Source of the DNA: Patescibacteria group bacterium
GTDB taxonomy: Bacteria > Patescibacteriota > UBA1384 > 2-12-FULL-50-11
Length of the DNA stretch: 64,000 nt
Assembly (NCBI GenBank): GCA_022843855.1
Contig: JALHMV010000002.1
Span: 14,496 to 78,495 of the forward strand
Direction: 5' to 3'
Shown here: in pieces, positions 1 to 64,000 of the stretch
How the letters are laid out: each line of letters starts with the position of its first letter
How positions within the stretch are numbered: position 1 is the stretch's first letter
Made by a program: the position numbers and the translations under genes
The notes under the pieces: model-generated
Databases searched by the model: none
The model's input: only the letters and a program-made list of their open reading frames with translations
What the model was told of the DNA's origin: nothing

Positions 1-690
1 CTGGCCACCAACGTCATCCAGCACTCGCATCTCCATGCTGTACGCCTCGACCTCTTCGAGGAAGTGATCCAGCTCACTATCCGGAGGCGGTGGACCGAAC
101 GCGGTAAACCGCGCCCAATGGAGCCCTTCGTGCAATGCCAGTACGCCGAGCCAGAGCAGGCTGAACTGGTCAGGATCACCCAAACCGATGGCGTTAACCT
201 CCGGTATATACGACGCGACGGATCGATGCGTCCCGTACACCTTACGCCAAGGTTCCGGGTCTTCTTTGAGGACGGGGACGAGCAGAACCCACGGTTCATT
301 CTCAAGACGATCGCCCCGAACGGTCGTTGGCGACGCAGCCAACTGCCCCTCGTAGATAAGCGGCGCACTGAGGATATAACCTCGGTGGAGCAACTCCCCA
401 ACTCGCCGAGCTTCGACGTCGTCTGTTCGCTTCAACACCGCATCGACCGAGGCCAGCACCTTCTTCATGACCTGCCGGCGCTTGGCCTGATGCGGATCGG
501 GCGGCGCCTTCGGCAGCGTTGATTGCGCCGTGTTGGACGAAGGAAGAGGACTGGGCTCTTTTTCTTGAGACAAGTTGCCTTTCGATCGGGAAGCCGAGTC
601 GGCGTTGGGCGGTTGGCTACCACAACCAACACCGCTCAGGCTGAGGACGAACGCGACGATGGCCGCGACACAAACCGGGATACTCTTCAT
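1..690 (-). CDS. Secreted HExxH (zinc metallopeptidase-like) protein, N-terminal 230 codons; the gene continues past the window start
   Basis: Stop-free minus-strand frame from an ATG (rc of 688-690) to the window edge. Translation starts MKSIPVCVAAIVAFVLSLSGVGCG, a signal-peptide-like N-terminus, and contains an HEGLH motif. The + strand ORF 64..522 is Arg-rich, typical of antisense. Absent from the ORF track because it is truncated. Confidence 0.5.
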   Translation of the reverse strand, partial: MKSIPVCVAAIVAFVLSLSGVGCGSQPPNADSASRSKGNLSQEKEPSPLPSSNTAQSTLPKAPPDPHQAKRRQVMKKVLASVDAVLKRTDDVEARRVGELLHRGYILSAPLIYEGQLAASPTTVRGDRLENEPWVLLVPVLKEDPEPWRKVYGTHRSVASYIPEVNAIGLGDPDQFSLLWLGVLALHEGLHWARFTAFGPPPPDSELDHFLEEVEAYSMEMRVLDDVGGQ

Positions 691-788
691 GTAAACCTGC
701 AAGGCTGCCTGATGCAGTCACGCGAATTCTAGCAGTCGGTCGGAGACAGGTCAAGTACGCAGACGGCGCTAAAATAGGTATTGAGCGC

Positions 789-818
789 TTGTTCAGGTAC
801 AACCCTTTAGGGTAAAAT
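789..818 (+). promoter_or_regulatory. Sigma70-like promoter candidate (TTGTTC-18-TAAAAT) upstream of the intron-containing tRNA
   Basis: Hexamers read directly from the sequence. The -10 ends about 28 nt before the tRNA 5' end. Confidence 0.25.
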
Positions 819-846
819 TCACTGTAGTTTCGCATCTTATTTACAT

Positions 847-1146
847 TCCGGAGTAGCTCAGCGGTAGAGCAGTGCGCTGTAGACTTAATTTGCAGCCCGC
901 GAGGGAAACGTCGCGGTGAACATTGGGAGGATTGCGGGAAGCCTAAAGTCTGAGAATGGCGATGGTAATCCGCAGCCGAGCCTTGTTCCATACGTCATAT
1001 ATGTCTTATGGTCGGGGAAGGTTCAGAGGCCATGCACCCAACAGCTAAGGCGAAAGCTAAGCTGAAGAGATGGTCCACGCCATTTGGAAACAAGTGGGTT
1101 GCGTGTAACGCATTGGTCGTCGGTTCGAATCCGACCTCCGGAGCCA
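847..1146 (+). tRNA. tRNA with an interrupted anticodon loop, most parsimoniously tRNA-Asn(GUU). Exon 1 is 847..880, the intron 881..1105, exon 2 1106..1146; CCA is encoded
   Basis: The 5' part is canonical: acceptor TCCGGAG, U8 A9, D-arm GCTC/AGCGGTA/GAGC, anticodon-stem 5' strand GTGCG, loop start CUGU. The 3' part is canonical: loop end UAA, CGCAU (closes the stem with one G-U pair), a 5-nt variable loop TGGTC, T-arm GTCGG TTCGAAT CCGAC, acceptor CTCCGGA, discriminator G, CCA. The acceptor strands pair perfectly. Confidence 0.6.
881..1105 (+). ncRNA. Putative group I self-splicing intron (225 nt) between anticodon-loop positions 35 and 36
   Basis: The 5' exon ends in U, the intron ends in G (omega G). 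The intron segment GCAG at 892-895 can pair with exon CUGU, giving a P1 helix with the U-G wobble at the splice site. GAAA-capped hairpins are present (CCGCGAGGGAAACGTCGCGG) and the sequence resembles the P7/P9 regions of known bacterial tRNA introns. No coding capacity; ORF 1008..1199 lies inside it. Confidence 0.5.
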
Positions 1147-1443
1147 AACAAAAAATCTTCTTAATGGCGGGTTCTTTGTTTTGTTTGGGAGACGATTGAG
1201 CCGACCAGCCGAAGGCTTTGTCGGTGCGGATTCAAGCGAGTAGTAGCGAGCGAGAATCTAGTCGCCTTAGCGACGATCCTCCGACCTCCAGAGCAAATAA
1301 ATCTAGTGAATTCAGTGCCGGGCACAGACCGACCCCTGCGTGACAAGCATCGGTGTTTCGTCTATGGCTCTTTTTGCCTTGGGGGGTCAAGGCCATGGTG
1401 GCACCGACCTTGGTCATTTTGCGAAAGTATCTATAGTTAAGAC

Positions 1444-2763
1444 ATGCGCAATAAACTTTTGATTGTTCTTGGTGTTGTCGGTACCCTGATCGTTATTGGG
1501 ATCGTAATCGCCATAACCGCGAAAAAAGATAAATCGACGACTAACTCCCCAACCGGGACTGAAGCAACGGGGTCATCGGAGAATTCAGATTTTGTCGGCA
1601 TGACTGGCGACTGTAAACCGCTCGACAGCAATCAATGGTACCGAACAGATGCCACCCTGACCGTTAGTCCGACTAACGACCAAATCATCGGTGTCTTTGT
1701 TGAGAAACGAGGCTTCTTCCGCTCGATCGATGGCGGCCAAACCTGGAAATACCTCTCGAAGGGCATTAAGGGCTTTCAATCTTCAGACACGCCTGAGGGG
1801 CGACCATGCTACCTCGAGTTCCGAGCCGCCCACATCGGCGACACCAACCCAGAGCGCTTACTGCTTGGGGCGCTTGGTGACTTTGGAACGATCACTTCGG
1901 CCTTCAACAAAGCCGGTGGCTTGCTCGAGAGTACAGATGGAGGTACTACTTGGAACCAAATCCTCACCGACGGCCTCAATGCGTACGTACACGGCATCGC
2001 TGTTGACCCAACCAACCCAGACGTTATCTACTACGTCACTTCCAACCAAAAAGGAATGAGCCAAACCGAATCACTATTAAAAAAAGGCCTGGTCTACAAG
2101 ACAACCAATGGCGGCAAGACCTGGGAAGAGCTACCAACCGGATTGGCCGAGAATACGGCTGGACAAGAAATATTTATTGACCCGGCCAACCCAAGCCGTC
2201 TGGTCGTTGCGACTGCGACTTTTAGTGGCGTGCCCGGCAGCCGAACAGCGGCAGAGCAGGCACTCGGTATTTTAGTCACCGAAGATGGCGGCCTAACGTG
2301 GCAAAGCTTTAAGAGTATTCCGACCGGGGAAGCAATCTTAGAGAGCTTCGCTGCGCCAACCAAAATTGAGCATATGTACTTCTCAATTATGAGCGATGCT
2401 GGGTCCAAGAGTTACTACTCCAAGGACATGGGTAAGACCGTGACCAAATCCGGTATGGCGATGGACGTAGTTGCCTACGACCCAAGCGACACTACCGGCA
2501 ACAAAATGCTCGGATATTCCTGGCAATCGGGTAGTAAAAGCATTTTTGAAAGCACTAACGCCGGTGCGACTTGGCAAGTAAAGGGGGCGATTCCGACGGA
2601 TATCACTAACATCCAAGATCCCAAGCAACGTATTTCGAAGATTGTGATCAGCAAAACCAACAGTAAGACTGTGTACATGTCTGGAGCTGACGCTAAAGTC
2701 TGGGGCTCTACAGATGGTGGCTTAACGTGGACGAGCCTCTTGTCGCTTGAGAAGCTCCCCTGA
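1444..2763 (+). CDS. BNR/Asp-box repeat beta-propeller protein with an N-terminal membrane anchor
   Basis: N-terminal hydrophobic helix. At least six S/T-x-D-G-G-x-T-W Asp-box motifs (SIDGGQTW, STDGGTTW, TTNGGKTW, TEDGGLTW, STNAGATW, STDGGLTW). Paralog of 9950..11281. Confidence 0.75.
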   Translation: MRNKLLIVLGVVGTLIVIGIVIAITAKKDKSTTNSPTGTEATGSSENSDFVGMTGDCKPLDSNQWYRTDATLTVSPTNDQIIGVFVEKRGFFRSIDGGQTWKYLSKGIKGFQSSDTPEGRPCYLEFRAAHIGDTNPERLLLGALGDFGTITSAFNKAGGLLESTDGGTTWNQILTDGLNAYVHGIAVDPTNPDVIYYVTSNQKGMSQTESLLKKGLVYKTTNGGKTWEELPTGLAENTAGQEIFIDPANPSRLVVATATFSGVPGSRTAAEQALGILVTEDGGLTWQSFKSIPTGEAILESFAAPTKIEHMYFSIMSDAGSKSYYSKDMGKTVTKSGMAMDVVAYDPSDTTGNKMLGYSWQSGSKSIFESTNAGATWQVKGAIPTDITNIQDPKQRISKIVISKTNSKTVYMSGADAKVWGSTDGGLTWTSLLSLEKLP

Positions 2764-2830
2764 ACCGGACTTAACAAACTCACCATCATCAGAACTCGAC
2801 AGAACAACACGCGACGTGTAGATTCTGCCT

Positions 2831-3178
2831 ATGCGATTCATCGATCGGCAGCATCCGGTTTCGCTCGCCCAACTTCAAGACCTAGCCAACGAGCATTTTG
2901 CCGGAGAGTTAGTCAAGGCGGTTGTCGATATCGAGAAGGGCGTGATGGGTATCGGCGGATCCATGCACGCCGACGTGGTTGCGCTGCTCCTCGAGCAAAG
3001 ATCAGCGCAACCGAATCTCTGGGGAATCAACCTCCGTCCGAACGACGAGGAGTTTATCGAGTTTGACTCGATGATCAATATTCGCCCCACTCAGAACAAT
3101 CGATCACGCGGGGTAGAGGACGAGAAGATCCAACGACAAATCAGAGCAATTGTGGCGGAGTTGGTAAGCGATGCATGA
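2831..3178 (+). CDS. Hypothetical protein (resembles the DUF5674-type family, from memory); first gene of a coupled three-gene unit
   Basis: 115-aa ORF. Its stop overlaps the next start in ATGCATGA. The GIGGSMHAD and EFIEFDSMINIRP motifs are recalled from a conserved hypothetical family. Confidence 0.55.
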   Translation: MRFIDRQHPVSLAQLQDLANEHFAGELVKAVVDIEKGVMGIGGSMHADVVALLLEQRSAQPNLWGINLRPNDEEFIEFDSMINIRPTQNNRSRGVEDEKIQRQIRAIVAELVSDA

Positions 3179-3494
3179 TTGGCAGACCAAATCTATCCAC
3201 TACCAGCTGGGCAATATCGGCAGCGAGATCGGACGGGCGCTGAAGTGGCAACAGACCGCCCCTCAAAAAGCAGTCGCCGCCGCGGAGCGAGCGCTCGAGT
3301 TGATCGATTGGTCACTCGCTGACCGACGTAATACGGCCTTTCTTAAGGAGTTAGCGCGGATTCGAGAGGTGTTTGCCGATTCATTTTTCGGCACCAACCA
3401 ATATGACCAAACCCAAGAAAGTTGGGATCGGTATTTTTTCCCGTACGCATTGGTAGCCAATCAACGGTTACCGAACGCATCGATCGAGCAATGA
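3171..3494 (+). CDS. Hypothetical protein, middle gene of the coupled three-gene unit
   Basis: 107-aa ORF. Start overlaps the upstream stop; its own stop overlaps the downstream ATG (ATGA). Confidence 0.5.
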   Translation: MHDWQTKSIHYQLGNIGSEIGRALKWQQTAPQKAVAAAERALELIDWSLADRRNTAFLKELARIREVFADSFFGTNQYDQTQESWDRYFFPYALVANQRLPNASIEQ

Positions 3495-3817
3495 AAAAAA
3501 TCTATAACAAATTAGTGCGAGACAAAATCCCAGAGATATGCCGCGCCAACGGCGCCGAACCTGAAATACGGATCCTTCCGCAAAAAGAATACCGTCTCGA
3601 ATTGCGTAAGAAACTAGCCGAAGAGGTGGCAGAATACCGAACGGACGGGACGCTCGAAGAGTTGGCCGACATCCTGGAGTTGGTTATCGCCAACGCCGAA
3701 GCCAACGGCGATTCTCTGGCAGCGCTTGAGAAGATTCGCCTCAAGAAAGCCGAGCAACGGGGCCGTTTCAAGAAAAGGATCTTCCTTATCGCAACGGTAG
3801 AAGATAGAATCAAATAA
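3491..3817 (+). CDS. MazG-like/HisE-like nucleoside triphosphate pyrophosphohydrolase (YpjD-like small family)
   Basis: N-terminal MKKIYNKLVRDKIPEI is the hallmark of this small pyrophosphohydrolase family, together with an acidic EELADILE helix. The start is chosen at the ATG overlapping the upstream stop, not the longer 3422 ORF. Confidence 0.65.
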   Translation: MKKIYNKLVRDKIPEICRANGAEPEIRILPQKEYRLELRKKLAEEVAEYRTDGTLEELADILELVIANAEANGDSLAALEKIRLKKAEQRGRFKKRIFLIATVEDRIK

Positions 3818-3834
3818 TAGAAAGGGGATTGCTT

Positions 3835-4116
3835 ATGAGTTGTCCTGTTTGTAACGAAAACTTGCTGATGAGCGAACGCCACGGGGTAGAGATCGACTAC
3901 TGTCCGAAGTGTCGCGGTATTTGGCTCGATCGCGGTGAGCTTGACAAGCTGTTGTCGCTCTCCGAACAGCACGGTCAATCGCGTACTAAAGAGTTCGAGT
4001 CAGAGGCGCCGCCGACCCCTCGAGATCACGGCCACAGAGACGACAGCGACGATCGTCATCACCGACGACCGCAGCGCAAGCGCGAATCGTGGCTTGGCGA
4101 TATTCTTGATTTTTAG
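3835..4116 (+). CDS. Zinc-ribbon protein (zf-TFIIB-like CPxC...CPxC, GxWLDxGEL) with a His/Arg/Asp-rich tail ending in an LGDILDF-type C-terminus
   Basis: Motifs CPVC...CPKCRGIWLDRGELDKL. RBS AAAGGGGA lies 7 nt upstream of the ATG at 3835. Confidence 0.6.
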   Translation: MSCPVCNENLLMSERHGVEIDYCPKCRGIWLDRGELDKLLSLSEQHGQSRTKEFESEAPPTPRDHGHRDDSDDRHHRRPQRKRESWLGDILDF

Positions 4117-4155
4117 TCGTTTCGGTTGATCGACATCAAACCGCCCAGACCTAGC

Positions 4156-4281
4156 CTAAGCCTCGGCGGCGGCCGGTCGTCGAACTACGCAATGCTCGCA
4201 ATCGATACAGACGCCGTGATCGCAAGTACAATGCAGCGTGTGATCGCCGTGGGCTTCACAATCGGTGCACTCGCACGTCAT
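4156..4281 (-). CDS. Candidate 41-aa Cys/His-rich small protein (MTCECTDCEAHGDHTLHCTCDHGVCIDCEHCVVRRPAAAEA)
   Basis: 9 Cys and 6 His in 41 residues, with a purine-rich GGAAGAAAAG stretch ahead of the ATG. A 35-aa hydrophobic ORF (4191..4298) lies antisense on the + strand. Neither is in the ORF track because both are under 60 aa. Confidence 0.25.
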   Translation of the reverse strand: MTCECTDCEAHGDHTLHCTCDHGVCIDCEHCVVRRPAAAEA

Positions 4282-4407
4282 TTTCTTTTCTTCCATGCAT
4301 GAAGCGTAGCAGTTGCTCGGCTGATCGCAAGCGGACGCGTCACCAAATCAACGAAGCGGTCGTCAAAGCTAGTTGTCAGCCCTTACCAGGTGCTAGAATA
4401 GACGGAG

Positions 4408-4710
4408 ATGATCAGACAGTCGATCGCCGGCGGGACCGCCCATAGACTTCCGGTCGATCTCAAAAAAGTCCTCGCCGCCGACAACGCGGCACTGACCAAG
4501 TGGGAAAGCCTGACACCGCTCGCTCGCAACGAGTGGATCTGCTGGGTCGAATTCGTCAAACAAGAAAAGACCCGCCAAGAGCATCTCGCCCGCGTCGTCC
4601 CGGAGCTCAAAGCCGGCAAGCGCCGACCGTGCTGCTGGATCGGCTGCACTCACCGCACCGATAAGCCGCTCAACCCGACGCAGCAACGCCTGACCAACGC
4701 CGGTCGTTGA
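4408..4710 (+). CDS. YdeI/OmpD-associated family protein (short form)
   Basis: Pattern W-x-SLTP-x-ARNEWI-x-WV-x-KQE-x-TR is typical of that family. TAGAAT -10 and a GGAG RBS lie upstream. Confidence 0.55.
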   Translation: MIRQSIAGGTAHRLPVDLKKVLAADNAALTKWESLTPLARNEWICWVEFVKQEKTRQEHLARVVPELKAGKRRPCCWIGCTHRTDKPLNPTQQRLTNAGR

Positions 4711-4804
4711 CTTGCTATCGACCGTCGAGAGCGAACTATCCCTGGTGAGGCTGTCTGACCTCCGCCGGAGCGGCCGAGCCACGCTCGACTCCTGATCATT
4801 GATT

Positions 4805-4835
4805 TTGACAGGTATCGCGGGTTCGGCCTTAATAG
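4805..4835 (+). promoter_or_regulatory. Promoter candidate TTGACA-19-TAATAG upstream of the giant beta-helix gene
   Basis: Read directly. The spacing is slightly long. Confidence 0.2.
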
Positions 4836-4858
4836 AAGTATGTCCTCACGCCAAACAA

Positions 4859-7800
4859 ATGGATAAACAGCTACTCAATCGAAAGCGCCTTCGCGTTCTG
4901 GCCGGAGCGGCAGGCGGCGCGTTAGTCGTGATCCTTGTCGCGACCGGGCTATGGTTTCGGGGCGACCAAGAGAACAACAACCTCGCCCAGATCGGAGCCC
5001 CGATCGTCTTTCGAACCAACACTAGCGTTGAGCCAGGTGACACCATCAACGTTATCGGCTCGTTTAACGAGACGGCGCGCGTCTTTTTTCAGGTCATTAC
5101 GAACACCGGTCAGCGAGGGCCTGAACAGAGCTTATCGATCAATAATCAGAGCGGATCGCTTATCCAAGCCGTTCTCCCAGCAGACATTGACGGTTCGTTT
5201 CTTGGCGTGGTCAAGGTAAGGCAAACCGTCGGGTCGGTTGAGAACGTTGAGAGTAACGAACTACTGATCAACGCCCCTCAAGTCAACCACTTTATTACCG
5301 AAGACGTCGCCCCAGGCGAGACGCTTGATATCTTTGGTCGGGATCTCGTTCCCGATCGGGTCAGTACCAAGCGCTTCAGCGCCAGTCGTGTCTATTTTGA
5401 GCGAGACGGGCGACGATACGAAGCGCCGGTCATCAGCGGTGACTGGCTCCACCTTACGGTTCGCGTACCGAACAACCTTCCGCCAGCGAACGACTATCGT
5501 CTGATTATCTCAAACGGTTTGGGCGGCTCGGCAGGAGAAGTGGCAACCACCCGACCGTTATCGGCTGTCCGCGCTGGCACCGATGATAGTCTCGGGCTCG
5601 GAGTCAATTGGGCACGGGAGCTTGATTTTATCAACGATCAGAGTCGAACGATTAACGTCAAGACGGATGGACGCCTCATTGTCAGGGCGATCGGTGACGG
5701 CGTTGCCAACGATCTGCCTGCGTTGCAGGCGGCGATCGATCTTGCGAGCCAACTCGGTGGTGGCGTTGTGTTTGTTCCAGAAGGAACCTATCGTCTTGAT
5801 CTTAACGCCGGTAGTACGATCAGCCTCAAACAACGCGTCGTCGTGCGCGGCAGCGGTAAGGAGAAAACCCGGCTGGTCTACGGCAGCGTCGATCAACCCG
5901 ATAATAAGCGCCTCCTAACCTTCAACCAAGACGCTGATGGCGGACACGCGGGTCTGACAAGTCTGACAATCGAAAACATTAATCACCAAAACCCGAACCC
6001 CGCGCTCCGGGGGCTACCGTGGGCAACCGGCATCGATCTCGGAACCGCTGACTATATCTTTCTGCATCAGGTTCAATATCTGATGGGTAGTAACGACGGG
6101 CTTGGATCTGACTTTGTCAGCCGACTGTTGATTGCTGAGAGCGAATTTATTAATCGCCTCGCGCTCGATCGGAACGTCTTCAATTTTCGTGGCCATATTC
6201 CGCTACAGGCCGTCTCACCAGAACGCCAAAAGAGCGCTGGGCGCTACAACCTCATACGTAACAGCCGATTTGTCTATATCAACGACCGGTTTACCACGCT
6301 CGGTTGGCAAGATAGCGCGCTTATCGGCAACGAAATCACTCGCGATCTTCAGGCAAAGCCCGATCTCCAACGGCACACCGGCTGTTGCAGCGGCGGCTTG
6401 TCGTTCAACTTCAGTAACGATGCGTCGTTTATCGGCAACACCGTTCAGACGATTAACGGCTTCAACCGGCACGGCAATAACGACGGCGAAGGCATCGGCA
6501 GCGAACAGTGGACCGATTATCTCTGGCACCGAGGAACCGTCACGACAGCGACAGCGACGACGCTCGGTGACGCGTCGAGAAAATGGGACACCAGCAATCG
6601 CTGGCCGACGTACAACAACGGCAAAAACTTCGGCCAACCGAAACGAATCGGCACACCCGGATACAATCCGAGCACGGATTACAACAGCGATGGGATCGAC
6701 AGCGATATACCTGCCGATCTCCCGCCCGGTAGTCGGATCGTTCCGTGGGCGCACTACCAACAAGTGATCGTCGCAATTACCGATGGGCATGGCTTCGGCC
6801 AGTGGCGTCGCGTCGTAGGCCATAGTCCAACCGAGCTAACCGTCGACCGGCCGTGGGATGTGATACCTGACAAAACTAGCTCATACAAAGTACTAGTGGC
6901 GACCAATCTCGGTATCACTGTCGCCAATAACCAAGTCCGCGGCAGCGCTGTTGGGATTAATTTCTACGACGGAGTGATCGACTCGCTGATCGCCAATAAC
7001 ACGGTGATTGACGGCGGAGAGATTAGCATCCTGGCCAAAGACCTCCACGGCGGTTACGCGCACAAATCGTGTGACTTTATGGGACACGTTGACGGACCAT
7101 ATTCCCCGCTTCGACAAGCCGGTTTGCGGACCGAACTTGAAAACGTGCCGGCCGCCTACAACGATTGTACGATGCAATCGCTTTCCTGGGACAACGATTT
7201 GATCGGCAACCGAACAGAAAATACTACCGGCCTCTACGTTTCGAGAATCTTTCTCTTGGCGAACAATTTTATCAACGGGAGCGATCACGACGACCAGGAC
7301 TACGTGACCGACTGCAATAGCGACGGGCGCGTTGATTGGGCTGATGTACCGTGCAGCAACGATTATAAAAAGGACCTGCCGGCGCCGTCACACGGAAACG
7401 CGATACTCAATACGACGCTGCGACGTAACACAATCGTCGCTCACCCAACCGCGCTGATGGATAATAACTATCTGCGAAATATTCCGGGGAACGCCGCCAA
7501 GAACGCCGATATCGACTTTGCTTCGCGCGAGCGATTTTATATCGTCGCCGGCGGTTCGGCGCAAGGGATGGTACAAAACGTGCAAGCCGGCGCCAAGCAC
7601 ATCGTCGGGACAGTCCTCGACGACAACGTGATCACCAACTTCAGCGTCTCTGCTGACGACAGTGCCTACAGCTTTTCGCTTGGCACGGCTCAGACCTCCC
7701 TCAAAAGCGACCAACAGCCAGCTCAGTCGTACTGTTACCGAACTAATCTCGGTCGTTCGGACAATCGGGCGTCATCGATTCGATTGATCGTCACCGACCC

Positions 7801-8320
7801 GAGCCGAAAAAACAGTTATTACAAAGTGAGTCAGCCGTTTGTGACCGAATCCAACACGCTCGTTGCAGACGGATCTGGGATAATGATTGAACGCGACCCG
7901 GCGCACAATTTTCGTCTACGCTATCGGTACCAAATTTCCGACCGTCAGGATAACGGGGTCAACTGGTCGTATCAGCGCTGGGTACCTATCAATACTGGCC
8001 AAACGTACGACGTCTGGCAGAAAGTTCCAGGCTTTCTCTCTCGGAAGGTCACCAATGTTAACGCGGCCGAACTGATGGCGCCAGACAACTGTCAGAACAT
8101 CGCCCTGCGCCAGCCGCTCCTCCCCGGCGACTTTGATGGCGATGACAGTATCACCCGCGCCGACACCACGACCCTTATCAGTCAGTATCGTCGGCGCGGC
8201 AGCATCGAAGGTAACCACGTCGTATACAGGACGTACAACGGCCCGCCGACACTGAAAAACGTGGCCGACTTAATCCGTTTCCACAATAATCGCGCAACGG
8301 GCGACTCGTTCGTTCCGTGA
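4859..8320 (+). CDS. Very large secreted/surface protein (1154 aa): N-terminal anchor, right-handed parallel beta-helix (pectate-lyase-like) repeats, dockerin/EF-hand-like calcium-binding segments near the C-terminus
   Basis: ORF 4799..8320; the start is preferred at the ATG at 4859 (MDKQLLNRKRLRVLAGAAGGALVVILVATGLWF, a transmembrane segment). GGGVVFVPEGTYRLD and many NNxVxGS/IGNxI beta-helix repeats. DFDGDDSITRADTTTLISQY and DCNSDGRVDWADV are dockerin-like. Confidence 0.8.
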   Translation: MDKQLLNRKRLRVLAGAAGGALVVILVATGLWFRGDQENNNLAQIGAPIVFRTNTSVEPGDTINVIGSFNETARVFFQVITNTGQRGPEQSLSINNQSGSLIQAVLPADIDGSFLGVVKVRQTVGSVENVESNELLINAPQVNHFITEDVAPGETLDIFGRDLVPDRVSTKRFSASRVYFERDGRRYEAPVISGDWLHLTVRVPNNLPPANDYRLIISNGLGGSAGEVATTRPLSAVRAGTDDSLGLGVNWARELDFINDQSRTINVKTDGRLIVRAIGDGVANDLPALQAAIDLASQLGGGVVFVPEGTYRLDLNAGSTISLKQRVVVRGSGKEKTRLVYGSVDQPDNKRLLTFNQDADGGHAGLTSLTIENINHQNPNPALRGLPWATGIDLGTADYIFLHQVQYLMGSNDGLGSDFVSRLLIAESEFINRLALDRNVFNFRGHIPLQAVSPERQKSAGRYNLIRNSRFVYINDRFTTLGWQDSALIGNEITRDLQAKPDLQRHTGCCSGGLSFNFSNDASFIGNTVQTINGFNRHGNNDGEGIGSEQWTDYLWHRGTVTTATATTLGDASRKWDTSNRWPTYNNGKNFGQPKRIGTPGYNPSTDYNSDGIDSDIPADLPPGSRIVPWAHYQQVIVAITDGHGFGQWRRVVGHSPTELTVDRPWDVIPDKTSSYKVLVATNLGITVANNQVRGSAVGINFYDGVIDSLIANNTVIDGGEISILAKDLHGGYAHKSCDFMGHVDGPYSPLRQAGLRTELENVPAAYNDCTMQSLSWDNDLIGNRTENTTGLYVSRIFLLANNFINGSDHDDQDYVTDCNSDGRVDWADVPCSNDYKKDLPAPSHGNAILNTTLRRNTIVAHPTALMDNNYLRNIPGNAAKNADIDFASRERFYIVAGGSAQGMVQNVQAGAKHIVGTVLDDNVITNFSVSADDSAYSFSLGTAQTSLKSDQQPAQSYCYRTNLGRSDNRASSIRLIVTDPSRKNSYYKVSQPFVTESNTLVADGSGIMIERDPAHNFRLRYRYQISDRQDNGVNWSYQRWVPINTGQTYDVWQKVPGFLSRKVTNVNAAELMAPDNCQNIALRQPLLPGDFDGDDSITRADTTTLISQYRRRGSIEGNHVVYRTYNGPPTLKNVADLIRFHNNRATGDSFVP

Positions 8321-8326
8321 TCGACG

Positions 8327-9409
8327 ATGAAGCGGCTTCGAGGTATCGGTATTGGCCTGCTAATCACGGTCGGGCTTGTTGGTAGCCTCTCGACTGAGCT
8401 GCGCGCCCAACAATCAAACTCCGGCGTCAATCAGACAGACCGGCTGTTCTTTTCGCCCAGCAGCCTCTCGCCTCTGCTTAGTCAACCGAGCACGACAACG
8501 ATCCGCCTCGACAGCGCCCAGGGAGTGAGTATCGTTTCGCTCGTCCTCAACTACCCGGCCGAACGACTGCGAGTGACTGCGGTTGACTTCTCTGGCTCAG
8601 TCTTCGAAGAAGAAGTTGAACCGGTGACTGATACCAACGGCGAACTGCGCTTTAGCCGCGCTACTTTCCAGGAGAATGGCTATCTCGGCGGCGACGGTCT
8701 TGTCGGTCGGATCAGCTTTGAAGCGATAGCGACCGGTGAGAGCTCCGTAACGGTTGCGGTCGATCAGTCAGAAGTGCTCCACTACATTACTGGCGACAAC
8801 GTGCTTGCCTCGGCTGATAGGCTGACGATCGCCGCCCAGGCGAGCGGCCAAAGCGGATCCGGCAATAACCAATCCGGTGGTGGCGGGGGCGCTGGCTCTA
8901 ATCAAAGCTCGAACAAAAAAACCTCAAAGCGCTCATCGACTATCACGCCGATCGAAATACCGCTGCCGCCGAGCGGTCGTTTGAGCGACATTCGGGCAAC
9001 GGTCGACCAGACTGAGGCGACGATCGCCTGGCAGACCAGCGAAGCGTACGGTTACCGCTTGCTGTTTGGGCCGGATCAAACGGACCTGCAGCCGGAGCGA
9101 CGGCTCGAGCAAAAAGTCGCGCTAACCGAGCACTCAGCCCGTCTCAGTCAACTGACCCCGTGCACAACGTATCGTTTCACACTCAATCTCCTCACCGCCG
9201 TTGATTGGAGCGTGATTGACGAGCCGTATCAAGCCAGCTTCCGGACGCTCGGCTGCGACCAATCAGACGACGCCGTGACGTTGCCGGCGATCGATCGAAA
9301 CTCGGACGGACGTCGAACAATGGCTCTATTCTTGCTTGGACTCTTTATCCTGACCGCCACAACGACCTATCTGATGATCCGCCGCCGGCATCGGGGCGTA
9401 GCGCGCTAG
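8327..9409 (+). CDS. Membrane-anchored surface protein: signal peptide, cohesin-like beta-sandwich region, Ser/Gly/Asn-rich linker, FN3-like domain, C-terminal transmembrane anchor with a basic stop-transfer sequence
   Basis: MKRLRGIGIGLLITVGLVGSLS signal. VSLVLNYPAERLRVTAVDFSG...GLVGRISFEAIATGESSVTV resembles cohesin. TEATIAWQTSEAYGYRLLFGP...TPCTTYRF resembles FN3. C-terminus LFLLGLFILTATTTYLMIRRRHRG. Confidence 0.7.
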   Translation: MKRLRGIGIGLLITVGLVGSLSTELRAQQSNSGVNQTDRLFFSPSSLSPLLSQPSTTTIRLDSAQGVSIVSLVLNYPAERLRVTAVDFSGSVFEEEVEPVTDTNGELRFSRATFQENGYLGGDGLVGRISFEAIATGESSVTVAVDQSEVLHYITGDNVLASADRLTIAAQASGQSGSGNNQSGGGGGAGSNQSSNKKTSKRSSTITPIEIPLPPSGRLSDIRATVDQTEATIAWQTSEAYGYRLLFGPDQTDLQPERRLEQKVALTEHSARLSQLTPCTTYRFTLNLLTAVDWSVIDEPYQASFRTLGCDQSDDAVTLPAIDRNSDGRRTMALFLLGLFILTATTTYLMIRRRHRGVAR

Positions 9410-9654
9410 CGAGTCATCGGCTCCAGGCGCTGTTTGATCCGGCTTCCCAGCGTGGGGTGACTGACGCGCTGGACAGCGAGACGAAGACGGCGGCCATCAT
9501 CACTGCGGCCAAGGTCATGGTGGCCAGTCGAGTCGGAGTCTTCATTTTCTTGCCTCGAACCACTACACCGCTTGAGCTCAGCAGTTCAAGCCCACAACAC
9601 ACCCGCTCAGGCACTAGAAGCAAGAGAGAACGCTCTGATTTATTTTATTGGGAA

Positions 9655-9677
9655 AGCCCCCGCCAATCTGGCGGGGG
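9655..9677. terminator. Perfect 10-bp inverted repeat (GCCCCCGCCA atc TGGCGGGGGC) in a 540-bp intergenic region; possible terminator or protein-binding site
   Basis: Read directly. Flanked by A/T-rich sequence on the 5' side. Confidence 0.25.
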
Positions 9678-9949
9678 CATGGGGATGGACTCGGTCCGAT
9701 CAGGACCGGGTCGTGATCGGCTCTTGCTGCCTCGTTGGCAGCCTCAAGATTACACGCGCGGTCCGCGGACCCGCCCGACATCGGGCAAAGTTGTCTGACA
9801 TGATTGTCCTTGATCTTACCGGCACGGTCGCTGGCTAGATCAAGTGAAGAATACCATTTATCTTTGGATTAGTCAACAATTACGAGCACAGTTTTCGCTG
9901 AGTTATTGTGCGACTAGACAACCACCACGGCGCTCGGTAGCCTGAAAGT

Positions 9950-11281
9950 ATGAGCTCGACGCGCCGGATCTTTCTCTTCATCGCCCTGCCGCTGGTAGCG
10001 GTGTTTCTATTGATCGGCTACTTCTGGATAACGGACGTTGACAATAGCGGTCAACGAAAGACCGGCGACGGTCGCACGCAATACACGATCGACTGCCAAC
10101 CGCCCGACGAGCATCAGTGGTACCGCACCGATAATACTTTCCTCATCGATCATAAGAATCCAGACACCCTCTATGTCAGTGTCGAGTGGAAGGGCTTCTT
10201 CAAGTCAGTTGACGGCGGCGAGACCTGGACAAAAGTAGTGAACGGCATCTTCAGCGACCATATTGATAAAGTGACGAAAGAGAACTGCTACGGCGAGTAC
10301 CCAGCGGCGGTTATGGATCCAGAAAATCCCAACAGAATACTGCTAGCTACTTCCGGCTCTCCGGGTACTTTGAAAGACATTAACTCACAAGGCGGTGGCA
10401 TCTACGAAACTACCGACGGCGGCGAGAGTTGGACGCAGAAGATTCGCAACGACATGAACGTCTACTCGACCCGACTCGGGCTCGCGTTTAAACCTGGCGA
10501 CACTCAGACGTACTACTACGGCACCAGCGCTGCGCCGGCATCATATAACGAGGCCGATCAAACTAAGATATTCGTAACGAAAGGGATCATCTATCAGACA
10601 ACCGACAACGGGCAGACATGGACTGAACTTGAAACTGGTTTCATAAAGAACGCCCGACTAATGAGTATCATGGTCCACCCATCTAAGCCGGATACAATCA
10701 CGGCCGCAACAGCGGTCATCAACCGAAATATCGAGGGTCCGAACGATATCGCCGCCCAACAGATGGGTATCATCCAAACCACAGATGGCGGCAAAACGTG
10801 GAAGCGTGTCGACAACCTGCCGGTCGGCTACGAAGGCTCACAAGAAACAAAAGCGGCTCCGTCTAACGGTGACAATATGTTTCATATCCCCATGATCCAA
10901 GGCGACGACAATCTGCCGAAAGCTTTCTACTCACTTGACGGTGGGAAGACGTGGCTGGAGTCAGCTAAACATATGGACTCTGTTTCATACGACCCCCACG
11001 ATCTGAGCGGTAAGCGTCTACTCGGCTACTCTTGGCAGTGTATGGGTGAATGTCAAAAGACGCTCTGGCAAAGTCTCGACGCCGGTAAGTCCTGGCAGTC
11101 GTTCGGAACACTACCCAGCGAGATTAAGAACATCATGGATCAGAAAACTCGTGTACAGAACATCGTCTGGCATCCAACCAACAAGAGTACTTTCTTCATG
11201 ACTGGCGCCGGTGGTTTAGTCTGGAAGACAACTGACAACGGTTCGAGCTGGAACAAACTGCTCGACTACGGTCAATTATAG
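9950..11281 (+). CDS. BNR/Asp-box repeat beta-propeller protein with an N-terminal membrane anchor (paralog of 1444..2763)
   Basis: Asp-boxes SVDGGETW, TTDGGESW, TTDNGQTW, TTDGGKTW, SLDGGKTW, SLDAGKSW, TTDNGSSW. Shares the C-x-P-x-D-x-x-QWYRTD motif with the paralog. Confidence 0.75.
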   Translation: MSSTRRIFLFIALPLVAVFLLIGYFWITDVDNSGQRKTGDGRTQYTIDCQPPDEHQWYRTDNTFLIDHKNPDTLYVSVEWKGFFKSVDGGETWTKVVNGIFSDHIDKVTKENCYGEYPAAVMDPENPNRILLATSGSPGTLKDINSQGGGIYETTDGGESWTQKIRNDMNVYSTRLGLAFKPGDTQTYYYGTSAAPASYNEADQTKIFVTKGIIYQTTDNGQTWTELETGFIKNARLMSIMVHPSKPDTITAATAVINRNIEGPNDIAAQQMGIIQTTDGGKTWKRVDNLPVGYEGSQETKAAPSNGDNMFHIPMIQGDDNLPKAFYSLDGGKTWLESAKHMDSVSYDPHDLSGKRLLGYSWQCMGECQKTLWQSLDAGKSWQSFGTLPSEIKNIMDQKTRVQNIVWHPTNKSTFFMTGAGGLVWKTTDNGSSWNKLLDYGQL

Positions 11282-11329
11282 GCCGGGTCTCGACTCCCAG
11301 GCTAACAGCAGTTACAATTACCGATAACT

Positions 11330-12307
11330 ATGCCAAATGGAAACGCCATTATCGTCAAAGGTTTGCGTAAATCGTACGGCAAGACCGAAGTCTTGAAGGG
11401 CGTTGATCTTGTCGTCGAAAAGGGAACGATGCTCGCCTTGCTTGGACCCAACGGCGCCGGTAAAACAACGGTCGTTCGGATCTTAAGCACCCTCCTTTCT
11501 CATGACGGCGGCGAAGCTTCGGTCAACGGCTACGACACCGCTACCCAATCCAACGAAGTTCGCAGCGTCATCGGCCTGACTGGTCAGTACGCCGCTGTCG
11601 ACGAATACCTAACCGGCCGCCAGAATCTCCTAATGATGGGTCGGCTGTATCGCCTGAGCGCTGCTGGCGCCAGACAGAGAGCCGAAGAGTTGCTCGAGCA
11701 ATTCGACCTCGTCGACGCTGCCAACCGCGTTGTTAAGAAGTACTCCGGCGGCATGCGGCGCCGTCTCGACCTGGCGATCAGCCTCATTGCGACGCCGCCG
11801 ATCATCTTCCTGGACGAGCCGACCACCGGCCTCGACCCACGCAGCCGCTTGGCGATGTGGGACGTTATCCGCAAGCTAATGGATTCCGGCGCGACGATCC
11901 TATTAACCACTCAGTATCTCGAGGAGGCTGATCAGCTCGCCGACAAGATCGCGGTCATTGACCAGGGTCGAGTTATCGCCGAAGGAACAGCCGACGAGCT
12001 CAAGCAGAAAGTCGGGAGCGACCGGCTCGAACTTACAATGGCAACCGACGCTGATTTCGCCAAGGCCGAAAAAATCGTCAGCGGAGATAATAAACAGACC
12101 CACCCGAAACGACGCGTTATTAGTATCGCCACATCGGGCGGTGTTTCGGGCTTAAACGCTGTCCTCTCTAGCCTTGAGAATGCCGGCGTAACCGTCGAAA
12201 CGCTCTCACTTCACAAGCCAACGCTCGACGACGTTTTCTTGCACCTAACCGGCCACGGCGCCGAGGCCGAAGAGCACGAGCCCAACATCGAGGAAACCCA
12301 TGTCTAA
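11330..12307 (+). CDS. ABC transporter ATP-binding protein (DrrA-like, ABC-2 type exporter)
   Basis: Walker A GPNGAGKTT, ABC signature YSGGMRRRL, Walker B IIFLDEPTTGLD. Confidence 0.85.
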   Translation: MPNGNAIIVKGLRKSYGKTEVLKGVDLVVEKGTMLALLGPNGAGKTTVVRILSTLLSHDGGEASVNGYDTATQSNEVRSVIGLTGQYAAVDEYLTGRQNLLMMGRLYRLSAAGARQRAEELLEQFDLVDAANRVVKKYSGGMRRRLDLAISLIATPPIIFLDEPTTGLDPRSRLAMWDVIRKLMDSGATILLTTQYLEEADQLADKIAVIDQGRVIAEGTADELKQKVGSDRLELTMATDADFAKAEKIVSGDNKQTHPKRRVISIATSGGVSGLNAVLSSLENAGVTVETLSLHKPTLDDVFLHLTGHGAEAEEHEPNIEETHV

Positions 12308-13106
12308 CGCTACCGTTTCAACGAAGCCAGTCCAAAGCAGTGCGCTTGGACGGATCTTTTCCGACTCCGCCACGCTTATCAAGCGCAACCTGACTCATAT
12401 AAAGAACAACCCCGATCAGCTGCTCTCAATGGTTTTGCAGCCGGTGATGTTTATGTTGCTCTTCCGTTACGTCTTTGGTGGCGCCATTAACACCGGTGGA
12501 ACAAGTTACGTCAACTTCTTAACCGCCGGTATATTGGTCCAGGGCGCAGCCTTCGGCGCCACCACCACCGCGCTTGGCGTCGCGACCGACTTGCAACGCG
12601 GTATTATCGATCGCTTCCGCTCGCTACCGATGTTTAGTTCAGCCGTCTTAATCGGCCACGTCACAGCCGACCTTGTTCGTAACACCGTCTCCTCCGCGAT
12701 CATGATTGGAGTCGGTTTGATGGTTGGCTTTCGTCCCGAAGCCAACCTTGTCGAATGGTTAATGGCAGCCGGTATCCTCCTGCTCTTTACCTTCGCCATC
12801 TCCTGGCTCTCCGCTATTCTCGGCCTCCTGAGTAAGAGTATCGAAGCGGTCCAGTGGTTTAGCTTTATCGCCATCTTCCCCTTAACATTCGCCTCAAGCG
12901 CTTTCGTTCCAACCGACGGGATGCCGGCCGGTTTGCGATGGTTTGCCGAGAATCAGCCGATTACCCACGTCATCGAAGCCTTACGTGCACTCTTAGTTGG
13001 CACGCCGATCGACAATCACGGGTGGCTGGCCGTTGTCTGGTGTCTTGGTGCGATCGCCGTCTCGGTCCCGCTGACTGCCTACCTCTTCCGCCGCTATTCA
13101 AAGTAA
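12300..13106 (+). CDS. ABC-2 family transporter permease
   Basis: Overlaps the ATPase gene by 8 nt. Six predicted transmembrane helices with an ABC-2-like layout. Confidence 0.75.
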   Translation: MSNATVSTKPVQSSALGRIFSDSATLIKRNLTHIKNNPDQLLSMVLQPVMFMLLFRYVFGGAINTGGTSYVNFLTAGILVQGAAFGATTTALGVATDLQRGIIDRFRSLPMFSSAVLIGHVTADLVRNTVSSAIMIGVGLMVGFRPEANLVEWLMAAGILLLFTFAISWLSAILGLLSKSIEAVQWFSFIAIFPLTFASSAFVPTDGMPAGLRWFAENQPITHVIEALRALLVGTPIDNHGWLAVVWCLGAIAVSVPLTAYLFRRYSK

Positions 13107-13144
13107 GCGGTCGACAATAGGCATCGAGGGCGTACAATACCGCT

Positions 13145-13375
13145 ATGGACTATACAAAATTTGTGAACCTCAGCGGCTTTGAGTTCTCTGGAGCTAGCCT
13201 TGTTATCTTTGTCCTTTTGGCAATCTGGGAGCTGGCATGGAAAGGCCTAGCCTTATGGCGCGCGGCTGGGTTACGACAGAGCGGTTGGTTTGTCGCAATC
13301 CTCATCCTCAATACGTTCGGCGTTCTGCCGATTCTATATCTATACGTTTTCTCTAAGAAAAGTGTCACGCAGTAA
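13145..13375 (+). CDS. Small two-TM membrane protein (conserved hypothetical)
   Basis: 76 aa. Hydrophobic helices FVLLAIWELAWKGLALW and WFVAILILNTFGVLPILYLYVF. Confidence 0.5.
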   Translation: MDYTKFVNLSGFEFSGASLVIFVLLAIWELAWKGLALWRAAGLRQSGWFVAILILNTFGVLPILYLYVFSKKSVTQ

Positions 13376-13887
13376 TGCCCCAGAAGATATCGACTTGTCT
13401 CTGGTTTGATAGCGAAGCCGAGGAAGCCGCCGCGTTTTACACATCGGTTTTTCCCAACTCTAAAGTTGTGAGCACCCAGCGCTACCCCGAAGGTGGCGAA
13501 GGGGTAACCGGCAAACCAGCCGGATCGGTGATGACGGTTAGCTTCGAGATAGAAGGTCGCGAGTTCTTGGCCTTAAACGGCGGCGACGACTTCAAGTTTA
13601 ACGAATCCGTCTCCTTTATTATCGACTGTAAGGATCAGGAAGAAGCAGATCATTACTGGAATACCCTCACCACCAACGGCGGACAGGAGAGTATGTGCGG
13701 GTGGCTGAAAGACAAATACGGCGTTTCTTGGCAGATTGCCCCTCGACGACTTAACGAACTCCTGGCTGATCCCGATAAAGAAAGAGCGAAACGCGTGATG
13801 CACGCGATGCTACAAATGCGTCGCATCGATATCGCCGCGTTAGAAGAGGCTGCTAATGGAGCTTCCAAAAACCAGTCAGCCGGCTAG
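13375..13887 (+). CDS. VOC-superfamily protein of the PhnB / 3-demethylubiquinone-9 3-methyltransferase-like family
   Basis: N-terminus ISTCLWFDSEAEEAAAFY and overall length fit that family. Confidence 0.65.
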   Translation: MPQKISTCLWFDSEAEEAAAFYTSVFPNSKVVSTQRYPEGGEGVTGKPAGSVMTVSFEIEGREFLALNGGDDFKFNESVSFIIDCKDQEEADHYWNTLTTNGGQESMCGWLKDKYGVSWQIAPRRLNELLADPDKERAKRVMHAMLQMRRIDIAALEEAANGASKNQSAG

Positions 13888-14038
13888 CCGAGCGCTGGCC
13901 GCTATCGGGGTAAAGTCGCTTGAGGACTTAACTAGATTCACCAGAAAAGAAATTGCCGACCTACACGGTATGGGGCCAAAGGCGCTCGATATTTTGTCGG
14001 CCCATCTGCGCACGGCTCATCTTGATTTCAGACCATGA
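13856..14038 (+). CDS. Small helix-hairpin-helix DNA-binding protein (RpoA-CTD-like)
   Basis: LEDLTRFTRKEIADLHGMGPKALDIL HhH motif. Overlaps neighbours on both sides. Confidence 0.4.
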   Translation: MELPKTSQPASRALAAIGVKSLEDLTRFTRKEIADLHGMGPKALDILSAHLRTAHLDFRP

Positions 14039-14391
14039 CGAAACCAAAAACAGTTGAGGCCTACATCGCCAGTTTTCCGCCAGACACTCAAACAAAGCTC
14101 ACTGCAATACGCACGATCATCAAGAAGACCGCCCCCGAAGCCGAGGAGGGTATTAGTTACGGTATCGCCGGCTATACGCTTAACGGTCCGCTCGTCTATT
14201 TGGGCGGCTACAAGCAACATGTCAGCCTGTTTGCGACCGCGAGCCAACGGGTGGCCACAAAGTTTGCTCATGATCTCGCACCGTACAAACAATCGAAAGG
14301 AACCATTCAGTTTAAACTTAGCGAACCGCTCCCAACCGAACTAATACGCCGGATTATTACCGAACGAGTCCTGGAAAATACTGGCCGCTAA
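14035..14391 (+). CDS. DUF1801 (YdhG-like) domain protein
   Basis: VEAYIASFPPDTQTKL...ISYGIAGYTLNGPLVYLGGYKQHVSLF is the family pattern. ATGA overlap with the upstream gene. Confidence 0.6.
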   Translation: MTKPKTVEAYIASFPPDTQTKLTAIRTIIKKTAPEAEEGISYGIAGYTLNGPLVYLGGYKQHVSLFATASQRVATKFAHDLAPYKQSKGTIQFKLSEPLPTELIRRIITERVLENTGR

Positions 14392-14424
14392 GACGGTGAG
14401 TCCTTTTATTGCTACAGTTATTCT

Positions 14425-15216
14425 ATGAGTTCAACACGAAAACTTTTTACCTTCATTGCGCTCCCACTGGTTATTATTTTTGTCGTCGTTACGGTTTTGG
14501 CGTCTCGCACTGGCGGGAAGAGCGACGGACCGTCTGCTGCGGAATCGGAGACGGTAGAGAGCGAGGACTCTTCCGCGGCTCAACTCAAACTTCAAAACCT
14601 TGGCGGCATTACACTAGCTGCCTATAACGCCGCTAGCGGTCTAGCGGGTGATATTAAGTTCTCTAAGAATGGACTCGACACGGCTCGGGGCCTGGAAACC
14701 CCGTTCTTCATGTTCGGCCAGAACCTTCCCAAGAACAGCGTCGACGAACCGCAACGAATCAACCCGAATTTTGAGTTCCGTAATATTGCAACTCAAATCG
14801 ACATTATCGCGGCCATCGACGGCATCGTCGTTGACCTCAAACAGCAGCCGGGCAGTAACGATTACGAGATCTTTCTCATCCCAAACGACAATAGTCCGTG
14901 GGTAGTTGGCTACGACCACGTTGTCTCGCCAACAGTCAAGCGCGGCGAGAAAGTCAAAGTCGGTCAGAAACTTGGCCTTATCGCTCCGGAAAACTCCGGA
15001 GGCTATCGTTACGAACTGCAGATAAACAACAATAACGACGACACGATGCATTGCCCGACTGAATTGCTCGATGCGAGCGTGAAAGAGACGATTAGCGCAC
15101 AGATCACGCAACTCGCCGCTGACTGGGTGGCCTGGTACGGCAAAGACGTCTTTGGCACGCACACAAACGGCTGTCTCACACCAACGCTTACCGCCGCCAA
15201 ATCAGAAGGCCGCTAA
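14425..15216 (+). CDS. Secreted/anchored protein with a degenerate M23/LytM-like domain (no HxH); 2 Cys
   Basis: Signal-anchor MSSTRKLFTFIALPLVIIF, near-identical in type to that of the BNR gene at 9950. IDGIVVDL...VGQKLGLIAP...YRYELQI has an M23-like topology but lacks the catalytic His. Confidence 0.55.
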   Translation: MSSTRKLFTFIALPLVIIFVVVTVLASRTGGKSDGPSAAESETVESEDSSAAQLKLQNLGGITLAAYNAASGLAGDIKFSKNGLDTARGLETPFFMFGQNLPKNSVDEPQRINPNFEFRNIATQIDIIAAIDGIVVDLKQQPGSNDYEIFLIPNDNSPWVVGYDHVVSPTVKRGEKVKVGQKLGLIAPENSGGYRYELQINNNNDDTMHCPTELLDASVKETISAQITQLAADWVAWYGKDVFGTHTNGCLTPTLTAAKSEGR

Positions 15217-15255
15217 CCCCTTCGCAGACAAAGAACGTTGTAGTATGGTCGGACT

Positions 15256-15675
15256 ATGACTGCTCGCCAAACGCTGTACGCCCGCCTTGCTTTTGTCCTC
15301 GTTTTTTTCTCGGTTGTCGGCAGCCTGTATTTCAGTGAAGTTGCGGGCTTTCCGCCGTGCAAACTGTGTTGGGTTCAGCGCCTCGCAGTATTTCCATCAC
15401 TACTTATCCTGGGAGTCGGCCTGATACGGAAGGACTCACTGCTACACACGTATGTTTTACCGCTTGCTATCCCTGCGCTTTTGGTCTCGGCTTACCATAA
15501 TCTACTCTACTACGGCGTCCTCGCAGAATCCAAAGCAACCTGCGAAGCAGGCATCTCATGCACAACCAAATACATCGAGTGGTTCGGCTTTGTCACTATT
15601 CCGTTGCTAGCCCTGGTAGCCCTCGGTGGACTGACAACGTTAATGATTTTATTTCGACAAGAAGGAAGAAAGTAA
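15256..15675 (+). CDS. Disulfide bond formation protein B (BdbC/DsbB family)
   Basis: CKLCWVQR and a second Cys pair; four transmembrane helices; 139 aa. Confidence 0.75.
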   Translation: MTARQTLYARLAFVLVFFSVVGSLYFSEVAGFPPCKLCWVQRLAVFPSLLILGVGLIRKDSLLHTYVLPLAIPALLVSAYHNLLYYGVLAESKATCEAGISCTTKYIEWFGFVTIPLLALVALGGLTTLMILFRQEGRK

Positions 15676-15712
15676 TGATAGCCATTATATTTCGCAATGA
15701 AGGGAGAAAAGG

Positions 15713-16372
15713 ATGAGTTCGGATATGAAGTTCGTGAGCGTTATGATCGTCGTAGCCATCGCGGCGATTGCTGGCTTCTTTGTCTTTGGCCGCAACGGTG
15801 CCGAGACAAATGGCCCGATCGAACCAGCCGTATTGACTGACGCCGGTCAGCTCGTTCGAGAAGATTCGCCGGTGCGCGGTCCGGCTGATGCGAAGGTAAC
15901 AATCGTTGAGTTCGCCGATTTCCAATGCCCAGCCTGCAAGGCCGCCAAGCCAGTAATTCTGTCTGTTCTCGAAAAGAATCCAACGACCGTCAGGCTCGTT
16001 TTTCGTCATTTCCCAATCTCGTCAATCCACCAACACGCCGATCAAACCGCCCTATCGGCTGAAGCCGCCAAAAACCAAGGAAAGTTTTGGGAATGGTACG
16101 ACAAAATGTACGACGATCAAGAGGCTTGGAGCGCACAATCAAAGCGTAAGATTACCGAATTCCTCACTCAGATCGCCACAGATCTCGGGCTGAACACCGA
16201 GACGTTCACGACTGATGCAGCGGCGGCAGCGACTCGCGATATCGTCGCTCGCGACCTGGCTGACGCCGACGCGCTGGGCGTCAGCTCAACACCGACGTTT
16301 TTCGTCAACGGCCAGAAAATTGAGGGTACCAGCGCCCTCGAAGCCGCCGTTACCGCCGCGCTCGGACGGTAA
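15713..16372 (+). CDS. Thiol:disulfide oxidoreductase, DsbA/BdbD family
   Basis: N-terminal anchor, thioredoxin fold, CPAC active site (FADFQCPACKAAKP). Confidence 0.8.
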   Translation: MSSDMKFVSVMIVVAIAAIAGFFVFGRNGAETNGPIEPAVLTDAGQLVREDSPVRGPADAKVTIVEFADFQCPACKAAKPVILSVLEKNPTTVRLVFRHFPISSIHQHADQTALSAEAAKNQGKFWEWYDKMYDDQEAWSAQSKRKITEFLTQIATDLGLNTETFTTDAAAAATRDIVARDLADADALGVSSTPTFFVNGQKIEGTSALEAAVTAALGR

Positions 16373-16397
16373 CTTCGTTTTTGCTACGATTAACACG

Positions 16398-17219
16398 ATG
16401 AACACGAAAAGAGCACTGCTGATCGCTATCCCAGTGATTATTGTTGCGATAGGGGCGACGTACTACTTGATGGGCGGCGAGAGAGAGCCCGTTCAACCGA
16501 ACGATTCGGCCACGAACATCGAGCCAGAGCCAAAGAATACGGACGAGAAAGCGGTGACGTGGCAGTTTGACGGTCAGCGGTGGCAACCTTCCAATACACC
16601 GCCAGAGTGTGACGAGCCCCTGGTACTCCAAACCCCCGTTGATATCTCCAAAGTAACCGCCATCCTTTACCCGGGACAAACCCGTGGCCAATACAAGCCG
16701 CACGGAGGTTTTCGATTTGACGGTGCGCCAAACGAAATTACCGTGACCGCCCCATACGACGCAATTGTCACTCAGGCGAGTCGTTACATCGAAGGCGGAG
16801 AAGTTCAGTACCTCTTTGAATTTGTAAACGAGTGCGGCATCGCCTATCGCTTTGACCACCTCCTCACACTCTCTGACAAATTTCAGGCATTGGCCGAACA
16901 GCTTCCGGCAGCCAAGGCTGACGACTCCCGCACCACCCGCCTATCACCGGTCGCTGTGACAGCCGGCGAAACAATCGCCACGGCTATCGGCTTCGCCACA
17001 ACAAAAAATGTAACCGTCGACTTCGGCGTCTATAATCTCCGGACACCGAACAAAGCTTCAGAAAACGCAGCGTACAAGGCTGCTCACACAAACCAGTCCT
17101 CGCTGGCTTACTACGGGGTGTGTTGGCTCGATCTCTTACCAACAGATGATAAATTAACCGCCAAAGCCCTACCAGGTGGCGATGGCCAAGTCGGCAAGCA
17201 AAGTGATTACTGCGAGTAG
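16398..17219 (+). CDS. Secreted Cys-containing protein with a degenerate M23-like core
   Basis: Start taken at the first ATG (MNTKRALLIAIPVIIVAIGAT); the longer ORF 16215 overlaps dsbA. Cys at ECDEP, NECG, GVCW, DYCE. Confidence 0.55.
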   Translation: MNTKRALLIAIPVIIVAIGATYYLMGGEREPVQPNDSATNIEPEPKNTDEKAVTWQFDGQRWQPSNTPPECDEPLVLQTPVDISKVTAILYPGQTRGQYKPHGGFRFDGAPNEITVTAPYDAIVTQASRYIEGGEVQYLFEFVNECGIAYRFDHLLTLSDKFQALAEQLPAAKADDSRTTRLSPVAVTAGETIATAIGFATTKNVTVDFGVYNLRTPNKASENAAYKAAHTNQSSLAYYGVCWLDLLPTDDKLTAKALPGGDGQVGKQSDYCE

Positions 17220-17300
17220 AGCGAGCAGGAACCGAAGGATTACTGCGAGTAGAGCGAGCAGGAACCGAAGGATTACTGCGAGTAGAGCGAGCTCGCGATA
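17204..17300. repeat. 33-bp tandem direct repeat, about 2.7 copies (GATTACTGCGAGTAGAGCGAGCAGGAACCGAAG), which includes the stop codon of the upstream gene
   Basis: Read directly. The first copy overlaps the last codons and TAG of 16398..17219. It generates a repetitive antisense ORF (LLALLAVILRF repeated). Confidence 0.9.
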
Positions 17301-17383
17301 ACTGAAAGGTCGCTTCCCCAACCCCTCGCGATCATCTACTGAGCCCGTTCGCTTTTCCGCACACATTTTTGTACGGTTGGGGT

Positions 17384-17872
17384 ATGGAAAGAGCAACCTT
17401 TGGGGCTGGTTGTTTTTGGGGCGTGGAAGCCGCCTTCCGCATGCAGTCAGGCGTCACGAACACGGTAGTCGGCTATACGGGCGGCCAGACCGAAGATCCG
17501 ACCTACGAGCAGGTTTGTCGGGGCGACACCGGTCACATCGAAGCCCTCCAGATCGAGTTCGATCCAGCGACGATCTCGTACCAACGCTTGTTAGATATTT
17601 TTTGGCAGATTCACGATCCGACGCTCATCGATCGCCAAGGCAACGATGTCGGACCGCAGTATCAAGCCGTCATCTTTTATCACAACGACGCCCAGCGTCT
17701 TGCCGCTCAAGCTTCGAAAGAAGCATTAGAGAAGGCTGGACAGTACGACGAGCCGATCGCCACCAAGATCGAACCAGCTGGGCAGTTTTGGCCAGCTGAG
17801 CAAGAGCACCAACGCTATCTTGAACGTCACCCTGGCGGCTACTGCCACATCAACCTCAGAGCTATCCGTTAA
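17384..17872 (+). CDS. msrA: Peptide methionine sulfoxide reductase MsrA
   Basis: GAGCFWGVEAAF active-site motif and overall MsrA pattern. ATG at 17384 preferred over the TTG at 17369. Confidence 0.85.
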   Translation: MERATFGAGCFWGVEAAFRMQSGVTNTVVGYTGGQTEDPTYEQVCRGDTGHIEALQIEFDPATISYQRLLDIFWQIHDPTLIDRQGNDVGPQYQAVIFYHNDAQRLAAQASKEALEKAGQYDEPIATKIEPAGQFWPAEQEHQRYLERHPGGYCHINLRAIR

Positions 17873-17936
17873 CAAGCGCTTGGCCGGCGGACAACTTCTG
17901 CTGCTGATTTTGCTAAGATGGACTAAAAGGAGGGGA

Positions 17937-18158
17937 ATGTTTTTCCACAAGAGAGAAGATAAGTCGTTTGTGGCCGTGGCTATGACGATGATTATGATCG
18001 GTGCGGCGATTGTGGCGTTCGGACTGGTTGGGTGGCTGGTCAACGTATCGAACGCAGAAAATATCATTGCGTTTCCGTCGATGAAAGTTATCGGCGGCTT
18101 CGTCATCATCGCGCTCGGCTATATCCAGCTCGAGCTCGGTCTACTGCGACAGAAGTAG
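17937..18158 (+). CDS. Small two-TM membrane protein
   Basis: Strong RBS AAAGGAGGGG 7 nt before the ATG at 17937. Hydrophobic segments AVAMTMIMIGAAIVAFGLVGWLV and GGFVIIALGYI. Confidence 0.5.
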   Translation: MFFHKREDKSFVAVAMTMIMIGAAIVAFGLVGWLVNVSNAENIIAFPSMKVIGGFVIIALGYIQLELGLLRQK

Positions 18159-18182
18159 GCTAAATAACGTCTGGGTAGAAGT

Positions 18183-18208
18183 TGCGCCCGGCTGTAAGAG
18201 CCGGGCGC
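18183..18208. terminator. Perfect hairpin GCGCCCGGCT gtaaga AGCCGGGCGC between convergent genes (no U tract)
   Basis: Read directly. Confidence 0.3.
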
Positions 18209-18225
18209 TACGCTTGGAGAGCGAT

Positions 18226-18612
18226 CTACCGGGCGCCAGCCAGGACTGGCACCGGGATCGACGGCAGGTGCGACTGGGCGCCGGCCACCAGCGGCGGCGA
18301 TTTGGGCCGGTCGAGAACCGACTGGACGCTCGTCACTACCCCGACGAGGAAAGTCTCTGCGGCATCGTCCCCTCCGGCGATCTCGATGAGCGCTGGAGAG
18401 CCGCCCAAGACCACAGCCGTCAGCTGATTGGGACGGACGCTGAACCCTTTACCGAAGGGGATCGCCATCGGTTTGATTTCAACGTTGACGCCCTGCGCTT
18501 TGAGTCTTTGGCCCAGGGCATCAAACCAGGCCGTGGAATCGTCGACAGCCATTTCTGGCAAGTGCAGTTGCACAACCACTTCTTGTTGCATTATGTCCTC
18601 GCAGGCGATCAT
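18226..18612 (-). CDS. Hypothetical protein in a GC-rich segment
   Basis: 128-aa ORF with protein-like composition; the overlapping + strand ORF is Arg/His-rich antisense. An alternative start is the ATG at 18591. Confidence 0.45.
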   Translation of the reverse strand: MIACEDIMQQEVVVQLHLPEMAVDDSTAWFDALGQRLKAQGVNVEIKPMAIPFGKGFSVRPNQLTAVVLGGSPALIEIAGGDDAAETFLVGVVTSVQSVLDRPKSPPLVAGAQSHLPSIPVPVLAGAR

Positions 18613-18686
18613 CGCCTACCGTCGTATTGTCCGCCAGCCGCGATATTTTTTCAACCGTTCGTGACTTTTTTTAGAGAGGGTCTACA

Positions 18687-19766
18687 ATGACTGTTGTTAT
18701 GAATCCAGTTGTCTATGTCGCTATCGGTGGAGTTGTCGTCGGGGTTTTCATTGGAGTTGGGCTCGCCAACTACTTTTTCCGGGGCCGAAAGAACGACGCC
18801 TCACAAATCATCGCGCTCGCCAAAGAGAAGCTTTCAACCGACAAGGAAGAAATTAAAATCGACCTCGAGGGCAAGAAAGACGCGATCAAAACGCTCGTCG
18901 AAGAGATCCGCAAACAGCTTAACGACACTAACCGGCAATTCCTCGAAAGCGAAAAAGAGCGCGTCAGTCACTTTGCTGAGCTTAAAAAGGAGCTCGAGAC
19001 GCACAAGCAGTTGGCTGGGGAACTGCGTGGATCGACCGAAGAGCTCAAGAATGTCTTATCTAACAACCAAATGCGAGGGGCTTTTGGCGAGCGCGTTGCC
19101 GAAGATCTCTTAAAGATGGCGGGCTTCGTCATCAATCAAGATTACTTCGTCCAAGCCAATTTTGAAGATGGTCGGCCGGATTTCACCATTGTTTTACCGG
19201 ATAAAACCAAGGTTAATATCGACGTGAAGTTTCCGTATCAAAACTTGCAGAAGTTTACCGAGGCCAAAGATCCCGAAGAAAAGAAACGACATATCGCGCA
19301 GTTCCAACGCGACGTTCGAGAAAAGATTAAGCAGATCGCCACCCGTGGCTACATTAACCCCGACGACAATACTGTCGACTTTGCCGTTGCCTTTATACCC
19401 AACGAGATGATTTTTAGCTTTATCTACGAACAGAGCAACGACATTTGGGAAGAAGCAATGAGCAAGAAGGTTATTCTCGCCGGGCCGTACTCGTTTGTGG
19501 CGCTCTTGCGTCTGGTCAAACAAGCGCATTCCAACTTCCGGATGCAGTCCAATATTCACCAAGTCATTCAACTGGTCCAAAAGTTTCGCCAAGAATACGA
19601 GAAGTTTTCCGGTGAGCTGGATGTGCTGGGTGCGCGCATTGATTCGGCCGCCAAACAATTTCAGTCAGTATCCTCGACCCGCTCGCGCCAACTCGGCCGG
19701 GTGATGGATCAGATCGACAGCCAACAGGTCCTCGACGAGAGTGAACCGATTAAGTTGATAGATTAA
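18687..19766 (+). CDS. rmuC: DNA recombination protein RmuC
   Basis: N-terminal transmembrane segment, coiled coil, and a conserved RmuC core (GAFGERVAEDLL...ILAGPYSFVALLRLV). Confidence 0.8.
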   Translation: MTVVMNPVVYVAIGGVVVGVFIGVGLANYFFRGRKNDASQIIALAKEKLSTDKEEIKIDLEGKKDAIKTLVEEIRKQLNDTNRQFLESEKERVSHFAELKKELETHKQLAGELRGSTEELKNVLSNNQMRGAFGERVAEDLLKMAGFVINQDYFVQANFEDGRPDFTIVLPDKTKVNIDVKFPYQNLQKFTEAKDPEEKKRHIAQFQRDVREKIKQIATRGYINPDDNTVDFAVAFIPNEMIFSFIYEQSNDIWEEAMSKKVILAGPYSFVALLRLVKQAHSNFRMQSNIHQVIQLVQKFRQEYEKFSGELDVLGARIDSAAKQFQSVSSTRSRQLGRVMDQIDSQQVLDESEPIKLID

Positions 19767-19812
19767 ATCTGTACGTTTCCCCAACCCCTCTCTTCAGGTA
19801 GAATCTAGCTAA

Positions 19813-21273
19813 ATGACCGAGAACAAATCAGAGGCGGCGATCCGGCTGGAGAAATTGGAGTCTCTCAAGAAACTTGGCGTCGATCCGTACCCACCGGCGA
19901 TTCCCAGCCACCAAACTATCGATCACGTCCGCACTCAAAAGGAAGGTGAGGCCGCGGCGACGGTTGGACGTATTTCGGCGATTCGCGAACACGGCAAATC
20001 GACGTTTATCGACCTCGTCGATGAGCAGAACAAGCTGCAAATTTACTTCAAGCAGGACGTTATCGGCGAGGCATCGTACAGCCACCTTCCGCTTTACGAC
20101 ATCGGTGACTTTCTTTGGGTTGAGGGTGAGTTGTTCGTTACAAAAGCCGGTGAGTTGTCCTTAAAAGCCTCAAAAGTCCAGCTGCTCGCCAAATCCCTCC
20201 TCCCAATCCCAGAGCATTGGCACGGCTTGTCTGACGTCGAGACACGCTACCGCTCCCGCACACTTGACTTCAAGATCAACGACAACGCCTACAAAACGAT
20301 TCAAACGCGCAGCAAAATCGTCGAATCAATCCGGGATTTCTTTATCCGTCACGGCTTCATCGAAATCCATACCCCAATCCTCCAGCCGATTCCGGGCGGT
20401 GCCGCGGCCAAGCCGTTTACCACTCACTACAACGTGCTCGACGCCGACTTCTACCTCCGCATCGCTCCAGAGCTTTACCTGAAGCGCCTGGTTGCCGGCG
20501 GGTTCAATCGAGTCTTCGAGATCGGGCCGAACTTCCGCAACGAAGGCCTGTCCCACATGCACAACCCCGAGTTCTACTCGTGCGAAGCCTATTGGGCGTA
20601 CCAGGACTACAACGGCTTCATGAAGACGACGCAAGACTTGGTCCAAGAACTCGTCAAGAAAGTACACGGTTCGCTAAAGATCACGTATCAAAATCAGCCG
20701 ATCGATTTTTCTACAGCCTTCGCCGTTAAAAAGTACGCTGACATCATCAAAAAGGATACCGGTATCGATATTGAAGCGTCCGACACGTTCGAAGCGCTCA
20801 AGGCGGCGATCGATAGCGCCGGGATCTCATTCGAGGGGCAAAAGATTACTGTCTGGAGCGAGTTGGTCGACGAGTTATTCAAGAAAATTTCGCGGCCAAA
20901 GATCGTCCAGCCAACCTTTGTTGTCGATTATCCGCTCGTCACCACCCCGCTCGCTAAGCGTCACCGCGACAACCCGAAGGTAGCGGAACGATTCCAGCTC
21001 ATCGCCGCCGGGGGCTTTGAACTCGTCAACGCTTACACCGAGCTCAACGACCCGCTTGATCAGGAAGCGCGCTTCCGCGAGCAGATGAAGATGGGCGAAG
21101 CAGGTTGGGACGAGGCGCAGACGCTCGACGAAAACTTCATCGAAGCCCTCAAGTTTGGGATGCCACCGACATCCGGCTGGGGTATGGGCATCGAGCGATT
21201 TGTTATGTTGCTCACCGACCAGCACTCAATCAAAGAAGTAATTCCGTTCCCAACCCTACGACCAAAAAAGTAG
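19813..21273 (+). CDS. lysS: Lysine--tRNA ligase (class II)
   Basis: OB anticodon-binding domain followed by class II motifs (FIEIHTP, FRNEG, GFELVNAYTELNDP, GMPPTSGWGMGIERF). Confidence 0.92.
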   Translation: MTENKSEAAIRLEKLESLKKLGVDPYPPAIPSHQTIDHVRTQKEGEAAATVGRISAIREHGKSTFIDLVDEQNKLQIYFKQDVIGEASYSHLPLYDIGDFLWVEGELFVTKAGELSLKASKVQLLAKSLLPIPEHWHGLSDVETRYRSRTLDFKINDNAYKTIQTRSKIVESIRDFFIRHGFIEIHTPILQPIPGGAAAKPFTTHYNVLDADFYLRIAPELYLKRLVAGGFNRVFEIGPNFRNEGLSHMHNPEFYSCEAYWAYQDYNGFMKTTQDLVQELVKKVHGSLKITYQNQPIDFSTAFAVKKYADIIKKDTGIDIEASDTFEALKAAIDSAGISFEGQKITVWSELVDELFKKISRPKIVQPTFVVDYPLVTTPLAKRHRDNPKVAERFQLIAAGGFELVNAYTELNDPLDQEARFREQMKMGEAGWDEAQTLDENFIEALKFGMPPTSGWGMGIERFVMLLTDQHSIKEVIPFPTLRPKK

Positions 21274-21342
21274 AGAAAATCCCGTGACAGACGACTGATG
21301 TCGGTGTAAGCTACGGCTACCACGTTTTGGTGGAGGTACCTA

Positions 21343-21660
21343 ATGGCTGGATCTGGAATATGTGAAGTTGGGAGACCGGACGCAAGAGCCGGCACCGTCG
21401 CTGCCGTTGAGGCCCGCGCGAAAGCAATGGCCAACGGCGAGGAGCAGCTCGATCAGGAATGGCTTGAGGACAAGGCACGCACCGTCTGGTCGGTCTACGT
21501 CTCGTCGCTCGTTGGCCGATTGGCCTTCTTCGCCGGCAACTACGCCAAGGCGATTGAGTTTCTTCAACTCGCCGCCGAACGGGCCGATGAAGAGGAGAAA
21601 AAGAAACTTCTTGGGGAAATTGAGGAGGCCGAAGCCGCGCTCCGCGGCGAAACTCACTGA
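21343..21660 (+). CDS. Hypothetical acidic coiled-coil protein (uncertain)
   Basis: 105-aa ORF in a 426-bp gap. Alternative overlapping ORFs look antisense-like. Confidence 0.3.
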   Translation: MAGSGICEVGRPDARAGTVAAVEARAKAMANGEEQLDQEWLEDKARTVWSVYVSSLVGRLAFFAGNYAKAIEFLQLAAERADEEEKKKLLGEIEEAEAALRGETH

Positions 21661-21699
21661 TCGTGACCGAAGGCCCGTCGTGCTACACTTCGTGTACGC

Positions 21700-22461
21700 A
21701 TGGCGGGCCTTTTTCAATTCTCTTCATTTGCTCAATTCCCCTCGGTCGTTCACGGCGTTGCTACCGCTGATTTTGGCAACATGTCGTTTAATTGGGGCGA
21801 GCATGACCAAGTGCGGACTAATCGAAAAAGCTTTTTTGACGCCCTACAGGTTGAAGAGCAGAGCGTCGTCGTCGCTTCGTTGGTTCACGGCAACGGCGTT
21901 ATCGACGTTGTTGCCTCAGACCGGGGTCGCGGCGTCGCCGTACCGAAGGAGTCGCTCGAAGCCGACATTCTGGTCACCGCCGAACCAGATACTTTCCTGT
22001 TCATGGTAATGGCGGACTGTCTGGCGCTTTTTCTAATTGAACCTGAGAAACGGGTCAGTGCCCTGGTTCACGCTGGCTGGCGCGGCGTTGATGCCAGAGC
22101 CCCCCAGGTGGCAATCCGTTATCTTGAAGAGCGGTACGGCTGCCAGCCGGCCGAGCTCTGGGTCGGTCTCGGCCCGGCGGTTCAAGCGGATTCCTTCTGT
22201 TTTCCCACCCAAGAGATCGAGCAGCGCCACCTGCCCAACTGGAGACCGTATCTGAAGACAAACGGCTACCTGACCAAAATTGACTTTGTTGGCTACGCCC
22301 GTGACCAGCTGATCGAGGGCGGCATACCAGCAGCGCAGATCGAAAACTCCGGCATCGACACTCGGACCGACCGGCGTTTTTTCTCTCACCGCCGATCGGT
22401 CGAGACTCAAGAGCCGGAAGCTCGGTTCGGCTGTTTGATCGGTTTTCATTCTGAGGGGTAA
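21700..22461 (+). CDS. YfiH/PgeF family (Cu-oxidase_4, laccase-domain) peptidoglycan editing factor / purine nucleoside phosphorylase
   Basis: HAGWRG motif and the overall family pattern. Confidence 0.75.
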   Translation: MAGLFQFSSFAQFPSVVHGVATADFGNMSFNWGEHDQVRTNRKSFFDALQVEEQSVVVASLVHGNGVIDVVASDRGRGVAVPKESLEADILVTAEPDTFLFMVMADCLALFLIEPEKRVSALVHAGWRGVDARAPQVAIRYLEERYGCQPAELWVGLGPAVQADSFCFPTQEIEQRHLPNWRPYLKTNGYLTKIDFVGYARDQLIEGGIPAAQIENSGIDTRTDRRFFSHRRSVETQEPEARFGCLIGFHSEG

Positions 22462-22494
22462 GGATTTTCTCAAAAAAATAACTGCTGAACCGAT

Positions 22495-22522
22495 TGACTT
22501 TTAGCCTGTAGTCTGGTAGACT
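22495..22522 (+). promoter_or_regulatory. Strong sigma70-type promoter TTGACT-16-TAGACT
   Basis: Read directly, about 50 nt upstream of the collagen-like gene. Confidence 0.5.
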
Positions 22523-22574
22523 CGCCCCACAGTCTCGGGGTCAGGCAGGCCGCCGCCGAACCTGAGACAGGAAC

Positions 22575-23315
22575 ATGAAAATGTTGAACATGAAAGTTTT
22601 CGTCATCGTCGGCGCGCTCCTGGTGAGCTCGCCGACCTTCGCCCAACAAGTCGAGCGGGAGACCACTCCGCCGGAGACGACCCAATCCGCCGGAGACGGC
22701 GGCAACAACATCGACCAGCTGGGGCAGGACGACGCGACGACAACGTCGCAGTCCGGCCAGGCCGACCACGGCGTGGTTGACCCGCAAACGGGTCACCCGA
22801 CCTTCCCGGTCTCGGACGGGGGAGACCAACTCCCACGGATCGAGCCGCCGACCACATCGGTCGCGACGGTTGGTGGACCGCCGGGTTCGCGTGGCCACAC
22901 CGGTCCACCCGGTCCGGCCGGCCGCTCTGGCCGGGTGACGTACGTCCCGAAAGGGATGGTCACCCACGCCGAGTTGCAAAAGCTGCTCGGCGGGATGGAG
23001 GGTCGGCTGGCACGCCAAATCAGCGCGCTGGCCGCCCAAAACCGCGCCGGATTTGCCCGGGTGGACGGTCGCTTGACAGCGATCGACGCCCGAACAGGCG
23101 AAGTCCTGGCGCGAATCGACCATCTCCCTACGCGGGAGGAAATCGGAGCGCTGCTGCGAACTCCGCAGCCGGCGCCCACCGACCCGGCAAAAAAGCCGTC
23201 CGAGGGCGGAGCAACCCAAAAGGAGCCGACAACGGTCTCACCGATCGCCTGGGCGGTTCTCGCTCTCGGCGGTCTCGCCGTTGTCGGCGCGGCCATAGCC
23301 GCGCCAAGGAAGTGA
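22575..23315 (+). CDS. Secreted protein with a collagen-like G-x-y stretch and a C-terminal transmembrane anchor, in a high-GC islet
   Basis: Signal MKMLNMKVFVIVGALLVSSPTFAQQ. GPPGSRGHTGPPGPAGRSGR. C-terminus AWAVLALGGLAVVGAAIAAPRK. GC is clearly higher than in flanking genes. Confidence 0.6.
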   Translation: MKMLNMKVFVIVGALLVSSPTFAQQVERETTPPETTQSAGDGGNNIDQLGQDDATTTSQSGQADHGVVDPQTGHPTFPVSDGGDQLPRIEPPTTSVATVGGPPGSRGHTGPPGPAGRSGRVTYVPKGMVTHAELQKLLGGMEGRLARQISALAAQNRAGFARVDGRLTAIDARTGEVLARIDHLPTREEIGALLRTPQPAPTDPAKKPSEGGATQKEPTTVSPIAWAVLALGGLAVVGAAIAAPRK

Positions 23316-23322
23316 AAGAAAG

Positions 23323-23436
23323 ATGGAGACTACAGTTCTCATTCTCGGCGGCCTGCTCCTGCTGGCCGCCATCGTCGTCCTAGCCCGTTCGCTTCGGCGG
23401 CGGCCAACAGTCCACCAAGGCTGGTACAGCAGGTAA
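23323..23436 (+). CDS. Candidate 37-aa single-TM peptide (METTVLILGGLLLLAAIVVLARSLRRRPTVHQGWYSR)
   Basis: Starts 8 nt after the upstream stop with a purine-rich spacer. Lies inside the promoter-to-terminator unit. Confidence 0.3.
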   Translation: METTVLILGGLLLLAAIVVLARSLRRRPTVHQGWYSR

Positions 23437-23527
23437 CTGGCCGTCCGGTGATGGCGAGACCGTTGCCGGTGAAAGCGACGGGCAGGCCGTTCGGGTAACC
23501 GAGCGGCTGGAGTCACTCGTCACGGGG

Positions 23528-23767
23528 GTGGCCACCACGGGCGGCCCGGCTCGGATCCGGTGTCGGACCGGCCGGACCGAGGTATTGGTCGAAGTGGGCG
23601 AAGCCGCGCTCAGTCGTCCGACCGGGCCAGCCAGCGCAGGAGGGAACACCGGCCAACAACCGTGGCTGGTCCAGAACTTCTACGGCGGGTGGCCGCCCAC
23701 AAAGCCCGCCGCCGACCCACCGACCACGCCGCCGGTGCCTGAACCGGCCCCGGTTCCGGGCGGCTAG
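23528..23767 (+). CDS. Candidate Pro/Gly-rich ORF (GTG start)
   Basis: The frame is open from 23384. It ends 26 nt before a strong intrinsic terminator. Confidence 0.2.
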   Translation: MATTGGPARIRCRTGRTEVLVEVGEAALSRPTGPASAGGNTGQQPWLVQNFYGGWPPTKPAADPPTTPPVPEPAPVPGG

Positions 23768-23792
23768 ACCCTAGACCGCCGACCCGACATCC

Positions 23793-23827
23793 GCCCCCGA
23801 CACTATCCGTGTCGGGGGCTTTTTCTT
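23793..23827 (+). terminator. Rho-independent terminator (GCCCCCGACAC tatcc GTGTCGGGGGC TTTTTCTT)
   Basis: Perfect 11-bp GC-rich stem followed by a T-run. Read directly. Confidence 0.8.
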
Positions 23828-23829
23828 AA

Positions 23830-26800
23830 CTACTGCTTCACTAAACCGCTCGAGAGCAACTGGAAAAGCGAAACCTTGATCGACTTTTGCGGACTGATCT
23901 TGAGTGTCAGTGTGCGATCGGTTGTCTGACCGGCGCCATCAACTTCCCGACGATAGTTTTGGATTTCATAGCCGTGACCCAAAAGCGCGTCCTCCGACAG
24001 CTCGTTATCTCTGGCAAGGCCGCGCAAGAGAGTTTGCTGATCTTCGCTTAGTTGGTCGGCGGCCTGAAACGAGATGGTCCGACCAACGTCAAACGCATCC
24101 GGACCGCCGTACTCATTAATCAGATTCTCGAGCGGGCGATCGTCATCCCGGCGCTCGTCCTTAGCGCCAGGGTCAGGTTCGGGAGCCGGTGGAGCGGGCG
24201 GTTCCGGCGAGACAGCCGCCAACCGATCGTTCGCCTCCCGCAAGAATGCCACAACCTGACCAACTGTGAGTGGGTTTCTCTTGGTACCAATGATTGTGCC
24301 GTCGTAATCTTTGTATTTGACCGAGTAACCGCGATCTGACTCGGTAAATTTGAGTGAAGTCGTTACCCCGTCGGGAAAATGTAAATCGATATACTCGGCC
24401 GGCCGGCCGTTCGGATCTTTGTCTCTATCGATAACCACCAGATCGTTGAGGGAATCAGCTCCATCAGCGCCCGCCCATCGCTGGCGCAGCTGCTCAAAAT
24501 ACCGATAGAGCGTTTCGGCTGAGGCGGCGTTAATGCGCTGGCTGAGGATCGAATCGTCCACATCTTGGCCGCTCACAGCCAATTCGATCTGCTGTTGAAT
24601 GTCTGCCTTTTCCTTTTTGTTAGTTGGCTCGGGAGTCGGTGGCCTTTCCTCCTGGTCGGAAGCGCCACTACGCTGACCGACTTCCAGATGGCCGTGCGTC
24701 TTGAGGAAATTGGTGACCGTGTCCCGCTTAACCACGTACGGGCGATCTTTCTCTGAGCCGCTCGCCCGATAGGCGTAGACGATTTGATCGGACTCCGGAT
24801 CGGCCTCCAAGACAAAATCATAGATCCGGCTGCCGTCATCGGCGAGGACGAGGCGATCGCCCGAAGCGGTTCGGCGCGAATAGCCGGGCAGCTGCTGTCG
24901 ATTGAGCGCTTGGGCCAGGGTGGTCGGATCGCGATTCCACCAGTCGGGTTCGCGACCGCCGGGAGTCGACGGCAGGACCATCCCCAATTCTCGAGCGAGC
25001 TTCTCAAGATCGGCGCGGGTATCCCCTGGCTGCTGCTCTTTGGCAGCGGAGCCGACGTCTCCCTCTTTATGGAGTCGCAACGTAACCGCGTGCGCTTCGA
25101 GCGCGTCGATCAGCGGCTTATTGTCGGCCCGCAATTGGTCAGCGGAGATTCGGCGATCAGAATTTATTGTCGTTGCCGCTCCCTCGCTCAGGGCAGTGGC
25201 GGCGGCCATAGTTGCAGTTGTCAACGCGAGATTCTGCCACAATTGTTGTTGGATGAGGGTCGGGAGCGCGTCTGTAGCAGTAGCGATCTCCTTGACATGC
25301 AGAATCGGCCGGTCACCCGAGACAACATCCTCCAAACGGACTCCCGACATTTCCTTTATGTAATTTTGAAAATCGGGGCTAGCGAAGTAGGCTGCTTGAT
25401 CGGCCGGGCTCAGCCCGCTCAGCTCGGGATATTGATTAAGAACCGTCGTTTTGATTTGGTCGATCTGCTGCTCACTGAGATACTGGTGGTAGTGCTCGTG
25501 CCAGTTGTCGCCCAATCGAAGCGCGCTTTCGGTAAACTTAACATCGCCACCGCCGATGATGTCTTTTTGCTCGATGGCGTAGCGCCAAAGTCCGTCGTTG
25601 GTTTGGTAGACCTCGTGACCCAAGCTTGGGTCGCTTTGAAGAAAAAGATTGCCCGCATCGTCATGGTCAACGCGAATACCGTCTTCGCCGGCTCTTCTCA
25701 CGGCCTCGCCCTGAAAAATGCCTTCACTGAAAAACGAGCTAAGAGCCGTGGAGAGCGACGCACCGCCAACAGCCCCGAGGAAGCTGTATATAGCCTTTTT
25801 TTTCTGGTACTTCCGTTCGAGCTGCTGATATTTTACTCGGCGCTCAGACTCGCCCTCTAACCCTTGCTCCTTAGCGACCGCGATCATTAGTAGTTTATTC
25901 ATCGCCGCCGCCCGCTTATCTTGGTCGTCACCGGCCGACTCTAATAGCTGCTTGGCTTCACGCTGCATGAGCAGAACGCGGTAGAGCGCGTCCTCGATCA
26001 CTTTCTGACCGATTTCTTCGTGACCGAGCGCCCGATGACGGAAGTAATCAGCGCCCAACCGACCGAGCGCGCCGCCGACCACGCCGCCAGCCAAACCAAC
26101 CAACGAGATCGGGCCGCCAAGAACACCGATGACACCGACGGTTGCCGCCGAAATCCCGGCTGACACTGCCGTGCGGCGACTAAATATTTCCTTAAGCGCC
26201 GAGTAACGCCGGTCTCGCTCAAGCGTGACGTGCAGCGCCTCGCCGGCTTTTGTATCGGCTGAGATGGCCGAATCAACACGCAACCGGCTCATCGCGGCCT
26301 GAAATGTAGCGAACCCGAGTTGATTAACCACGAGCTCAGCTAATGCAGCGCGCTCGGCGTTGTGAGTAACATCAAGCGCCAGGATCGTCAGTTGTTCGGG
26401 ATCGACTTTCTCGCCGTGACGCAGTCGATCGAGAACCTGGTCGGCAATCAATCGGTAGTCGTTGCTGCGCTCGCGCTCTGCTTCTTGTAAAAGGTTTTGG
26501 AGACGGTCTTTGTCAGCATCCGGCTCGGCCAGCTCGGCCTCAATCTCCTTGATTCTCTGTTCGGTCTCGTCCAGTCGTTGCTGCGCTGCCTCGGCATTCT
26601 CCCGCATAGTATGCCGCTCCTTTTCTTGAACGCCCTTGCGACGCTCGGAGCCGGTCAGTCTCTGCCAAGCGCCGGTTAAAAAACCGAGGCGTTGTTTGGC
26701 CGCAGGCGACTCCGACAGATGATGAGCCGGAGTCTCTTTCTCAGACGAAGTACCTCCCGTAACCCCAGATGTGGGAGCTGACTTTAGCTCCGAATCAACA

Positions 26801-26880
26801 ACACCCTGATCAACGGGTTGTCGTTCAGCAGAAGATTGTGGATCGCTCTCTACTGACCGTGGGGGGCCCTCGCCAGACAT
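23830..26880 (-). CDS. Large (1016 aa) membrane protein of unknown function with two glycine-zipper transmembrane segments
   Basis: Long ORF with a coiled-coil N-terminal third. Transmembrane segments SAGISAATVGVIGVLGGPISLVGLAGGVVGGALG and AIYSFLGAVGGASLSTALSSFF. No recognisable catalytic motifs. Start lies 6 nt after the upstream small gene. Confidence 0.8.
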   Translation of the reverse strand: MSGEGPPRSVESDPQSSAERQPVDQGVVDSELKSAPTSGVTGGTSSEKETPAHHLSESPAAKQRLGFLTGAWQRLTGSERRKGVQEKERHTMRENAEAAQQRLDETEQRIKEIEAELAEPDADKDRLQNLLQEAERERSNDYRLIADQVLDRLRHGEKVDPEQLTILALDVTHNAERAALAELVVNQLGFATFQAAMSRLRVDSAISADTKAGEALHVTLERDRRYSALKEIFSRRTAVSAGISAATVGVIGVLGGPISLVGLAGGVVGGALGRLGADYFRHRALGHEEIGQKVIEDALYRVLLMQREAKQLLESAGDDQDKRAAAMNKLLMIAVAKEQGLEGESERRVKYQQLERKYQKKKAIYSFLGAVGGASLSTALSSFFSEGIFQGEAVRRAGEDGIRVDHDDAGNLFLQSDPSLGHEVYQTNDGLWRYAIEQKDIIGGGDVKFTESALRLGDNWHEHYHQYLSEQQIDQIKTTVLNQYPELSGLSPADQAAYFASPDFQNYIKEMSGVRLEDVVSGDRPILHVKEIATATDALPTLIQQQLWQNLALTTATMAAATALSEGAATTINSDRRISADQLRADNKPLIDALEAHAVTLRLHKEGDVGSAAKEQQPGDTRADLEKLARELGMVLPSTPGGREPDWWNRDPTTLAQALNRQQLPGYSRRTASGDRLVLADDGSRIYDFVLEADPESDQIVYAYRASGSEKDRPYVVKRDTVTNFLKTHGHLEVGQRSGASDQEERPPTPEPTNKKEKADIQQQIELAVSGQDVDDSILSQRINAASAETLYRYFEQLRQRWAGADGADSLNDLVVIDRDKDPNGRPAEYIDLHFPDGVTTSLKFTESDRGYSVKYKDYDGTIIGTKRNPLTVGQVVAFLREANDRLAAVSPEPPAPPAPEPDPGAKDERRDDDRPLENLINEYGGPDAFDVGRTISFQAADQLSEDQQTLLRGLARDNELSEDALLGHGYEIQNYRREVDGAGQTTDRTLTLKISPQKSIKVSLFQLLSSGLVKQ

Positions 26881-26885
26881 GACGA

Positions 26886-27215
26886 TTACGGTTGGTTTTC
26901 GGCCAATTTAATCAACTGGACGACTTCGATCCGGTGCTTGGTCGCCTCCTCGCTGACGATGCGGGGCAGATCGATCTCAGTCTCAACTAGAAAATCAGCT
27001 AGTTTCTGCGGGTCACCAGCTTCGGCAACTCGTTTGAATTCGTCCGCTTCCGTGTCCGATAACAGCTCAGCAACCCGATTGACAACCCGAGCCTCGACGG
27101 TTGTGACCATCGTCTGAATTAGTTGCTGTTTTCGCTCGTCTGAGGCGCCATCGATGTCTAATAGCTCAAAAATATCTTTCTCAAGTATCTCTTCGACCGA
27201 GGGAATAAGGCTCAT
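26886..27215 (-). CDS. Small acidic conserved hypothetical protein (109 aa) co-transcribed with the large membrane protein
   Basis: RBS GAGAGG upstream. Sequence MSLIPSVEEILEKDIFELLDIDGASDERKQQ... resembles a small acidic protein family recalled from Patescibacteria-type genomes (from memory only). Confidence 0.6.
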   Translation of the reverse strand: MSLIPSVEEILEKDIFELLDIDGASDERKQQLIQTMVTTVEARVVNRVAELLSDTEADEFKRVAEAGDPQKLADFLVETEIDLPRIVSEEATKHRIEVVQLIKLAENQP

Positions 27216-27222
27216 CCTCTCA

Positions 27223-27251
27223 AAGATAAGCTCTCAGTTAGAGGACGTCAA
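27223..27251 (-). promoter_or_regulatory. Promoter candidate TTGACG-17-TATCTT (minus strand) for the small-acidic/large-membrane gene pair
   Basis: Read directly. Confidence 0.25.
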
Positions 27252-27265
27252 CCTGAGAATTGGGA

Positions 27266-27293
27266 AAGAAAAAAGCGGCTGGGATACGCCGCT
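27266..27293 (-). terminator. Intrinsic terminator overlapping the sigma-factor stop (AGCGGC gtatccca GCCGCT TTTTTTCTTT on the minus strand)
   Basis: Read directly. Confidence 0.55.
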
Positions 27294-27958
27294 TATTGAT
27301 CGTCATGCAGTTGGGTTGCTTCGTCGGCCAGTCTTTTGAAGAGACGCTCCAGTTTGTTGTTCATCGCTTGTCGAGAGACGCCACGCTTGGCGGCGAGCTC
27401 AGCAACCGACTGGCCCGATCCACTCTCAAGACCAAATCTGTCAATGATTAACTGCCGCTCTTCTGTTTCAAGAGTCGCTAGTAGCTGGGAAACAAGTAGG
27501 CGATCGAGCGACGGGACATGAGTTGGGTCTCTATCAATCAGACTGTCGCCCACCGTCACAACCCGACCATTACCACCAACAACCGGTTGCTCAAACGACA
27601 TATTCAGATGAGGAGGGATGACGCTTTTGCGGCAAGCGTGGCGAATGAGACGAGCACACTGCCATCTCATTTGCGTGATGACAAAGCTTCGCCAGGACAT
27701 CCCACGATTCGGCTCATAGGCCCGGAAAGCAGCGACCACAACCGGTCGGAGCAGCTGCTCCCAGTTCAGCCGATCTTCCGAGGAGAGAAGCGGGAACATC
27801 TGAGCAAGGGTCACTTGGACATATCGCTCGGCATCGGCGACAACCTGTTCTTCTATGCTCATGCGCTCGACTGCCGAAGTGGCGGGGTCACGATGCCGGC
27901 GCAGCCGGACTTCAAAGTCATCCGGATTCTTCTTCAAGGTGCGCTCCAGATACCGCAT
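27293..27958 (-). CDS. Sigma-70 family RNA polymerase sigma factor (group 3, FliA/WhiG-like; regions 2 and 4)
   Basis: Region 2.2-like YEPNRGMSWRSFVITQMRWQCARLIR. Region 4 HTH LETEERQLIIDRFGL...SVAELAAKRGVSRQAMNNKLERL. The ORF extends to 27985; the ATG at 27958 is preferred. Confidence 0.7.
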   Translation of the reverse strand: MRYLERTLKKNPDDFEVRLRRHRDPATSAVERMSIEEQVVADAERYVQVTLAQMFPLLSSEDRLNWEQLLRPVVVAAFRAYEPNRGMSWRSFVITQMRWQCARLIRHACRKSVIPPHLNMSFEQPVVGGNGRVVTVGDSLIDRDPTHVPSLDRLLVSQLLATLETEERQLIIDRFGLESGSGQSVAELAAKRGVSRQAMNNKLERLFKRLADEATQLHDDQ

Positions 27959-28036
27959 CGTACTCGAAACAACGACGAAAAACAATCAGCAGCCGATTAT
28001 CGCCGGCGGAGACTGGGCAGCCGGATTAATAGTACG

Positions 28037-29149
28037 TTAGCTGAGGTAGTCCTTGAGGCGCGATGACTCTTCGTGTTTTTTGAGCTTCTGCAACGCTTTG
28101 GCTTCGATTTGCCGAATACGCTCGCGGGTAACGCCGAATTCTTTTCCAACTTCTTCGAGCGTGTGGGTCTTGCCGCCGTCGTCCAGACCAAAGCGCATCC
28201 GCAAGATCTTCTGCTCCCGGGGCGTCAGGATCGCCAGCGAATCCTGAACATGACCCTTCATGAGCTGGTAGATCGCCTGCTCCTCGGGCGACATCTGCTG
28301 TTTGTCTTCGATAAATTCACCGAGTGTTGAGTCGTTTTCCTCGCCAACCGGCGCCTCAAGCGAGACGATGTCCTGCGAAATCTTCATGATGTGTTCCAGC
28401 TTTTCGACTTCGATACCAAGCTTCTTAGCCAGCTCCTCGTAGGACGGCTCGCGGCCGAGCTCTTGTTGAAGCTCACGCTGAACGCGCATGTAACGGTTAA
28501 TCGTCTCAACCATATGAACCGGGATACGAATAACACGAGCCTGGTCAGCGATTGCGCGCGTAATCGCCTGCCGGATCCACCACGTCGCGTAGGTCGAGAA
28601 CTTAAAGCCTTTTTTATAATCAAATTTTTCGACAGCGCGCTGTAAGCCCAGATTGCCTTCCTGGACCAAGTCCAAGAGCGTCAGGCCCCGACCGATATAT
28701 TTTTTGGCGATCGAAACCACCAGGCGTAAGTTGGCTTCCGTGAGCCGGCGTTTAGCTGCTTTGTCGCCGCGTTCGATTCTTTTTGCTAACCGCACTTCTT
28801 CGCTTGAAGATAGGAGCGGGTACTGTCCGATCTCGCGCAAGTACATCCGGACCGAGTCGTCCGACATGCCTGTCAGATCGTCATCCTTGTCGGGCTTCTT
28901 TTTCATGTCTTCTTCGCTCGGGATTTCGAGAAGCGGTTTGGCGTCACGAATCTCGACACCAATCTGACCGAGGTACTTGGTAAACGAGTCGATCATCTCC
29001 AGATCCTCTTCCGGCTCCGGATAGGCTTGGATAATCTCTTTATACGTTACAAAACCGTGCTGCCGACCCTTGCGGATCAGATACATGAGTTCTTCCGGGA
29101 AACTTACCCCGGCGTCTTGTTTCAGTTTCTTGGGAACTGCTTTTGCCAT
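28037..29149 (-). CDS. rpoD: RNA polymerase primary sigma factor RpoD
   Basis: Regions 1.2 through 4 are strongly conserved ([64 protein letters not shown]). RBS AAAGGAG. Confidence 0.95.
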
Positions 29150-29270
29150 GTTTGTACTCCTTTAATTTAATCTAAACGACAATGCTTCTTCGGCTTTGCG
29201 GAGCGGGGTACGCGAGCAGAAGCGCAAAGGTGAGCACATTTTTGACGCGGCCGAAGAGGTATTGTCGTCA

Positions 29271-31013
29271 TCATCCTCGCTCCTTCGCAAGTTTGCTTAA
29301 TTCTTGCATTAGTTGTTTGACTTGGTTGATATCGCCTTTTTCCTGAGCGCGCCGAATATCCTGAGCGAGCGCTTCCTTGCGACGCTCGTAGCCCTTCGTC
29401 GCGAGTTGACCGAGTTTTTCGCGAAGCAATTCGCCCATGAGTTCGTCAGATATTTCTCCCCACTGATTGGAGAGCCAAAATTGCCACGAGTCGATCTTCT
29501 CACTTACACGTGAGTCAAGGTTGGTTTTTACCTGCGAAAGGAAGACAGACGGCGTTTTCGTCAAGGTCTTGTCAGTATACGCTTTTTTAACCTCGTCGGC
29601 AATCCGGCTAGCCTGTTCACTTTGCCAGACTACCTGCTCAAATTCCGGCTTCATTTTGACCGCGATATCTGGCCGAGCTAAAACGGCGGCAAGAAGCTGC
29701 TCCTCGTTCGTTAGATTTTGAACAGGTACCCGCTCCGGTTGAGTCCCTTGTGATTTTGAGTGAGCAGCAAGACCGGCTTTCTCAAGAGCAGCGTACACCG
29801 CATCATTTTTGACCCCGATCGATAACGCGAGACGCTGCACGTAGTGATCGAGTCGGGTCGGCTCAGTCACCAGCTGCAAGATCGGCAACATCGCTTTTAC
29901 CACTTTCTTTTTATTCTCAATGAACTGGAGGTCTCCAGCGGCTGCGACCTCTTGGCTGATCCACCACTCCAAGCCTTCCTTCGCTTGCTTAACACGCTCG
30001 GGCCAGGCCTTCGGATCCTTTTCCAAGAGCTCACCAGCGTCTTTGGCGCCGGCAAAATCAACAACCTTAACGTTGAGATCAAATCTCAGAAGCGCCTCGA
30101 TCACCTTTTTCGTCGTTGCAACCCCAGCCGAGTCAGCATCAAACGCCAGCAAAAAATTTGTTGTGTACTTCGAGAGAATTAGTAGTTGGGCGTCGGTAAT
30201 GGCTGTTCCCGAACTGGCTACCGCCTGGGTTGCCCCCGCTTGATGGAGCGCGACCACATCCATCTGGCCCTCAACGAGCACGACGTAATCGCGCTCTTTG
30301 ATGCCGGCCTTGGCAAAGTTCAGTCCGTAGATCGTCCTACTCTTGCTAAAAAGCGGGCTGTCGGGTGAGTTGAGGTACTTTGGCTGCGTGTCACCGAGGA
30401 CGCGCCCGGTAAAAGCGATCGTGTGGCCGAGCACATCTTGGATCGGAAACATAATTCGATCAAAGAACTTGTCCGGTGAGCCAGCTTTGACGATATCGGC
30501 AGCGCTAAAACCACGCTTGAGAAGGAAATCGCGCAAACTGAACGTACGCGGGACAAAACCAATGCCAAACTGTTTGATTGTTTCTTCGCTTAAGCCACGC
30601 TTCTTAAGATACTCAAGCGCAGTTTTAGCGACCGGCTGCTCGAGTAGTATCTTCTGAAAAACTTTCGCAGCTAGATTATTGATGCCGTAGAGCGTCTCTT
30701 TTTTGTCGCGAGTTTGGTGTTCGGCCTGGGTCCGCGGCTGAAGCGTCACGCCGGCTTTTTGAGCAAGGAGTCGCAAGGCATCGCCAAACTCGAGGTGCTC
30801 GGCTTCCATGATAAATTTGAAGTGGTCGCCGCCACGGCCGCAGCCAAAGCACTTCCAAATCTGCTTCTGGGGGCTGACCATCATTGACGGGGTTTTTTCC
30901 TGATGGAACGGACAAACGCACTTGTAGTTGGCGCCAGCTTTTTTGAGCGTGACGTACTGACCGATCAGATCCGTCAGATCCAGGCGCGATTTTACTTCTT
31001 CGACTTCGTTCAT
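29271..31013 (-). CDS. dnaG: DNA primase DnaG
   Basis: CHC2 zinc finger CPFHQEKTPSMMV...CFGCGRGGD and the TOPRIM motif LVEGQMDVVAL. The start is placed at the internal ATG (MNEVEEVKSRLDLTDLIGQYV); the ORF-track start at 31124 adds a non-conserved extension. Confidence 0.9.
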   Translation of the reverse strand: MNEVEEVKSRLDLTDLIGQYVTLKKAGANYKCVCPFHQEKTPSMMVSPQKQIWKCFGCGRGGDHFKFIMEAEHLEFGDALRLLAQKAGVTLQPRTQAEHQTRDKKETLYGINNLAAKVFQKILLEQPVAKTALEYLKKRGLSEETIKQFGIGFVPRTFSLRDFLLKRGFSAADIVKAGSPDKFFDRIMFPIQDVLGHTIAFTGRVLGDTQPKYLNSPDSPLFSKSRTIYGLNFAKAGIKERDYVVLVEGQMDVVALHQAGATQAVASSGTAITDAQLLILSKYTTNFLLAFDADSAGVATTKKVIEALLRFDLNVKVVDFAGAKDAGELLEKDPKAWPERVKQAKEGLEWWISQEVAAAGDLQFIENKKKVVKAMLPILQLVTEPTRLDHYVQRLALSIGVKNDAVYAALEKAGLAAHSKSQGTQPERVPVQNLTNEEQLLAAVLARPDIAVKMKPEFEQVVWQSEQASRIADEVKKAYTDKTLTKTPSVFLSQVKTNLDSRVSEKIDSWQFWLSNQWGEISDELMGELLREKLGQLATKGYERRKEALAQDIRRAQEKGDINQVKQLMQELSKLAKERG

Positions 31014-31067
31014 GGGTTGGATGAGTGAATTTAACCTTAAAAGCAGGTAGAATACAAAGGACTTTTT

Positions 31068-31216
31068 GGAAGAGTCGCCTTGATGGTCTATGTGAAGCCA
31101 GCTCCGCTGGCGGAAGAGGGCCACTTGGCAAAATGGAAGAGTCGCCTAGTGGCCTATCTTGAGCTTTGCGAAAGAAGGCCAGTTGGCAAAATGGAAGAGT
31201 CGCCTAGTGGCCTATG
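31068..31216 (+). repeat. Three tandem copies, increasingly degenerate upstream, of the 5' end of tRNA-Ser (GGAAGAGTCGCCTAGTGGCCTAT and flank) with a period of about 59-66 bp. The last copy is the real gene start
   Basis: The 38-nt blocks 31120-31157 and 31178-31215 match at 37 of 38 positions. A weaker copy lies at 31068-31091. Confidence 0.85.
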
Positions 31217-31279
31217 GCGCCGCCTTGGAAAGGCGGTTTACCCTCACGGGTATCGTGGGTTCAAATCCCACCTCTTCCG
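31193..31279 (+). tRNA. tRNA-Ser(GGA), type II with a long variable arm; CCA not encoded
   Basis: Acceptor GGAAGAG/CTCTTCC, anticodon loop TTGGAAA, variable stem-loop ACCC..GGGT, T-arm GTGGG TTCAAAT CCCAC, discriminator G. Confidence 0.85.
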
Positions 31280-31473
31280 CAGTACAAGGCAACTGCTCCC
31301 CGCACTTCTAGGATTCGTCCAGCGTGCCCGTTTCTCCCGTTGGTCGAAATCGTGGGTTCAAATCCCACCTCTTCCGCAGTACAAGGCAACTGCTCCCCGC
31401 ACTTCTAGGATTCGTCCAGCGTGCCCGTTTCTCCCGTTGGTCGAAATCGTGGGTTCAAATCCCACCTCTTCCG
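31280..31473 (+). repeat. Two identical 97-bp tandem units, each ending with the 3'-terminal 28 nt of tRNA-Ser (ATCGTGGGTTCAAATCCCACCTCTTCCG)
   Basis: 31280-31376 and 31377-31473 are identical. Each is an 69-nt spacer plus the tRNA 3' fragment. Confidence 0.95.
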
Positions 31474-31507
31474 CGATATTGGTAGACTAACAAGAGAAGG
31501 AGAAGGA

Positions 31508-31885
31508 ATGAAAAATCGTGTGGTGCATTTTGAGATTGGCTCGGAAAATCCGGGTAAGTTGTCGGAGTTTTATAAGAAAGCGCTCGGCTGGGAGATTAAC
31601 GAGTGGCCGGGGAGCGACTACTGGATGGTCGGTAAGGAAGAGGACCGCGCTGTTGGCGCCATCAACGGCGGCATCATGAAACGGTTTGAGAAAGAAGGGA
31701 CGATCAACACGATCGAGGTTGAGGATATCGAAGCCTCAATCAAAGACGTAATCGATGCTGGCGGCACGATCGCCAAACCACTCGCCGACATGGACTTCGG
31801 CGACGACCAGATTATGCGTTGGTGCTACTGCAAAGACCCAGACGGCAACGTCTTCAGCCTGATGCAGGTGGTCCCCAAGAAGTAA
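31508..31885 (+). CDS. VOC/glyoxalase-bleomycin-resistance family protein
   Basis: RBS GAAGGAGAAGGA. VHFEIGSENPGKLSEFYKKALGWE is a typical VOC N-terminus. The ORF-track start at 31421 runs into the tRNA repeats. Confidence 0.7.
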   Translation: MKNRVVHFEIGSENPGKLSEFYKKALGWEINEWPGSDYWMVGKEEDRAVGAINGGIMKRFEKEGTINTIEVEDIEASIKDVIDAGGTIAKPLADMDFGDDQIMRWCYCKDPDGNVFSLMQVVPKK

Positions 31886-32344
31886 TTACTGGCCTTCGCG
31901 CTTTTTGCGCGCTTCCATTAGTTCGACAGTGTCTTTAATGAGTCGGCGCAAGACTGACTCGTCGATGTCGGAGAGCTTGTTGAAATAAAGACAGACCTTG
32001 CTGGTCGTGTGCTTGCCGAGCTTCTTTAGGAGCGGTGTTGGGTCGTAGCCAGACGCGATCGAATACTCCTCAAAGCCGGTCATGATGTAAGCAGTCATGG
32101 ACTGGACTCGCGGCGAGAATCCAGTCAGCGGCATATCGCCCTCCCGACCGGAGGCGTACTTGTAGTGGTACGTCCCGAAGCCGATAATAGCCGGTCCCCA
32201 CATTTTGGCGGGGTAGCCCGTCTCCTCCTCAAAGATTTTCAAGAGCTTCAAGGCATCTTCACGGCGCTGCTTGTTGGGAACGCCGAGGATAAAGGCCTTA
32301 ACATCTCCATCGTTCTCGACGGTTTTGTTTTCGTTTCTGCTCAT
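31886..32344 (-). CDS. Conserved hypothetical protein (DUF1801-like family with an MWGPxIIGFGxYHYKY motif)
   Basis: 152-aa ORF. The motif MWGPAIIGFGTYHYKYASGREGD is recalled from a widespread family. Confidence 0.5.
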   Translation of the reverse strand: MSRNENKTVENDGDVKAFILGVPNKQRREDALKLLKIFEEETGYPAKMWGPAIIGFGTYHYKYASGREGDMPLTGFSPRVQSMTAYIMTGFEEYSIASGYDPTPLLKKLGKHTTSKVCLYFNKLSDIDESVLRRLIKDTVELMEARKKREGQ

Positions 32345-32391
32345 TAGGCAGATTCTAGCAAAATTGAGTCACTACCCGCATAATCCAAGCG

Positions 32392-32811
32392 ATGCGTCTT
32401 TGGAGCCTCCACCCGAAAAATCTGGACCGTCAGGGCTTGCTCGCCCTTTGGCGCGAAGGATTGCTCGCTAAGAAAGTCCTCAGAGGCGGGACGAAGGGTT
32501 ACGCCAACCACCCGCAGCTACAACGCTTTCGCTCTCACGCTGATAGTGGAGCAGCGATTAATCACTTCCTGCATGTAGTTGCTGACGAGGCCCAGCGGCG
32601 AGGCTATCGCTTTGACCGTAGTAAACTGCAAGCTGTCGATGGAGTCGAGCCTATTGCAGTGACAAGCGGTCAGGTTGAGTACGAATTTGAGCACCTTCGT
32701 AAGAAACTATCCGCTCGAGACCCGGCTCGCGTCGACACTCTCACCAACGACGTTCACCCGCTCTTTCGCGTCATCGACGGACCTGTTGAACGCTGGGAGA
32801 TTGTTAAATGA
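32392..32811 (+). CDS. Pyrimidine dimer DNA glycosylase family protein (T4 endoV-like)
   Basis: N-terminus MRLWSLHPKNLDRQGLLALWREGLLA is characteristic. Confidence 0.65.
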   Translation: MRLWSLHPKNLDRQGLLALWREGLLAKKVLRGGTKGYANHPQLQRFRSHADSGAAINHFLHVVADEAQRRGYRFDRSKLQAVDGVEPIAVTSGQVEYEFEHLRKKLSARDPARVDTLTNDVHPLFRVIDGPVERWEIVK

Positions 32812-33380
32812 ATCGCTGTAGCTGGCCGGGTAATAACGACCTAATGGTCAAGTACCACGACGAGGAGTGGGGTACACCCTGCCGGGACGACCGCAGATTG
32901 TTTGAGTACCTAGTTCTTGATGCGTTTCAAGCCGGTTTAAGTTGGGCTATTGTACTGAAGAAACGGGAAGGGTTCCGTGCGGCGTTTGAAGATTTTGACC
33001 CAATCAAGATCGCCCGTTATGACGAGACTAAGATCCAAGCACTCCTCCAAGACGCGGGTATAATTCGTAACCAGGCTAAGGTCCGCGGCACCGTCACCAA
33101 CGCCCAACAGTTCCTGGCGATCCAAGCAGAGCTGGGCAGCTTCTCGAACTATGTTTGGAGCTTCGTCGGTGGCAAGACGATTCAGAACAATTGGTCGAGC
33201 GACTCTGACATTCCGGCGACCAGCCCCGAGTCAGACGCCATGGCAGCCGATATGAAAAAACGCGGCTTCAAGTTCTGTGGCCGGGCGATCTGCTACGCCT
33301 TCATGCAAGCCGCTGGCCTCGTCAATGACCACGTCACCGACTGCTTCCGCTACCAAGCGGTCAAAGGTATAGTAAGGTAG
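32808..33380 (+). CDS. tag: DNA-3-methyladenine glycosylase I (Tag)
   Basis: Zn-binding C-x-W...H-D-x-E-W-G at the N-terminus, conserved Tag core, 4-nt overlap with the upstream gene. Confidence 0.85.
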   Translation: MNRCSWPGNNDLMVKYHDEEWGTPCRDDRRLFEYLVLDAFQAGLSWAIVLKKREGFRAAFEDFDPIKIARYDETKIQALLQDAGIIRNQAKVRGTVTNAQQFLAIQAELGSFSNYVWSFVGGKTIQNNWSSDSDIPATSPESDAMAADMKKRGFKFCGRAICYAFMQAAGLVNDHVTDCFRYQAVKGIVR

Positions 33381-33382
33381 TC

Positions 33383-34129
33383 ATGACCTGGCGAATCATC
33401 GCGGTACTCACCACCATCCTCACCCTTGTCGTCAACGGACTCGCCACAGCGCTGCCGCTCAATGGGCTAACCACTGCTGAGATTTCTGACAGCTTCAGCG
33501 TTTTCTTTGTACCAGCCGGTTATGTGTTTAGTATTTGGGGGGTCATCTATCTACTCTTAATCGCCTTCTCCGCCTACCTTTTCACCACGGAGGGTAAAAA
33601 CGATCCAGTCGCAACTCGGATCCTGCCGTGGTACGTCGTTAGCGCCTTTGCCAACTCAATCTGGCTGTTTTGTTGGCACTACCAACAATTCGGCCTCAGT
33701 GTGGTGGTTATGCTCGTGCTTTTAGCTACTTTACTGCGAATCTACACGCTTCTCCCCACCCCCACGACACGCGCTCAAACGTGGGCTCGTAACCTCCCTT
33801 TTAGTGTTTACTTGGGCTGGATCTCGGTCGCAACGATCGCCAACGTGAGCGCGTATCTCGATTTGATCAGCTGGAGCGCTTTCGGCTTAAGTGAGCGAAC
33901 CTGGGCGGTGATTATGGTTATCGTTGCTGGGCTACTCGGTTCACTGATGGCTATCCGTAAACGAGAGATCGCCTACCCGCTTGTGATCGCCTGGGCGCTA
34001 ATCGGCATTAGCGTTAACTTCCCTGAGCAAAGCACGATTACCAGAGCTGTTATCGTCTCGACGATCATGATTATGGTCGCACTCATCGCGAGCGTTCGAA
34101 GTAGTAGTACTCCGGCCCGGACAACGTAG
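33383..34129 (+). CDS. Multi-pass membrane protein, TspO/MBR-like (tryptophan-rich)
   Basis: Seven or eight hydrophobic helices. Trp-rich segments (WGVIYLL, LPWYVVSAFANSIWLFCWHY). Confidence 0.45.
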   Translation: MTWRIIAVLTTILTLVVNGLATALPLNGLTTAEISDSFSVFFVPAGYVFSIWGVIYLLLIAFSAYLFTTEGKNDPVATRILPWYVVSAFANSIWLFCWHYQQFGLSVVVMLVLLATLLRIYTLLPTPTTRAQTWARNLPFSVYLGWISVATIANVSAYLDLISWSAFGLSERTWAVIMVIVAGLLGSLMAIRKREIAYPLVIAWALIGISVNFPEQSTITRAVIVSTIMIMVALIASVRSSSTPARTT

Positions 34130-34276
34130 GATCCATCGGCGAGAGAATAACGCTCGAGGGAAGGAAATGGCTAGTGGTGCGCCCACTTTGATGCAGGCTC
34201 AGTGATCGGTCTCTGTACGAGGCTAGACGCTGACTCAATCTTTCGATAGAATGTCGGTGACCGAAGGACACGAACC

Positions 34277-35224
34277 ATGAAAACAAGTCAATTGTTCGTA
34301 GCTGTCATGGCTGCGCTCTGGATTCTTCTGGCTGGATGTCAAACCGCCGCCTCCAGAGACAATGACGCCGCCGGTGCGACGCCGCGATTCCCCCACCGAG
34401 ACAACGCCGAGCCGCCAACGAGCGACAAGATCGGTCAGAGTATCCGAGATGCCGTGGAAACCCACGAGATTGCCATCACGGATATCATCCGAACGACTGG
34501 CACTGAGAGAGTCCGAGTCTTGACGGATATCGTCAGCCTGACCGAGGAGCAAGTTGGGGAGATCGCGGACGAGATCCGGGAGATCTCGGTCGAGTCAGCG
34601 CCAGCGTTGACCGGACCGAAGAAGCACTCACTTGATCTCGCCAAAGCAGTCGAGGAATGGCACAAGCGATCTCGCGAGATGCTTGGTCGACAGGATGCGC
34701 TCTCCAAGCGCAACCTTGAGGACGCTACCGACCACCTTATCGCTGAGTTCGAAGGCTTCCAGGACCAACCGGGTAGCCCGCTTGAGCGCTTCGACGGCGA
34801 GCCAAGTCGACTTCGTCGAGCAACGGCGGTCATCGTTCAAGTCGCCGAGGCCGCTCGCAACGCCTCTGTGGCTCGGCCGACGAGCGCCGCCCAACGTCCC
34901 CGATCGTCAACCAGCCCGCCTGCGTCATCGGCGTCAAGCGGTCGTCCGGTTGCAGCTGTCGGACTGTTACCGGTGTCGGCGTTCCGTCTACTCACTGAGG
35001 CGGACCTGCGGTACTTCTCTCCGAGAGAGCTCACGCTTATCCGGAACGAGATCTACGCCCGGCACGGTCGGACGTTCCAGACAGCGTGGATTCAAGCGTA
35101 CTTCGACTCCCAGAGTTGGTACCAACGAGACCCGACGTACCGCGATTCCTGGCTGAGCCGGACTGAGGCTAGAAACGCTGCCTTCGTCGCCGACTATCAA
35201 CGTCGGACCGGGCAGACGTACTAA
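34277..35224 (+). CDS. Lipoprotein with a C-terminal YARHG domain
   Basis: Lipobox LLAGC and a C-terminal EIYARHGRTF motif. Confidence 0.7.
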   Translation: MKTSQLFVAVMAALWILLAGCQTAASRDNDAAGATPRFPHRDNAEPPTSDKIGQSIRDAVETHEIAITDIIRTTGTERVRVLTDIVSLTEEQVGEIADEIREISVESAPALTGPKKHSLDLAKAVEEWHKRSREMLGRQDALSKRNLEDATDHLIAEFEGFQDQPGSPLERFDGEPSRLRRATAVIVQVAEAARNASVARPTSAAQRPRSSTSPPASSASSGRPVAAVGLLPVSAFRLLTEADLRYFSPRELTLIRNEIYARHGRTFQTAWIQAYFDSQSWYQRDPTYRDSWLSRTEARNAAFVADYQRRTGQTY

Positions 35225-35273
35225 ATCAAAATGCCCCCGACCGTTGGTCGGGGGCGAAACATATCGCTCAACC

Positions 35274-36002
35274 CTACTGGCCGAGCAACGTCGTCTTGAG
35301 CGCTCGGACAACAGCGCTCGCGTAGGCTCGCTCATTGCCTGCTCGGTCAATCCAGTCAACGCCGGCCGCGTTCAGCGGCACCACTTCCAGGAGGACCACT
35401 GGTACCGTGGCGTACCGCGAACCCGTCAACAAGCCGTTCTGCCGGGCACCAACCGCCGTCTGTTCGTCAGAACGAACACCGCCGCGTCGAATCTGCGAGT
35501 CGAGCGTTGGTTCGATTGACTGCCAAATGACCCGAGCAAGCTCTTCGCTCCGGCCGGCCAGCTCTCGATCCGGATGTCGGCGAGGAACATAGAGCGCCGC
35601 TGCGCCGTTCGGGGCGTCGAACTGCAAACGCAGGAACAGCGCTGCCCCAACGCCGTTGGCAATCTCGGCTCGTCGACGGTTGTCCTCAACCTGGTTTTTG
35701 GCCCCGAGATCGTCGCGCGAACCGCGCCGCGTCACGACAACCCGGAACCCCGCCTCAACGAGCATTGGCTCGAGCACTTCGGCCAGTCGAAGCGCTCGAC
35801 TCGCCTCACCGACAGCACCCTCAGGGTTTGCGACGGTCCCGTGACCGGGATCAACGCAGATGACAGGAGCCGCTGCCAGAGGACGAACTGTGGGGTCGGC
35901 TAGGGATGACGAAAGAGACGATCCGGCCGTTACGGCCGCTGCTAGTAGTAGCGAAAGGAACATGGTTCTCCGTCGGAAGTTTAACTTACTTCGCTGCGTC
36001 AA
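35274..36002 (-). CDS. N-acetylmuramoyl-L-alanine amidase (Amidase_3 family)
   Basis: ICVDPGHG...EASRALRLAEVLEPMLVEAGFRVVVTR is the typical Amidase_3 N-terminal core, with a signal peptide. Confidence 0.75.
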   Translation of the reverse strand: MTQRSKLNFRRRTMFLSLLLAAAVTAGSSLSSSLADPTVRPLAAAPVICVDPGHGTVANPEGAVGEASRALRLAEVLEPMLVEAGFRVVVTRRGSRDDLGAKNQVEDNRRRAEIANGVGAALFLRLQFDAPNGAAALYVPRRHPDRELAGRSEELARVIWQSIEPTLDSQIRRGGVRSDEQTAVGARQNGLLTGSRYATVPVVLLEVVPLNAAGVDWIDRAGNERAYASAVVRALKTTLLGQ

Positions 36003-36160
36003 TCAAGAGACAGCCCGTCCCATCGCCAAATACGGAACCGGCCGTAGACGATCTGTTATTGACGGGCTTCTTCTGTTTGGCCAGTATTGAACAAGCAGCT
36101 TTGTGGTCTCTCCCAAATTAGGGAGAATTCTCCAATAACCAGCCATAGAACAGTCAATAG

Positions 36161-36541
36161 ATGCCAACACCTCACAATAACCCTGATCTCACCGACGAAC
36201 AGCGCCGGATACTATATGAAGGCGGCACCGAACCGCCCTTCAGCGGACAGTACGTCGACCATCACGAGGAAGGCATGTACGCCTGCGTTGCGTGCGGCAC
36301 CGAATTATTCGCCTCGGACACTAAGTTTGAGTCACACTCAGGCTGGCCGAGCTTTTACGACGTGATAAGCAAGGGCAATGTCGAGCTCAAAACCGACACC
36401 TCGCACGACATGACCCGCACCGAGGTCGTCTGCGCCACCTGCGGCGGCCACCTCGGCCACGTCTTTGACGACGGGCCGCGGGACAAAACAGGTTTACGCT
36501 ACTGCATTAATTCCGCTTGCTTGGATTTTAAGAAGAAATGA
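36161..36541 (+). CDS. msrB: Peptide-methionine (R)-S-oxide reductase MsrB
   Basis: Two CxxC pairs (CVACGTELF and CATCGGHLGHVF) and the RYCINS motif. Confidence 0.9.
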   Translation: MPTPHNNPDLTDEQRRILYEGGTEPPFSGQYVDHHEEGMYACVACGTELFASDTKFESHSGWPSFYDVISKGNVELKTDTSHDMTRTEVVCATCGGHLGHVFDDGPRDKTGLRYCINSACLDFKKK

Positions 36542-37194
36542 CTCGTAAACAGAGTCAAATAGTTACTGAAATTGCCGGTATTGTACGTGATAAGTTCACA
36601 AATGATACGAGCGGACACGATTGGTACCACATGGAACGGGTCTGGAAGATGGCGCGACAACTGGGTGAGGCTGAGGGCGCCGATCTCTTTATCGTCGAGC
36701 TTGCCGCCTTGCTTCACGATTGGGCTGACTGGAAGTTCTCAGCCGATCAGTCAAAAGATACGGAGGAGATGAAGCAGTTACTTCGCAATCATGGCGCTAC
36801 CGAGGATCAGATCGGCAACATTTGCGAGATTATCGAGAACGTTTCATTCAAGGGACTCGAGAAGCGTTCTACTCAATCGACGCTTGAGGGCAAAGTGGTC
36901 CAGGACGCTGACCGGCTCGATGCTATTGGGGCGATCGCGATCGCCCGAGTGTTTGCGTACGGCGGCCACAAAGGCCGTCCGATTTACGACCCAAGCATTC
37001 CGCTCAACGTCACTTTGACCAATGAGCAGTACCTCAAGAACGAGCGGTCGGGACTGGCTCACTTCTTTGACAAACTGCTTCACCTTAAGGATCAAATCAA
37101 TACCGAGTCAGCTAAAAAGATCGCCGAAGAGCGGCATCGGTATATGGAAGAATACGTTGAGCGATTCCTCGCGGAGTGGGATGGCAAACGGTAA
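36538..37194 (+). CDS. HD-domain phosphohydrolase
   Basis: H...HD...D motif (WYHMERV, LLHDWADWK, DADRLDAIGAI). 4-nt overlap with msrB. Confidence 0.75.
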   Translation: MTRKQSQIVTEIAGIVRDKFTNDTSGHDWYHMERVWKMARQLGEAEGADLFIVELAALLHDWADWKFSADQSKDTEEMKQLLRNHGATEDQIGNICEIIENVSFKGLEKRSTQSTLEGKVVQDADRLDAIGAIAIARVFAYGGHKGRPIYDPSIPLNVTLTNEQYLKNERSGLAHFFDKLLHLKDQINTESAKKIAEERHRYMEEYVERFLAEWDGKR

Positions 37195-37267
37195 AGGCCT
37201 CGTTCCAGAGAATGGGCTTACTTTGACTCGAGCAAACAACGTCGCTCGGTCTCAACGCTTGGGATAC

Positions 37268-38026
37268 TTATCGCAAGCGAAACACAACCGTCACTGAGTA
37301 AGTCACGGTTTCTTGCCCAGTCAGAAGGACGGGGGCGGTTGTTGGGCTGGGGCTCTCAAGCGCCATATTGCGGCTATCGGTGGCGGACATCGGGATAACG
37401 CCGCCCCATGATGGCTCGGAAACCGAAATAACACGACCGACCGACACCCCAAGCTGGTCGGCTGTCTGCTGGGATTTGTCACGAGCGTTACGGAGTGCCT
37501 CGGCGCGCGCTTCCGCCTCTAAGCGATCGCGTGTCCGAGCGCTGAAAGTGCTTTGCGGCGACAACCCGTAGAGCGGCTCGGTTGTCGCTAGGTAATCAAG
37601 AACTTTTTGGGCGAGCGTCTTGTCGTTGAGCGTAATCGTTAGCGAAAAGATCGCCCGGTAGCCGTCGGTCGTCGAACCACCAAGATCTGGCGCTGGCGCG
37701 ATTTCGTTGGAATATTCTGGAGAGCTGTTGGCCGACGTTTTAATCGCGCTCTCAGCAACGCCAAGCTCCTTGAGCTTGGCAACGACGTCGTTACCGACCT
37801 TGGATACCGCCGAGATCGCTTCGCTATTGGTGGCGGCCTCCCGCTGATACGTTGGGTAGAAGACAAACTCGTCCGGCGCCGCTTTGACTGACGCCTCACC
37901 AACGATGGAGATTGTCCGGTCGGCATCTGTTCGCCACGGCTGCCACAGGGCGAGCATAACAAGCACGACTCCGAAAAGAAGACCGCTGATGAGCTTGTAG
38001 TTCACCCGAAGGGTTGCCTCATGCAT
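37268..38026 (-). CDS. SIMPL (DUF541) domain periplasmic/secreted protein
   Basis: Transmembrane anchor followed by the SIMPL pattern (SIVGEASVKAAPDEFVF...TVTYSVTVVFRL). The start could also be 38059. Confidence 0.65.
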   Translation of the reverse strand: MHEATLRVNYKLISGLLFGVVLVMLALWQPWRTDADRTISIVGEASVKAAPDEFVFYPTYQREAATNSEAISAVSKVGNDVVAKLKELGVAESAIKTSANSSPEYSNEIAPAPDLGGSTTDGYRAIFSLTITLNDKTLAQKVLDYLATTEPLYGLSPQSTFSARTRDRLEAEARAEALRNARDKSQQTADQLGVSVGRVISVSEPSWGGVIPMSATDSRNMALESPSPTTAPVLLTGQETVTYSVTVVFRLR

Positions 38027-38134
38027 ACGGCTACTATAGCAGAATCCCGTCAAGCACAATGCTCAACGGGAGTAGGGGTATGTACCGCCCAACCACTGGA
38101 CAAGCCCGAGAAACAATCACCGGTCGCGCATAAC

Positions 38135-38434
38135 TTACGGCCGACGGCGCCGCATCTCTTCGAGCGTCCGACGCGCCGTCTCCTCCACCTCATCAGTCAC
38201 CGCTTCATTCGACGGCCGAGAGCCGCCCAGCTCTAACGCAGCGCCCGTCGACTCGATGCCAGCGGCGCGCAGCGTATCATCAACAACTCTGTCCAGATCG
38301 GCTCGTTGGTCTCTCTGGGCCGTTTTGGGCGGGGGCGACTTCGGTCGAAGGATGTGGTAGATGATGTAGGCGCCCGTCAGGAGTAGCGCCGCCATCAGAG
38401 CGTAGAGGGCAATTGGGTTGTCGAGCATGTGCAA
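38135..38434 (-). CDS. Small N-terminally anchored membrane protein
   Basis: MLDNPIALYALMAALLLTGAYIIYHIL followed by a charged tail. Confidence 0.45.
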   Translation of the reverse strand: MHMLDNPIALYALMAALLLTGAYIIYHILRPKSPPPKTAQRDQRADLDRVVDDTLRAAGIESTGAALELGGSRPSNEAVTDEVEETARRTLEEMRRRRP

Positions 38435-38515
38435 GTCTCCGGTTGCTTATGGTATCACCGACGATTGGGGGTGACAATAACCGGCAACTATCGTATAATC
38501 CGGCTGGAGGTTTCT

Positions 38516-38812
38516 ATGCCGGAACCAATACCAACCGACCCGCTCCTTGAAGCCCTAGAGAAGATCAAACTGTCAGGCAGATCACAGCCTCAACCCGTCG
38601 CCGCTCGACGGCCGGGCGCGCCCACCCTAGAACAGGCGGCGACGGCCAGGCCGCAGTCGCCAGTTTCGTCAGCTCTTCCGTGCGGCCAAGTCGACATCGA
38701 ACGGCTTGTCGATCTGGAACCCGAGGCTTTCAGTCGGGATCGTGAGGCCAACCACCTCAACCGTTGTCGCGGCTGTCGCGAAGAATACTGGCGGCAAAAG
38801 CAGGAGAAATAG
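38516..38812 (+). CDS. Hypothetical protein with a C-terminal H-x3-C-x2-C (zf-HC2-like) motif
   Basis: RBS GGAGG 6 nt upstream of the ATG. C-terminus HLNRCRGCREEYW. Confidence 0.45.
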   Translation: MPEPIPTDPLLEALEKIKLSGRSQPQPVAARRPGAPTLEQAATARPQSPVSSALPCGQVDIERLVDLEPEAFSRDREANHLNRCRGCREEYWRQKQEK

Positions 38813-38829
38813 AAAGGGCAAGCGTGAAC

Positions 38830-38866
38830 CACGACCCCGAGGCCCCGCACCGAGCGGGGCCTTCTC
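38830..38866. terminator. Terminator hairpin between convergent genes (AGGCCCCGC accga GCGGGGCCT, then a T-rich run on the + strand)
   Basis: Read directly. Confidence 0.5.
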
Positions 38867-38873
38867 AGTTCTT

Positions 38874-41207
38874 TTAATCAAGCGCTTGGCTGAGCAAAAT
38901 CTTTTTTTCAACGGAAGCGATGAGTTTACGGGTTGAGATGGCGACGTCAGGCGCAACCGAGACGCTCGTCGTCCCGGCTTTAACCATCGCTTCGGTAATT
39001 TCCGGGTAGACGCTTGGTGCCTGGCCGCAGATCGAGACCGTAACGTGATGCTTGCGACAGGTCCGGACAACGTGAAGGATCGAGTTCAAAACAGCTGGGT
39101 AGCGCTCATCAAATTCGGCAGCTAACTTAGCCGAGTCACGATCGATGCCGAGCGTCAGCTGCGTCAGGTCGTTGGAACCGATCGAAACGCCGTCGATCCC
39201 TTCTTTGATATATTCCTCGAGCTCCAGCACTGTTGACGGTACTTCAACCATAATCCACAGCTTAAAGTCTTTATCCTGACGCAAATTATTAGCGTGCATC
39301 AGGTCGCGAACCTTACGGAATTCGTCAACGGTCCGCACAAACGGAATCATGACATGAAGATTCTTGAGATCCATACCGTCGCGGACTTGTTTAATCGCCT
39401 CGATTTCGAGCGCAAACTCCTCGGGATCGGCGATGTAGCGCGAGGCGCCCCGATACCCGATCATCGGGTTACTCTCTGGTTCCTCAAACTTTTCGCCGCC
39501 CTTCAAAGATTTATATTCATTCGTTTTAAAATCGGTGAAGCGGTACACGACCGGTCGCGGGTTGAACGCCTGGGCGATCGTGCCGATCCCTTGCGCGAGT
39601 TTCTGAACATACTCTTTACTGGCACCGCGCGCCATCATCGCTTTCGGGTGCTCGCCGATACCAGCAATAATGAACTCCGCTCGAAGGAGGCCAACGCCAT
39701 CGACGGGTAACTCAGCGTACTCTTGAGCTTTTTCTGGTTCAGCCAGGTTCAAATAAACTTTAGTGGCGGTGATCGGTACTGTCGTCTGAGCGGTTGATCC
39801 AGCAACCCGCGCTTGTTTCATTTCAGCGGCTGGTACCTGCGCCGAGGCGACTTTTCCCTTATAGACCTTCCCGCCGGCGCCATCGACAGTCACTATCTGA
39901 CCGGTTTTGAGCGTCGCTGTGGCGGTACCGGTGCCAACAACACACGGGATGCCAAGTTCACGGGAAACGATCGCGGCGTGACTAGTTCGACCGCCGGTGT
40001 CAGTCACGATCGCCGCCGCCCGACGCATCGCCGGGACAAAATCGGGACTCGTCATCTCCGTTACCAGCACGTCGCCCTGCAATACTTTGTCGATCTCGCT
40101 CGGTTTATGAATGACCTTGACGGGACCGAACTGTAAACCGACGGAAGCGGCCGCTCCATGAAGCAGCTCTTCGGCCTTGCTGAGGTCAACAGTATCGCCA
40201 GCCGGAGCGTTACCGGCGGCCGGCGCCGATTCGGCGCCCTTCTTTTCATTCTTCTGCTCACCGAGCGTCGTTACTGGGCGGGCCTGAACCATATAGAAAC
40301 TACCGCCCTCAAACGCCCATTCTGTGTCTTGTGGCTTGCCGTAGTGATCTTCGACCTGTTTCCCTACCGTAGCGAGCGCAATGATTTGATCATCAGTCAG
40401 CTTCTGACCTTCTTTTTGTTCTTTGGTCAGGTTGACGTGCTTATTCTTACCTTCCTTGTCGCGAACGATCTGCCACGCTTGTGGGCCGATTTCTTTGGAG
40501 ACGATCTTCATCGTGGCTTTATCGACAACGTAGTGGTCAGGAGTAATCGAACCGGAAACAACCGCCTCGCCCAAACCAAGGCCGGCATCGATCGTAATCT
40601 TGCCGGTGTCTTCGCCAACGGGGTCGACGGTAAACATAATGCCGGAGACTTCGCTCTGAACCATTTTCTGGACCGGCACGGCGATACCCACCTTCATGTG
40701 ATCAAAATTATTGACCGTTCGGTAATAGATTGCCCGCGCTTCAAACAACGACGCCCAACACTCGCGAATTGCCTTAATCAGCTGGGTCTTGCCCTCGACG
40801 TTGAGGAACGTCGCTTGCTGACCAGCGAACGAGGCGTCGGGAAGGTCTTCCGCAGTCGCTGACGAGCGAACCGCGACTGGGCCGTGCTTCATCTGGTCGT
40901 AGGCTTTTTCGATATCACGCACTAATTCGGCGGGTAGCGAAAAACTTTTCATCGCCTTCTGCAACTCGTGGGCAATCTTATTAAGCTTTTTTGAATCCTC
41001 AGGATCCAGCCCCTTCGTCCACTTCAGAATATAGGCGTCGATCTTCTTCTCGCGAACAAAACGGAAATAAGCCTCTGAAGTGACGATGAAACCTTGCGGC
41101 ACCGGCAAACCGGCTTTTGTCATCTCGCCCAGGTTAGCACCCTTACCGCCAACTAACGGGATGTCGCCCTTACCGACTTCTGAAAACCAGACTACCTGTT
41201 TGGCCAT
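38874..41207 (-). CDS. ppsA: Phosphoenolpyruvate synthase (pyruvate, water dikinase)
   Basis: ATP-grasp N-terminus (VGGKGANLGEM), phospho-histidine domain (GGRTSHAAIVSRELGIPCVVG), C-terminal PEP-utilizing TIM barrel. 777 aa. Confidence 0.88.
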   Translation of the reverse strand: MAKQVVWFSEVGKGDIPLVGGKGANLGEMTKAGLPVPQGFIVTSEAYFRFVREKKIDAYILKWTKGLDPEDSKKLNKIAHELQKAMKSFSLPAELVRDIEKAYDQMKHGPVAVRSSATAEDLPDASFAGQQATFLNVEGKTQLIKAIRECWASLFEARAIYYRTVNNFDHMKVGIAVPVQKMVQSEVSGIMFTVDPVGEDTGKITIDAGLGLGEAVVSGSITPDHYVVDKATMKIVSKEIGPQAWQIVRDKEGKNKHVNLTKEQKEGQKLTDDQIIALATVGKQVEDHYGKPQDTEWAFEGGSFYMVQARPVTTLGEQKNEKKGAESAPAAGNAPAGDTVDLSKAEELLHGAAASVGLQFGPVKVIHKPSEIDKVLQGDVLVTEMTSPDFVPAMRRAAAIVTDTGGRTSHAAIVSRELGIPCVVGTGTATATLKTGQIVTVDGAGGKVYKGKVASAQVPAAEMKQARVAGSTAQTTVPITATKVYLNLAEPEKAQEYAELPVDGVGLLRAEFIIAGIGEHPKAMMARGASKEYVQKLAQGIGTIAQAFNPRPVVYRFTDFKTNEYKSLKGGEKFEEPESNPMIGYRGASRYIADPEEFALEIEAIKQVRDGMDLKNLHVMIPFVRTVDEFRKVRDLMHANNLRQDKDFKLWIMVEVPSTVLELEEYIKEGIDGVSIGSNDLTQLTLGIDRDSAKLAAEFDERYPAVLNSILHVVRTCRKHHVTVSICGQAPSVYPEITEAMVKAGTTSVSVAPDVAISTRKLIASVEKKILLSQALD

Positions 41208-41249
41208 TCGTTTCCCTCCATTCTTTTCAGTGTAACAATCGGTCGGAAA

Positions 41250-41708
41250 TTAGGAAGCTTTGTCGGCTTCGAGCACCGCTCGCACAACTCTTGCCGAAAA
41301 GCCACGACGCTGAAGTAAACTCGTCAGGCGAGCGCGCCGTTTCAACGGGTCGAGCGCCTGCCAGTTTTTTAATCGACTTTCAGCCAGACTCTGGGCCGCC
41401 GAGAGCTCATCTGCTTCTTCAACCTCGCCAAGCGCCTGATCAATCTGATCCCTGGCCACCCCTTTTCGAAGTAGATCCAAACCGATCCGAAACCGACCGC
41501 GCCGATAGATAGCAATCTTGTCACGTGCGTAATTGCTCGCAAAAACCGCGTCGTCGATCAGCTTCATCTCTCTCAGTCGTTCAATTGTCAGAGCGATGTC
41601 GTCGTCTGAGTACTTCTTCTCGGCTAGCTTGTCACGTAACTCACGTTCGGTGCGACCGCGACGACCAAGCAAGTAGAGCGCGTAAGCCAGAATAGGCCGT
41701 TTGCCCAT
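41250..41708 (-). CDS. recX: Recombination regulator RecX
   Basis: Three-helix repeat pattern typical of RecX, immediately downstream of recA. Confidence 0.8.
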   Translation of the reverse strand: MGKRPILAYALYLLGRRGRTERELRDKLAEKKYSDDDIALTIERLREMKLIDDAVFASNYARDKIAIYRRGRFRIGLDLLRKGVARDQIDQALGEVEEADELSAAQSLAESRLKNWQALDPLKRRARLTSLLQRRGFSARVVRAVLEADKAS

Positions 41709-41722
41709 CAGATGGGCGCGGA

Positions 41723-42784
41723 CTAGGCCGGTTCTTCAACCGGCGCTACTCCTAACTTGCCTTGTTCGGCCAGCTCGCGGATCTCTTTTTCCAACTTGAC
41801 CGCGAGCGCCTTGTCACCCTTGAGAAAAGCTTTGGCAGCCTCCCGTCCCTGCCCAAGCTTTTGCTCTCCTAACTGAAACCAGGCGCCAGATTTCTCGATG
41901 ATTCCTGCTTTGGTTCCGAGCTCGAGCAGGTCGCCTTCTCTAGATATACCCGAAGCAAACATTAAGTCAAACTCGGCCGTCCGAAACGGTGGCGCAACCT
42001 TATTCTTAACGATTTTAACCCGAACTCGATTACCGATCGCGTTGTCACCGTCCTTAATTTGCTCGGCCCGACGAATATCCATTCGGACAGAACAGTAGAA
42101 CTTCAACGCGTTACCACCCGGTGTTGTCTCGGGGTTACCAAACATCACGCCAATCTTCATCCGGATTTGGTTAATGAAAATAAGAACGGTTTTTGACTTG
42201 GCGACCGCGCCAGTCAGTTTACGAAGCGCCTGGCTCATGAGTCTAGCCTGAACACCCATCATCGCATCGCCCATCTCGCCTTCGATCTCGGCGCGAGGAA
42301 CCAGCGCCGCAACCGAGTCAACAACGATTACGTCAACAGCGTTCGAGCGAACCAAAGTTTCAACGATCTCGAGCGCCTGTTCACCGGTATCCGGCTGACT
42401 GATAAGGAGCGCGTCAAGATCAACGCCGAGCTTGGTTGCGTACGACGGGTCAAAAGCGTGTTCCGCATCAACAAGCGCGCCGAGCCCGCCGCTCTTTTGA
42501 GTAGCGGCGATCGCTGAGAGCGCCAGAGAGGTCTTACCGCTTGATTCCGGGCCAAAGATTTCGACGATCCGACCACGAGGCAGACCGCCGACCCCCAACG
42601 CAACGTCCAAAGCCAACGACCCCGTTGGTAACGCTTCGACGTTGAGATGAGTCTGTTGACCCATCACCATAATCGAACCGGCACCAAACTGCTTCTCTAT
42701 CTGACTAATAGCAGCTCGAAGCGCTGTTTCGCGACCGCCCTCCGAACTGGACTGCGGAGACTTCGATTCTTTCTCTTTGGCCAT
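41723..42784 (-). CDS. recA: Recombinase RecA
   Basis: [32 protein letters not shown] and the rest of the highly conserved RecA core. Confidence 0.97.
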
Positions 42785-42793
42785 AAACCTGTT

Positions 42794-43504
42794 TTACAGG
42801 CCGCCTGCCGCTTGTGCAAGGTTAGGATTGAACAGGATCTTGACGCTCTTCTGACTTTGCTTGCCCGCTCTCGATTTGGCGGCGATAACCACTTCGTTAA
42901 TCCCGGGGGAGAGCTGAACCTGTTGCGAAAACTGACCGGCGGGGGTTACGACGATCGGTTCGTTGTTCATAGTAACGATCGAGCCTTCGGTGGTGGCGCC
43001 TTGGATCTGGACGGTATCAGCTTCGCTGGTAAACTCTTCGGTGTGACTCGTAAGAACAATCGTTGGCGGCTGAGTAAACTGGTTGAGCTGGGCAGCGATA
43101 TACGCCACAACCCCGCCAAATAACAGCAGTGCGCTCGCAATACCGATGACTTTTGGCGTAATAAGAAAGCTCCAGTCGCTGGTTCGCACTGGAGCGAGAT
43201 TAACTTCGCGTGACGACGGAGTAAAACGCTGCTGGCTTCGCTCTTCTCGATACATCCGGATGATTTTTTCGGGATTGAGCTTGAGAAACTCTGCGTAACA
43301 TCTAACAAAACCGATGTTGTACGCGTCGGCGGGTAACGACTGATAGTCGCCGCTTTCTAACGCCTCGAGATGCTTGATACGAATTCTTGTCTTCGCCTCA
43401 GCGTCTTCGAGCGAATAATTTGATTTTGTGCGCGCCGCACGCAGGATAGATCCAAGCGTACGGGTTCGGCTTGGAGCAATTTTTTTCGTCACAAAACCCG
43501 TCAT
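42794..43504 (-). CDS. RodZ-like cytoskeleton protein (HTH, transmembrane segment, C-terminal domain)
   Basis: N-terminal XRE-type HTH (LGSILRAARTKSNYSLEDAEAKTRIRIKHLEALE), a single transmembrane segment, C-terminal beta domain. Confidence 0.65.
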   Translation of the reverse strand: MTGFVTKKIAPSRTRTLGSILRAARTKSNYSLEDAEAKTRIRIKHLEALESGDYQSLPADAYNIGFVRCYAEFLKLNPEKIIRMYREERSQQRFTPSSREVNLAPVRTSDWSFLITPKVIGIASALLLFGGVVAYIAAQLNQFTQPPTIVLTSHTEEFTSEADTVQIQGATTEGSIVTMNNEPIVVTPAGQFSQQVQLSPGINEVVIAAKSRAGKQSQKSVKILFNPNLAQAAGGL

Positions 43505-43761
43505 GTCTTTTCAGACTAGCCAAGCATCGACGCGTCGTCAAACCTCGGGCGGCCAAGAGTGAGCGGCGCTTCGTGTATGATGGTCTCGATGCCAAGCGGC
43601 GGAATCTGGTTTACGGCACTATTCGTCCTCCTTCTTGTTACCGGAGTCGCTTTTGGCATGTCTTCAATTCTCAACGGTCTTAAAGCCGATCCCCCGGTAG
43701 TAATCCCGGCAACGAACAACTACTCGTTAACTGTCCCGTATCCTGAGTTTCCGCTTTTGCC

Positions 43762-45804
43762 CTAACTCTCGTCGTAGTTTTCTTCGCCGCTGATTAAGAC
43801 GTCGCGCGGCTTTGCGCCATCAGCTGGACCGATAGACCCTTCCGCCTCGAGTAAGTCGAGCAAACGAGCAGCGCGGGCGTAGCCAACCTTCAGACGCCGC
43901 TGGAGAAGCGAGGCCGAGGCCTTGCCCGCTTGAACGACTAATTCTCGAGCATCGCCGAGTAGGTCGTCTTCGCCCTCGTCATGCGACCCCGCCAAACCAG
44001 GCTTCATTTGCGACCGGTAGGTGGTTATTGTTTCGTCGTATTGCGCCGGCGCCTGACTCTTTAAAAACTCTGTGACCGTCTTAATCTCTTTATCTTTGAG
44101 CATAACGCCCTGAATGCGTTTTGGTTGTGGCTGATCGCTCGCCAAGTACAGCATGTCGCCGCGACCGAGCAGTTTGTCGGCGCCGCCAGCATCAAGAATC
44201 GTCCGTGAGTCTGGCTGCGAAGCGACGGCGAAAGCAATGCGAGCCGGAATGTTGGCCTTAATCAAGCCAGTAATAACATCAACCGACGGTCGCTGGGTCG
44301 CAACAATCAGATGCATACCAACAGCCCGGGCCATTTGAGCGATCCGGACAATCGAAGTTTCTACCTCGTTAGCGGCTTGCGTCATCAGATCAGCCAGCTC
44401 GTCGACAACGACTACCATGTACGGCAGCTTCTGCTCACCCTCAGGGACCGACTCGTTGTACGCATCGATATTGCGCCGGTTATAGGTTGAGAGCAGTTGG
44501 TAGCGGCGCTCCATCTCGGCCACCGTCCAGCGCAACGCCGAGATGATCTTGTCGGTTTCAGTAATGACGTTGGTCAACAAATGCGGAATGCCGTTATATT
44601 CGGTGAACTCAACGCGCTTCGGGTCGATCAGGAGTAAACGCAAATCCTCGGGGGAGTTTTTATAGAGTAGGTTGACCAGGAGCGCATTCATACAAACGGA
44701 CTTACCCGAGCCAGTCGCGCCTGCAATCAACAGATGCGGCATTTTTTTGATATCAGCGATCGCTACGTTACCGGCAACGTCGCGACCCAAGCCGAGCGCC
44801 AGGTTAGAGTGAGCGTCTTTATACTCCGGCGCCTCCAACACTTCTCGAAGCGAAACCGTCGCAGCTACTTTATTAGGCACCTCAATACCAACCAGCGACT
44901 TACCGGGGATTGGGGCTTCGATACGGATCGGGTGAGCGGCAATTGCCAGCGCCACGTCGTTGGCTCGCGCCGTAATAGTATTGAGTTTGACGCCTTCAGC
45001 TGGCTTGAGGGTGTACTGCGTCAATGCTGGGCCAACATTAACCTCGTTCATCGAGACGTCAACGCCAAAGTCCTTCAAGGTTTTCTTGATCATCTCGACG
45101 TTCTTACCGATATCGCCGGCTTCGGCCTTGGTCGAGCTTGAGTAATCAAGTAAGTCGAGCGAAGGATAATCCCAACTGCCGCCGCTTGGCATGAGCGGCG
45201 CGGGTGTCTTTAAACGGTCGGGCGACATCGTTTTGACCGGCACTCGTGAGTTCTCGTTGATCTTGACGCCCTTGCCGTCACCTCGGTTAATCGGCAGACT
45301 GAAACGCTCTGTGAGCGACTTGAGCGAGACGCTAAAGGCTAACAAGACGGAGACGGCGGTTGCGCCGAGCAAGACGATATAGCCACCGACCGCCCCAAAG
45401 ACCGAACTAAATACCCCGCCAACGCCAACCCCGATCGAACCACCGGAAGCGCCAAACATCGCCGGAACCAGCAGGAATAACGCGATGATCCCCACGACGC
45501 CGGCCGCCCGCAAAACGTCGCTTTTCAAGAAGAGAAGCCGCACGCCAAGATAGACAAAGATAAACGGAACAACATACGCCAGCACGCCAAAAAGGGCTGA
45601 GGCGGCTTTAAAGAACGCCTCACCAAATCCACCTGCTAGGCGGAATAGCCCGAGAGCAAAGAGAAGGCCGAGGACCAACAAAATAATCGCGACAATTTCG
45701 CGCGCTGTGTCGGGGTCAACTGCCCAAACCAAATTGTCCCAAATGGTCGGCATGCGCTTGCGCCGCCGGCTGGAGTATCGCCTCCGCCTCCCAAAAAGTC
45801 CCAT
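43762..45804 (-). CDS. ftsK: DNA translocase FtsK/SpoIIIE
   Basis: N-terminal transmembrane helices, Walker A GATGSGKSVCMNALL, conserved motor domain. Confidence 0.92.
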   Translation of the reverse strand: MGLFGRRRRYSSRRRKRMPTIWDNLVWAVDPDTAREIVAIILLVLGLLFALGLFRLAGGFGEAFFKAASALFGVLAYVVPFIFVYLGVRLLFLKSDVLRAAGVVGIIALFLLVPAMFGASGGSIGVGVGGVFSSVFGAVGGYIVLLGATAVSVLLAFSVSLKSLTERFSLPINRGDGKGVKINENSRVPVKTMSPDRLKTPAPLMPSGGSWDYPSLDLLDYSSSTKAEAGDIGKNVEMIKKTLKDFGVDVSMNEVNVGPALTQYTLKPAEGVKLNTITARANDVALAIAAHPIRIEAPIPGKSLVGIEVPNKVAATVSLREVLEAPEYKDAHSNLALGLGRDVAGNVAIADIKKMPHLLIAGATGSGKSVCMNALLVNLLYKNSPEDLRLLLIDPKRVEFTEYNGIPHLLTNVITETDKIISALRWTVAEMERRYQLLSTYNRRNIDAYNESVPEGEQKLPYMVVVVDELADLMTQAANEVETSIVRIAQMARAVGMHLIVATQRPSVDVITGLIKANIPARIAFAVASQPDSRTILDAGGADKLLGRGDMLYLASDQPQPKRIQGVMLKDKEIKTVTEFLKSQAPAQYDETITTYRSQMKPGLAGSHDEGEDDLLGDARELVVQAGKASASLLQRRLKVGYARAARLLDLLEAEGSIGPADGAKPRDVLISGEENYDES

Positions 45805-45954
45805 GGGTCTACTCTATCAACAACCTGGAATCTGGAAAAGCGGCTCCGCCTCTTGAAGCCCGCACGCGAAAACCGTACAATTGCTATCCTGATTTTGAAG
45901 CTAGGCTTTGAGCCGCTTCGGGATTGGAGACTAGGCGAACCGCCCTTTAAGAAC

Positions 45955-46965
45955 ATGAGAAGAACGCTCAGCTTGGCCCTCGCCAGCGTCGTCATCGCTG
46001 GCCCGACCCTTCCCTCGAAAGACGAGGCAATGACCTGGGCCGCTGGCGTCGAAAGCGGTTCCGAACCCAACCCCATCCCGATCACCGCTGTCGGCCGCGA
46101 CGCCCTGGGCGACGAGACGATCCCCGAAGGGGTCAATGACCTGACGGCCGACCACCTTGACACGGAAGCCGGCGTCGCAGTCGACGCCTACCACCAGCTG
46201 CTCGGTGTCGAAGAAACAAGCGACGGCTGGCGAGCGATCATTCAGGCCGACATCCTGGCAGCCCCGCCGCTGCGCGAGCTTGATCAGGGGGCTACCGACA
46301 CTGTCCTGGTCGCAGTCTCTGGGTTTAGCAGTCCCGAAGAAGCTCGAGAGTGGTTCGGGCACATCGGTGAGCATGAACGGCGCTTCTTCCCAGATTTCGT
46401 TAGCATCGGTCTTGTGCGAGTGACCGATAGCAACTCGTCAGAGGATTACTACTCTGACGAGTCGGAGGTCGATCTCAACAACGGCGTCACAACGTTCGGT
46501 GTGGTGGATGACCTAGCCTGGCTTGGCCCCGTCGAAGAGCGAGGCGAAGAAGGTGGGTGGGGAATTATTTTCGTCGCAGCAGGCATCAGATACGCAATTA
46601 GGGTGCCAGCGACTGGGACGACTACGACTGCCGGTCAAAACTACCACGAGCGCGGTGTCATCTCCAGCCCGGTTCTTGCCGACGAGAGTACGGCGCAGAA
46701 CTGGCTCGAAGACCTCCGTAACGGCAACGTCGCGACGTTTGTGCCGCAGTTGGTCGGCCGGGCAGCCGTTGAAGCGTTGGGCAACGACACGCCGGAACTC
46801 GGCGAGTTCAACCATCTGCCGCACAACGTCGATTGGGCTAGCCCGATCAGGGTCACTGAAGTCAACGAACACTACGGGACGGTTCCGTTTGAGGGCGGCT
46901 TCGTCGTCGTTGTCAACGCCGACTTCACCTACACGGCGAAAGTGGCTGTCGGTGCTGCCGACTAG
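45955..46965 (+). CDS. Secreted acidic hypothetical protein (GC-rich)
   Basis: Start at the ATG at 45955 (MRRTLSLALASVVIAGPTLP signal). The longer ORF from 45853 overlaps the ftsK upstream region. Confidence 0.55.
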   Translation: MRRTLSLALASVVIAGPTLPSKDEAMTWAAGVESGSEPNPIPITAVGRDALGDETIPEGVNDLTADHLDTEAGVAVDAYHQLLGVEETSDGWRAIIQADILAAPPLRELDQGATDTVLVAVSGFSSPEEAREWFGHIGEHERRFFPDFVSIGLVRVTDSNSSEDYYSDESEVDLNNGVTTFGVVDDLAWLGPVEERGEEGGWGIIFVAAGIRYAIRVPATGTTTTAGQNYHERGVISSPVLADESTAQNWLEDLRNGNVATFVPQLVGRAAVEALGNDTPELGEFNHLPHNVDWASPIRVTEVNEHYGTVPFEGGFVVVVNADFTYTAKVAVGAAD

Positions 46966-46989
46966 CGACACATCGCCAACCCAAAACAC

Positions 46990-47014
46990 GCCCCGAGGCT
47001 TACCACCTCGGGGC
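46990..47014 (+). terminator. Hairpin GCCCCGAGG cttacca CCTCGGGGC after the upstream gene
   Basis: Read directly; no clean U tract. Confidence 0.35.
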
Positions 47015-47019
47015 AAAAC

Positions 47020-47048
47020 TTACCATTAATTGTAGTTTTTACTACAAT
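47020..47048 (+). promoter_or_regulatory. Promoter TTACCA-17-TACAAT with an 8-bp perfect palindrome (ATTGTAGT tttt ACTACAAT) overlapping the spacer and -10
   Basis: Read directly, about 50 nt upstream of the ATG at 47098. Confidence 0.35.
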
Positions 47049-47097
47049 ATTTCAACCGGTGAGTGTCACGCCGGTCGGTTCGTACAAGGAAATCGAT

Positions 47098-47256
47098 ATG
47101 GGAGTCAAACACGCAAGTCAGAAAAGGGTTGCCGCCAAGCGCAGCGAAAAGAAGCGCAACCGTCAGGCACGTCGGGCAAAACGGAAAGCCGAGCAAGAAC
47201 TGCGTATCGAAGCCGCTCGGGGTCAGCGACTAGGGGGGTCGTTCGCTCGGGGCTAA
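47098..47256 (+). CDS. Small (52 aa) highly basic protein, possibly ribosome- or nucleic-acid-associated
   Basis: RBS AAGGA; sequence MGVKHASQKRVAAKRSEKKRNRQARRAKRKAEQELR...; followed by an intrinsic terminator. Confidence 0.5.
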   Translation: MGVKHASQKRVAAKRSEKKRNRQARRAKRKAEQELRIEAARGQRLGGSFARG

Positions 47257-47285
47257 GGGCAGCCCCGCTCACAACTTCATCGGAT

Positions 47286-47320
47286 CCCCTCCGCCAGACA
47301 CGGCGCGAGGGGATTTTCTT
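47286..47320 (+). terminator. Rho-independent terminator (CCCCTCCGCC agacac GGCGCGAGGGG A TTTTCTT)
   Basis: Read directly. Confidence 0.6.
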
Positions 47321-47429
47321 TGCCTTAAATTTGTATGACTACAGGTATTACCATCGGCCGATGCTGCGTCTTACCACCAGCTAACGCCGGAGAAAAGCCG
47401 CAAATCTCATACGGACGCTTCCAATTTAA

Positions 47430-49160
47430 CTAGATCTGGATGACCACGGGAATAACCATGGGCCGACGCTGCGTCTTTTCAAACAAGAGGTCCCCGACCG
47501 ATTCGCGCAGTTCCTTCTTTAAGGATTCCCAGCTTGGCTTGCCGCGACTGGTCAGGCGGGTGTGAACGCGCTTAATCTCGGCACGAGCTTGCGAGATAAG
47601 ATCCTCCGATTCTTTCATATAGACAAAACCGCGGGAGATGATATCGGGACTGGTCAGCATCTGGCCCTTTTTGCCGTCGAGCGTCAGGATAACCAAGAAG
47701 ACGCCGTCAGCGGCCATCGTTTGACGGTCGCGCAAGACGATCTCGCCGACGTCACCGACACCGAGACCGTCAATTAATACCGAGCCGACATGAACTTTTT
47801 CGTCAGCAATTTTGCCGTTGCCCTTGAGGTCAAACTCTAAGACTTGGCCGTTTTCGATGATGAGGACGTCCTCTTCTTTAGTGCCAAGCTCGACGCAGAG
47901 CTTGCGCATCTCAACAAATCGGCGGTAATCACCGTGAATCGGAACAACGTATCTTGGCTTCACGATGTTTAAGATGTGCTTAATCTCTTCCCTGGAACCG
48001 TGACCAGATGAGTGAATGTCGAGCTCCGACTTGGTAATGACTTCAGCGCCCGCTCGGTACAAGTTGTTGATCGAGAGTTCGACGGCCCGCTCGTTGCCCG
48101 GAACGGTTGAGCTCGACAGAACGACGGTATCGCCTTTTTTGATCCGGACGTGGCGGTGTTCGCCGGCAGCCATTCGGGTCAGAGCCGAGCCTTCCTCACC
48201 CTGGGAGCCAGTACACATGACAACGATTTTATCGTCCGGCAAGCTGTTGATCGTTCGAATATCACTAATCAGGCCTTTTGGCACGTTGAGATACCCTAGA
48301 TCCATGGCGATATTGGTGTTGCGCTCCATCGAGCGACCGGCCAAAAACAGCTTGCGGCCGGTTTTGGCACAGGCATTGATGATGTGTTGAATCCGATCGA
48401 TTCGGGAAGCAAAACTCGAAACAATGACACGCCCTCGGATATCTTTGAGGACGTCTTCAAGCGACTTACTGACAACCGTTTCGCTGAGTGTGTGGCCCGG
48501 AACCAGGACGCCCGTTGAGTCAGTTAACATACAGAGCACACCGCGCTTGGACAGCTCAGCCAGCTTGTCGAAATCAGTTGGTTTGCCGAAGGCGGGGGTA
48601 AAGTCGACTTTCCAGTCGGTGGCGTGGTAAACCAAGCCAGCCGGCGTCGTAAACGCCAGGCCAAGAATATCTGGGATCGAGTGCGTCATCTGGACAGGTT
48701 CGAGCAGGAAGGCGCCGATCTGAATCTTTTGCCCCGGCAAGATGATGCGAAATTCGGCGTTGGTGATACCGTGCTCTTCAAACTTTGCCTTAATAAAGCC
48801 GGCGGTCAGCGGGGCGGTATAGATCGGGACTGGGAATTTTGGCCAGATGTACGGCATGCCGCCGATGTGGTCTTCGTGGCCGTGAGTGATGACAAAAGCG
48901 CGGATTCGGTCGCGGTTTTCTTCGAGATAGGTGGTGTCGCAGACAACGTAATCGATACCCGGCATGTCGGGGGTGGGAAACTTAACACCAGCGTCGACGA
49001 CGATGATATCACGGTCGTACTCGAAGACGAGCATGTTCTTGTCGCCGGTTTCACCGCTTCCGCCGAGCGGAATGATTCGTAGCTTCTCACCATGGCCTTG
49101 GCTGATAATTTTACCTTCGAATGGCTTGACCATCGGTTTGGCCTTAGCTGCTCGCTTCAT
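47430..49160 (-). CDS. rnj: Ribonuclease J
   Basis: Metallo-beta-lactamase HxHxDH (VITHGHEDHIGG) and beta-CASP domains. The start is set at the only in-frame ATG (MKRAAKAKPMVKPFEGK...LRIIPLGG). The ORF track extends the frame a further 128 codons to a TTG at 49544. Confidence 0.9.
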   Translation of the reverse strand: MKRAAKAKPMVKPFEGKIISQGHGEKLRIIPLGGSGETGDKNMLVFEYDRDIIVVDAGVKFPTPDMPGIDYVVCDTTYLEENRDRIRAFVITHGHEDHIGGMPYIWPKFPVPIYTAPLTAGFIKAKFEEHGITNAEFRIILPGQKIQIGAFLLEPVQMTHSIPDILGLAFTTPAGLVYHATDWKVDFTPAFGKPTDFDKLAELSKRGVLCMLTDSTGVLVPGHTLSETVVSKSLEDVLKDIRGRVIVSSFASRIDRIQHIINACAKTGRKLFLAGRSMERNTNIAMDLGYLNVPKGLISDIRTINSLPDDKIVVMCTGSQGEEGSALTRMAAGEHRHVRIKKGDTVVLSSSTVPGNERAVELSINNLYRAGAEVITKSELDIHSSGHGSREEIKHILNIVKPRYVVPIHGDYRRFVEMRKLCVELGTKEEDVLIIENGQVLEFDLKGNGKIADEKVHVGSVLIDGLGVGDVGEIVLRDRQTMAADGVFLVILTLDGKKGQMLTSPDIISRGFVYMKESEDLISQARAEIKRVHTRLTSRGKPSWESLKKELRESVGDLLFEKTQRRPMVIPVVIQI

Positions 49161-49610
49161 ATTACGGTTGCGTGCCGAACGAGTAACGCCGCCGCCGTTA
49201 TGGTGACGAGGCCGGTTGTCTATCGGTCGGCCAGTATTCTCCTTGGTTTGGCCATCCGGATTAGCCGGGGTAGTTGGAGCGTCGACAGTGGGGCGCGAGA
49301 GCGCTAGACCGTTATGACTGCGGTCGCGGTGCACTGGTCGTGGTCGATTATTGTGGCGGCGGTTACGCCCCCGGTTTTGGTCGCTGTTTGGTCGTGGGCC
49401 TCTCTTTTGAAAGTTGGGCTGCAGGACTGAACCAGCGTCGCTGATATCTACCAGATCGCGGTTATTAGTTGGCGCATCAGTAGCGTCGCTGTTAGTTTCG
49501 GTCAAAGTACATTCCTTTCTATGAATCTTTCTAAATGGTGACAACTTCGTGGGGAGTACAGAAGTAGTCCGCTTATGTACAAGCTATTATGCACGGAACC
49601 GCGCTGAAAG

Positions 49611-50183
49611 TCAATCGCTCGGCGCTATCTCGTCCATATACTCCGGGATTTTTGAAAAGTCGTCGAGAAGCGTCTGGCGCATACCGCCATTGTATAAAGC
49701 GGCAGCAGGGTGGTAGAGCGGCAGGTATTGTTGGCCGTCTTTTTCAATCAGTTGGCCGTGAATTTGACTGATCGTTTTACCTATGTCCCCCAAGAACGCG
49801 CCCATCGAATGCCGGCCTAAAAAGCAGATAAGCTTGGGCTGAATAATCGCAATCTGCTTTTTGAGAAACGGTAGCTGCAAGGCGATCTCATCTGGTTCGG
49901 GATCGCGGTTCCCCGGCGGTTGGTATTTAATAATATTGGCGATAAAGACGTCTTCGCGCTCCAACCCGATCGAATTGAGCATCTCTTCTAAGAACTTGCC
50001 GGCGGCGCCGACAAACGGCCGGCCAGTTTCGTTCTCTTTGGCACCAGGCGCTTCACCGATAAACATAATCTCGGCGTCCGGGTTGCCCTCGCCGGGCACC
50101 GGATTCTGATTAGGTACGTATTTGCACCGCTCGCAGGCAGCGATCCGTTTAGCAACTTCGGCCAACGCTTCTTCTTTAGTCAT
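49611..50183 (-). CDS. Uracil-DNA glycosylase, family 4
   Basis: CERCKYVPNQNPVPGEGNPDAEIMFIGEAPG...GRPFVGAAGKFL motifs. Confidence 0.85.
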   Translation of the reverse strand: MTKEEALAEVAKRIAACERCKYVPNQNPVPGEGNPDAEIMFIGEAPGAKENETGRPFVGAAGKFLEEMLNSIGLEREDVFIANIIKYQPPGNRDPEPDEIALQLPFLKKQIAIIQPKLICFLGRHSMGAFLGDIGKTISQIHGQLIEKDGQQYLPLYHPAAALYNGGMRQTLLDDFSKIPEYMDEIAPSD

Positions 50184-50293
50184 TCTTCGTTATTGCGAGC
50201 ACACCGCCAGAAAGCACGTCATACGGTGAGTATGTTGCTGGTATACCAAAAAGAAAACGAGGCGGGTAGCCTCGTTTCAAAAGAACGATCGCT

Positions 50294-51373
50294 TTACGGA
50301 CGGCGGCGCCTGGCGACAGCGATGAGGACCGCCAGTCCGATGAGCCCGCTCGGTTCGGGAACCGGTGTCATCAGGTACGGACGAACGAACCCCTCATACA
50401 CGCCGGTGCCGACGATCTGTCCGCGGTCGTTAACGTCGCTGGCCGCCAGGAGCCGCCAGCCCGCGCGCGGATCAATCAAGCTCTCGAGCGCGACGACCTG
50501 GCCAGATCGCCAGAGACAAGGGGTAGTGAGGCCACCCCAGTAGATCGTCTCACCGACGATCAGCCCACCCTCGTTGATCGCGTGGGCCCGAGATCCCACC
50601 CCGCCGGGCAGTAGACCGAGGTCGCCGCCGCTCCCGTCCTGCCACCAGAAAGCTCGATCGTAATCCCAGAGATACCACCCAACGACTCGGCCGGCTTCGG
50701 TAATACCCGTCGCGTGGTGCTCGCGACTACCGAACCCGAAACCGGTGATCGTTTGGCCGCGCCAAACGAAGGCTTCCAGTTCGTTGGTTGCTCGGTTTTC
50801 GTTCTGTCCAACGATATCGCCGTGATCGTTACTCCCACCGACGGTACTGGAGAGGAAGTCGTAGAAGTCCGCTAAGCGGAATCCGCCCTCTCGAGGCCAG
50901 GCGATCGCCCGACTGACGGTTCGCCAACCGCCGTGCGGATGCTGAACGGTATGCCAGCTATTGCCGGCGGCCTGACCGTCGCGATTGACGGTGACGGCTT
51001 CGCTGCCTCGGGGAAGCGGCCAGTTTGGTTCCGGCAGGTGAAAGGCAACGCCGCCTTCCCAGGCAACGGCGGCGCTCCGATCGGGAAAGGTGTATTGGGC
51101 GGCGCCGACGACGCGAGCGGCGTCATTAATGTCTCGAGCGAGCGTCCCGACGCTACCTGGGACAGTCAGCCAAGTCGTCCGACCGTTCTCCCAAACGAAA
51201 GCTTGTGGTCGACTGCCAACAGTCGCTTGACGATAGCCGACGACTTGACCGACGTTATTGACCGCCGTCGCGGCGCTCGACCAGCCGCCGACTTCAAGAC
51301 CGGTAACAACGTAGGCCTGCCCCCAAGAGATCAGCGGCCCCAGAACGAGGGTGGAGAGAAGGACTCGTCTCAT
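50294..51373 (-). CDS. PEP-CTERM sorting-domain protein with HAF-family extracellular repeats
   Basis: Signal MRRVLLSTLVLGPLISWGQA; at least seven repeats of the form N-x-x-G-Q-V-V-G; C-terminal VPEPSGLIGLAVLIAVARRRRP (PEP motif, transmembrane segment, Arg cluster). Start taken at the ATG at 51373. Confidence 0.7.
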   Translation of the reverse strand: MRRVLLSTLVLGPLISWGQAYVVTGLEVGGWSSAATAVNNVGQVVGYRQATVGSRPQAFVWENGRTTWLTVPGSVGTLARDINDAARVVGAAQYTFPDRSAAVAWEGGVAFHLPEPNWPLPRGSEAVTVNRDGQAAGNSWHTVQHPHGGWRTVSRAIAWPREGGFRLADFYDFLSSTVGGSNDHGDIVGQNENRATNELEAFVWRGQTITGFGFGSREHHATGITEAGRVVGWYLWDYDRAFWWQDGSGGDLGLLPGGVGSRAHAINEGGLIVGETIYWGGLTTPCLWRSGQVVALESLIDPRAGWRLLAASDVNDRGQIVGTGVYEGFVRPYLMTPVPEPSGLIGLAVLIAVARRRRP

Positions 51374-51608
51374 GATTGTGCTCCAGATTGACAAAGGGCA
51401 CGACCCCAAACGAACGGAATCGTCCTTCCACTCTAGCATCCGTCGCAGCAAGCGCGATATCCCAAACCGATACGAATCGGTAGCGCTCCTCAGCTCGAGC
51501 GGTGAGCGGGAACGTCGATCAACCAATTCGAACGAGTGAGATGCGTTCGGACGCTATCAAGCCCGTACCCAGATAGCCCGCCGCTCGCCAGAAAGCCACA
51601 GGATAAAC

Positions 51609-53714
51609 TTACCCGATACGCACTAACGAGATTCGACCCCTCTCTGAATCGACGTCCTTGATCCGAACCTTAATCCGGTCACCAATTTTGACCACATCAG
51701 AGACTTTTTGAACAAATTGGCCGTTCAAGCCAAGACTCGAGACGTGAACCATACCGTCGCGGTTTGGCCCAAGCGTAACGATCGCGCCGATCTCGTTGCC
51801 GCGGATCTTATCTTTCACGATCGAAACGACTTCCCCCTCAAACTCTTCGCCGACCTTCGGCGGAATACCGATCGATTCGACGATCTTTTTGACGCGCTCG
51901 GCTTTCTCAGCGTCAGCGGAGGTAATCATGACCGAGCCGTCGTCATCGATATCAATATTCAAGACTTCGCGGCCGCCCTCGGCGTCGATAATACCGTTAA
52001 TCATTTTGCCGCCTGGGCCGATCAGCTCGCCGATCTTCTCCGGATCGATTGTGGTGACGATAATGCGCGGCGCGAATTTGGAAAGTTCTTTTTTCGGTGC
52101 TGGTAGCGTCTTTTCGATCACGTCCATAATCTGCATCCGCGCTGTATAGGCTTTGGCAAACGTATCGCGAATCATCGCTTCGGTGAGGCCTTTGTTCTTG
52201 ACGTCAAGCTGAATCGCGGTAATGCCGTCGCGGGTGCCAGCGATTTTGAAGTCCATCTCCCCGGCAAAGTCCTCTAGGCCCTGAAGGTCAGTTAGCACCT
52301 GAAATTCGTCGTCGGTCTTTCCTGTCACCAAACCCATCGCGATACCAGCGACTGGCTTTTCGATCGGGACGCCGGCCGCCATGAGCGACAGCGTCGAACC
52401 GACAACCGCCGCCATCGAGGTTGAGCCGTTGGAGCCCATGATCTCACTGACAACCCGAATCGTGTACGGAAACTCGTCGCGAGCCGGGATAACGGGAACG
52501 AGCGCTTTTTCGGCTAAGGCCCCGTGACCGATCTCGCGGCGACCGGTGCCAAGGCGACGAACCTCACCCGTTGAGTACGGCGGAAAGTTGTAGTGGTGGA
52601 TGTAGCGCTTTTTCCAAAGCGAATCCAAGCCCTCAACCCACTGCTCGTCGCTTGGGCCGGCCAGAGTCGTGATCGTCAGCGAACTGGTCTCCCCGCGACT
52701 GAAGAGCGCGGAACCATGGACGCGCGGCAGAAGATCGATCTCAGCCGAAAGCTCGCGAACCTCATCCATTCCTCGGCCATCAGGACGTTTTTTGTCATCG
52801 ATAATCAACGACTTAATCGCTTTAAAGTACGCGGCTTCAACGGCGCTTTTAATCTCTTGGGCTTCAAACTTTTCGCCGAGTTCCTCGAGCGCTTGTGTTG
52901 TGATAGCTGACACTAGGTCTTCTCGCTTGTCGTAATCGGTCTCGGTAACAGCTTTGGCCAGATCTTTGCCGAATTTTTCTTTTACCAAGCCGTACGATTC
53001 TGGCTCAGTGTACTGAGAATCTTCTTTAGCCCCCCCGACAAATTCGCCCTGTGGAGCGTTGGCGGCCTTGAGCCCCTCGAGACCGACCATCATCGCCTCG
53101 ATCATCTCTTCTTCTGGCATCTCCAAGCTGGCAGCTTCGATCATGTTGATCTTTGTGTCCGAGCCAGCGACCAATAGGTCGAGTGTACTGTCTTCGAGCT
53201 GCGTGTTGGTTGGATTGAGAACGAGTGAGCCGTTGATCTTGGCAACTCGAACGGCAGCGATCGGACCTTCAAACGGCGCATCGGTCTGCAGTAGCGCACA
53301 CGACGCACCGACAACCGCTAGAGCCGACGGATCGTGCTCACCGTCGTACGACAGGGTCGTAACGATGATCTGAACGTCGCGACGGAAACTTTTCGGAAAC
53401 ATCGGTCGGATCGAGCGGTCGATGAGGCGGCCACGTAAGACAGATTCGTCAGATGGCTTATTTTCGCGCTTCATAAACTTCGAGCTCGAGATCTTACCAG
53501 CAGCGTAGAACCGCTCTTCGTAATCGACTGTTAACGGAAAGAAGTCCGTTCCTTCTTTCGCCGTTTTCGCGATTGTCGCCGTTACCAGCACAACCGTTTC
53601 CCCGTCCGTTACCGTCACTGCGCCGCTGGCGCGGCGAGCTAACTTACCGCTCTCCGCAATAATTTCGCGATCACCAAAAGGAATGGCGACGCGCTTGATC
53701 TTCGCTTCTTTCAT
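51609..53714 (-). CDS. pnp: Polyribonucleotide nucleotidyltransferase (PNPase)
   Basis: Two RNase PH domains followed by KH and S1 domains; 701 aa. Confidence 0.95.
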   Translation of the reverse strand: MKEAKIKRVAIPFGDREIIAESGKLARRASGAVTVTDGETVVLVTATIAKTAKEGTDFFPLTVDYEERFYAAGKISSSKFMKRENKPSDESVLRGRLIDRSIRPMFPKSFRRDVQIIVTTLSYDGEHDPSALAVVGASCALLQTDAPFEGPIAAVRVAKINGSLVLNPTNTQLEDSTLDLLVAGSDTKINMIEAASLEMPEEEMIEAMMVGLEGLKAANAPQGEFVGGAKEDSQYTEPESYGLVKEKFGKDLAKAVTETDYDKREDLVSAITTQALEELGEKFEAQEIKSAVEAAYFKAIKSLIIDDKKRPDGRGMDEVRELSAEIDLLPRVHGSALFSRGETSSLTITTLAGPSDEQWVEGLDSLWKKRYIHHYNFPPYSTGEVRRLGTGRREIGHGALAEKALVPVIPARDEFPYTIRVVSEIMGSNGSTSMAAVVGSTLSLMAAGVPIEKPVAGIAMGLVTGKTDDEFQVLTDLQGLEDFAGEMDFKIAGTRDGITAIQLDVKNKGLTEAMIRDTFAKAYTARMQIMDVIEKTLPAPKKELSKFAPRIIVTTIDPEKIGELIGPGGKMINGIIDAEGGREVLNIDIDDDGSVMITSADAEKAERVKKIVESIGIPPKVGEEFEGEVVSIVKDKIRGNEIGAIVTLGPNRDGMVHVSSLGLNGQFVQKVSDVVKIGDRIKVRIKDVDSERGRISLVRIG

Positions 53715-53743
53715 TACTTTCTCCCTAACTAGTTAGACTACCC

Positions 53744-54151
53744 TTACTTACGCAACCCCAGCTGAGCAATGAGGCTTTTGTAACGCTCGTTGCTTTTTTT
53801 CTCAAGGTAATTGAGTAGGCTGCGACGCTGGCCGATCATCTTCAGCAGGCCCATACGACTGTCATGGTCCTTTTTGTGCCCCTGAAGGTGCTTGGTGAGA
53901 GCATTAATCTTCTCGGTCAATACCGCAACCTGGACATCCGTCGACCCGGTGTCGTTATCGTGAGCTTGATACTTCTTAATAACCTTGGCTGTTTTGTTAT
54001 TGGCTTTCGGCGCTGCTTTCTTGGCAACGGCTTTAGGCGCAACCTCAACAGCTGGTTCGGCCGCGATCACCGGTTCGACGACTTCGGCCTCTTTTTTGGA
54101 GACCTTCTTGGCAACTGGCTTCTTAGCGGCTTTTTCTTTCTTCTCGCTCAT
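53744..54151 (-). CDS. rpsO: 30S ribosomal protein S15 with a roughly 50-aa Lys/Ala-rich N-terminal extension
   Basis: C-terminal 85 aa match bS15 ([50 protein letters not shown]). The N-terminus [20 protein letters not shown]... is in frame with no internal ATG. Confidence 0.8.
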
Positions 54152-54185
54152 GTGTGTTTTATTTTAACAAAGACGGGTCTGTTGT

Positions 54186-55373
54186 TCAACCAGTCGAACT
54201 GGTCCGTTGTTCACCCGGCAGCTTTTCGCCGTTGGGAACGCGCCAGTGGCGAATGGTATTAAGGATCGTTTCTTCTTTTTCTTGAATCGTCCCCTTCACT
54301 CGAAAACCGCTCGCCGCCGCGTGGCCGCCGCCGCCGAACAAACCGGCAATCTCGGAGACGTTACAGGTTGGGTTAATCGAACGCAGGTTGCCACGGACTT
54401 CGCCGTCACGATCGGTCAACAAGAGTGCAAAATCGGCGTCGCCGACGGACTTGGCCAACTCGTTTGCCAAACCAGAGCTCTCGCCAGCGCCGCCGCCGGT
54501 CTCGGCCATATCGGTTTCCGTGATCGTCGACCAGATGAATTTGTGCTTCTGATCCTGCTGAACTTTGGCGAGCATGCGACCCCATAGCCGCATTCGGGGC
54601 AGGGTGATAGAACGATAGATGCGCTCGATAATCTCCTGCTGACGCGCGCCCGCCGCTACCAACTGCGCCGCGACGGTCAGCGACTTAGGGGTCGGCCGAT
54701 GTTGGAAGCTCCCGGTATCAGTAATCAGCCCGGTTAGTAAGCAGGTGGCGATATCGGCATCAAGGAGCGGCTCGTCGCGACCGAGCGATTCAACGAGCGA
54801 AACCAGAATCTCACACGTCGACGTAGCGGTCAGATCGACCCAGTTAACCTTGGCGAAGTGATTGTTGTCGGCGTGATGGTCGATGCTAATTGTCGGTACT
54901 TCGTAAAACAGGTCAGCGAACTGATCTTTGAGCGGACCGATTCGGTCAAGGTTAGAACAGTCGAGCATGACGATAAGGTCGTACTTAGGAAGCGACGACT
55001 CGATCGTTACGTCTTCTGGCTTTAGGCTCCCGCGCGGTGGCGTCACAATAATCTTGATTCGGTGCTCGTCTGGAAGTTTTTTATAACCAAGCTGCAGCTC
55101 CTCACCTGTCTGGCGCGTATCGACGGTTAAAACAAGGTCGTTACTGCCAACCAGCTCGGTTTTTGCCTGGTCGTAGCCTGGCAAGTACGAGAAAACGTCG
55201 CCGATCGTACCCTGAAAAACGGTATCAACCGTTTTACCGAGCTTGAGAAGCGCTAAATGAAGCGCAAGCGCCGAGCCAAGAGCGTCGCCGTCCGGGTCTC
55301 GGTGCGTCAAAATCAGTACTGTTTTCGCCTGCTTAATTAGCTCTACCGCTTGGGCCTTGGGCGTTGTTTCCAT
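54186..55373 (-). CDS. nrnA: DHH-family phosphoesterase (NrnA-like bifunctional oligoribonuclease/pAp phosphatase)
   Basis: DPDGDALGSALAL, DHH (IDHHADN) and GGGH motifs. The start is set at the internal ATG (METTPKAQAVELI), because the longer ORF overlaps rpsT on the other strand. Confidence 0.75.
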   Translation of the reverse strand: METTPKAQAVELIKQAKTVLILTHRDPDGDALGSALALHLALLKLGKTVDTVFQGTIGDVFSYLPGYDQAKTELVGSNDLVLTVDTRQTGEELQLGYKKLPDEHRIKIIVTPPRGSLKPEDVTIESSLPKYDLIVMLDCSNLDRIGPLKDQFADLFYEVPTISIDHHADNNHFAKVNWVDLTATSTCEILVSLVESLGRDEPLLDADIATCLLTGLITDTGSFQHRPTPKSLTVAAQLVAAGARQQEIIERIYRSITLPRMRLWGRMLAKVQQDQKHKFIWSTITETDMAETGGGAGESSGLANELAKSVGDADFALLLTDRDGEVRGNLRSINPTCNVSEIAGLFGGGGHAAASGFRVKGTIQEKEETILNTIRHWRVPNGEKLPGEQRTSSTG

Positions 55374-55476
55374 GTCTTGTGCAGTATAGCGCCCAACAGA
55401 GAAAAAGCAAGACTCCAAAGACCGATAGTGAAAGGGTTTACAGGTAAGGCAGCGACCGGTATAATTCTTGCTAGAA

Positions 55477-55812
55477 ATGCCAATTTCTAAGTCCGCCAAA
55501 AAAGCCCTCCGCGTCGCCGAGAAGAAGACCGAAATCAACCGTCGCCGCAAAACTGCCCTCAAGTCCAGCTTGAAGGGTGTTTCAACCAGCACGATTAGCA
55601 AGGCTTTTTCGATGATCGATAAGGCTGCTAAGTGGGGCATCATCGAGCCAAATAAAGCTGCTCGGATGAAGTCCCAGCTCGCCAAGCAGGTTGGTTCGAC
55701 CCCCGCCGCTGACAAGTCAACCAAGGCTACTCCCAAGAAGTCGGCCAAGACAGCTACTCCAAAAAAGACCGCCACACCAAAGCCCGCCTCCAAGAAAACG
55801 ACCAAAAAGTAA
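55477..55812 (+). CDS. rpsT: 30S ribosomal protein S20 with a Lys/Thr/Pro-rich C-terminal extension
   Basis: MPISKSAKKALRVAEKKTEINRRRKTALKSSLK matches the bS20 N-terminus. The tail is ...KATPKKSAKTATPKKTATPKPASKKTTKK. A TATAAT box lies upstream. Confidence 0.8.
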   Translation: MPISKSAKKALRVAEKKTEINRRRKTALKSSLKGVSTSTISKAFSMIDKAAKWGIIEPNKAARMKSQLAKQVGSTPAADKSTKATPKKSAKTATPKKTATPKPASKKTTKK

Positions 55813-55849
55813 CGTGGCCGCCTCCGTCGGAATACCGTAGAGTAGATCT

Positions 55850-56410
55850 ATGCGATCGACGGGCTTTTTGGGCGCCTCAACAACTTTTTTCGAAATAACC
55901 AAATATCTCCTTCTGGCGGTTGTTCTAATCGCCGCTATCTTTACGCTCGTCGGCGTGCCGCTCCTTATCGAAGGTGTGAGCATGCAACCCAACTTTAAAA
56001 CCGGTGAGATCGTCGTCATCGAACGCCTCAGCTATCTGGGCGATAGGCCAGTAAAGCGCGGCGACGTTGTGGCCGCTACGTTTCCCGGCGACCCGAAGCG
56101 AACCCGCCTCATTAAACGCGTCATCGGCCTCCCGGGCGAAACGGTGACGCTTGTGAACGGTCGATTTAGCATCAACAACCAACCTCTGACAGAAATATAC
56201 GACATCACCCCCGGCACGCCGCCGTACCAGGAATTGGAGACGGTACTCCTCAAGGCAGACGAATACTTTCTATCTGGCGATAATCGGCCAGGTTCCTCAG
56301 ATTCACGCTTGTGGGGACCGGTCACCCGCGCCGATATACAAGGCCGCGCAAGCTACGTTGTTTGGCCGCTTCGGTCGGTCCGGTACGTTGATCGGTTGAT
56401 GCCACGTTAG
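55850..56410 (+). CDS. lepB: Signal peptidase I (S26 family)
   Basis: Transmembrane anchor, catalytic Ser (SMQPNF) and Lys (RLIKRVIGLPGE) boxes, C-terminal GDNRPGSSDSRLWG. Confidence 0.88.
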   Translation: MRSTGFLGASTTFFEITKYLLLAVVLIAAIFTLVGVPLLIEGVSMQPNFKTGEIVVIERLSYLGDRPVKRGDVVAATFPGDPKRTRLIKRVIGLPGETVTLVNGRFSINNQPLTEIYDITPGTPPYQELETVLLKADEYFLSGDNRPGSSDSRLWGPVTRADIQGRASYVVWPLRSVRYVDRLMPR

Positions 56411-56451
56411 CTGACAGGAAATACTGAAAGCTCTACTCAGGCGGCTCTTTG

Positions 56452-57954
56452 CTACCGTGATGACGGACCGGCGGTGATGGCTAGAGTATGGGAGACGTAC
56501 CCAAAGAGCGGAAAGACCTTATTGGCAAACTCGTCAATCGTCGTGATCCCCGCCGCCAGATACCAATTCGGTTGAGCAAACGGCAGGTCGTAAAAGCGCT
56601 TGGTCCACTCAACTTCAGTTTCCATCACGATGGCGTACGGCAAATACGCTAAAAATTTGTCCTGGCTGTGAGTAGCGAACGAAACCGGCCCAGAGGAGGC
56701 CAGATACCGTCCGAAAACCAGCCACCTGGCCAACTCACGGTCGCCGTAGACTGTCCGGCTCGGTAAGCCTCGAGAAAAAATGAAGATCAGAATCGCGGAG
56801 ATAAGCATACCAATCCAGAAGAGCAGAAAGAACGGTGCGTCAGTGAAGATGAAGAGAGAGAGAAAGAACCCAACTAGGCCGATGAAGAACAGCCCAACCC
56901 CGACTGCCTGGTATCTTCGGTGAAGGCGAAGCGGGTTGGTGTAGAAATAGCCAAGATCGTTGATCTTTTTATACGCAAGCATAAAAGCCTGGCTAATCCG
57001 CTTACTAAACAGCTCCTGGGCGAGCGTAAAGCTAATCTCCTCTGAATCAGTTCGGTCTGAAATCGGGCCGAAAATCTGATCGAGCAACACCTGCTCGAAA
57101 TCCTCAAGTCGGTCGTGAGCTGCCCGGCGAGAGAAACGGAAATCAGTAGCACTCACCTGGCGAATAACGAGATGTCCACGGCGGGCCAGATCGATCAGCG
57201 TCGCCGCCACGTCTCGGCTGTTGAGGTGACCACGCATCAGGATGCCAAGCAGTGCCGGCGCAAGTCGGGTTGGTGGATCGTCGATCTGGCCGAGATGCTC
57301 GGTGGGCGCTCGGCGGTTACGAGCGATCGCTATCATCAGCAGTAGTAACATCGTCAGTACCGGCAGGGCGATCGAGACGCTCGACCAGACTACTGGCGGC
57401 AAATCAGAAAGACGTTGCTGGAGCGCTCTCAATGCCGTAATCGAAAGGTAGGACTGCGGTACTTCGATCTCCCAAGTCAACTGCGCCTGGCTGCCGATCG
57501 AAGCAGCCTCGAAAAGAAGCGTCTGAGGATCGAGGAGCTGACTACGGACAACCGACGCGCCGCCGTTATTAATAAAGCGATGACCGATCGCCTGATCGTT
57601 GATCGGCTTTGGCAGAAAGAGGGCGACCGAAAACTGATCGAGAGCCTGGTTGGGTCGATCAACGACTTGGTAGCGAAATCGGTACGTTTGCTCGCCGGTG
57701 ATCGTTTCAACCGTTAGACGCTCGTTACCAAGAAAGAACGTGCCGCTTTCAGTCATTCGAATGGCGAGATCGTACGTTCGATCAGGATCGCCCGACGCAG
57801 CATCGGGAACGTCATCGGCTCGAAGCGGGCCAAAACTACTGATCCCAAAACCAACAGCAGCCAGCACGACAAAAAAGAAAAACGACTTCGAGTAAAACCC
57901 GACTGACCGCAGTAACGCGCCTACGACGCCATCTCCTCCCATGATTGTTCCCAT
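56452..57954 (-). CDS. Multi-pass membrane protein, DUF2207-like (low-confidence family call)
   Basis: N-terminal anchor, about 170-aa extracytoplasmic region, further transmembrane helices; overlaps the holA 3' end by 34 nt. Confidence 0.5.
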   Translation of the reverse strand: MGTIMGGDGVVGALLRSVGFYSKSFFFFVVLAAVGFGISSFGPLRADDVPDAASGDPDRTYDLAIRMTESGTFFLGNERLTVETITGEQTYRFRYQVVDRPNQALDQFSVALFLPKPINDQAIGHRFINNGGASVVRSQLLDPQTLLFEAASIGSQAQLTWEIEVPQSYLSITALRALQQRLSDLPPVVWSSVSIALPVLTMLLLLMIAIARNRRAPTEHLGQIDDPPTRLAPALLGILMRGHLNSRDVAATLIDLARRGHLVIRQVSATDFRFSRRAAHDRLEDFEQVLLDQIFGPISDRTDSEEISFTLAQELFSKRISQAFMLAYKKINDLGYFYTNPLRLHRRYQAVGVGLFFIGLVGFFLSLFIFTDAPFFLLFWIGMLISAILIFIFSRGLPSRTVYGDRELARWLVFGRYLASSGPVSFATHSQDKFLAYLPYAIVMETEVEWTKRFYDLPFAQPNWYLAAGITTIDEFANKVFPLFGYVSHTLAITAGPSSR

Positions 57955-58769
57955 TGTACCCGGTTCCTTCTGGGAGTGGGTAGGTGCGCGCCGATAATAG
58001 CCGCGGCGCTCTCCCCTTCGAGAAAACCGGTCTTTAGGCCAAGATCGATATCGATCAACAGCGCCGTCAAAGCTCGTTTTTCATCACTGGGACGCAGCTC
58101 TTTGCGAACAGCAGCGGCGAGCGATCCCATCGTTAGTTCCATCGGCTCCCCCTGACGAACTTTGCGCGCTAATTCTTGGCGAACCCCTGACCAATCTTGT
58201 TTGCGAACTAGATTAAAAAACACAAACGGCTCACTGGCCTGTTCTCTCGCTCGGCCACCGCTCAGCTCACCTCCGAGGCGACTCTGTAACTCGGTCTCCA
58301 ACCACCACAGATCGGTAATTGGTTCTGCCGCCAAGGCAGCAACTGCCTCTCCAGACAGCTCGAGGCCCAACTCGGTCGCTCGTTTCGCAATCCAGTGCGT
58401 CCGTGCTTTGCCGACCGGTGTCGTGACGGCGATTGTCTTACTGGCTCCCGCAAGGGCTTGCAGCAATTCCTGGTCAGCCACCGCTCTGCCGTCCCAGACG
58501 ACAACGACCGTCGAGGACGGAACATCTGCCAAAACTCTCGGAAGAATCTTTTGGACACTCAGCGGAAATAGGCCAAGCCGGCGAATGATTACTAGGCGCG
58601 TTGTAGCGAAGAGCGGCACAGCCTGCAGGTCGGCCCAGTTTGGAGCGCTGGTCGTCTCGTCAATTGCGACCAGCTCTGCGCCGTCGTTTTTGGCAAGATA
58701 CTTATCCTTAATCTGTTTTATCGCGTGGCCGGCCAGATACGAATCGTTGCCGGAAAGAAAGATCAGCAT
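57921..58769 (-). CDS. holA: DNA polymerase III delta subunit (HolA-like)
   Basis: Delta-subunit N-terminal pattern (MLIFLSGNDSYL...LFATTRLVIIR). Its start overlaps the polA stop. Confidence 0.65.
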   Translation of the reverse strand: MLIFLSGNDSYLAGHAIKQIKDKYLAKNDGAELVAIDETTSAPNWADLQAVPLFATTRLVIIRRLGLFPLSVQKILPRVLADVPSSTVVVVWDGRAVADQELLQALAGASKTIAVTTPVGKARTHWIAKRATELGLELSGEAVAALAAEPITDLWWLETELQSRLGGELSGGRAREQASEPFVFFNLVRKQDWSGVRQELARKVRQGEPMELTMGSLAAAVRKELRPSDEKRALTALLIDIDLGLKTGFLEGESAAAIIGAHLPTPRRNRVQWEQSWEEMAS

Positions 58770-61459
58770 CAGCCCTTTAGCTCGGCCCAGTTGGTGCCGT
58801 GATTGACGTCGACAACGAGCGGAACTTTCAGTTCGGCGACGGTACTCATCACTTTCTCAATGTGGGCTTCCGTTGCTTCGACTGCGTTCTTGTCCACTTC
58901 AAACAAAAGCTCGTCGTGAATCTGGAGCAGCATCGTTGCGCCTTCCGGAAGTTCGTCAACCACGCGAATCATCGCCATTTTCATCAGGTCAGCGACCGTC
59001 CCCTGACACGGCATATTGACGGCCATCCGCTCGGCGGCCGATCTCATCATCATGTTCGGCGAGTGGATATCTGGCAGATACCGACGGCGGCCAAACAACG
59101 TCGCCACGTAACCTTGCTCACGCGCCTGATTCTTCTTCGCTTCAATAAACGCCGCTACGCCGGGGAAGGTTGCAAAATACTTATCAATAAACGCTCGCGC
59201 TTCAGTCGCGCTGATCCCAAGATCGTTTCCGAGCGCTGAGGCACCGAGACCGTAAATAATCCCGAAGTTAATCGCTTTGGCGGCCCGTCGATCCACCCCT
59301 AACTGGTTGGCAACCGCCGCGTGAAAGTCCGCTTCTGACTGAAAAGCGTGAATCAACCCTGAGTCCTCCGATAGATGCGCCAAGACGCGCAATTCGGCTT
59401 GGGAGTAATCGGCCCCGATAAACACCTTCCCCTTCTCAGCGATAAATGCTCGGCGGACTTTATTGCCCAGCTCTGTTCGGATTGGGATGTTTTGGAGATT
59501 TGGGTTATTACTGTTCATCCGGCCAGTCGCTGCGCCGATTTGGCCAAAGGAGGTGTGAACCCGGCCGTTCTTATCGGCGAGTGTCGGCAGAACCTCAACA
59601 TACGTATTCAAAAGCTTACTCATCTCCCGAAACTCGAGAACCTTCTGAACGATTGGGTGGGCACCACCAAGCTTGGTCAGACTATCAGCGTCGGTCGAAT
59701 AGCCAGACTGAGTTTTTTTAATGCCGACAACGGGCAGGTTGAGTTTGGTAAATAAGATCTCTTGGAGCTGGGCCGGGGAAGCAACGTTAAAGTCCTGGCC
59801 GGCCAGTTTTTTGATCTCGGCTTCAATCTTGGCGATCTCTTTCTTGAGGTAGCCGCCCAAATCCTTGAGGTATTCGCTGTCGAGCTTGATACCGACCAGT
59901 TCCATCCGGGCCAGGATCGGGGTCAACGGCATCTCAATCTCGTAAAAAACCCGCTTGAGGTCAATCTCTTCGATCGACGGCATCAACTTCTCCCAGAGCC
60001 GCCAAGTAACAATCACATCTTCGCAGGCGTAAGCAGCCAGTTCGTCGAGCGAAGCATCCGTCATTTTGCCGGTCTTCTTGCCACCCAAGAGTTGGGTCGT
60101 CGGGATTTTTTGAATCCCCAGCTCAGAAAACGCCAGCGCATCGAGGCCATGAGCGTAGAGTCCGGTATTAACTAATTGGGAGGCGATCATCGTGTCGGCG
60201 CATACGTTTTTTACCTCAAAGCCAGCGCGGGCCAGAGAAAGAAGATCGTATTTGATGTTGTGACCGACTTTCTTGATCGAATCGTTACCGAGGATTGCCT
60301 GAAGGGAGTCCCGCACCTCCTCGAGCCGTAGGCCGCCATCGTACACCGGACCGACCGGCAGATAGGCACCCTGGTCAGCGCCCCAAGCAAACGCCAAGCC
60401 GATTAGCTCGCCATCAACGTCCACGGTTTCGGTATCGACTACTAAAAGCGGTTGTTTTTGCAGAATCGACACCAGCTCGCTCCACCTCTCGAGCGTCGTT
60501 ACCGCCTCCCAGGGGAGCGTTGGCTCGATCTTGGTCGCTTCTTTCTTCAAGCTGGTTGAGCTAAACAATTCGGCTTGACTACCGAGATTAGCGTGCGGCA
60601 GTTTCGTGAGGAGGGACTTGAAATCGAGCTCGTGAAAGAGCGTTACGACTTTACTGAAATCAAAATTAGTGACATCAGCTGCCTTGAGATCAAGATCGAT
60701 TGTGAGATCCTTGCGGATCGCCGCTAAGCGTTGGCTCATCATCACCTGTTCCTTATTGTCGGCCAGGATCTGTCGAGTTCGATCTTTTAGCTCGTCCAGG
60801 TGCTCGTAGATACCTTCGAGTGCTTGGTACTTATGGAGTAAGTCGGTAGCGGTTTTCGGCCCAATGCCAGGAGCGCCGGGAATATTATCCGAAGAGTCAC
60901 CAGCCAGCGCTTTATAGTCGATCACTTGTTCAGGGAAGATGCCAAGCTTCTCGTAGACCGCGCTGCGATTAAAGGTTAGGGTATCGGTAACGCCGCGACG
61001 CAGACTATAGACAGACGTGGTGTCGTTAACCAGCTGCAACGCGTCGTTGTCGCCGGTTACGATGACAGCGTGTAGGCCCTGTTGGGCGGCAACCACAGAT
61101 AAAGAGCCGATCAAATCGTCGGCTTCAACGCCTTTTTGGGCAAACAGCGGCATGTTTAAAACCTCGACAATCTGGCGAACGCGAGGGAACTGCAAGGTTA
61201 GAGCTTCGTCAGACTCCTTACGATGCGCCTTATAGCCGTCATAAATTTCGTTGCGAAACGTTTCCTTGCCGGCATCAAAACAGGCAACCGCGTACTCCGG
61301 CTTCTCGTCCTTAATCGCTTTTAGAAGCGCGGCTGCAAATCCGTACACAGCGTTGACCTGCTCGCCCGCCGGCGTCGAGAGCGGCGGCAGGGCATGGTAT
61401 GAGCGATGAACCAGCGCGTTGGCATCGAGTAACAGAATCTTCGGCGCCGCTTTACTCAT
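58769..61459 (-). CDS. polA: DNA polymerase I
   Basis: 5'-3' exonuclease domain, 3'-5' exo-like domain, polymerase motifs A, B and C (DYSQAELR, KAINFGIIYG, QIHDELLFE). Confidence 0.95.
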   Translation of the reverse strand: MSKAAPKILLLDANALVHRSYHALPPLSTPAGEQVNAVYGFAAALLKAIKDEKPEYAVACFDAGKETFRNEIYDGYKAHRKESDEALTLQFPRVRQIVEVLNMPLFAQKGVEADDLIGSLSVVAAQQGLHAVIVTGDNDALQLVNDTTSVYSLRRGVTDTLTFNRSAVYEKLGIFPEQVIDYKALAGDSSDNIPGAPGIGPKTATDLLHKYQALEGIYEHLDELKDRTRQILADNKEQVMMSQRLAAIRKDLTIDLDLKAADVTNFDFSKVVTLFHELDFKSLLTKLPHANLGSQAELFSSTSLKKEATKIEPTLPWEAVTTLERWSELVSILQKQPLLVVDTETVDVDGELIGLAFAWGADQGAYLPVGPVYDGGLRLEEVRDSLQAILGNDSIKKVGHNIKYDLLSLARAGFEVKNVCADTMIASQLVNTGLYAHGLDALAFSELGIQKIPTTQLLGGKKTGKMTDASLDELAAYACEDVIVTWRLWEKLMPSIEEIDLKRVFYEIEMPLTPILARMELVGIKLDSEYLKDLGGYLKKEIAKIEAEIKKLAGQDFNVASPAQLQEILFTKLNLPVVGIKKTQSGYSTDADSLTKLGGAHPIVQKVLEFREMSKLLNTYVEVLPTLADKNGRVHTSFGQIGAATGRMNSNNPNLQNIPIRTELGNKVRRAFIAEKGKVFIGADYSQAELRVLAHLSEDSGLIHAFQSEADFHAAVANQLGVDRRAAKAINFGIIYGLGASALGNDLGISATEARAFIDKYFATFPGVAAFIEAKKNQAREQGYVATLFGRRRYLPDIHSPNMMMRSAAERMAVNMPCQGTVADLMKMAMIRVVDELPEGATMLLQIHDELLFEVDKNAVEATEAHIEKVMSTVAELKVPLVVDVNHGTNWAELKG

Positions 61460-61477
61460 TGGCCGAGTATAGCAACA

Positions 61478-62827
61478 TTAACGCACCTGATATTTAACCA
61501 GCAGCTCTTCAAGAACACCCCGGTCTGACCAAGGGATGAAGCCGTCTTTGGTGACCATCACTTTTTCAGCACCTTTACCGAGCACTAGGATCACATCCTG
61601 CGGCCGAGCCATCGCTAAAGCTTTGGCGATCGCCTCTTTCCGGTCCGGAATTCGCCACCACCAGATGTCTTCGCCAGAATCTTTGTATTTGATCGGGATC
61701 TCCGACTCTTTGTTAACTCGGAGGCGACCGCCGCGGTTTGGCCGGCCACGAGGCACGCCCTCGGCAACTTCGTCGATAATCGCGTGCGGGTCTTCGCCGT
61801 ACGGATCGTCGGTGGTCAGGATAACGTAATCGGCGTACTTACCGGCCAGCGCCCCGAGAATCGGACGCTTAGCGCGATCGCGCTCGCCTGTCGCGCCAAA
61901 CACGACAATCATCTTGCCCCGCACGGTCGGCTTGACGGTTTCGTATACCTTCAGCATCGCGTCCGGCGTGTGGGCGTAGTCGACAATCACCGTAAACGCC
62001 TGGCCCTCATCAATCACCTCCATCCGACCCGGCACACCCGAAACTGATCGGAGACCGATGATAACTGTTTCGAGCGACAGGCCGGAAGCCAGCCCAACGG
62101 CGGCGGCGGCGAGGGCGTTGTAAACGTTAAAGGTACCGGGCAGCGGCAGGTTGACGGTCGCTTGGCGGCCCTCGATGAGCAAGACAAAATCGGTACCACC
62201 AGGTCGGGCGTAGATTTTTTTAGCCATCACATCGCCGCGGTTCTTAGTCGAATAAATAACGGTTCGGTTGGCGGTGTACTTCAAGAAATGCTCAGCGACT
62301 GGGTCGTCGCCGTTGACGATCGTCAGCGCCGGCCGACCCTCAAACAGCTTCTCTTTGGCCTTCCGGTAGTTCTCCATCGTGCCGTGATAGTCGAGGTGAT
62401 CGTGAGTTAAATTAGTAAAGACGGCGGTATCGAACTTGATCCCCCAGAGCCGATGTTGGACTAAACCGATCGAGGTCACTTCGAGCACCACGTCCTGACA
62501 GCCGGCGTCCGCCATTTGGCGCAGTAGCTTTTGCACCAAGAACGGGCTCGGTGTCGTCATCTTGAGATTGTTTTCGATGTAGCGACCGTTGATCTTGAAA
62601 CCGATCGTCGTAATCATTCCGACCGGACGGTGGGCGGCTTCCAGAACGGAAGTAATTAAGTGGCAAGTTGTTGTTTTGCCGTTCGTACCAGTCACACCGA
62701 TGATGCGCATCCTGCGAGCCGGGTGACCGTAGCGGTACGCCGCAATAACGCCACGCGTTAGGTGGTAGAAGTTGATGAGCCAGTCTGGGGTGGCTTGCCG
62801 GACTTTTTTCTTGAGCGTGCGGATCAT
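61478..62827 (-). CDS. murE: Mur ligase, UDP-N-acetylmuramoyl-tripeptide synthetase (MurE-like)
   Basis: GVTGTNGKTTT P-loop, DYAHTPDA, the three-domain Mur ligase layout. Confidence 0.8.
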   Translation of the reverse strand: MIRTLKKKVRQATPDWLINFYHLTRGVIAAYRYGHPARRMRIIGVTGTNGKTTTCHLITSVLEAAHRPVGMITTIGFKINGRYIENNLKMTTPSPFLVQKLLRQMADAGCQDVVLEVTSIGLVQHRLWGIKFDTAVFTNLTHDHLDYHGTMENYRKAKEKLFEGRPALTIVNGDDPVAEHFLKYTANRTVIYSTKNRGDVMAKKIYARPGGTDFVLLIEGRQATVNLPLPGTFNVYNALAAAAVGLASGLSLETVIIGLRSVSGVPGRMEVIDEGQAFTVIVDYAHTPDAMLKVYETVKPTVRGKMIVVFGATGERDRAKRPILGALAGKYADYVILTTDDPYGEDPHAIIDEVAEGVPRGRPNRGGRLRVNKESEIPIKYKDSGEDIWWWRIPDRKEAIAKALAMARPQDVILVLGKGAEKVMVTKDGFIPWSDRGVLEELLVKYQVR

Positions 62828-62830
62828 AAA

Positions 62831-63742
62831 TTAGAGTGCCCTCCGGCGTCGCTTCTGGGCGTACCGGTATATGGTATACCAGACCGGGCGATGAACCAAG
62901 TCCCAACTCCCCAACATCCTCACCGATTGGCCGCCGAACTGCGTCTTGAACCGGGTCAGACCAGCATGCACATGGTCTTCTTTTCCTTCTGGCGCGATTG
63001 CGAGCAAGTCGTACACCTGGCAACCTTCTTTCTTGGCCCGCTTGATCGCCGCCCAGTGCATCAGGTACGGCGCCATGAGACTCCGATCCCCGCCCGAGCC
63101 ACCGTAGAGATAGCTGGCTACATTACCGTAGAAAGTGACGAGCGCGGCCGCCAAAACCTCACCGTTACGACTCACGGTAACAATCTCACCAAGTCTATCG
63201 CCGCGGATTGCCTCAACGAGCGCCACAAAATAAGCAGAATCGCGTCCGGCAAAACCGGTCCGCTTAGCCGTTTCTTGGTACAGGCTAGCAAGCGCCTCAA
63301 CTTTTTCTGGCTCCAGTCCCCAGGCAACCTTCAGGTCGTGCTTTTCAGCTACCCGAATGTTGTAGCGACCTTTCGGCTTCATTTCCTTCAGAAGCTCGTC
63401 CTCGGTCTTGTCGAGCAGCACCCACTGCCGGTAATCCGGTTGAACATCCTCAAACGACTTGGTCAGTCCCAGCTCAACGAGACGCTTGGCGTTGTCAGCC
63501 GTCCAGACATTCAAAAATTCAAATCGCGTAAATATTCGATTACTTGGTACTGCCTGCTTAGCTTCGTGACGAACAAATCCTAGACTTTCCTCATTGAGCG
63601 GTAACTCCGGAAAATAGAGCATCGACTTGCCAAAGCCGAGCACCCGCTCGAGGCCGTAAAAGTCCCCTGTTTGCTTAACTTCCCAGCCAAACCGCTCCTT
63701 AAAACGGCTCCAAGCTTCAGTTTGAAAGACAGATCGCAGCAT
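62831..63742 (-). CDS. FemAB-family peptidoglycan interpeptide-bridge aminoacyltransferase
   Basis: Family pattern (RYNIRVAEKH, TFYGNVASYLYGGS, APYLMHWAAIKRAKKEGC). Confidence 0.75.
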   Translation of the reverse strand: MLRSVFQTEAWSRFKERFGWEVKQTGDFYGLERVLGFGKSMLYFPELPLNEESLGFVRHEAKQAVPSNRIFTRFEFLNVWTADNAKRLVELGLTKSFEDVQPDYRQWVLLDKTEDELLKEMKPKGRYNIRVAEKHDLKVAWGLEPEKVEALASLYQETAKRTGFAGRDSAYFVALVEAIRGDRLGEIVTVSRNGEVLAAALVTFYGNVASYLYGGSGGDRSLMAPYLMHWAAIKRAKKEGCQVYDLLAIAPEGKEDHVHAGLTRFKTQFGGQSVRMLGSWDLVHRPVWYTIYRYAQKRRRRAL

Positions 63743-63781
63743 TCATGTACTAGTATACGTCCAACCTGTAAAATTAACGAG

Positions 63782-63871
63782 ATGCGGATACTAGCGATTG
63801 AGACATCCTGTGACGCATTCGACTCGTCCGAAGGACGGGGGAGAATTACGAGCGGGGAGTTACACTTATGA
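63782..63871 (+). CDS. Candidate 29-codon upstream ORF whose N-terminus ([11 protein letters not shown]) copies that of tsaD; its stop overlaps the tsaD ATG (ATGA)
   Basis: 26 of the first 34 nt are identical to the tsaD start. In frame through to the TGA at 63869-63871. Confidence 0.3.
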
Positions 63872-64000
63872 GAATATTGGCAATCGAGACTTCCTGCGAC
63901 GAAACGGCGGCCGCAATCGTTGAGGACCACAACTATCAGCCAGTCGTCATTAGCAACATTGTCGCCTCGCAAATGGAGGTTCACGCCGAGACCGGTGGGG
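63868..64000 (+). CDS. tsaD: tRNA N6-adenosine threonylcarbamoyltransferase TsaD (N-terminal fragment; continues past the window end)
   Basis: [20 protein letters not shown] is the canonical Kae1/TsaD N-terminus. Confidence 0.85.

What the first reader, a model, noticed from the sequence alone, without database searches (positions are those of the whole stretch)
847..1146. tRNA (probably Asn-GUU) split by a roughly 225-nt group-I-like intron in the anticodon loop
Two canonical tRNA halves are 225 nt apart and the 7-bp acceptor arms pair perfectly. The 5' exon ends in U and the intron ends in G. An internal guide GCAG, 11 nt into the intron, can pair with exon CUGU to form a P1 helix with the U-G wobble at the splice site. 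The intron carries GAAA-capped hairpins and resembles the P7/P9 regions of known bacterial tRNA introns. Most annotation pipelines would miss or mis-call this tRNA, leaving the organism apparently short of a tRNA-Asn. The insertion point (35/36) and the tRNA identity (Asn rather than the better-known Leu, fMet, Ile or Arg hosts) would be unusual.
Basis: partly seen in the sequence, partly recalled or inferred. Interest (0 to 1): 0.7.

Follow-up and report, generated by a model that had tools for sequence, protein, structure and literature searches.

The report
Self-splicing intron inside a tRNA-Asn gene
The window holds a tRNA-Asn gene interrupted in its anticodon by a 225-base group I intron that almost certainly splices itself out; this arrangement was published in 2020 and 2026, so this is one more ordinary example.

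Summary
A tRNA-Asn(GUU) gene lies at 847-1143 with CCA encoded at 1144-1146. It is split between anticodon positions 35 and 36 by a 225-nt group I intron at 881-1105. Rfam Intron_gpI scores 66.5 bits against a gathering score of 50. ARAGORN in intron mode calls Asn(gtt) with exactly this intron. The U880-G892 wobble in P1, the terminal G1105 and every core helix P1-P9 are present. Across 15 homologous introns, 87-89% of the predicted pairs form, 42-44 of 66 pairs show changes on both sides, and the P4/J6-7 base triples covary in all 15.

The claim that host and site are unusual is out of date. Williams (bioRxiv 2020) lists the class as "Asn.4Ug". Nakagawa et al. (mSystems 2026) show that Asn 35/36 introns are common in Patescibacteria, that a tested tRNA-Asn example self-splices in vitro, and that tools often mis-call these genes as tRNA-Thr(UGU). 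The window's PNPase places it in that phylum.

The only local peculiarity is a compact core without the P7.1/P7.2 insert typical of the published subgroup IA examples.

Verdict: real, well supported, a new member of a known kind, and of low interest.

The parts
847..880 (+). tRNA-Asn 5' exon: acceptor strand 847-853, D-arm 856-870, anticodon-stem strand 872-876, loop C32 U33 G34 U35 at 877-880
   Evidence: Sequence. In-silico splicing gives an ARAGORN tRNA-Asn(gtt) cloverleaf.
881..1105 (+). Group I intron, 225 nt, with no ORF
   Evidence: Rfam RF00028 at 66.5 bits against a gathering score of 50. ARAGORN -i gives the same intron borders. Covariation supports the fold.
876..896 (+). P1 helix, 876-883 paired with 889-896. 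The internal guide sequence is GCAGC at 892-896. The 5' splice site follows U880, which forms a wobble pair with G892.
   Evidence: Pair list. The U-G wobble and the three flanking exon pairs are invariant in 15 of 15 homologues.
897..916 (+). P2 hairpin with a GAAA tetraloop at 905-908
   Evidence: MFE fold. All 7 pairs show changes on both sides among the homologues.
923..929 (+). P3, 5' strand, which pairs with 1035-1041
   Evidence: Rfam alignment. 89-96% of cells are paired, and 3-5 of the 6 pairs show changes on both sides.
933..974 (+). P4 (933-938 with 969-974) enclosing P5 and P5a (941-966). P5 carries a motif like a tetraloop receptor (CCUAAAG...GAUGG).
   Evidence: The P4/P5 helix is 92.6% paired. 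Base pairs 2 and 3 of P4 covary with J6/7 in 15 of 15 sequences.
975..1022 (+). P6 (975-977 with 1020-1022) plus the extensions P6a and P6b (981-1017). P6b is specific to the window.
   Evidence: P6b is deleted in the closest relative, L123.
1023..1034 (+). J6/7 (U1023 C1024) and the P7 5' strand (G1026, then G1028-A1032). The inferred guanosine-binding pair is G1028-C1075. Only 2 nt (1033-1034) separate P7 from the P3 3' strand, so there is no P7.1/P7.2.
   Evidence: Rfam alignment. P7 is 98.9% paired. The window and L123 carry a compensated U:A to C:G change in P7.
1035..1041 (+). P3, 3' strand
1042..1064 (+). P8 hairpin with an internal loop like a tetraloop receptor (GCUAAG/UAAGC) and a GAAA loop at 1052-1055
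   Evidence: 91-98% of cells are paired with compensatory changes.
1065..1076 (+). J8/7 (AAGAGA) and the P7 3' strand (U1071-C1076)
1080..1097 (+). P9 hairpin with a GAAA tetraloop at 1087-1090
   Evidence: All five pairs next to the loop show changes on both sides.
1105..1105 (+). Terminal guanosine (omega G). The 3' splice site follows it.
   Evidence: A G sits at this position in the window, in all 28 genome homologues and in L123.
1106..1146 (+). tRNA-Asn 3' exon: U36 A37 A38, anticodon-stem strand 1109-1113, variable loop, T-arm 1119-1135, acceptor strand 1136-1142, discriminator G1143, encoded CCA at 1144-1146
   Evidence: L123 has identical exons around a diverged intron.

Best explanation
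The locus is a functional tRNA-Asn(GUU) gene from a bacterial chromosome, probably Patescibacteria/CPR. A compact 225-nt group I ribozyme interrupts the anticodon between U35 and U36.

After transcription the intron folds into the standard P1-P9 core. The internal guide GCAGC (892-896) pairs with the exon sequence GCUGU (876-880). This presents the U880-G892 wobble pair as the 5' splice site. A free guanosine bound at the P7 pocket (the G1028-C1075 pair) attacks after U880. G1105 then takes the guanosine's place in the pocket, and the freed 3'-OH of U880 attacks after G1105. The exons are joined, giving a 75-nt tRNA with the loop CUGUUAA.

What is shown here: the sequence, the fold, its conservation and the junctions. 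What is inferred: the catalysis itself, which rests on the established group I mechanism and on published in vitro splicing of one tested tRNA-Asn intron of this class. The L2/L9 GAAA-to-receptor tertiary contacts are proposed by analogy with the Azoarcus intron. Until the intron is removed the RNA has no anticodon loop, so splicing is required before the tRNA can decode Asn codons.
For: - Rfam Intron_gpI scores 66.5 bits (gathering score 50), E 1.2e-14, over 877-1097.
- ARAGORN -i calls tRNA-Asn(gtt) with a 225-nt intron at 881-1105. The spliced product folds as a 75-nt cloverleaf with G73 and an encoded CCA.
- Its best matches in annotated phage genomes are intron-less genes annotated tRNA-Asn, up to 82.7% identical over the full length. 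No tRNA-Thr appears among the listed top hits.
Of the 16 such loci scanned with Rfam, 12 reach the gathering score.
- On two alignments of 15 introns, 86.7% and 88.7% of cells pair, against 34-44% when the partners are slid. 42 and 44 of 66 pairs show changes on both sides. The covariation score is 0.45 against at most 0.12, and 0 of 500 shuffles reach it.
- The splice-site U-G wobble is present in 15 of 15 sequences.
- P4 base pairs 2 and 3 covary with the two J6/7 nucleotides in 15 of 15 sequences, which is the tertiary base-triple signature of group I introns.
- Metagenome locus L123 has exons identical to the window's and an intron only 70% identical. Of the mapped pairs, 37 are kept and 10 are compensated. 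L123 itself hits Rfam at 57 bits.
- Published in vitro assays on one tRNA-Asn and one tRNA-Asp intron of this class show precise GTP-dependent excision at 35/36, and changing the terminal G to C blocks exon ligation (PMC13011429).
Against: - There is no expression or splicing data for this locus.
- No sigma-70-like promoter or intrinsic terminator was found on the + strand around the gene, although the scan is crude and may not suit this organism.
- P10 is weak: only A1107-U890 and A1108-U889 can pair.
- G1029-U1074 lies next to the inferred guanosine-binding pair, where the consensus has A-U.
- The rest of the genome is not available, so I cannot say whether this is the only tRNA-Asn gene.
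Confidence: 0.93

Rival explanations
1. The same intron, but placed two bases upstream: a 5' splice site after U878 and a 3' splice site after G1103. That would make the gene a tRNA-Thr(UGU) with the intron at 33/34.
For: U878 and G1103 also satisfy the rule of a U before the 5' splice site and a G at the intron's end. ARAGORN accepts that spliced product as tRNA-Thr(tgt). Published tools make exactly this call for many homologues (Table 1 of PMC13011429). The intron's 3' end (G1101 C1102 G1103) can pair with C1109-C1111 to form a mimic of the anticodon stem with loop UGUAA.
Against: In P1, U878 forms a Watson-Crick pair with A894, while the wobble pair is U880-G892. Both are invariant in 15 of 15 homologues. 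Homologues whose introns end in AUG, CUG, UUG, CAG or GAG cannot use the shifted junction, yet they share the same architecture. U1-A72 and G73 are features of bacterial tRNA-Asn (established knowledge). The best matches are to annotated tRNA-Asn genes. For a homologue, sequencing of the product spliced in vitro showed the 35/36 junction.
Confidence: 0.03
2. The intron is decayed and no longer splices, so the locus is a tRNA pseudogene and Asn codons are read by another gene copy.
For: There is no expression data and no promoter or terminator consensus match. P7 differs from the family consensus. The genome outside the window cannot be checked for a second tRNA-Asn.
Against: Every core helix is intact, and the P7 difference is compensated (U:A to C:G) and shared with L123. 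The exons are identical to those of L123 although the intron is 30% diverged with compensatory changes. That pattern indicates selection on both the tRNA and the ribozyme fold. [quoted passage not shown]
Confidence: 0.04

Closest known systems
Group I introns at position 35/36 of tRNA-Asn(GUU) in Patescibacteria (Nakagawa et al., mSystems 2026, PMC13011429). The same class is 'Asn.4Ug' in Williams, bioRxiv 2020, doi 10.1101/2020.01.27.920355.
   Same: The host tRNA, the insertion site (CUGU | UAA), the U before the 5' splice site and the terminal G are all the same. So is the GCAG guide sequence that pairs with CUGU. The intron has no homing endonuclease gene, as in most members. The gene escapes default tRNA finders and is open to the same 2-nt shifted Thr(UGU) mis-call. 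The host phylum is probably the same.
   Different: The published Patescibacteria examples are nearly all assigned to subgroup IA, and many of the homologues I collected carry a roughly 40-nt P7.1/P7.2-like insert between P7 and the P3 3' strand. The window's intron has only 2 nt there. It also has an 'AAG' start to J8/7 rather than 'AUG', a P6b extension of its own, and a P7 variant (AGAGGCCA/AUGGUCC). It is only about 52% identical to the Williams seed Pam37.Asn.4Ug.
Azoarcus pre-tRNA-Ile(CAU) and Anabaena/Nostoc pre-tRNA-Leu(UAA) introns (subgroup IC3, the classical bacterial tRNA introns)
   Same: They share the compact size of about 200-250 nt and the P1-P9 core without P5abc or P7.1/P7.2. 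P2 and P9 are capped by GAAA loops, and P8 and P5 carry motifs like tetraloop receptors. They sit in the anticodon loop and use the same self-splicing chemistry. Pairwise identity to the seeds is 54-56%.
   Different: The host tRNA and insertion site differ (36/37 in Ile, 34/35 in Leu). The window's P4/J6-7 combination is G-C, C-G with UC, where Azoarcus has C-G, G-C with GU. I could not test subgroup membership with subgroup covariance models.
Tyr.4Ug and Asp.4Ug introns (Williams 2020 seeds; tRNA-Asp and tRNA-Tyr 35/36 in Nakagawa 2026)
   Same: The 5' exon context (CUGU) and the GCAG guide are the same, so the same P1 helix can form in any tRNA with a GUN anticodon.
   Different: The host tRNA and the first base of the 3' exon differ. 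Identity to the window's intron is 50-53%.

Membership tests
Group I intron (Rfam RF00028) | Covariance-model score at or above the curated gathering score | tested here: met
   66.5 bits against a gathering score of 50, E 1.2e-14, full-length model match.
Group I intron (Rfam RF00028) | P1 helix formed by the 5' exon and an internal guide sequence, with a U-G wobble pair at the 5' splice site | tested here: met
   876-883 pairs with 889-896, and U880-G892 is the wobble pair. The wobble and the flanking exon pairs are invariant in 15 of 15 homologues.
Group I intron (Rfam RF00028) | Terminal guanosine (omega G) before the 3' splice site | tested here: met
   G1105. A G is in this position in all 28 genome homologues and in L123.
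Group I intron (Rfam RF00028) | Conserved core of P3-P9, including the P3/P7 pseudoknot, supported by covariation | tested here: met
   86.7-88.7% of cells pair, against 34-44% when slid. 42-44 of 66 pairs show changes on both sides. P7 is 98.9% paired.
Group I intron (Rfam RF00028) | Base triples between J6/7 and P4 (tertiary covariation, Michel and Westhof) | tested here: met
   P4 base pairs 2 and 3 against J6/7: G-C, C-G goes with UC; C-G, A-U goes with GC; C-G, G-C goes with GU. There are no exceptions among 15 sequences.
Group I intron (Rfam RF00028) | Guanosine-dependent self-splicing | not testable with these tools
   Shown in vitro for one tRNA-Asn 35/36 intron of the class (PMC13011429), not for this sequence.
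Bacterial tRNA-Asn(GUU) | The spliced product folds into a cloverleaf with a 7-nt loop carrying GUU | tested here: met
   ARAGORN calls tRNA-Asn(gtt), 75 nt, from both the spliced and the unspliced sequence.
Bacterial tRNA-Asn(GUU) | U1-A72 first pair and G73 discriminator (bacterial Asn features, established knowledge) | tested here: met
   T847-A1142 and G1143. All 28 homologues begin with T and are followed by G.
Bacterial tRNA-Asn(GUU) | Closest intron-less relatives are tRNA-Asn genes | tested here: met
   The top annotated matches in the phage collection are tRNA-Asn, at 82.7% over all 75 nt.
Asn 35/36 ('Asn.4Ug') intron class | Intron lies between anticodon positions 35 and 36 of tRNA-Asn | tested here: met
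   CUGU(880) | intron | U(1106)AA.
Asn 35/36 ('Asn.4Ug') intron class | Host is a member of Patescibacteria, where the class is enriched | tested here: inconclusive
   Every named relative of the window's PNPase is Ca. Berkelbacteria, Saccharimonadales or 'Patescibacteria group', at 63-76% identity. The source record itself could not be retrieved.
Group I subgroup IA (the assignment of 25 of 28 published 35/36 introns) | Extra P7.1/P7.2 helices between the P7 5' strand and the P3 3' strand | tested here: not met
   Only U1033 and G1034 lie between A1032 and C1035. Six homologues (L078, L051, L101, L086, L042, L116) have about 40 extra nt there, and the window, L123, L071, L120 and L017 do not.
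Group I subgroup IC3 | Best score with a subgroup-specific covariance model | not testable with these tools
   No subgroup models are available. Pairwise identity to IC3 seeds (0.54-0.56) and to the Asn.4Ug seed (0.52) does not separate them.

The most novel reading that the evidence does not exclude
The window's intron, together with L123, L071 and L120, may represent a compact lineage without P7.1/P7.2, possibly IC3-like, at the Asn 35/36 site in a Patescibacteria genome. The published survey assigned no Patescibacteria tRNA intron to subgroup IC. If so, either a second intron lineage captured the CUGU target independently, or an IA intron was stripped down to an IC3-like minimal core.
Probability: 0.3. 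Interest if true: 0.25.

Novelty: new member of a known kind. Interest (0 to 1): 0.15.

Why it matters
The main value is for annotation. Default tRNA finders miss this gene, so the genome would look as if it lacked tRNA-Asn and would be marked down for completeness. Intron-aware tools can also mis-call it as tRNA-Thr(UGU). As biology it adds one more, structurally compact, example to a class that is already published and experimentally validated. It does not open a new question.

Tried and rejected
- Alternative splice junctions. I spliced five junction combinations in silico. Only 880/1106 gives a 7-nt loop with the splice site at the P1 wobble pair. The Thr(UGU) reading at 878/1104 was rejected on P1 geometry, on homologues that cannot use it, and on tRNA identity features.
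- Source record. Exact-match look-ups of three window proteins and of P0001 found nothing. Taxonomy therefore rests on named PNPase relatives.
- The class II aminoacyl-tRNA synthetase at 19813-21273. I checked whether it was AsnRS, but it is LysRS and not relevant.
- Promoter and terminator. The scan found nothing on the + strand near the gene. The only promoter-like site, at 754-726 on the minus strand, fits the divergent gene that starts near 690.
- Homing endonuclease. The intron is 225 nt with no ORF. The mechanical ORF at 617-991 on the minus strand overlaps the tRNA and is taken as spurious.
- Subgroup assignment. Pairwise identity to 11 Williams seeds ranged from 0.42 to 0.60 and did not separate the subgroups.
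- Intron-less alleles. The metagenome scan with the exact 5' exon returned one locus, L123, and it is also interrupted. I saw no intron-less allele of this exact tRNA.

Full report
**1. Checking the observation**

The sequence at 847-1146 reads as two tRNA halves. The 5' half is 847-880: TCCGGAG TA GCTC AGCGGTA GAGC A GTGCG CUGU. The 3' half is 1106-1143: UAA CGCAU UGGUC GUCGG UUCGAAU CCGAC CUCCGGA G. CCA follows at 1144-1146. The halves are 225 nt apart.

ARAGORN in default mode finds only a tRNA-Ser at 31193-31280 in the whole window. When 847-880 is joined to 1106-1147, ARAGORN reports a 75-nt tRNA-Asn(gtt) cloverleaf. In intron mode on the unspliced DNA it calls tRNA-Asn(gtt) with a 225-nt intron whose sequence is exactly 881-1105. 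Rfam's Intron_gpI model matches 877-1097 on the + strand over its full length, at 66.5 bits against a gathering score of 50, E 1.2e-14. It is the only other Rfam hit in the 64-kb window.

**2. Anatomy of the intron**

I combined the Rfam alignment, the MFE fold (-86 kcal/mol, z = -2.5) and comparison with homologues. The intron has a complete, compact group I core (pair list):

- P1 is 876-883 with 889-896. The guide GCAGC (892-896) pairs with exon GCUGU, and U880-G892 is the splice-site wobble.
- P2 is 897-916, with a GAAA loop.
- P3 is 923-929 with 1035-1041.
- P4 is 933-938 with 969-974.
- P5 and P5a are 941-966.
- P6, P6a and P6b are 975-1022.
- P7 is 1026 and 1028-1032 with 1071-1076. G1028-C1075 sits in the position of the guanosine-binding pair.
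- P8 is 1042-1064, with a GAAA loop.
- P9 is 1080-1097, with a GAAA loop.
- The terminal G is G1105.

P8 (GCUAAG/UAAGC) and P5 (CCUAAAG/GAUGG) resemble 11-nt GAAA-tetraloop receptors. I therefore propose L2-P8 and L9-P5 contacts like those in the Azoarcus intron. This is inference from inspection and was not tested.

Only two nucleotides (1033-1034) separate P7 from the P3 3' strand, so there is no P7.1/P7.2. The intron has no ORF.

**3. Is it more than chance, and is it under selection?**

I scanned one genome per species for a tRNA-Asn-type D-arm and anticodon stem followed by CTGT and then any base except T. Among these, 28 loci have a U1 acceptor stem, a 188-586 nt insert directly after CUGU that ends in G, and UAA next. 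All 28 splice in silico to ARAGORN tRNA-Asn(gtt). They come from Omnitrophota, Saccharibacteria and other Patescibacteria, Elusimicrobia, Nitrospira, Clostridia, Gamma- and Deltaproteobacteria, a cyanobacterium and others. Of the 16 such loci I scanned with Rfam, 12 reach the Intron_gpI gathering score.

I projected the window's structure onto a MAFFT alignment of 15 of the shorter introns. In register, 86.7% of cells form standard pairs, against 36-44% when the 3' partners are slid by 1-3 columns. 42 of 66 pairs show changes on both sides. The covariation score is 0.447 against at most 0.12, and no shuffle out of 500 reaches any of the measures. A second alignment, which includes the closest relative and three viral copies, gives 88.7%, 44 of 66 and 0.443. 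The U-G wobble at the splice site and the three exon pairs next to it are invariant in 15 of 15.

A tertiary signature is also present. P4 base pairs 2 and 3 covary with the two J6/7 nucleotides without exception: G-C, C-G goes with UC; C-G, A-U goes with GC; C-G, G-C goes with GU.

**4. The closest relative**

Scanning metagenomes with the window's exact 34-nt 5' exon returned one contig, L123. Its two exons are identical to the window's, but its flanks are unrelated. Its intron is 189 nt, 70% identical, and hits Rfam at 57 bits. Of the window's 66 pairs, 37 are unchanged in L123, 10 are changed on both sides, 5 are changed on one side but still pair, and 5 appear broken. Most of the broken ones lie around a bulge in P4 and in P5, where the alignment is uncertain. 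Nine fall in P5a, P6b and P8a; P6b and P8a are simply absent in L123. L123 shares the window's unusual P7 (AGAGGCCA/AUGGUCC), in which a consensus U:A pair is replaced by C:G. Identical exons around a diverged but structurally compensated intron argue against a decaying pseudogene.

**5. Asn, not Thr**

A junction shifted by 2 nt (878/1104) also has a U before the 5' site and a G at the intron's end, and would give tRNA-Thr(UGU). I reject it for these reasons:

- In P1, U878 is in a Watson-Crick pair with A894, and the wobble is at U880. Both hold in 15 of 15 homologues.
- Homologues whose introns end in AUG, CUG, UUG, CAG or GAG cannot use the shifted site.
- U1-A72 and G73 are features of bacterial tRNA-Asn (established knowledge).
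- The spliced sequence best matches intron-less genes annotated tRNA-Asn, at 82.7% over 75 nt, with no Thr among the listed hits.
- For a homologue, the product spliced in vitro was sequenced and had the 35/36 junction.

The ambiguity has a visible cause in the sequence. The intron's last bases, GUUGCGUG, repeat the 5' anticodon-stem strand and can pair with C1109-C1111, forming a mimic of an anticodon stem.

**6. Source organism**

The window carries rpoD, dnaG, ftsK, pnp, lysS and a Mur ligase gene, so it is a bacterial chromosome. GC content is 52-59%. An identical PNPase is on record from an 89-kb NCBI contig. Every named relative, at 63-76% identity, is Ca. Berkelbacteria, Saccharimonadales or 'Patescibacteria group'. 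I therefore infer a Patescibacteria (CPR) origin. The record itself could not be retrieved.

**7. Comparison with what is known**

Williams (bioRxiv 2020) mapped group I introns in 80,413 bacterial and 1,028 archaeal genome assemblies and extended the four classical tRNA classes to 21. The seed alignment includes 'Pam37.Asn.4Ug', along with Tyr.4Ug and Asp.4Ug, all with a CUGU 5' exon.

Nakagawa et al. (mSystems 2026, PMC13011429) report the following:

[quoted passage not shown] This accounts for 15 tRNA-Asn genes among 95 genomes.
- One tRNA-Asn and one tRNA-Asp intron were tested in vitro. Both self-splice precisely, and changing the terminal G to C blocks exon ligation.
- ARAGORN and tFind often call these genes Thr(UGU) with the intron at 33/34.
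- 19 of 28 introns at 35/36 in 4,934 complete genomes are from Patescibacteria.
- 25 of those 28 were classed as subgroup IA, and no Patescibacteria tRNA intron was classed as IC.
- Only introns longer than 500 bp carry homing endonuclease genes.

tRNAscan-SE 2.0 states that it was not designed to detect such introns.

**8. What is specific to this copy**

It is compact. It lacks the P7.1/P7.2-like insert seen in six of the aligned homologues, has 'AAG' rather than 'AUG' at the start of J8/7, has its own P6b extension, and carries the compensated P7 variant. That variant also occurs in the Williams seed Mpe6.Lys.4Ug, which is the most similar seed at 60%. Identity to the IC3 seeds (54-56%) and to the Asn.4Ug seed (52%) does not settle the subgroup, and subgroup covariance models were not available. 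This is the only opening for modest novelty.

**9. Verdict**

[quoted passage not shown] It is a new member of a published and experimentally validated class. Interest is low, and the value is mainly in correcting annotation.

Noticed in passing
L041:894-1390 (+); contig JAFCDH010000004.1, 'Candidatus Pacearchaeota archaeon': A tRNA-Asn(GUU) with a G1-C72 acceptor pair, unlike the U1-A72 of the bacterial examples, is interrupted at the same 35/36 site by a 423-nt group I intron (Rfam 78.8 bits; ARAGORN -i calls Asn). The intron holds a 70-aa ORF at 943-1155 with no Pfam hit. Neighbouring genes include TYW3 and a Pno1/Krr1-type KH protein, families known from archaea and eukaryotes, so the contig looks archaeal. 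Nawrocki et al. 2018 found archaeal group I introns only in rRNA genes, and Williams 2020 dismissed a Pacearchaeota tRNA hit as probable mis-binning.
   Followed up: partly
L166:168-393 (-), L160:4362-4571 (-), L211:7863-8045 (+) (IMG/VR viral contigs): Viral contigs carry tRNA-Asn genes interrupted at 35/36 by 183-226 nt inserts that have a GCAGC guide and end in G. They sit within or near clusters of tRNA genes. L166 scores 96 bits with Rfam Intron_gpI and has a G1 acceptor pair. L160 and L211 did not reach the gathering score. Phages could be a route for spreading this intron class.
   Followed up: partly
L072:4661-4937 (+): The contig holding one of the window's nearest intron relatives has a second intron-split tRNA about 1.5 kb away. 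ARAGORN -i calls it Leu(caa) with a 207-nt intron, and Rfam Intron_gpI scores 56.4 bits at 4681-4887.
   Followed up: partly
window:1098-1111: The intron's 3' end, GUUGCGUG, repeats the 5' anticodon-stem strand (GUGCG, 872-876). It can pair with C1109-C1111 to form a mimic of the anticodon stem with loop UGUAA. This explains the Thr(UGU) mis-call. A U two bases before the 3' splice site is present in 13 of 15 aligned homologues.
   Followed up: partly
window:1028-1032 with 1071-1075: The P7 variant AGAGGCCA/AUGGUCC has a G-U next to the inferred guanosine-binding pair and a compensated U:A to C:G change. It is shared with L123 and with the Williams seed Mpe6.Lys.4Ug, but with none of the other 13 sequences in either alignment.
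   Followed up: partly
L041 (whole locus; 800-1500): A note on method. The 78.8-bit group I hit in L041 was not reported when 18 loci were scanned together at the gathering threshold, but it appeared when 700 nt were scanned alone. The speed filters can therefore lose strong introns. The apparent failures of L050, L105, L049 and L056 may have the same cause.
   Followed up: no
L225:13950-14017 (+), L236:2158-2232 (+) (viral contigs): These are tRNA-Asn-like genes with 68-75 nt inserts at the same CUGU | UAA site. The inserts do not end in G and are too short for a group I core. Their nature is unknown.
   Followed up: no
window:1444-2763 (+) and 9950-11281 (+): Two paralogous proteins of about 440 aa with BNR/Asp-box and sortilin-Vps10 repeats lie downstream of the tRNA gene. 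A minus-strand gene starting near 690 begins with a sequence that looks like a lipoprotein signal peptide.
   Followed up: no

Follow-up and report, generated by a model that had tools for sequence, protein, structure and literature searches.

Two adjacent genes in a 64-kb stretch of DNA (the window, meaning the whole of the sequence analysed) from a Saccharibacteria-like (Patescibacteria/CPR) bacterium probably encode a minimal non-cellulosomal cohesin-dockerin pair, a reading to which we give a probability of roughly 0.6 and in which the physical interaction of the two proteins is what we infer. The upstream gene product, P1, is a large beta-helix protein ending in a dockerin-like module, and the downstream one, P2, carries a cohesin on a membrane-anchored stalk. 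P2 holds the single cohesin of the window and P1 its single dockerin-like module, so that the arrangement corresponds to a 1:1 non-cellulosomal pair and the word "scaffold", which the earlier note had applied to P2, does not fit a protein with one cohesin only.

A conserved adjacent gene pair

P1 and P2 lie on the same strand and in the same frame, separated by 6 nt (Table 1). The earlier note had given the gap and both gene positions correctly, and only its length of 1154 residues for P1 had to be changed, to 1153 on translation. The two BNR/sortilin-type propeller paralogues that it described, one on each side of the pair (1444-2763 and 9950-11281), were recovered as well; they share 36% identity, are separated from the pair by small genes and are absent from the orthologous P1/P2 locus.

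That locus belongs to one Candidatus Saccharibacteria MAG from groundwater (L002:6417-9983 and 9986-11200), in which the two genes again follow each other in this order, with 2 nt between them, within flanking genes otherwise unrelated to those around P1 and P2. The P1 ortholog is 45% identical over its full length and the P2 ortholog (P0014), immediately downstream of it and with the same architecture as P2, is 30% identical. Among the domains, the cohesin (32%) and the C-terminal module (33%) have diverged further than the beta-helix (50%). The 21-kb ortholog locus also contains one cohesin and one dockerin-like module. This makes a single independent orthologous pair, L005 being the same sequence as L002. 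Two metagenomic proteins, P0115 and P0032, join the atypical module and a cohesin of the P2 subfamily in one polypeptide; the gene after P0032 encodes another cohesin, and P0115 stands alone, with no beta-helix neighbour.

Table 1. Features of the P1/P2 locus, in positions of the window (AF2, AlphaFold2 model)
Feature	Residues	Positions	Strand	Basis or remark
P1, surface beta-helix protein with C-terminal dockerin-like module	1153 aa	4859-8320	+	ORF and translation
P1 N-terminal hydrophobic helix	10-34	4886..4960	+	Kyte-Doolittle window >1.6 at 10-17; AF2 helix 8-34
P1 tandem Ig-like domains	about 47-240	4997..5578	+	AF2 all-beta, pLDDT 60-90; Foldseek: tandem Ig
P1 right-handed beta-helix	about 262-940	5642..7678	+	Pfam, PDB phmmer, Foldseek
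P1 DYNSDGIDSDIP loop	607-618	6677..6712	+	Regex; beta-helix insertion 1
P1 DCNSDGRVDWADVPC loop	818-832	7310..7354	+	Beta-helix insertion 3
P1 beta-rich domain	between C959 and C1078	7733..8092	+	X-module-like position, directly before the dockerin-like module
P1 dockerin-like module	1086-1147	8114..8299	+	Profile vs PDB, hhalign, AF2 helices
P2, membrane-anchored cohesin-FN3 protein	360 aa	8327-9409	+	ORF, AF2, ortholog P0014
P2 signal peptide, ...ELRA|QQ	1-27	8327..8407	+	Sequence, hydrophobic window, AF2 helix 8-18; cleavage site inferred
P2 cohesin, type-I-like	38-172	8438..8842	+	Homologues, family profile, AF2, Foldseek
P2 Gly/Ser/Asn-rich disordered stalk	173-205	8843..8941	+	AF2 pLDDT <50 at 182-201
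P2 FN3-like domain	about 215-310	8969..9256	+	Pfam sub-threshold; AF2 beta-sandwich, pLDDT 70-92
P2 C-terminal TM helix	about 331-353	9311..9385	+	Kyte-Doolittle peak 331-334; AF2 helix 328-359

The cohesin domain of P2

All the parts previously read from the P2 sequence were found: the signal peptide, a cohesin-like stretch (inside residues 38-172), the Gly/Ser/Asn linker, the FN3-like domain and the C-terminal transmembrane segment. The linker is longer in the ortholog, and the tail that follows the transmembrane helix (RRRHRGVAR) is basic and predicted to be cytoplasmic.

The resemblance to cohesins proved to be real, and P2 carries a genuine though very divergent member of the family. The domain itself stays below the Pfam cut-off for Cohesin (E 0.0066, 17.1 bits against 24.1). 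Using phmmer it has 154 homologues at E<1e-3, and Pfam Cohesin was found in 69 and Dockerin_1 in 12 of 127 homologues. A profile of this family searched against the PDB retrieved solved cohesins at E 2e-7 to 1e-5 with nothing else at the top. The AF2 model of P2 has a mean pLDDT of 81, rising to about 97 for cohesin residues 40-170, and superposes on about 40 solved cohesins with TM scores of 0.70-0.79 and rmsd of 2.3-3.0 A; the best Foldseek match is the cohesin-FN3 of C. perfringens GH84C (2w1n, E 5e-12). The fold is nearer to type I cohesins than to types II/III (TM 0.77 vs 0.54-0.58). For the FN3-like domain, Pfam gave fn3 (E 3.8e-4) and Pur_ac_phosph_N (E 1.4e-4), both under the cut-off, and the best Foldseek match is a cohesin-FN3 double module; its two cysteines, C279 and C310, are both kept in P0014. 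Metagenomic relatives of the P2 cohesin likewise show a signal peptide and a cohesin, followed by either a transmembrane anchor or a dockerin.

The beta-helix protein P1 and its dockerin-derived C-terminus

P1 opens with a TM/signal anchor at its N-terminus, followed by two Ig-like domains; next come the beta-helix, which carries insertions, a beta-sandwich and, at the C-terminus, a 60-residue module. The N-terminal hydrophobic helix, likewise present in the ortholog, is either a signal-anchor or a long signal peptide. An extracellular location of P1 and P2 is supported, as far as the sequences go, by the signal peptide and transmembrane segments and by the eight cysteines of P1, all of which are kept in the ortholog. 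The beta-helix is of the pectate-lyase type, as had been proposed: PF12708 (Pect-lyase_RHGA_epim) matches residues 277-340 above the Pfam cut-off (31.8 vs 27 bits), the PDB matches found by phmmer include AlgE6 (E 2e-7) and AlgE4 (E 1e-6), and alginate epimerase/lyase beta-helices are the best Foldseek matches (E 2e-6). The N-terminal cap motif of this superfamily (AlgE mannuronan C5-epimerases/lyases, phage tailspike depolymerases, GH28-related proteins, GH87), AIGDGVANDLPALQAAIDLA..GGGVVFVPEGTYRL, is present in P1. However P1 could be assigned to no characterised enzyme family (NCBIfam rhamnogalacturonidase, 25 bits vs a cut-off of 500), and it differs from the superfamily in large lineage-specific insertions with calcium-type loops and disulfides, visible in an alignment with the distant homologues P0003-P0006. 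Such homologues, which share the tandem Ig-like region, number just four among 5.8 billion proteins; one locus is a SusC/SusD PUL, where the beta-helix is fused to an AXE1-like esterase, and others lie amid GH2/GH43 genes. A search of P1 with Pfam and NCBIfam identified no CAZy-type catalytic family and no catalytic residues. P1 is probably a sugar-cleaving beta-helix protein.

Two calcium-loop segments had been placed near the C-terminus of P1. This holds for DFDGDDSITRADTTTLISQY (residues 1091-1110), but DCNSDGRVDWADV (residues 818-830) lies 335 residues before the C-terminus. A regular-expression search added a third loop, of the D-x-N-x-D-G form, at residue 607, which was missing from the earlier note. 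The D-x-[DN]-x-[DN] motif occurs three times in P1 against 2.3 expected and the full 12-residue EF-type loop twice against 0.24 (P about 0.025, 5000 shuffles); the bare motif is thus only weakly beyond chance and the case for a dockerin rests on homology. The loop at 607 was rejected as a dockerin: it sits in an insertion (583-633) absent from P0003-5 and has no acidic residue at loop position 12. The internal DCNSDGRVDWAD/DCNSDGRVDWADV loop was rejected too, having no duplicated repeat and a Pfam Dockerin_1 score of just E 0.05 and 14.2 bits. Its sequence, DCNSDGRVDWADVPC, falls within an insertion (about 793-830) that P0003-5 are without, and together with the flanking C819 and C832 it is kept in the P1 ortholog, so that the dockerin-like segment once seen here is probably a disulfide-bracketed calcium loop of a beta-helix insertion. 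AF2 gives this loop a pLDDT of about 21-30.

Homology does point to a dockerin at the extreme C-terminus, where sequence comparison identifies an atypical, dockerin-derived module with one calcium loop. An F-hand calcium loop (D1091-D1102) with its helix is followed by a short helix and by a second helix (TLKNVADLIRF) that has no calcium loop, leaving DFDGDDSITRAD plus helix as the single intact dockerin repeat. The same holds for all four members of the module family, whose second repeat is without calcium ligands. At 27-36% identity these four proteins keep both helices; loop positions 11-12 are Ala-Asp in every one, and the last helix carries a conserved LI(R/K) motif. A profile of the four sequences searched against the PDB has the dockerin 2y3n_B as its best match (E 2.2e-5), and dockerins make up 16 of its 18 matches at E<=1; with three sequences the value was 1.6e-4, the improvement coming from addition of the ortholog. 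In hhalign the module is related to canonical dockerins of the same cohesin family at 93%, with the first repeat alone aligned. Pfam Dockerin_1 matches three of the four members (best E 1.7e-4; ortholog E 0.0012) and gives no match on the P1 module. The dockerin claim thus stands as to ancestry, by profile and hhalign, and falls as to a typical dockerin.

AF2 predicts helices at 1100-1112, 1120-1126 and 1132-1144 of P1, with pLDDT of 50-70. The model of the whole protein is poor (mean pLDDT 48, the beta-helix confident in patches only), and for this reason the folds of the module and of the preceding beta-rich domain are not firmly set. Both cysteines that delimit the latter, C959 and C1078, are kept in the ortholog, and the final strands of this beta-rich domain (YDVWQKVPGFLS) share homology with the domain that stands before the dockerin-like module in P0115 and P0032.

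Known systems and alternative readings

Type I cellulosome pairs (6kgf, C. acetobutylicum CohA2-Doc0917; 5nrm, A. cellulolyticus ScaB Coh6-DocCel5; 2vn5, C. cellulolyticum; 2y3n, B. cellulosolvens) have a similar cohesin fold, and their dockerins align with the first P1 repeat along G-D-x-[DN]-x-D-x-x-I-x-x-A-D and the amphipathic helix; they likewise combine a C-terminal dockerin on a carbohydrate-active-type protein with a cell-anchored cohesin protein. The P1/P2 pair is nevertheless not a cellulosome. The window is without a multi-cohesin scaffoldin, CBM or set of dockerin enzymes, P2 is anchored by a transmembrane helix and not by SLH/sortase, and the modules of both proteins stay under Pfam cut-offs. 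Unlike in cellulosomal type I dockerins a dual binding mode is unlikely, because the second F-hand of P1 is degenerate. In the non-cellulosomal pairs of C. perfringens glycoside hydrolases (GH84C/NagJ cohesin-FN3, 2w1n) a single cohesin adjoins FN3, as in P2, and cohesin-dockerin contacts join glycan-active surface or secreted proteins pairwise, with no cellulosome. In that organism the cohesin forms part of a soluble enzyme with several modules and is bound by dockerins of the canonical two-loop kind, whereas P2 is a dedicated, enzyme-free membrane-anchored stalk and the P1 dockerin has one loop; identity is about 13%. The order of domains in P1 recalls the X-module-dockerin dyads (CipA X-DocII of C. 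thermocellum, 2b59; CttA X-Doc of R. flavefaciens), in which a beta-sandwich precedes the dockerin. Sandwich and module are kept together in P1, its ortholog, P0115 and P0032, and 2b59_B is among the weak matches of the module profile. For the P1 sandwich neither sequence similarity nor confident structural similarity to X modules could be shown, AF2 not being confident there. Among the cohesin- or dockerin-bearing surface proteins of Patescibacteria (CPR), SEML1_0315 of Southlakia epibionticum, a cultured Saccharibacterium, is a dockerin-domain envelope protein essential for epibiotic growth (PMC10633639). It differs from P1 in being built of Ig repeats (927 aa) and not as a beta-helix, and no cohesin gene lies next to it. 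In the literature searched, neither a beta-helix/cohesin-anchor cassette nor a one-loop dockerin variant was found described.

The degenerate second repeat could also mean that the P1 module is an EF-hand/dockerin relic which stabilises or caps the C-terminal beta-sandwich through calcium, with the P2 cohesin acting as an Ig-like spacer or a glycan/protein adhesin. Many non-cellulosomal cohesin- and dockerin-like modules reportedly have no demonstrated partner, Pfam does not recognise the P1 module, and the isolated loops at 607 and 818 are clearly structural. We consider this improbable: the helices and motifs conserved across the four proteins, the repeated co-occurrence of the module with one cohesin subfamily and profile matches to dockerins, not to generic EF-hands, all argue against it. 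Somewhat less improbable, yet still unlikely, is that P1 and P2 are neighbours and not partners, the P2 cohesin binding another ligand or dockerin-bearing proteins from elsewhere in the genome and the P1 module a different cohesin, with adjacency reflecting no more than co-expression of surface proteins. The 64 kb are the visible part of the genome; cohesin-family relatives often bear canonical dockerins of their own (the 12 of 127 above), which implies that related organisms have larger networks; both modules share one chain in P0115 and P0032, so that partners need not be neighbouring genes; and another dockerin-domain protein occurs in a cultured Saccharibacterium (Wang et al. 2023). Against this, the two genomes, whose flanks differ, share the pair alone, with its order and spacing kept, the window and the ortholog locus agree in their single cohesin and single module, and all known cases of the atypical module to date occur together with the P2 cohesin subfamily.

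A different question is what P1 does. It is possible, though we hold it doubtful, that P1 is a non-enzymatic beta-helix adhesin for host-cell attachment, comparable to pneumococcal PfbA or autotransporter passengers. The PDB match 3zpp is a "cell wall surface anchor family protein", which together with the missing CAZy-type family and residues in Pfam and NCBIfam would fit an adhesin. Saccharibacteria also need adhesins for epibiotic growth (PMC10633639). Against an adhesin, the closest relatives of P1 in sequence and fold are enzymes (AlgE epimerase/lyases, GH87, tailspikes), and its distant homologues lie in glycan-degradation loci, with the esterase fusion in one. This alternative concerns the function of P1 alone and is thus compatible with a cohesin-dockerin tether.

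For the preferred cohesin-dockerin pair we propose that P2 would be exported by its cleavable signal peptide and retained in the membrane by the C-terminal helix, where the FN3 domain and flexible Gly/Ser/Asn stalk would carry a single type-I-like cohesin at their tip. P1 would be exported via its N-terminal hydrophobic segment and display a roughly 680-residue beta-helix with disulfide-stapled, calcium-loop insertions, most likely glycan-cleaving or glycan-binding. Since P1 has this hydrophobic anchor of its own, it has no obvious need of a cohesin tether, for which anchoring may not be the sole purpose; were the helix left uncleaved, P1 would be tethered at both ends. The P1 module would take up one Ca2+ in its sole intact F-hand loop (D1091, D1093, D1095, D1102) and, so loaded, plug into the P2 cohesin in what should be a calcium-dependent contact; because the second repeat has no calcium loop a single binding orientation is expected, as opposed to the dual mode of symmetric dockerins. 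The beta-helix protein would thereby be fixed by its C-terminal end to the P2 stalk on the surface of the cell.

The gene pair and its membrane-anchored protein

The genes of the beta-helix protein (P1) and of the adjoining cohesin-FN3 protein (P2) are co-directional, in the same frame and separated by 6 nt; a scan for promoters and terminators around the pair gave nothing better than shuffled sequences. All the peptides quoted in an earlier note on this DNA are found in the translated sequence. Of the two calcium-loop segments that it had placed near the C-terminus of P1, DFDGDDSITRADTTTLISQY is indeed there, at residues 1091-1110, and DCNSDGRVDWADV was misplaced, its actual position being residues 818-830. 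A third loop of the type D-x-N-x-D-G lies at residue 607. The bare calcium-loop motif in P1 is weak evidence for a dockerin. In comparisons with shuffles D-x-[DN]-x-[DN] was observed 3 times against 2.3 expected, and the 12-residue EF-type loop 2 times against 0.24 expected (P ~0.025).

Genes and protein segments of the pair, with the propeller genes on either side (nucleotide positions in the window; residue numbers within each protein)
Feature	Position	Strand	Remarks
P1 gene	4859-8320	+	1153 aa
P1 N-terminal hydrophobic helix	residues 10-34		
P1 Ig-like domains	residues ~47-240		two; AF2 pLDDT 60-90
P1 beta-helix	PF12708 match at residues 277-340		cap motif at start
P2 gene	8327-9409	+	360 aa
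P2 signal peptide	residues 1-27		
P2 cohesin	residues 38-172		
P2 stalk	between cohesin and FN3		disordered G/S/N linker (AF2)
P2 FN3	beta-sandwich at residues 219-306 (AF2)		two conserved Cys
P2 C-terminal helix (TM) and basic tail	residues 328-359		AF2
BNR/sortilin-type propeller paralogues	1444-2763, 9950-11281	+	N-terminal membrane anchors; 36% identical

The cohesin-like region that the earlier note had seen in P2 is a cohesin by homology and by predicted fold, at a score below the Pfam cut-off. Pfam returned sub-threshold FN3-type matches for full-length P2 and no Cohesin match; when residues 38-171 were scanned alone, the Cohesin model (PF00963) matched with an E of 0.0066 and 17.1 bits, below its 24.1-bit cut-off, and it gave no match in the P2 ortholog P0014. 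In an exhaustive phmmer search against 1.84 billion representatives the P2 cohesin had 154 homologues at E<1e-3. Among the 127 that were scanned, 69 carry Pfam Cohesin (best E 9.8e-22) and 12 carry Dockerin_1, and others bear SLH, FN3 or CarboxypepD_reg domains. With the profile of this family, solved cohesins were retrieved from the PDB (E 2e-7 to 1e-5) and no other fold outranked them. AF2, run with the family alignment, modelled residues 40-170 as an all-beta sandwich with pLDDT ~97, and Foldseek matched the model to ~40 cohesin chains (TM 0.66-0.79, rmsd 2.3-4 Å), with the PDB entry 2w1n, a double module of cohesin and FN3 from C. perfringens GH84C, as the best match (E 5e-12). The fit was closer to type I cohesins (TM 0.77-0.79) than to those of types II/III (0.54-0.58). 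The domain is thus homologous to cohesins and superposes on their nine-stranded flattened beta-sandwich (jelly-roll), at a score under the Pfam gathering threshold. P2 is thus made up of a signal peptide, a cohesin, a stalk, an FN3 domain, a TM helix and a basic tail. A 'DRNSDG' segment before the TM helix (residues 322-328, window 9290-9310) was considered as a calcium site and set aside; P0014 lacks it, and the match is probably due to chance.

The beta-helix protein and its C-terminal module

For the pectate-lyase-like beta-helix repeats that the earlier note saw in P1, Pfam PF12708 (Pect-lyase_RHGA_epim) scores 31.8 bits against a gathering threshold of 27, and 41 bits in the P1 ortholog; the N-terminal cap motif of the pectate-lyase superfamily opens the helix. 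Among PDB sequences phmmer matched P1 to the AlgE6 and AlgE4 epimerases (E 2e-7 and 1e-6), with the Sf6 tailspike and 3zpp ('cell wall surface anchor family protein') as further matches. Full-length P1 was modelled by AF2 at a mean pLDDT of 48, with values <35 in the insertions and in residues 863-1087; at this low confidence the model has short regular strands across residues 280-730, and Foldseek ranked epimerase/lyase beta-helices of the AlgE type first (E 2e-6, TM only 0.3-0.4). A word-indexed search of 5.8 billion proteins yielded four distant homologues at 26-29% identity; the same search missed the full-length ortholog of 45% identity that was found via genome context, so its blanks do not amount to absence. 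Aligned with the four homologues, P1 has three insertions (~583-633, 722-757, 793-830) and is extended at its C-terminus (955-1153). The calcium-type loops at 607 and at 818 (DCNSDG, flanked by C819 and C832) both fall within insertions, and since each is an isolated loop in an insertion of the beta-helix we do not consider them dockerin repeats. The AF2 model, in which the fold of residues 863-1087 is undefined, neither confirms nor refutes the position of the 818 loop. All eight Cys of P1 are kept in the ortholog, a vicinal CC (509/510) and the C959/C1078 pair among them, which fits an extracellular, disulfide-stapled protein.

For the dockerin proposed at the C-terminus of P1, homology to solved dockerins was upheld, and a Pfam match and a second calcium loop were not found. 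Pfam Dockerin_1 (PF00404) gave no match to the module even at E<=10, and its sole match in P1 is an internal loop at 14.2 bits; the module of the ortholog reaches 19.4 bits (E 0.0012, full-length protein), the cut-off being 22.9. Two of the P2-cohesin homologues, the metagenomic proteins P0115 and P0032, terminate in a module that is clearly homologous to that of P1: residues 1044-1149 of P1 and 237-335 of P0115 are 33% identical (pairwise E 3e-13), and the similarity extends back into a beta-sandwich before the module. A profile of three module sequences retrieved almost only dockerins from the PDB (best 2y3n_B, E 1.6e-4), and with the ortholog added as a fourth sequence 2y3n_B was matched at E 2.2e-5 and dockerins made up 16 of the 18 matches at E<=1. 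Dockerin_1 itself recognises every member of this four-sequence family except P1 (best 1.7e-4). A word-indexed homology search with the three-sequence alignment found nothing.

The first repeat of the module is intact (D1091-x-D-x-D-x-x-I-x-x-A-D1102 followed by a helix) and has the consensus G-D-F-[DN]-x-D-[DN]-x-I-x-x-A-D plus helix in the four-member alignment, where the second helix is also conserved (T-L-x-x-[LV]-x-x-L-I-[RK]). When the module was compared by hhalign with canonical two-repeat dockerins from the same cohesin family, the alignment (93% probability) covered the first repeat only, because the loop of the second repeat is devoid of acidic ligands (0 of 4 members). Helices were modelled by AF2 at residues 1100-1112, 1120-1126 and 1132-1144, with pLDDT 50-70 in a Ca2+-free model built there on a three-sequence alignment. 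The module thus has homology to dockerins without their two tandem ~22-residue F-hand repeats or a score above the Pfam threshold, and is best described as dockerin-derived, with one predicted calcium site and a co-conserved beta-sandwich in front. In type II/III dockerins an X module takes a place similar to that of this beta-rich domain, a likeness in position alone, the AF2 fold of the domain being of low confidence.

Conservation of the pair and its surroundings

A pattern search of GTDB genomes based on the two-sequence alignment of P2 and P0014 returned one Candidatus Saccharibacteria MAG with the pair. Its P1 ortholog has 1188 aa and is 45% identical end to end; P0014 (404 aa) follows after 2 nt and has an architecture identical to that of P2, at 30% sequence identity. 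The genes around the pair in the MAG (P-type ATPase, Band7 and others) bear no relation to its neighbours in the window (BNR propellers, ABC-2 transporter), and only the P1/P2 pair is conserved between the two. The sole result of a metagenome scan was a groundwater contig identical in sequence to the MAG over the pair, and the two are therefore counted as one independent instance. A word-indexed homology search with P2 found only P2 itself, and a search of genome contigs for loci related to P1 alone found no relative. On sequence grounds, P1/P2 is a conserved two-gene cassette in Saccharibacteria with both partners very divergent. As both fall below Pfam thresholds, such genes are likely missed by profile-based annotation.

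The two BNR propeller paralogues do flank the pair, as the earlier note had it; they are missing at the orthologous Saccharibacteria locus and therefore probably stand outside the cassette. Both have sub-threshold similarity to the NCBIfam 'glycosylhydrolase' model F510_1955. The window is otherwise ordinary chromosome, with genes for DnaG, FtsK, RNase J, PNPase, Pol I, a PEP-utilising enzyme and an aminoacyl-tRNA synthetase. It includes a gene for a DUF5674 protein (2831-3178, +, E 2.8e-31), of a family common in CPR/Patescibacteria genomes; this gene and the one ortholog of the pair that was located point to a probable Saccharibacteria or Patescibacteria origin of the window. Also present is a tRNA gene (847-1146, +) whose anticodon loop is split by a group I intron (Rfam RF00028, 66.5 bits, 877-1097). 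ARAGORN misses this tRNA intact and calls it after in silico removal of the intron; its identity, Thr(UGU) or Asn(GUU), varies with the splice junction chosen, and the gene includes the CCA end. An ORF of 1016 aa (23830-26880, -), with no Pfam match at E<=1e-5, adjoins a GC spike (63% at 22-24 kb vs ~55% elsewhere) and could be one more large orphan, perhaps a protein of the cell surface.

Proposed surface display and the role of P1

Whether P1 is an enzyme or an adhesin is independent of any tether. The family search of P1 matched no characterised CAZy-type enzyme family (GH28 rhamnogalacturonidase, PL, GH87, C5-epimerase), and the NCBIfam rhamnogalacturonidase models, with cut-offs of 500 and 650 bits, scored 24.9 and 14.8. 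Glycan-degradation loci hold two of the distant homologues. In P0004 (L008:6578-10258) a beta-helix and an AXE1/DLH-type esterase are fused, in a neighbourhood with a SusC/SusD pair, a hybrid two-component regulator and AXE1 and GDSL esterases, and P0006 has GH2, GH43 and other beta-helix genes as neighbours. These loci make an enzymatic, glycan-directed role of P1 more likely, and we regard an adhesin as the doubtful alternative. The beta-helix family of P1 and P0004 may be an uncharacterised glycan-active enzyme family.

The best-supported model, to which we give a probability of about 0.6, is that the P1 module binds the P2 cohesin and so tethers P1 at the cell surface. P2 would present one cohesin above the membrane on its FN3 domain and linker stalk, and the module, with one bound Ca2+, would plug into it in a single orientation; the beta-helix protein would thereby be fixed to the cell surface, and by both ends if the helix at its N-terminus stays uncleaved. 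We infer the interaction, its calcium dependence and orientation, and the glycan substrate alike. Beyond P1 and its ortholog, the atypical module came up solely in P0115 and P0032, in the same chain as a cohesin of the same subfamily, and HMM scans of the 64 kb window found one cohesin and one dockerin-like module with no others. That P1 and P2, though neighbours, each bind other partners is improbable in our view. Between window and MAG the cohesin (32%) and the module (33%) are less conserved than the beta-helix (50%), which is compatible with a co-diverging species-specific interface and also with weaker constraint. Directly after the P0032 gene (L007:150-1148) comes a further cohesin gene, which is truncated (L007:1193-1429, cohesin HMM E 2.8e-7); related organisms may thus have small networks of cohesins and dockerins. 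We find it unlikelier still that the module, with its one intact repeat, is a structural calcium relic.

It is from cellulosomes that contacts of cohesin and dockerin are best known; elsewhere they are sporadic, mostly with no known function. With one cohesin in P2, one dockerin-like module in the window and no CBM detected by Pfam, the pair is not a cellulosome with a multi-enzyme scaffoldin. It is closer to the glycoside hydrolases of C. perfringens, where pairwise non-cellulosomal contacts like the one proposed here are made and whose cohesin-FN3 is the closest structure. Non-cellulosomal cohesin and dockerin modules occur across all domains of life according to Peer et al. 2009, as cited in PMC10066038, and dockerin domains have been noted in giant proteins of Omnitrophota. 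In the cultured Saccharibacterium Southlakia epibionticum a dockerin-domain envelope protein, SEML1_0315, is reported to be essential for epibiotic growth (PMC10633639); it was rejected as a P1 ortholog, being an Ig-repeat protein. The literature searched holds no description of a beta-helix and cohesin-anchor gene cassette, nor of a one-loop dockerin variant.

Saccharibacteria are ultra-small and live attached to host bacteria, with host attachment decided by surface proteins. A far-reaching joint reading, which we hold unlikely as a whole, would make the pair a minimal 'one enzyme, one socket' display specific to the Saccharibacteria lineage. The beta-sandwich and one-calcium-loop dockerin would form an unrecognised dockerin class with a single binding mode, locking a beta-helix glycan depolymerase, itself anchored at the N-terminus, by its far end onto the cohesin stalk. 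The enzyme would be arched at the contact zone of epibiont and host, opening or gripping host cell-wall or EPS polysaccharide, so that the cohesin-dockerin contact would serve epibiotic attachment and feeding, not plant-fibre degradation. If P1 and P2 do not bind, they are merely another pair of divergent surface proteins. If they do, the module would be a one-calcium-loop dockerin variant and a possible orthogonal affinity pair with its cohesin, and two small domains and Ca2+ would provide a tractable handle on how an epibiont of reduced genome displays a large glycan-active protein at its surface.

Follow-up and report, generated by a model that had tools for sequence, protein, structure and literature searches.

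The genes for a 109-aa DUF5663 protein and a 1016-aa membrane protein, on the minus strand of the window (the whole 64,000-nucleotide stretch that was analysed, part of the genome of an ultra-small bacterium, a Candidatus Saccharimonadales member of the Patescibacteria/CPR), form a real, uncharacterised, membrane-associated module, because in all 14 distinct loci they adjoin and, by their junctions, are translationally coupled. They make up a two-gene cassette restricted to Saccharimonadia/Patescibacteria, and the three-gene module with a dedicated sigma factor that a sequence-only reading had proposed is not the real unit. The explanation that we favour overall, and to which we give an even chance, is a cassette whose large protein would span the cell's own membrane four times, with DUF5663 as its partner or chaperone and the sigma gene as an orphan.

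A conserved pair with a fast-evolving large member

The DUF5663 gene (26886..27215, minus strand) is the upstream partner, and the large gene (23830..26880, minus strand) begins 5 nt after its stop, one nucleotide closer than first reported. In six-frame translations searched with HMMs, exactly one DUF5663 ORF lies directly 5′ of exactly one member of the large family in every locus, and the same holds for L021. Where the junction was measured, it spans −8 to +14 nt, TAATG overlaps included.

A search of 1.84 billion proteins gives just 29 representatives of the unnamed Patescibacteria-specific family to which the large protein belongs. The module had been called uncharacterised, and the large protein indeed falls into no characterised family: Pfam, NCBIfam, PHROGs, PADLOC and PDB sequences gave no match, and Foldseek against PDB and BFVD returned nothing. 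Its identity to relatives is 25–32%, against 53–69% for DUF5663, 62–65% for dnaG and 82–84% for rpoD; on these values the large protein is very fast-evolving.

The small protein is acidic, as already noted (pI 4.35; 25 D/E versus 12 K/R), and all-helical, with no signal peptide detected. Its own score against Pfam PF18908, 19 bits, is under the 23.7 gathering cut-off; precomputed annotation places PF18908 on the identical database protein and on 10/10 homologs. By these profile matches it is a DUF5663 member. The AF2 model (pLDDT 86.6) consists mainly of four helices and matches no PDB fold. DUF5663 counts as a core family enriched in Patescibacteria, and in Southlakia one member, SEML1_0162, is essential (Wang et al. 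2023, PMC10633639, Tables S1 and S2), and its paralog SEML1_0163 has chaperone-like fold matches, to the trigger factor C-terminal domain and to LTXXQ/Spy-like proteins (PMC10633639, Table S2).

The sigma-like gene is an orphan

The three minus-strand ORFs, dnaG and rpoD lie where they had been placed, according to ORF coordinates and Pfam. The two context genes outside the module are dnaG (29271..31124, minus strand; Pfam Zn_ribbon_DnaG, DNAG_N and Toprim) and the primary sigma factor gene rpoD (28037..29149, minus strand; Pfam regions 1.1–4, NCBIfam RpoD). Between rpoD and the pair stands the sigma-like gene (27293..27958, minus strand), for which the database gene call starts at the ATG (27958) and gives 221 aa; the ORF 27293..27985, read from the TTG at 27985, gives 230 aa. 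Judged by its profile matches it is a genuine sigma-70-family member. Its best match in PHROGs is phrog_351, the phage family annotated 'RNA polymerase sigma factor' (E = 3.3e-12, residues 76–215); TIGR02937 (E = 3e-5) and Sigma70_r4 (E = 8e-4) are both under cut-off in Pfam/NCBIfam, region 4 resembles ECF and sporulation-type factors weakly, and RpoS aligns weakly over regions 2.2–2.4 and 4. The earlier FliA/WhiG-like label is therefore not specifically warranted.

No homolog of this protein was found among 5.8 billion proteins, and tblastn detected the gene in 0/21 related loci; none of the other 13 distinct loci with the pair contains it. Seven relatives share the dnaG-rpoD context and have DUF5663 straight after rpoD, with a gap of 39–85 nt in the measured loci, and in one relative the junction is occupied instead by a 294-aa gene that is unrelated and runs on the opposite strand. 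The GC content of the sigma-like gene, 0.551, equals that of the window, and no flanking repeats were found beside it. By this comparison of loci, the gene is a lineage-specific, one-off insertion at the rpoD/DUF5663 junction, confined to this genome.

The sequence-only reading had the second sigma factor dedicated to the pair and transcribing it from TTGACG-17-TATCTT, which would make the three genes an envelope regulon. The gene is indeed of the sigma-70 family and a same-strand neighbour of the pair, set apart by a terminator and followed by a promoter-like element, and distant relatives carry an unrelated Sigma70_r4/HARE-HTH protein within the same cluster. That protein, however, has a different architecture and only a weak likeness to sigma region 4 (E = 0.008), and the dedicated sigma factor is unsupported because the gene is missing from relatives in which DUF5663 directly follows rpoD and the pair has its own −10-like elements. 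Looked for together in relatives, the three genes do not hold as a module, and we regard the regulon as very improbable.

The intrinsic-terminator-like hairpin with U-run reported at the sigma stop codon is present (27263..27294, minus strand; hairpin 27294..27273, −12.3 kcal/mol, z = −5.1 by folding) and overlaps that codon. The promoter-like TTGACG-17-TATCTT also exists 5′ of the DUF5663 gene (27223..27251, minus strand; 9/12 match), but it resembles the housekeeping sigma-70 consensus and not an alternative-sigma motif, and the region's five such sites, where shuffles give 2.7 ± 2.0, are not statistically remarkable. Only 7 nt separate the end of the site's −10 element from the DUF5663 ATG, so the transcript would be essentially leaderless and without the GAGAGG 'RBS'; the promoter and RBS assignments are mutually inconsistent. 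Relatives have an extended −10-like TGCTAC(A/G)(G/A)T about 10–21 nt upstream of their ATG.

Conserved parts and predicted topology of the large protein

An AF2 model of the 1016-aa protein (pLDDT 71) and the family alignment divide it into a few conserved parts and a variable remainder. Residues 59–154 (26419..26706, minus strand) form a predicted cytoplasmic coiled-coil hairpin with helices 60–117 and 124–154 (pLDDT about 87–95). The helical domain of residues 155–205 (26266..26418, minus strand), with the pattern GE..L..DL...E.SALAE..L...GFKTFQ, has a mean identity of 37% at 99.9% occupancy across 28 homologs. The Gly-rich transmembrane hairpin of residues 236–280 (26041..26175, minus strand) has two arms around a GGP turn, a Kyte-Doolittle hydropathy peak of 2.0 and a mean identity of 41%, and its second arm carries interleaved GxxxGxxxG zippers. 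A third hydrophobic segment, AGLG..GAVGG, is seen in the alignment and hydropathy at residues 363–386 (25723..25794, minus strand), and a Gly/Ala-rich, weakly hydrophobic fourth at about 548–568 (25177..25239, minus strand), at the equivalent position in most members. Between them, in what is predicted to be the outside loop, residues 401–445 (25546..25680, minus strand) fold into a small beta domain (AF2 strands 402–436, pLDDT about 80–85), with H422 invariant and W432 and D440 nearly so. The fourth segment is followed by a conserved helix, residues 576–602 (LRxxNxPLIxxLEA, 33% identity). The C-terminal region as a whole (576–1016; 23833..25155, minus strand), predicted to be cytoplasmic, has AF2 alpha/beta domains at 666–734, 815–892 and 917–1010 and only 8–16% identity across the family. 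In the alignment, conservation is thus limited to the helical domain, the zipper hairpin, the third segment, the beta domain, and the fourth segment with its juxtamembrane helix.

Two glycine-zipper transmembrane segments had been proposed. Their positions were right and the zipper is conserved, but the first is a two-armed hairpin, and segments 363–386 and about 548–568 count as the third and fourth. Strict GxxxGxxxG occurs in the second hairpin arm of 22/29 members and hardly ever outside that arm, although the proteins are roughly 1000 aa long, which argues for a conserved feature and not chance. MscL, VacA and KcsA are examples of channel formers, among which glycine zippers are over-represented. 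The suggestion that came with the zipper was a channel or pore; as a homo-oligomer of such helices, it would be the protein's primary function, gated by the cytoplasmic domains, and the Gly/Ala-rich third and fourth segments would suit this. A zipper, however, indicates tight helix packing only and is common in non-channel membrane proteins too, neither homology nor fold searches matched the protein to a channel, and apart from a single Glu where segment 4 ends, no polar or charged lining is conserved. We consider a channel unlikely, even as the foremost among the alternatives.

Net flank charges over the 29 members are +2.4, +2.8, +2.9, −0.7, −1.3 and +1.1. Both flanks of hairpin 236–280 are net positive, segment 363–386 has +2.9 before it and −0.7 after it, and segment 548–568 has −1.3 before and +1.1 after. 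This pattern points to a protein with its N-terminus inside, four spans and an outside loop of about 160 aa. Apparent insertion free energies (ΔGapp) of the segments sum to +0.7 to +6 kcal/mol on a position-independent reckoning with Hessa-scale values; the segments are thus only marginally hydrophobic, and stable four-span insertion is not certain. In the region equivalent to the C-terminus, one member (P0035) has GrpE at 41.9 bits (gathering cut-off 25.8) and two (P0021, P0023) have PP2C/PP2C_2 above cut-offs. These domains, borne by 3/29 members, suggest that the variable C-terminal region is cytoplasmic. That the remaining 650 or so residues are an envelope or extracellular part is accordingly doubtful: the charge pattern and the relatives' domains place most of them in the cytoplasm.

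Gene neighbourhoods of the pair

The order dnaG-rpoD-DUF5663-large occurs in eight loci. Among more distant relatives, four loci have the pair just upstream of VirD4-like coupling-protein ATPases: in L014, L018, L019 and partly L016, it is followed by 2–4 small genes, a T4CP-like gene, the Sigma70_r4/HARE-HTH gene and a second T4CP-like gene. In L017 it adjoins VirB4, PrgI, TraC and an amidase, and the T4CP link thus comprises 4–5 loci. The ancestral neighbourhood of the pair may have been a Patescibacteria cluster of VirD4-like coupling-protein ATPases. Another recurring neighbour is a convergent gene for a collagen-like secreted/TM protein (22575..23767, plus strand), with genes of the same architecture adjoining the pair in L002, L005, L011, L013 and L014. 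Between it and the large gene lies an 11-bp GC-rich hairpin (23793..23819, plus strand; −25 to −26 kcal/mol, z about −6 by folding) with a T-run on the plus strand only. By frame analysis the collagen-like gene appears to be split by frameshifts here.

These contexts bear on two further explanations. The large protein could be an effector or translocon that is secreted or translocated and inserts into membranes: the Patescibacteria T4SS or VirD4-like ATPases would deliver it into the membrane of a host bacterium, and DUF5663 would be a dedicated cytoplasmic chaperone that keeps the weakly hydrophobic zipper segments out of the producer's membrane. Chlamydial Inc proteins, like other secreted membrane effectors, combine a bilobed hairpin and coiled coil with reduced hydrophobicity, and we count this as a likeness; the marginal hydrophobicity of all segments, the fast divergence typical of host-interface proteins, the conserved N-terminal and variable C-terminal modules, the small, acidic, helical partner, the chaperone-like fold matches of a DUF5663 paralog (PMC10633639, Table S2) and the operon-like adjacency to T4CP-like ATPases and the VirB4/PrgI cluster would all fit. 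The positive-inside pattern, however, suits ordinary insertion into the cell's own membrane, and modules such as GrpE and PP2C point more towards resident cytoplasmic functions. No secretion signal can be recognised, the pair is followed by no immunity-like gene, T4SS genes are absent from the window and from the vicinity of the pair in this clade, and the Southlakia T4CP homolog is non-essential. An effector seems a little less likely still than a channel.

Alternatively, the pair might be co-transcribed with dnaG-rpoD and tether the replication/transcription machinery or a chaperone to the membrane. Its place 39–85 nt after rpoD is conserved in the measured relatives with no terminator called there, one member has GrpE, and Southlakia has DUF5663 as a core family, in part essential. 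Yet the rpoD context is limited to one subclade (rpoD 81–84% identical), the pair lies in T4CP, VirB4 or AAA-ATPase contexts in deeper relatives, and Southlakia dnaG-rpoD lacks the pair behind it; in this window the terminator cuts the pair off from upstream transcription, and the extreme divergence of the large protein is unlike that of housekeeping proteins. We hold such a role to be improbable, nearly as much so as the sigma regulon.

Proposed role

Under the favoured explanation, the large protein would cross the cell's own membrane four times from an N-terminus on the inside, as charge distribution and domain content indicate. The loop of about 160 aa with its conserved His/Trp/Asp beta domain would lie outside, and the cytoplasm would hold the coiled coil of the N-terminus together with the last 440 aa, which are variable. 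Within the membrane, the glycine-zipper helices would pack tightly or oligomerise. As a partner or chaperone synthesised in step with the large protein, DUF5663 may bind the part of it that lies in the cytoplasm. The pair would have moved in this clade to the 3′ side of dnaG-rpoD with its own promoter-like element, and in this genome the orphan sigma gene, probably bringing its own terminator, would have inserted at the rpoD/DUF5663 junction without being a conserved regulator of the pair. The outside loop would serve as a contact or sensing surface, and exchangeable cytoplasmic C-terminal modules, alpha/beta here and PP2C or GrpE in relatives, as output or recruitment parts. The large protein is thus most likely modular and membrane-anchored, a scaffold or a signalling protein that has its partner in the cytoplasm.

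Gene order and signals at the locus

On the minus strand of the window, ORF scanning together with Pfam and NCBIfam places dnaG at 29271..31124 and rpoD at 28037..29149; they are followed by ORFs for a sigma-70-family protein of 230 aa (27293..27985), a DUF5663 protein of 109 aa (26886..27215) and a large protein of 1016 aa (23830..26880). A terminator-like 7-bp hairpin with a U-run (27294..27273, minus strand; -12.3 kcal/mol, z = -5.1 on folding) overlaps the stop of the sigma ORF, and a motif match to a promoter-like TTGACG-17-TATCTT lies at 27251..27223 on the same strand. The sequence-only reading had described these ORFs, the terminator, the promoter-like sequence and the acidity of the small protein, and its description stands with small corrections; the gap between the small and the large gene is 5 nt, not the 6 nt given there. 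The promoter-like sequence is present, but the count of such motifs in the region is not above chance (5 found against 2.7 +/- 2.0 expected). Since its -10 element ends 7 nt before the DUF5663 ATG, a transcript starting there would be nearly leaderless and would lack the GAGAGG earlier taken for a ribosome-binding site. When the last ~110 nt before each DUF5663 ATG were read in relatives, an extended -10-like element, TGCTAC(A/G)(G/A)T or TGCTAGTAT, was seen in loci L005, L007, L011 and L013, about 6-21 nt 5' of the ATG. These elements suggest a promoter belonging to the pair itself, with little or no leader, even where the pair stands directly after rpoD.

A co-inherited gene pair

The comparison covered 21 loci, which represent 13 distinct genomic places besides the window. 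At each locus covered, profile searches of six-frame ORFs located one DUF5663 ORF and, directly 3' of it, one large-family ORF; this includes the most distant relative, whose 114-aa DUF5663 gene has no precomputed Pfam match; at L021 the order was confirmed by tblastn. The two genes are adjacent on the same strand in 14 of 14 distinct loci, and wherever the junction was measured it lies between -8 and +14 nt, often as a TAATG overlap. Such adjacency and such tight junctions indicate a strictly co-inherited, translationally coupled unit, which is, judging from gene order, the one unit that stays constant while the neighbourhoods differ widely. Scans of genome collections with a DUF5663 alignment returned few loci. 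The literature searched for DUF5663, DUF8128 and Patescibacteria glycine zippers gave no match, and the pairing of DUF5663 with a glycine-zipper protein is undescribed in it.

The order dnaG-rpoD-DUF5663-large is found at 8 loci including the window, all close relatives with rpoD 81-84% identical. Beyond the pair, the window, L002, L005, L011 and L013 carry a convergent collagen-like gene for a secreted or transmembrane protein and then lysS; L001 has a Cu-oxidase_4 gene and lysS with no collagen-like gene, and the contig of L007 ends at the large gene. This shared context could be taken to mean a housekeeping function tied to the dnaG-rpoD operon, a very improbable explanation: the remaining loci hold the same pair in other surroundings, and dnaG-rpoD of Southlakia is not followed by it.

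Genes of collagen-like architecture lie beside the pair in L002, L005, L011, L013 and L014. That of the window (22575-23793, plus strand) encodes a signal peptide, GPPGSRGHTGPPGPAGRSGR, and a transmembrane segment, and stops at 23315. The gene continues into a Pro-rich tail in the relatives; in the window a different frame encodes this tail (23528..23767, '...QNFYGGWPP...PVPGG'), and the third frame holds a second TM-like mini-ORF at ~23323-23436. The stretch has 63-67% GC, and the window copy resembles either a pseudogene broken by frameshifts or a misassembly.

The orphan sigma gene

The product of the sigma gene matches phrog_351, 'RNA polymerase sigma factor' (E = 3.3e-12, residues 76-215), and, below every curated Pfam and NCBIfam cut-off, TIGR02937 (residues 84-221 of the 230-aa ORF, E = 3.4e-5) and Sigma70_r4 (E = 8e-4). 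Regions 2.2-2.4 and 4 are recognisable in the product (221 aa from its ATG) and can be aligned to RpoS; its closest relations are the phage-encoded sigma family phrog_351 and the region 4 of ECF/group 3 factors. By these alignments the gene is a real sigma-70-family member, new and divergent within a known family. It is not FliA/WhiG-like, as it had been classified earlier: no such model is among the 21 NCBIfam matches, which are headed by ECF, SigE/K and SigB/F/G region 4 models, and the window contains no flagellar genes.

No homolog of the product was found among 5.8 billion proteins, and tblastn detected the gene at 0 of the 13 other distinct loci and in none of 50,697 phage records. The gene shows no compositional anomaly and no flanking repeats, and a phage or mobile origin is unproven. 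A recent duplication of rpoD was ruled out by comparison, and so was orthology with the Sigma70_r4/HARE-HTH protein of T4CP clusters. In the 7 relatives with the dnaG-rpoD context, DUF5663 comes directly after rpoD, at 39-85 nt in the loci measured.

The sequence-only reading had proposed a dedicated sigma factor with the pair as its target and had suggested co-occurrence of the three genes as a check. Because the sigma gene is missing from all other loci of the pair, the three genes do not co-occur, which argues against a three-gene module. A sigma regulon of this kind would fit the position of the gene immediately 5' of the pair in the window; given its absence from the other loci and from the protein databases, we hold it to be scarcely credible. 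Instead, these comparisons make it best to describe the gene as a lineage-specific insertion with a terminator of its own. At L001, an unrelated 294-aa coiled-coil gene (1850-2734 (-)) sits on the opposite strand in the same rpoD|DUF5663 junction. The junction has been hit twice independently, in the window (27216-28036) and in L001, while the other relatives have only the 39-85 nt there, and it may be an insertion hot spot.

Family and fold of the large protein

Searched exhaustively with phmmer, 1.84 billion cluster representatives yielded 29 large-family proteins in total, with matches concentrated at query residues ~100-470. An exhaustive HMMER search was needed; a word-indexed search recovered only the large protein itself and one partial relative. 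Members with source names are called 'hypothetical protein', except one named GrpE. The window protein has no match in Pfam, NCBIfam, PHROGs or PADLOC and 0 matches in PDB sequence and profile searches, and Pfam over all 29 members gave sporadic matches only, with no T4SS-subunit family among them. A structural search for a known family had been recommended; Foldseek comparison of the AlphaFold2 model (29-sequence alignment, pLDDT 71) with PDB and BFVD returned none at E < 0.001, the top matches being long helical proteins and uninformative. A phage tail tape-measure protein was considered and rejected, for there is no PHROGs match, the best BFVD tape-measure matches have E ~0.5 and the neighbours are housekeeping genes. 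Anti-phage defence was likewise rejected, PADLOC giving 0 families for all four proteins.

In the AlphaFold2 model, a disordered N-terminus (residues 1-58) is followed by a coiled-coil hairpin of high confidence (60-154), a helical domain (161-200), a helical hairpin with a Gly-rich hydrophobic stretch (227-287), long helices that include a third hydrophobic segment (through residue 400), a small beta domain (402-436), helices with a fourth, Gly/Ala-rich segment (535-572) and, C-terminal to these, three alpha/beta domains with a separating Pro-rich linker. Conservation is confined to four islands, residues 155-205, 236-280, 401-445 and 576-602, with mean identities to the query of 37%, 41%, 38% and 33%; outside them identity across the family is 8-16%. 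Identity of the large protein between the window and six relatives is 25-32%, compared with 82-84% for rpoD, 62-65% for dnaG, 65-76% for lysS and 53-69% for DUF5663, and the large gene is by far the fastest-evolving of the neighbourhood.

A strict GxxxGxxxG motif occurs in the second hairpin arm of 22 of the 29 members and almost nowhere else in the protein; the window protein has two interleaved copies, at residues 262 and 265. The glycine zipper noticed in the sequence-only reading is thus real and conserved. Glycine-zipper membrane proteins include the MscL and VacA channels and the GlsB/YeaQ/YmgE type. The large protein has in common with them the GxxxGxxxG packing motif in a transmembrane helix, which would favour a channel or pore; nevertheless, it is related to them neither in sequence nor in fold, and unlike theirs, its zipper lies in a hairpin within a multidomain protein of 1000 aa. 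We consider a channel or pore unlikely. In the beta domain H422 is invariant and W432 and D440 are nearly so. A catalytic site composed of H406/D407/H422/D440 was rejected, since family-wide conservation extends only to H422, W432 and D440 and several members have lost the HD pair.

Topology and C-terminal modules

All four hydrophobic segments of the large protein are Gly/Ala-rich and only marginally hydrophobic. The net charge of their 15-residue flanks, averaged over the 29 members, is +2.4 before TM1, +2.8 after TM2, +2.9 before TM3, -0.7 after TM3, -1.3 before segment 4 and +1.1 after it, which is the positive-inside pattern expected of an N-in, four-span protein. The predicted outside loop of ~160 aa would hold the conserved beta domain with H422, W432 and D440.

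The C-terminal region differs among members. Database protein P0035 has a full GrpE domain at residues 1290-1451 (41.9 bits; gathering score 25.8), and PP2C domains above threshold are present in P0021 (residues 666-770; also L010 5686-8841) and P0023 (residues 623-839). The region is therefore modular, and these cytoplasm-type domains in three relatives are consistent with a cytoplasmic placement predicted from the flank charges. By Pfam, the window protein has neither GrpE nor PP2C. The GrpE and PP2C members share the logic of a membrane anchor plus cytoplasmic output with SpoIIE-type membrane-anchored PP2C and membrane-tethered DnaK co-factors, whose membrane modules are however unrelated to the large family; there are also no partner-switching genes near the pair. 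Polymorphic toxins join an N-terminal trafficking domain that is conserved to a variable C-terminal toxin, with an immunity gene 3' of it. In the large family a variable C-terminus is seen on a conserved N-terminal module. No toxin domain was found here, and the place of an immunity gene, 3' of the pair, is taken by the convergent collagen-like gene or small unknown genes, with no PADLOC match.

The DUF5663 protein

The 109-aa protein is acidic (pI 4.35). By direct hmmscan it scores 19 bits (E = 0.0022) against PF18908, short of the 23.7 needed for gathering; PF18908.7 matches are precomputed for database protein P0003, which is identical to it, and for each of its 10 homologs (65-75% identical), and the small genes of the relatives are annotated DUF5663 in gene-context tables. 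Membership is accepted on this transitive evidence. The protein and its homologs, which come from 'Candidatus Saccharimonadales' or 'Patescibacteria group' MAGs, thus belong to a Pfam family that is Patescibacteria-enriched and has no assigned function. The AlphaFold2 model (11 sequences, pLDDT 86.6) is all-helical, without a signal peptide; Foldseek against PDB gave no match at E < 0.001, and a profile search of PDB sequences gave none.

Of three DUF5663 entries in the table for Southlakia epibionticum, the paralogs SEML1_0162 and 0163 are described as 'core' and 'Patescibacteria-enriched' (Wang et al. 2023, PMC10633639). SEML1_0162 is essential by Tn-seq, and SEML1_0163 has fold matches of trigger-factor-C/LTXXQ-like type (PMC10633639). 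These copies are larger than that of the window (142-144 aa) and are located 3' of a 767-aa hypothetical gene, whereas the window copy is 5' of the glycine-zipper protein.

Association with T4CP-like ATPases

Outside the rpoD clade the pair is found close to genes for T4SS ATPases at 5 of 6 loci. In L014/L015, L018 and L019 it is followed by 2-4 small genes, a T4CP-like ATPase, a Sigma70_r4+HARE-HTH gene and a second T4CP-like ATPase, all on one strand with gaps of 12-107 nt (L018) or up to ~460 nt (L019). The first ATPase combines DUF8128 with TrwB/TraG-D/T4SS-DNA_transf. A T4CP-like gene lies immediately 3' of the pair in L016, an AAA ATPase lies 5' of it in L010, and in L017 the pair is divergent from a cluster of VirB4-like, TraC-like, PrgI and amidase genes. 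No T4CP association is seen in the rpoD-context clade: the count is 0 for the window and its 7 close relatives (+/-5-10 kb), and there are no T4SS genes within the 64-kb window. The stretches from the first T4CP (DUF8128 + TraG-D/TrwB) through Sigma70_r4 + HARE-HTH (366-384 aa) to the second T4CP span L014 11606-16755, L018 6578-13565 and L019 9113-13549.

These arrangements, either operon-like with T4CP-like ATPases (one or two of them) or next to VirB4, PrgI and TraC, resemble known VirD4-like T4CP clusters of Patescibacteria and the MPF-FATA-like T4SS (PMC12102498, PMC10633639). Patescibacteria have about two VirD4-like genes per genome, mostly distant from virB4 (Quinonero-Coronel et al. 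2025, PMC12102498), and the Saccharibacteria T4SS, a possible exporter of proteins, is essential (PMC10633639). The adjacency of T4CP and HARE-HTH genes also exists in Southlakia, where the T4CP-like SEML1_0293 is non-essential and its Sigma70_r4/HARE-HTH neighbour 0294 is essential (PMC10633639). The pair resembles none of the structural subunits of a T4SS (VirB3/4/6/8, PrgH/I/L, TraG, T4CP) in Pfam/NCBIfam, PDB profile (0) or Foldseek (none) comparisons, and a role as such subunits was rejected.

Alternatively, the large protein could be an exported T4SS/T4CP substrate that inserts into the host membrane, with DUF5663 as its chaperone. The ATPase genes beside the pair in the deeper loci would accommodate export, and no such genes lie near the pair in the window clade; we regard this reading as distinctly unlikely. 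A bolder version makes the two a chaperone-substrate pair of the T4SS or of VirD4-like ATPases, in which the large protein, weakly hydrophobic, would be a translocon or conduit in the membrane of the host bacterium, where epibiont and host meet, and its fast evolution would reflect host specificity. This is a long shot; if true, it would give the CPR type IV system, which is essential but lacks a functional explanation, its first identified class of substrates.

Other features of the window

A group I intron (Rfam RF00028, 66.5 bits) is located at 877-1097 inside a split tRNA gene (847-1143, plus strand), whose 5' exon starts GGAGTAGCTCAGCGG... and whose 3' exon finishes ...GGTTCGAATCCGACCTCCGGAGCCA. 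The joined flanks form a tRNA in ARAGORN, whose anticodon depends on where exactly splicing occurs. Plus-strand genes at 1444-11281 form a run whose products are probably secreted or exposed at the surface; among them are two BNR/Sortilin-Vps10 repeat proteins (1444-2763 and 9950-11281), one protein of 1173 aa in which a domain is pectate-lyase-like (4799-8320) and another that matches fn3 weakly, below threshold (8327-9409). In the stretch 31110-31474, tRNA-Ser(GGA), at 31193-31280 (plus strand), lies inside exact tandem repeats. Two copies of a 97-nt unit (31252-31348 and 31349-31445) are 100% identical and a third copy is partial, so that the 29-nt 3' end of the tRNA is present three times; the 5' half is also duplicated (31110-31157 against 31168-31215, 94%). 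These repeats are a duplication of the att-site type or else an artefact of MAG assembly.

Proposed explanation

The comparison shows that the two genes form a cassette specific to Patescibacteria, in which membrane and juxtamembrane elements are conserved. We propose that the large protein would be a resident four-span membrane protein whose glycine-zipper helices serve tight packing or oligomerisation, whose small extracytoplasmic domain may act as a contact or sensor, and whose C-terminal modules would be exchangeable and cytoplasmic. DUF5663 would be a cytoplasmic partner or chaperone made in step with it, and the pair may have, or at least may ancestrally have had, a functional link with the cluster of VirD4-like ATPases. 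To this composite as a whole we give about an even chance, placing more weight on the definition of the module and its topology and less on the role.

The searches run tie the pair to no characterised family or fold; the small protein is a known DUF and the large family is unnamed. As neither protein can be related to a characterised family or fold, the pair falls outside known kinds, a novelty that consists in absence of annotation, common in CPR genomes, and not in a demonstrated mechanism.

Our study replaces a vague three-gene 'module' with a sharply defined two-gene cassette and clears away a regulatory hypothesis that was misleading. A large part of bacterial diversity consists of Patescibacteria, which have an epibiontic life and whose lineage-specific proteins mostly lack an explanation. 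For this pair, the analysis offers a definite model of topology, a set of conserved islands as targets for mutation and, from comparative genomics, a lead to VirD4-like ATPases.
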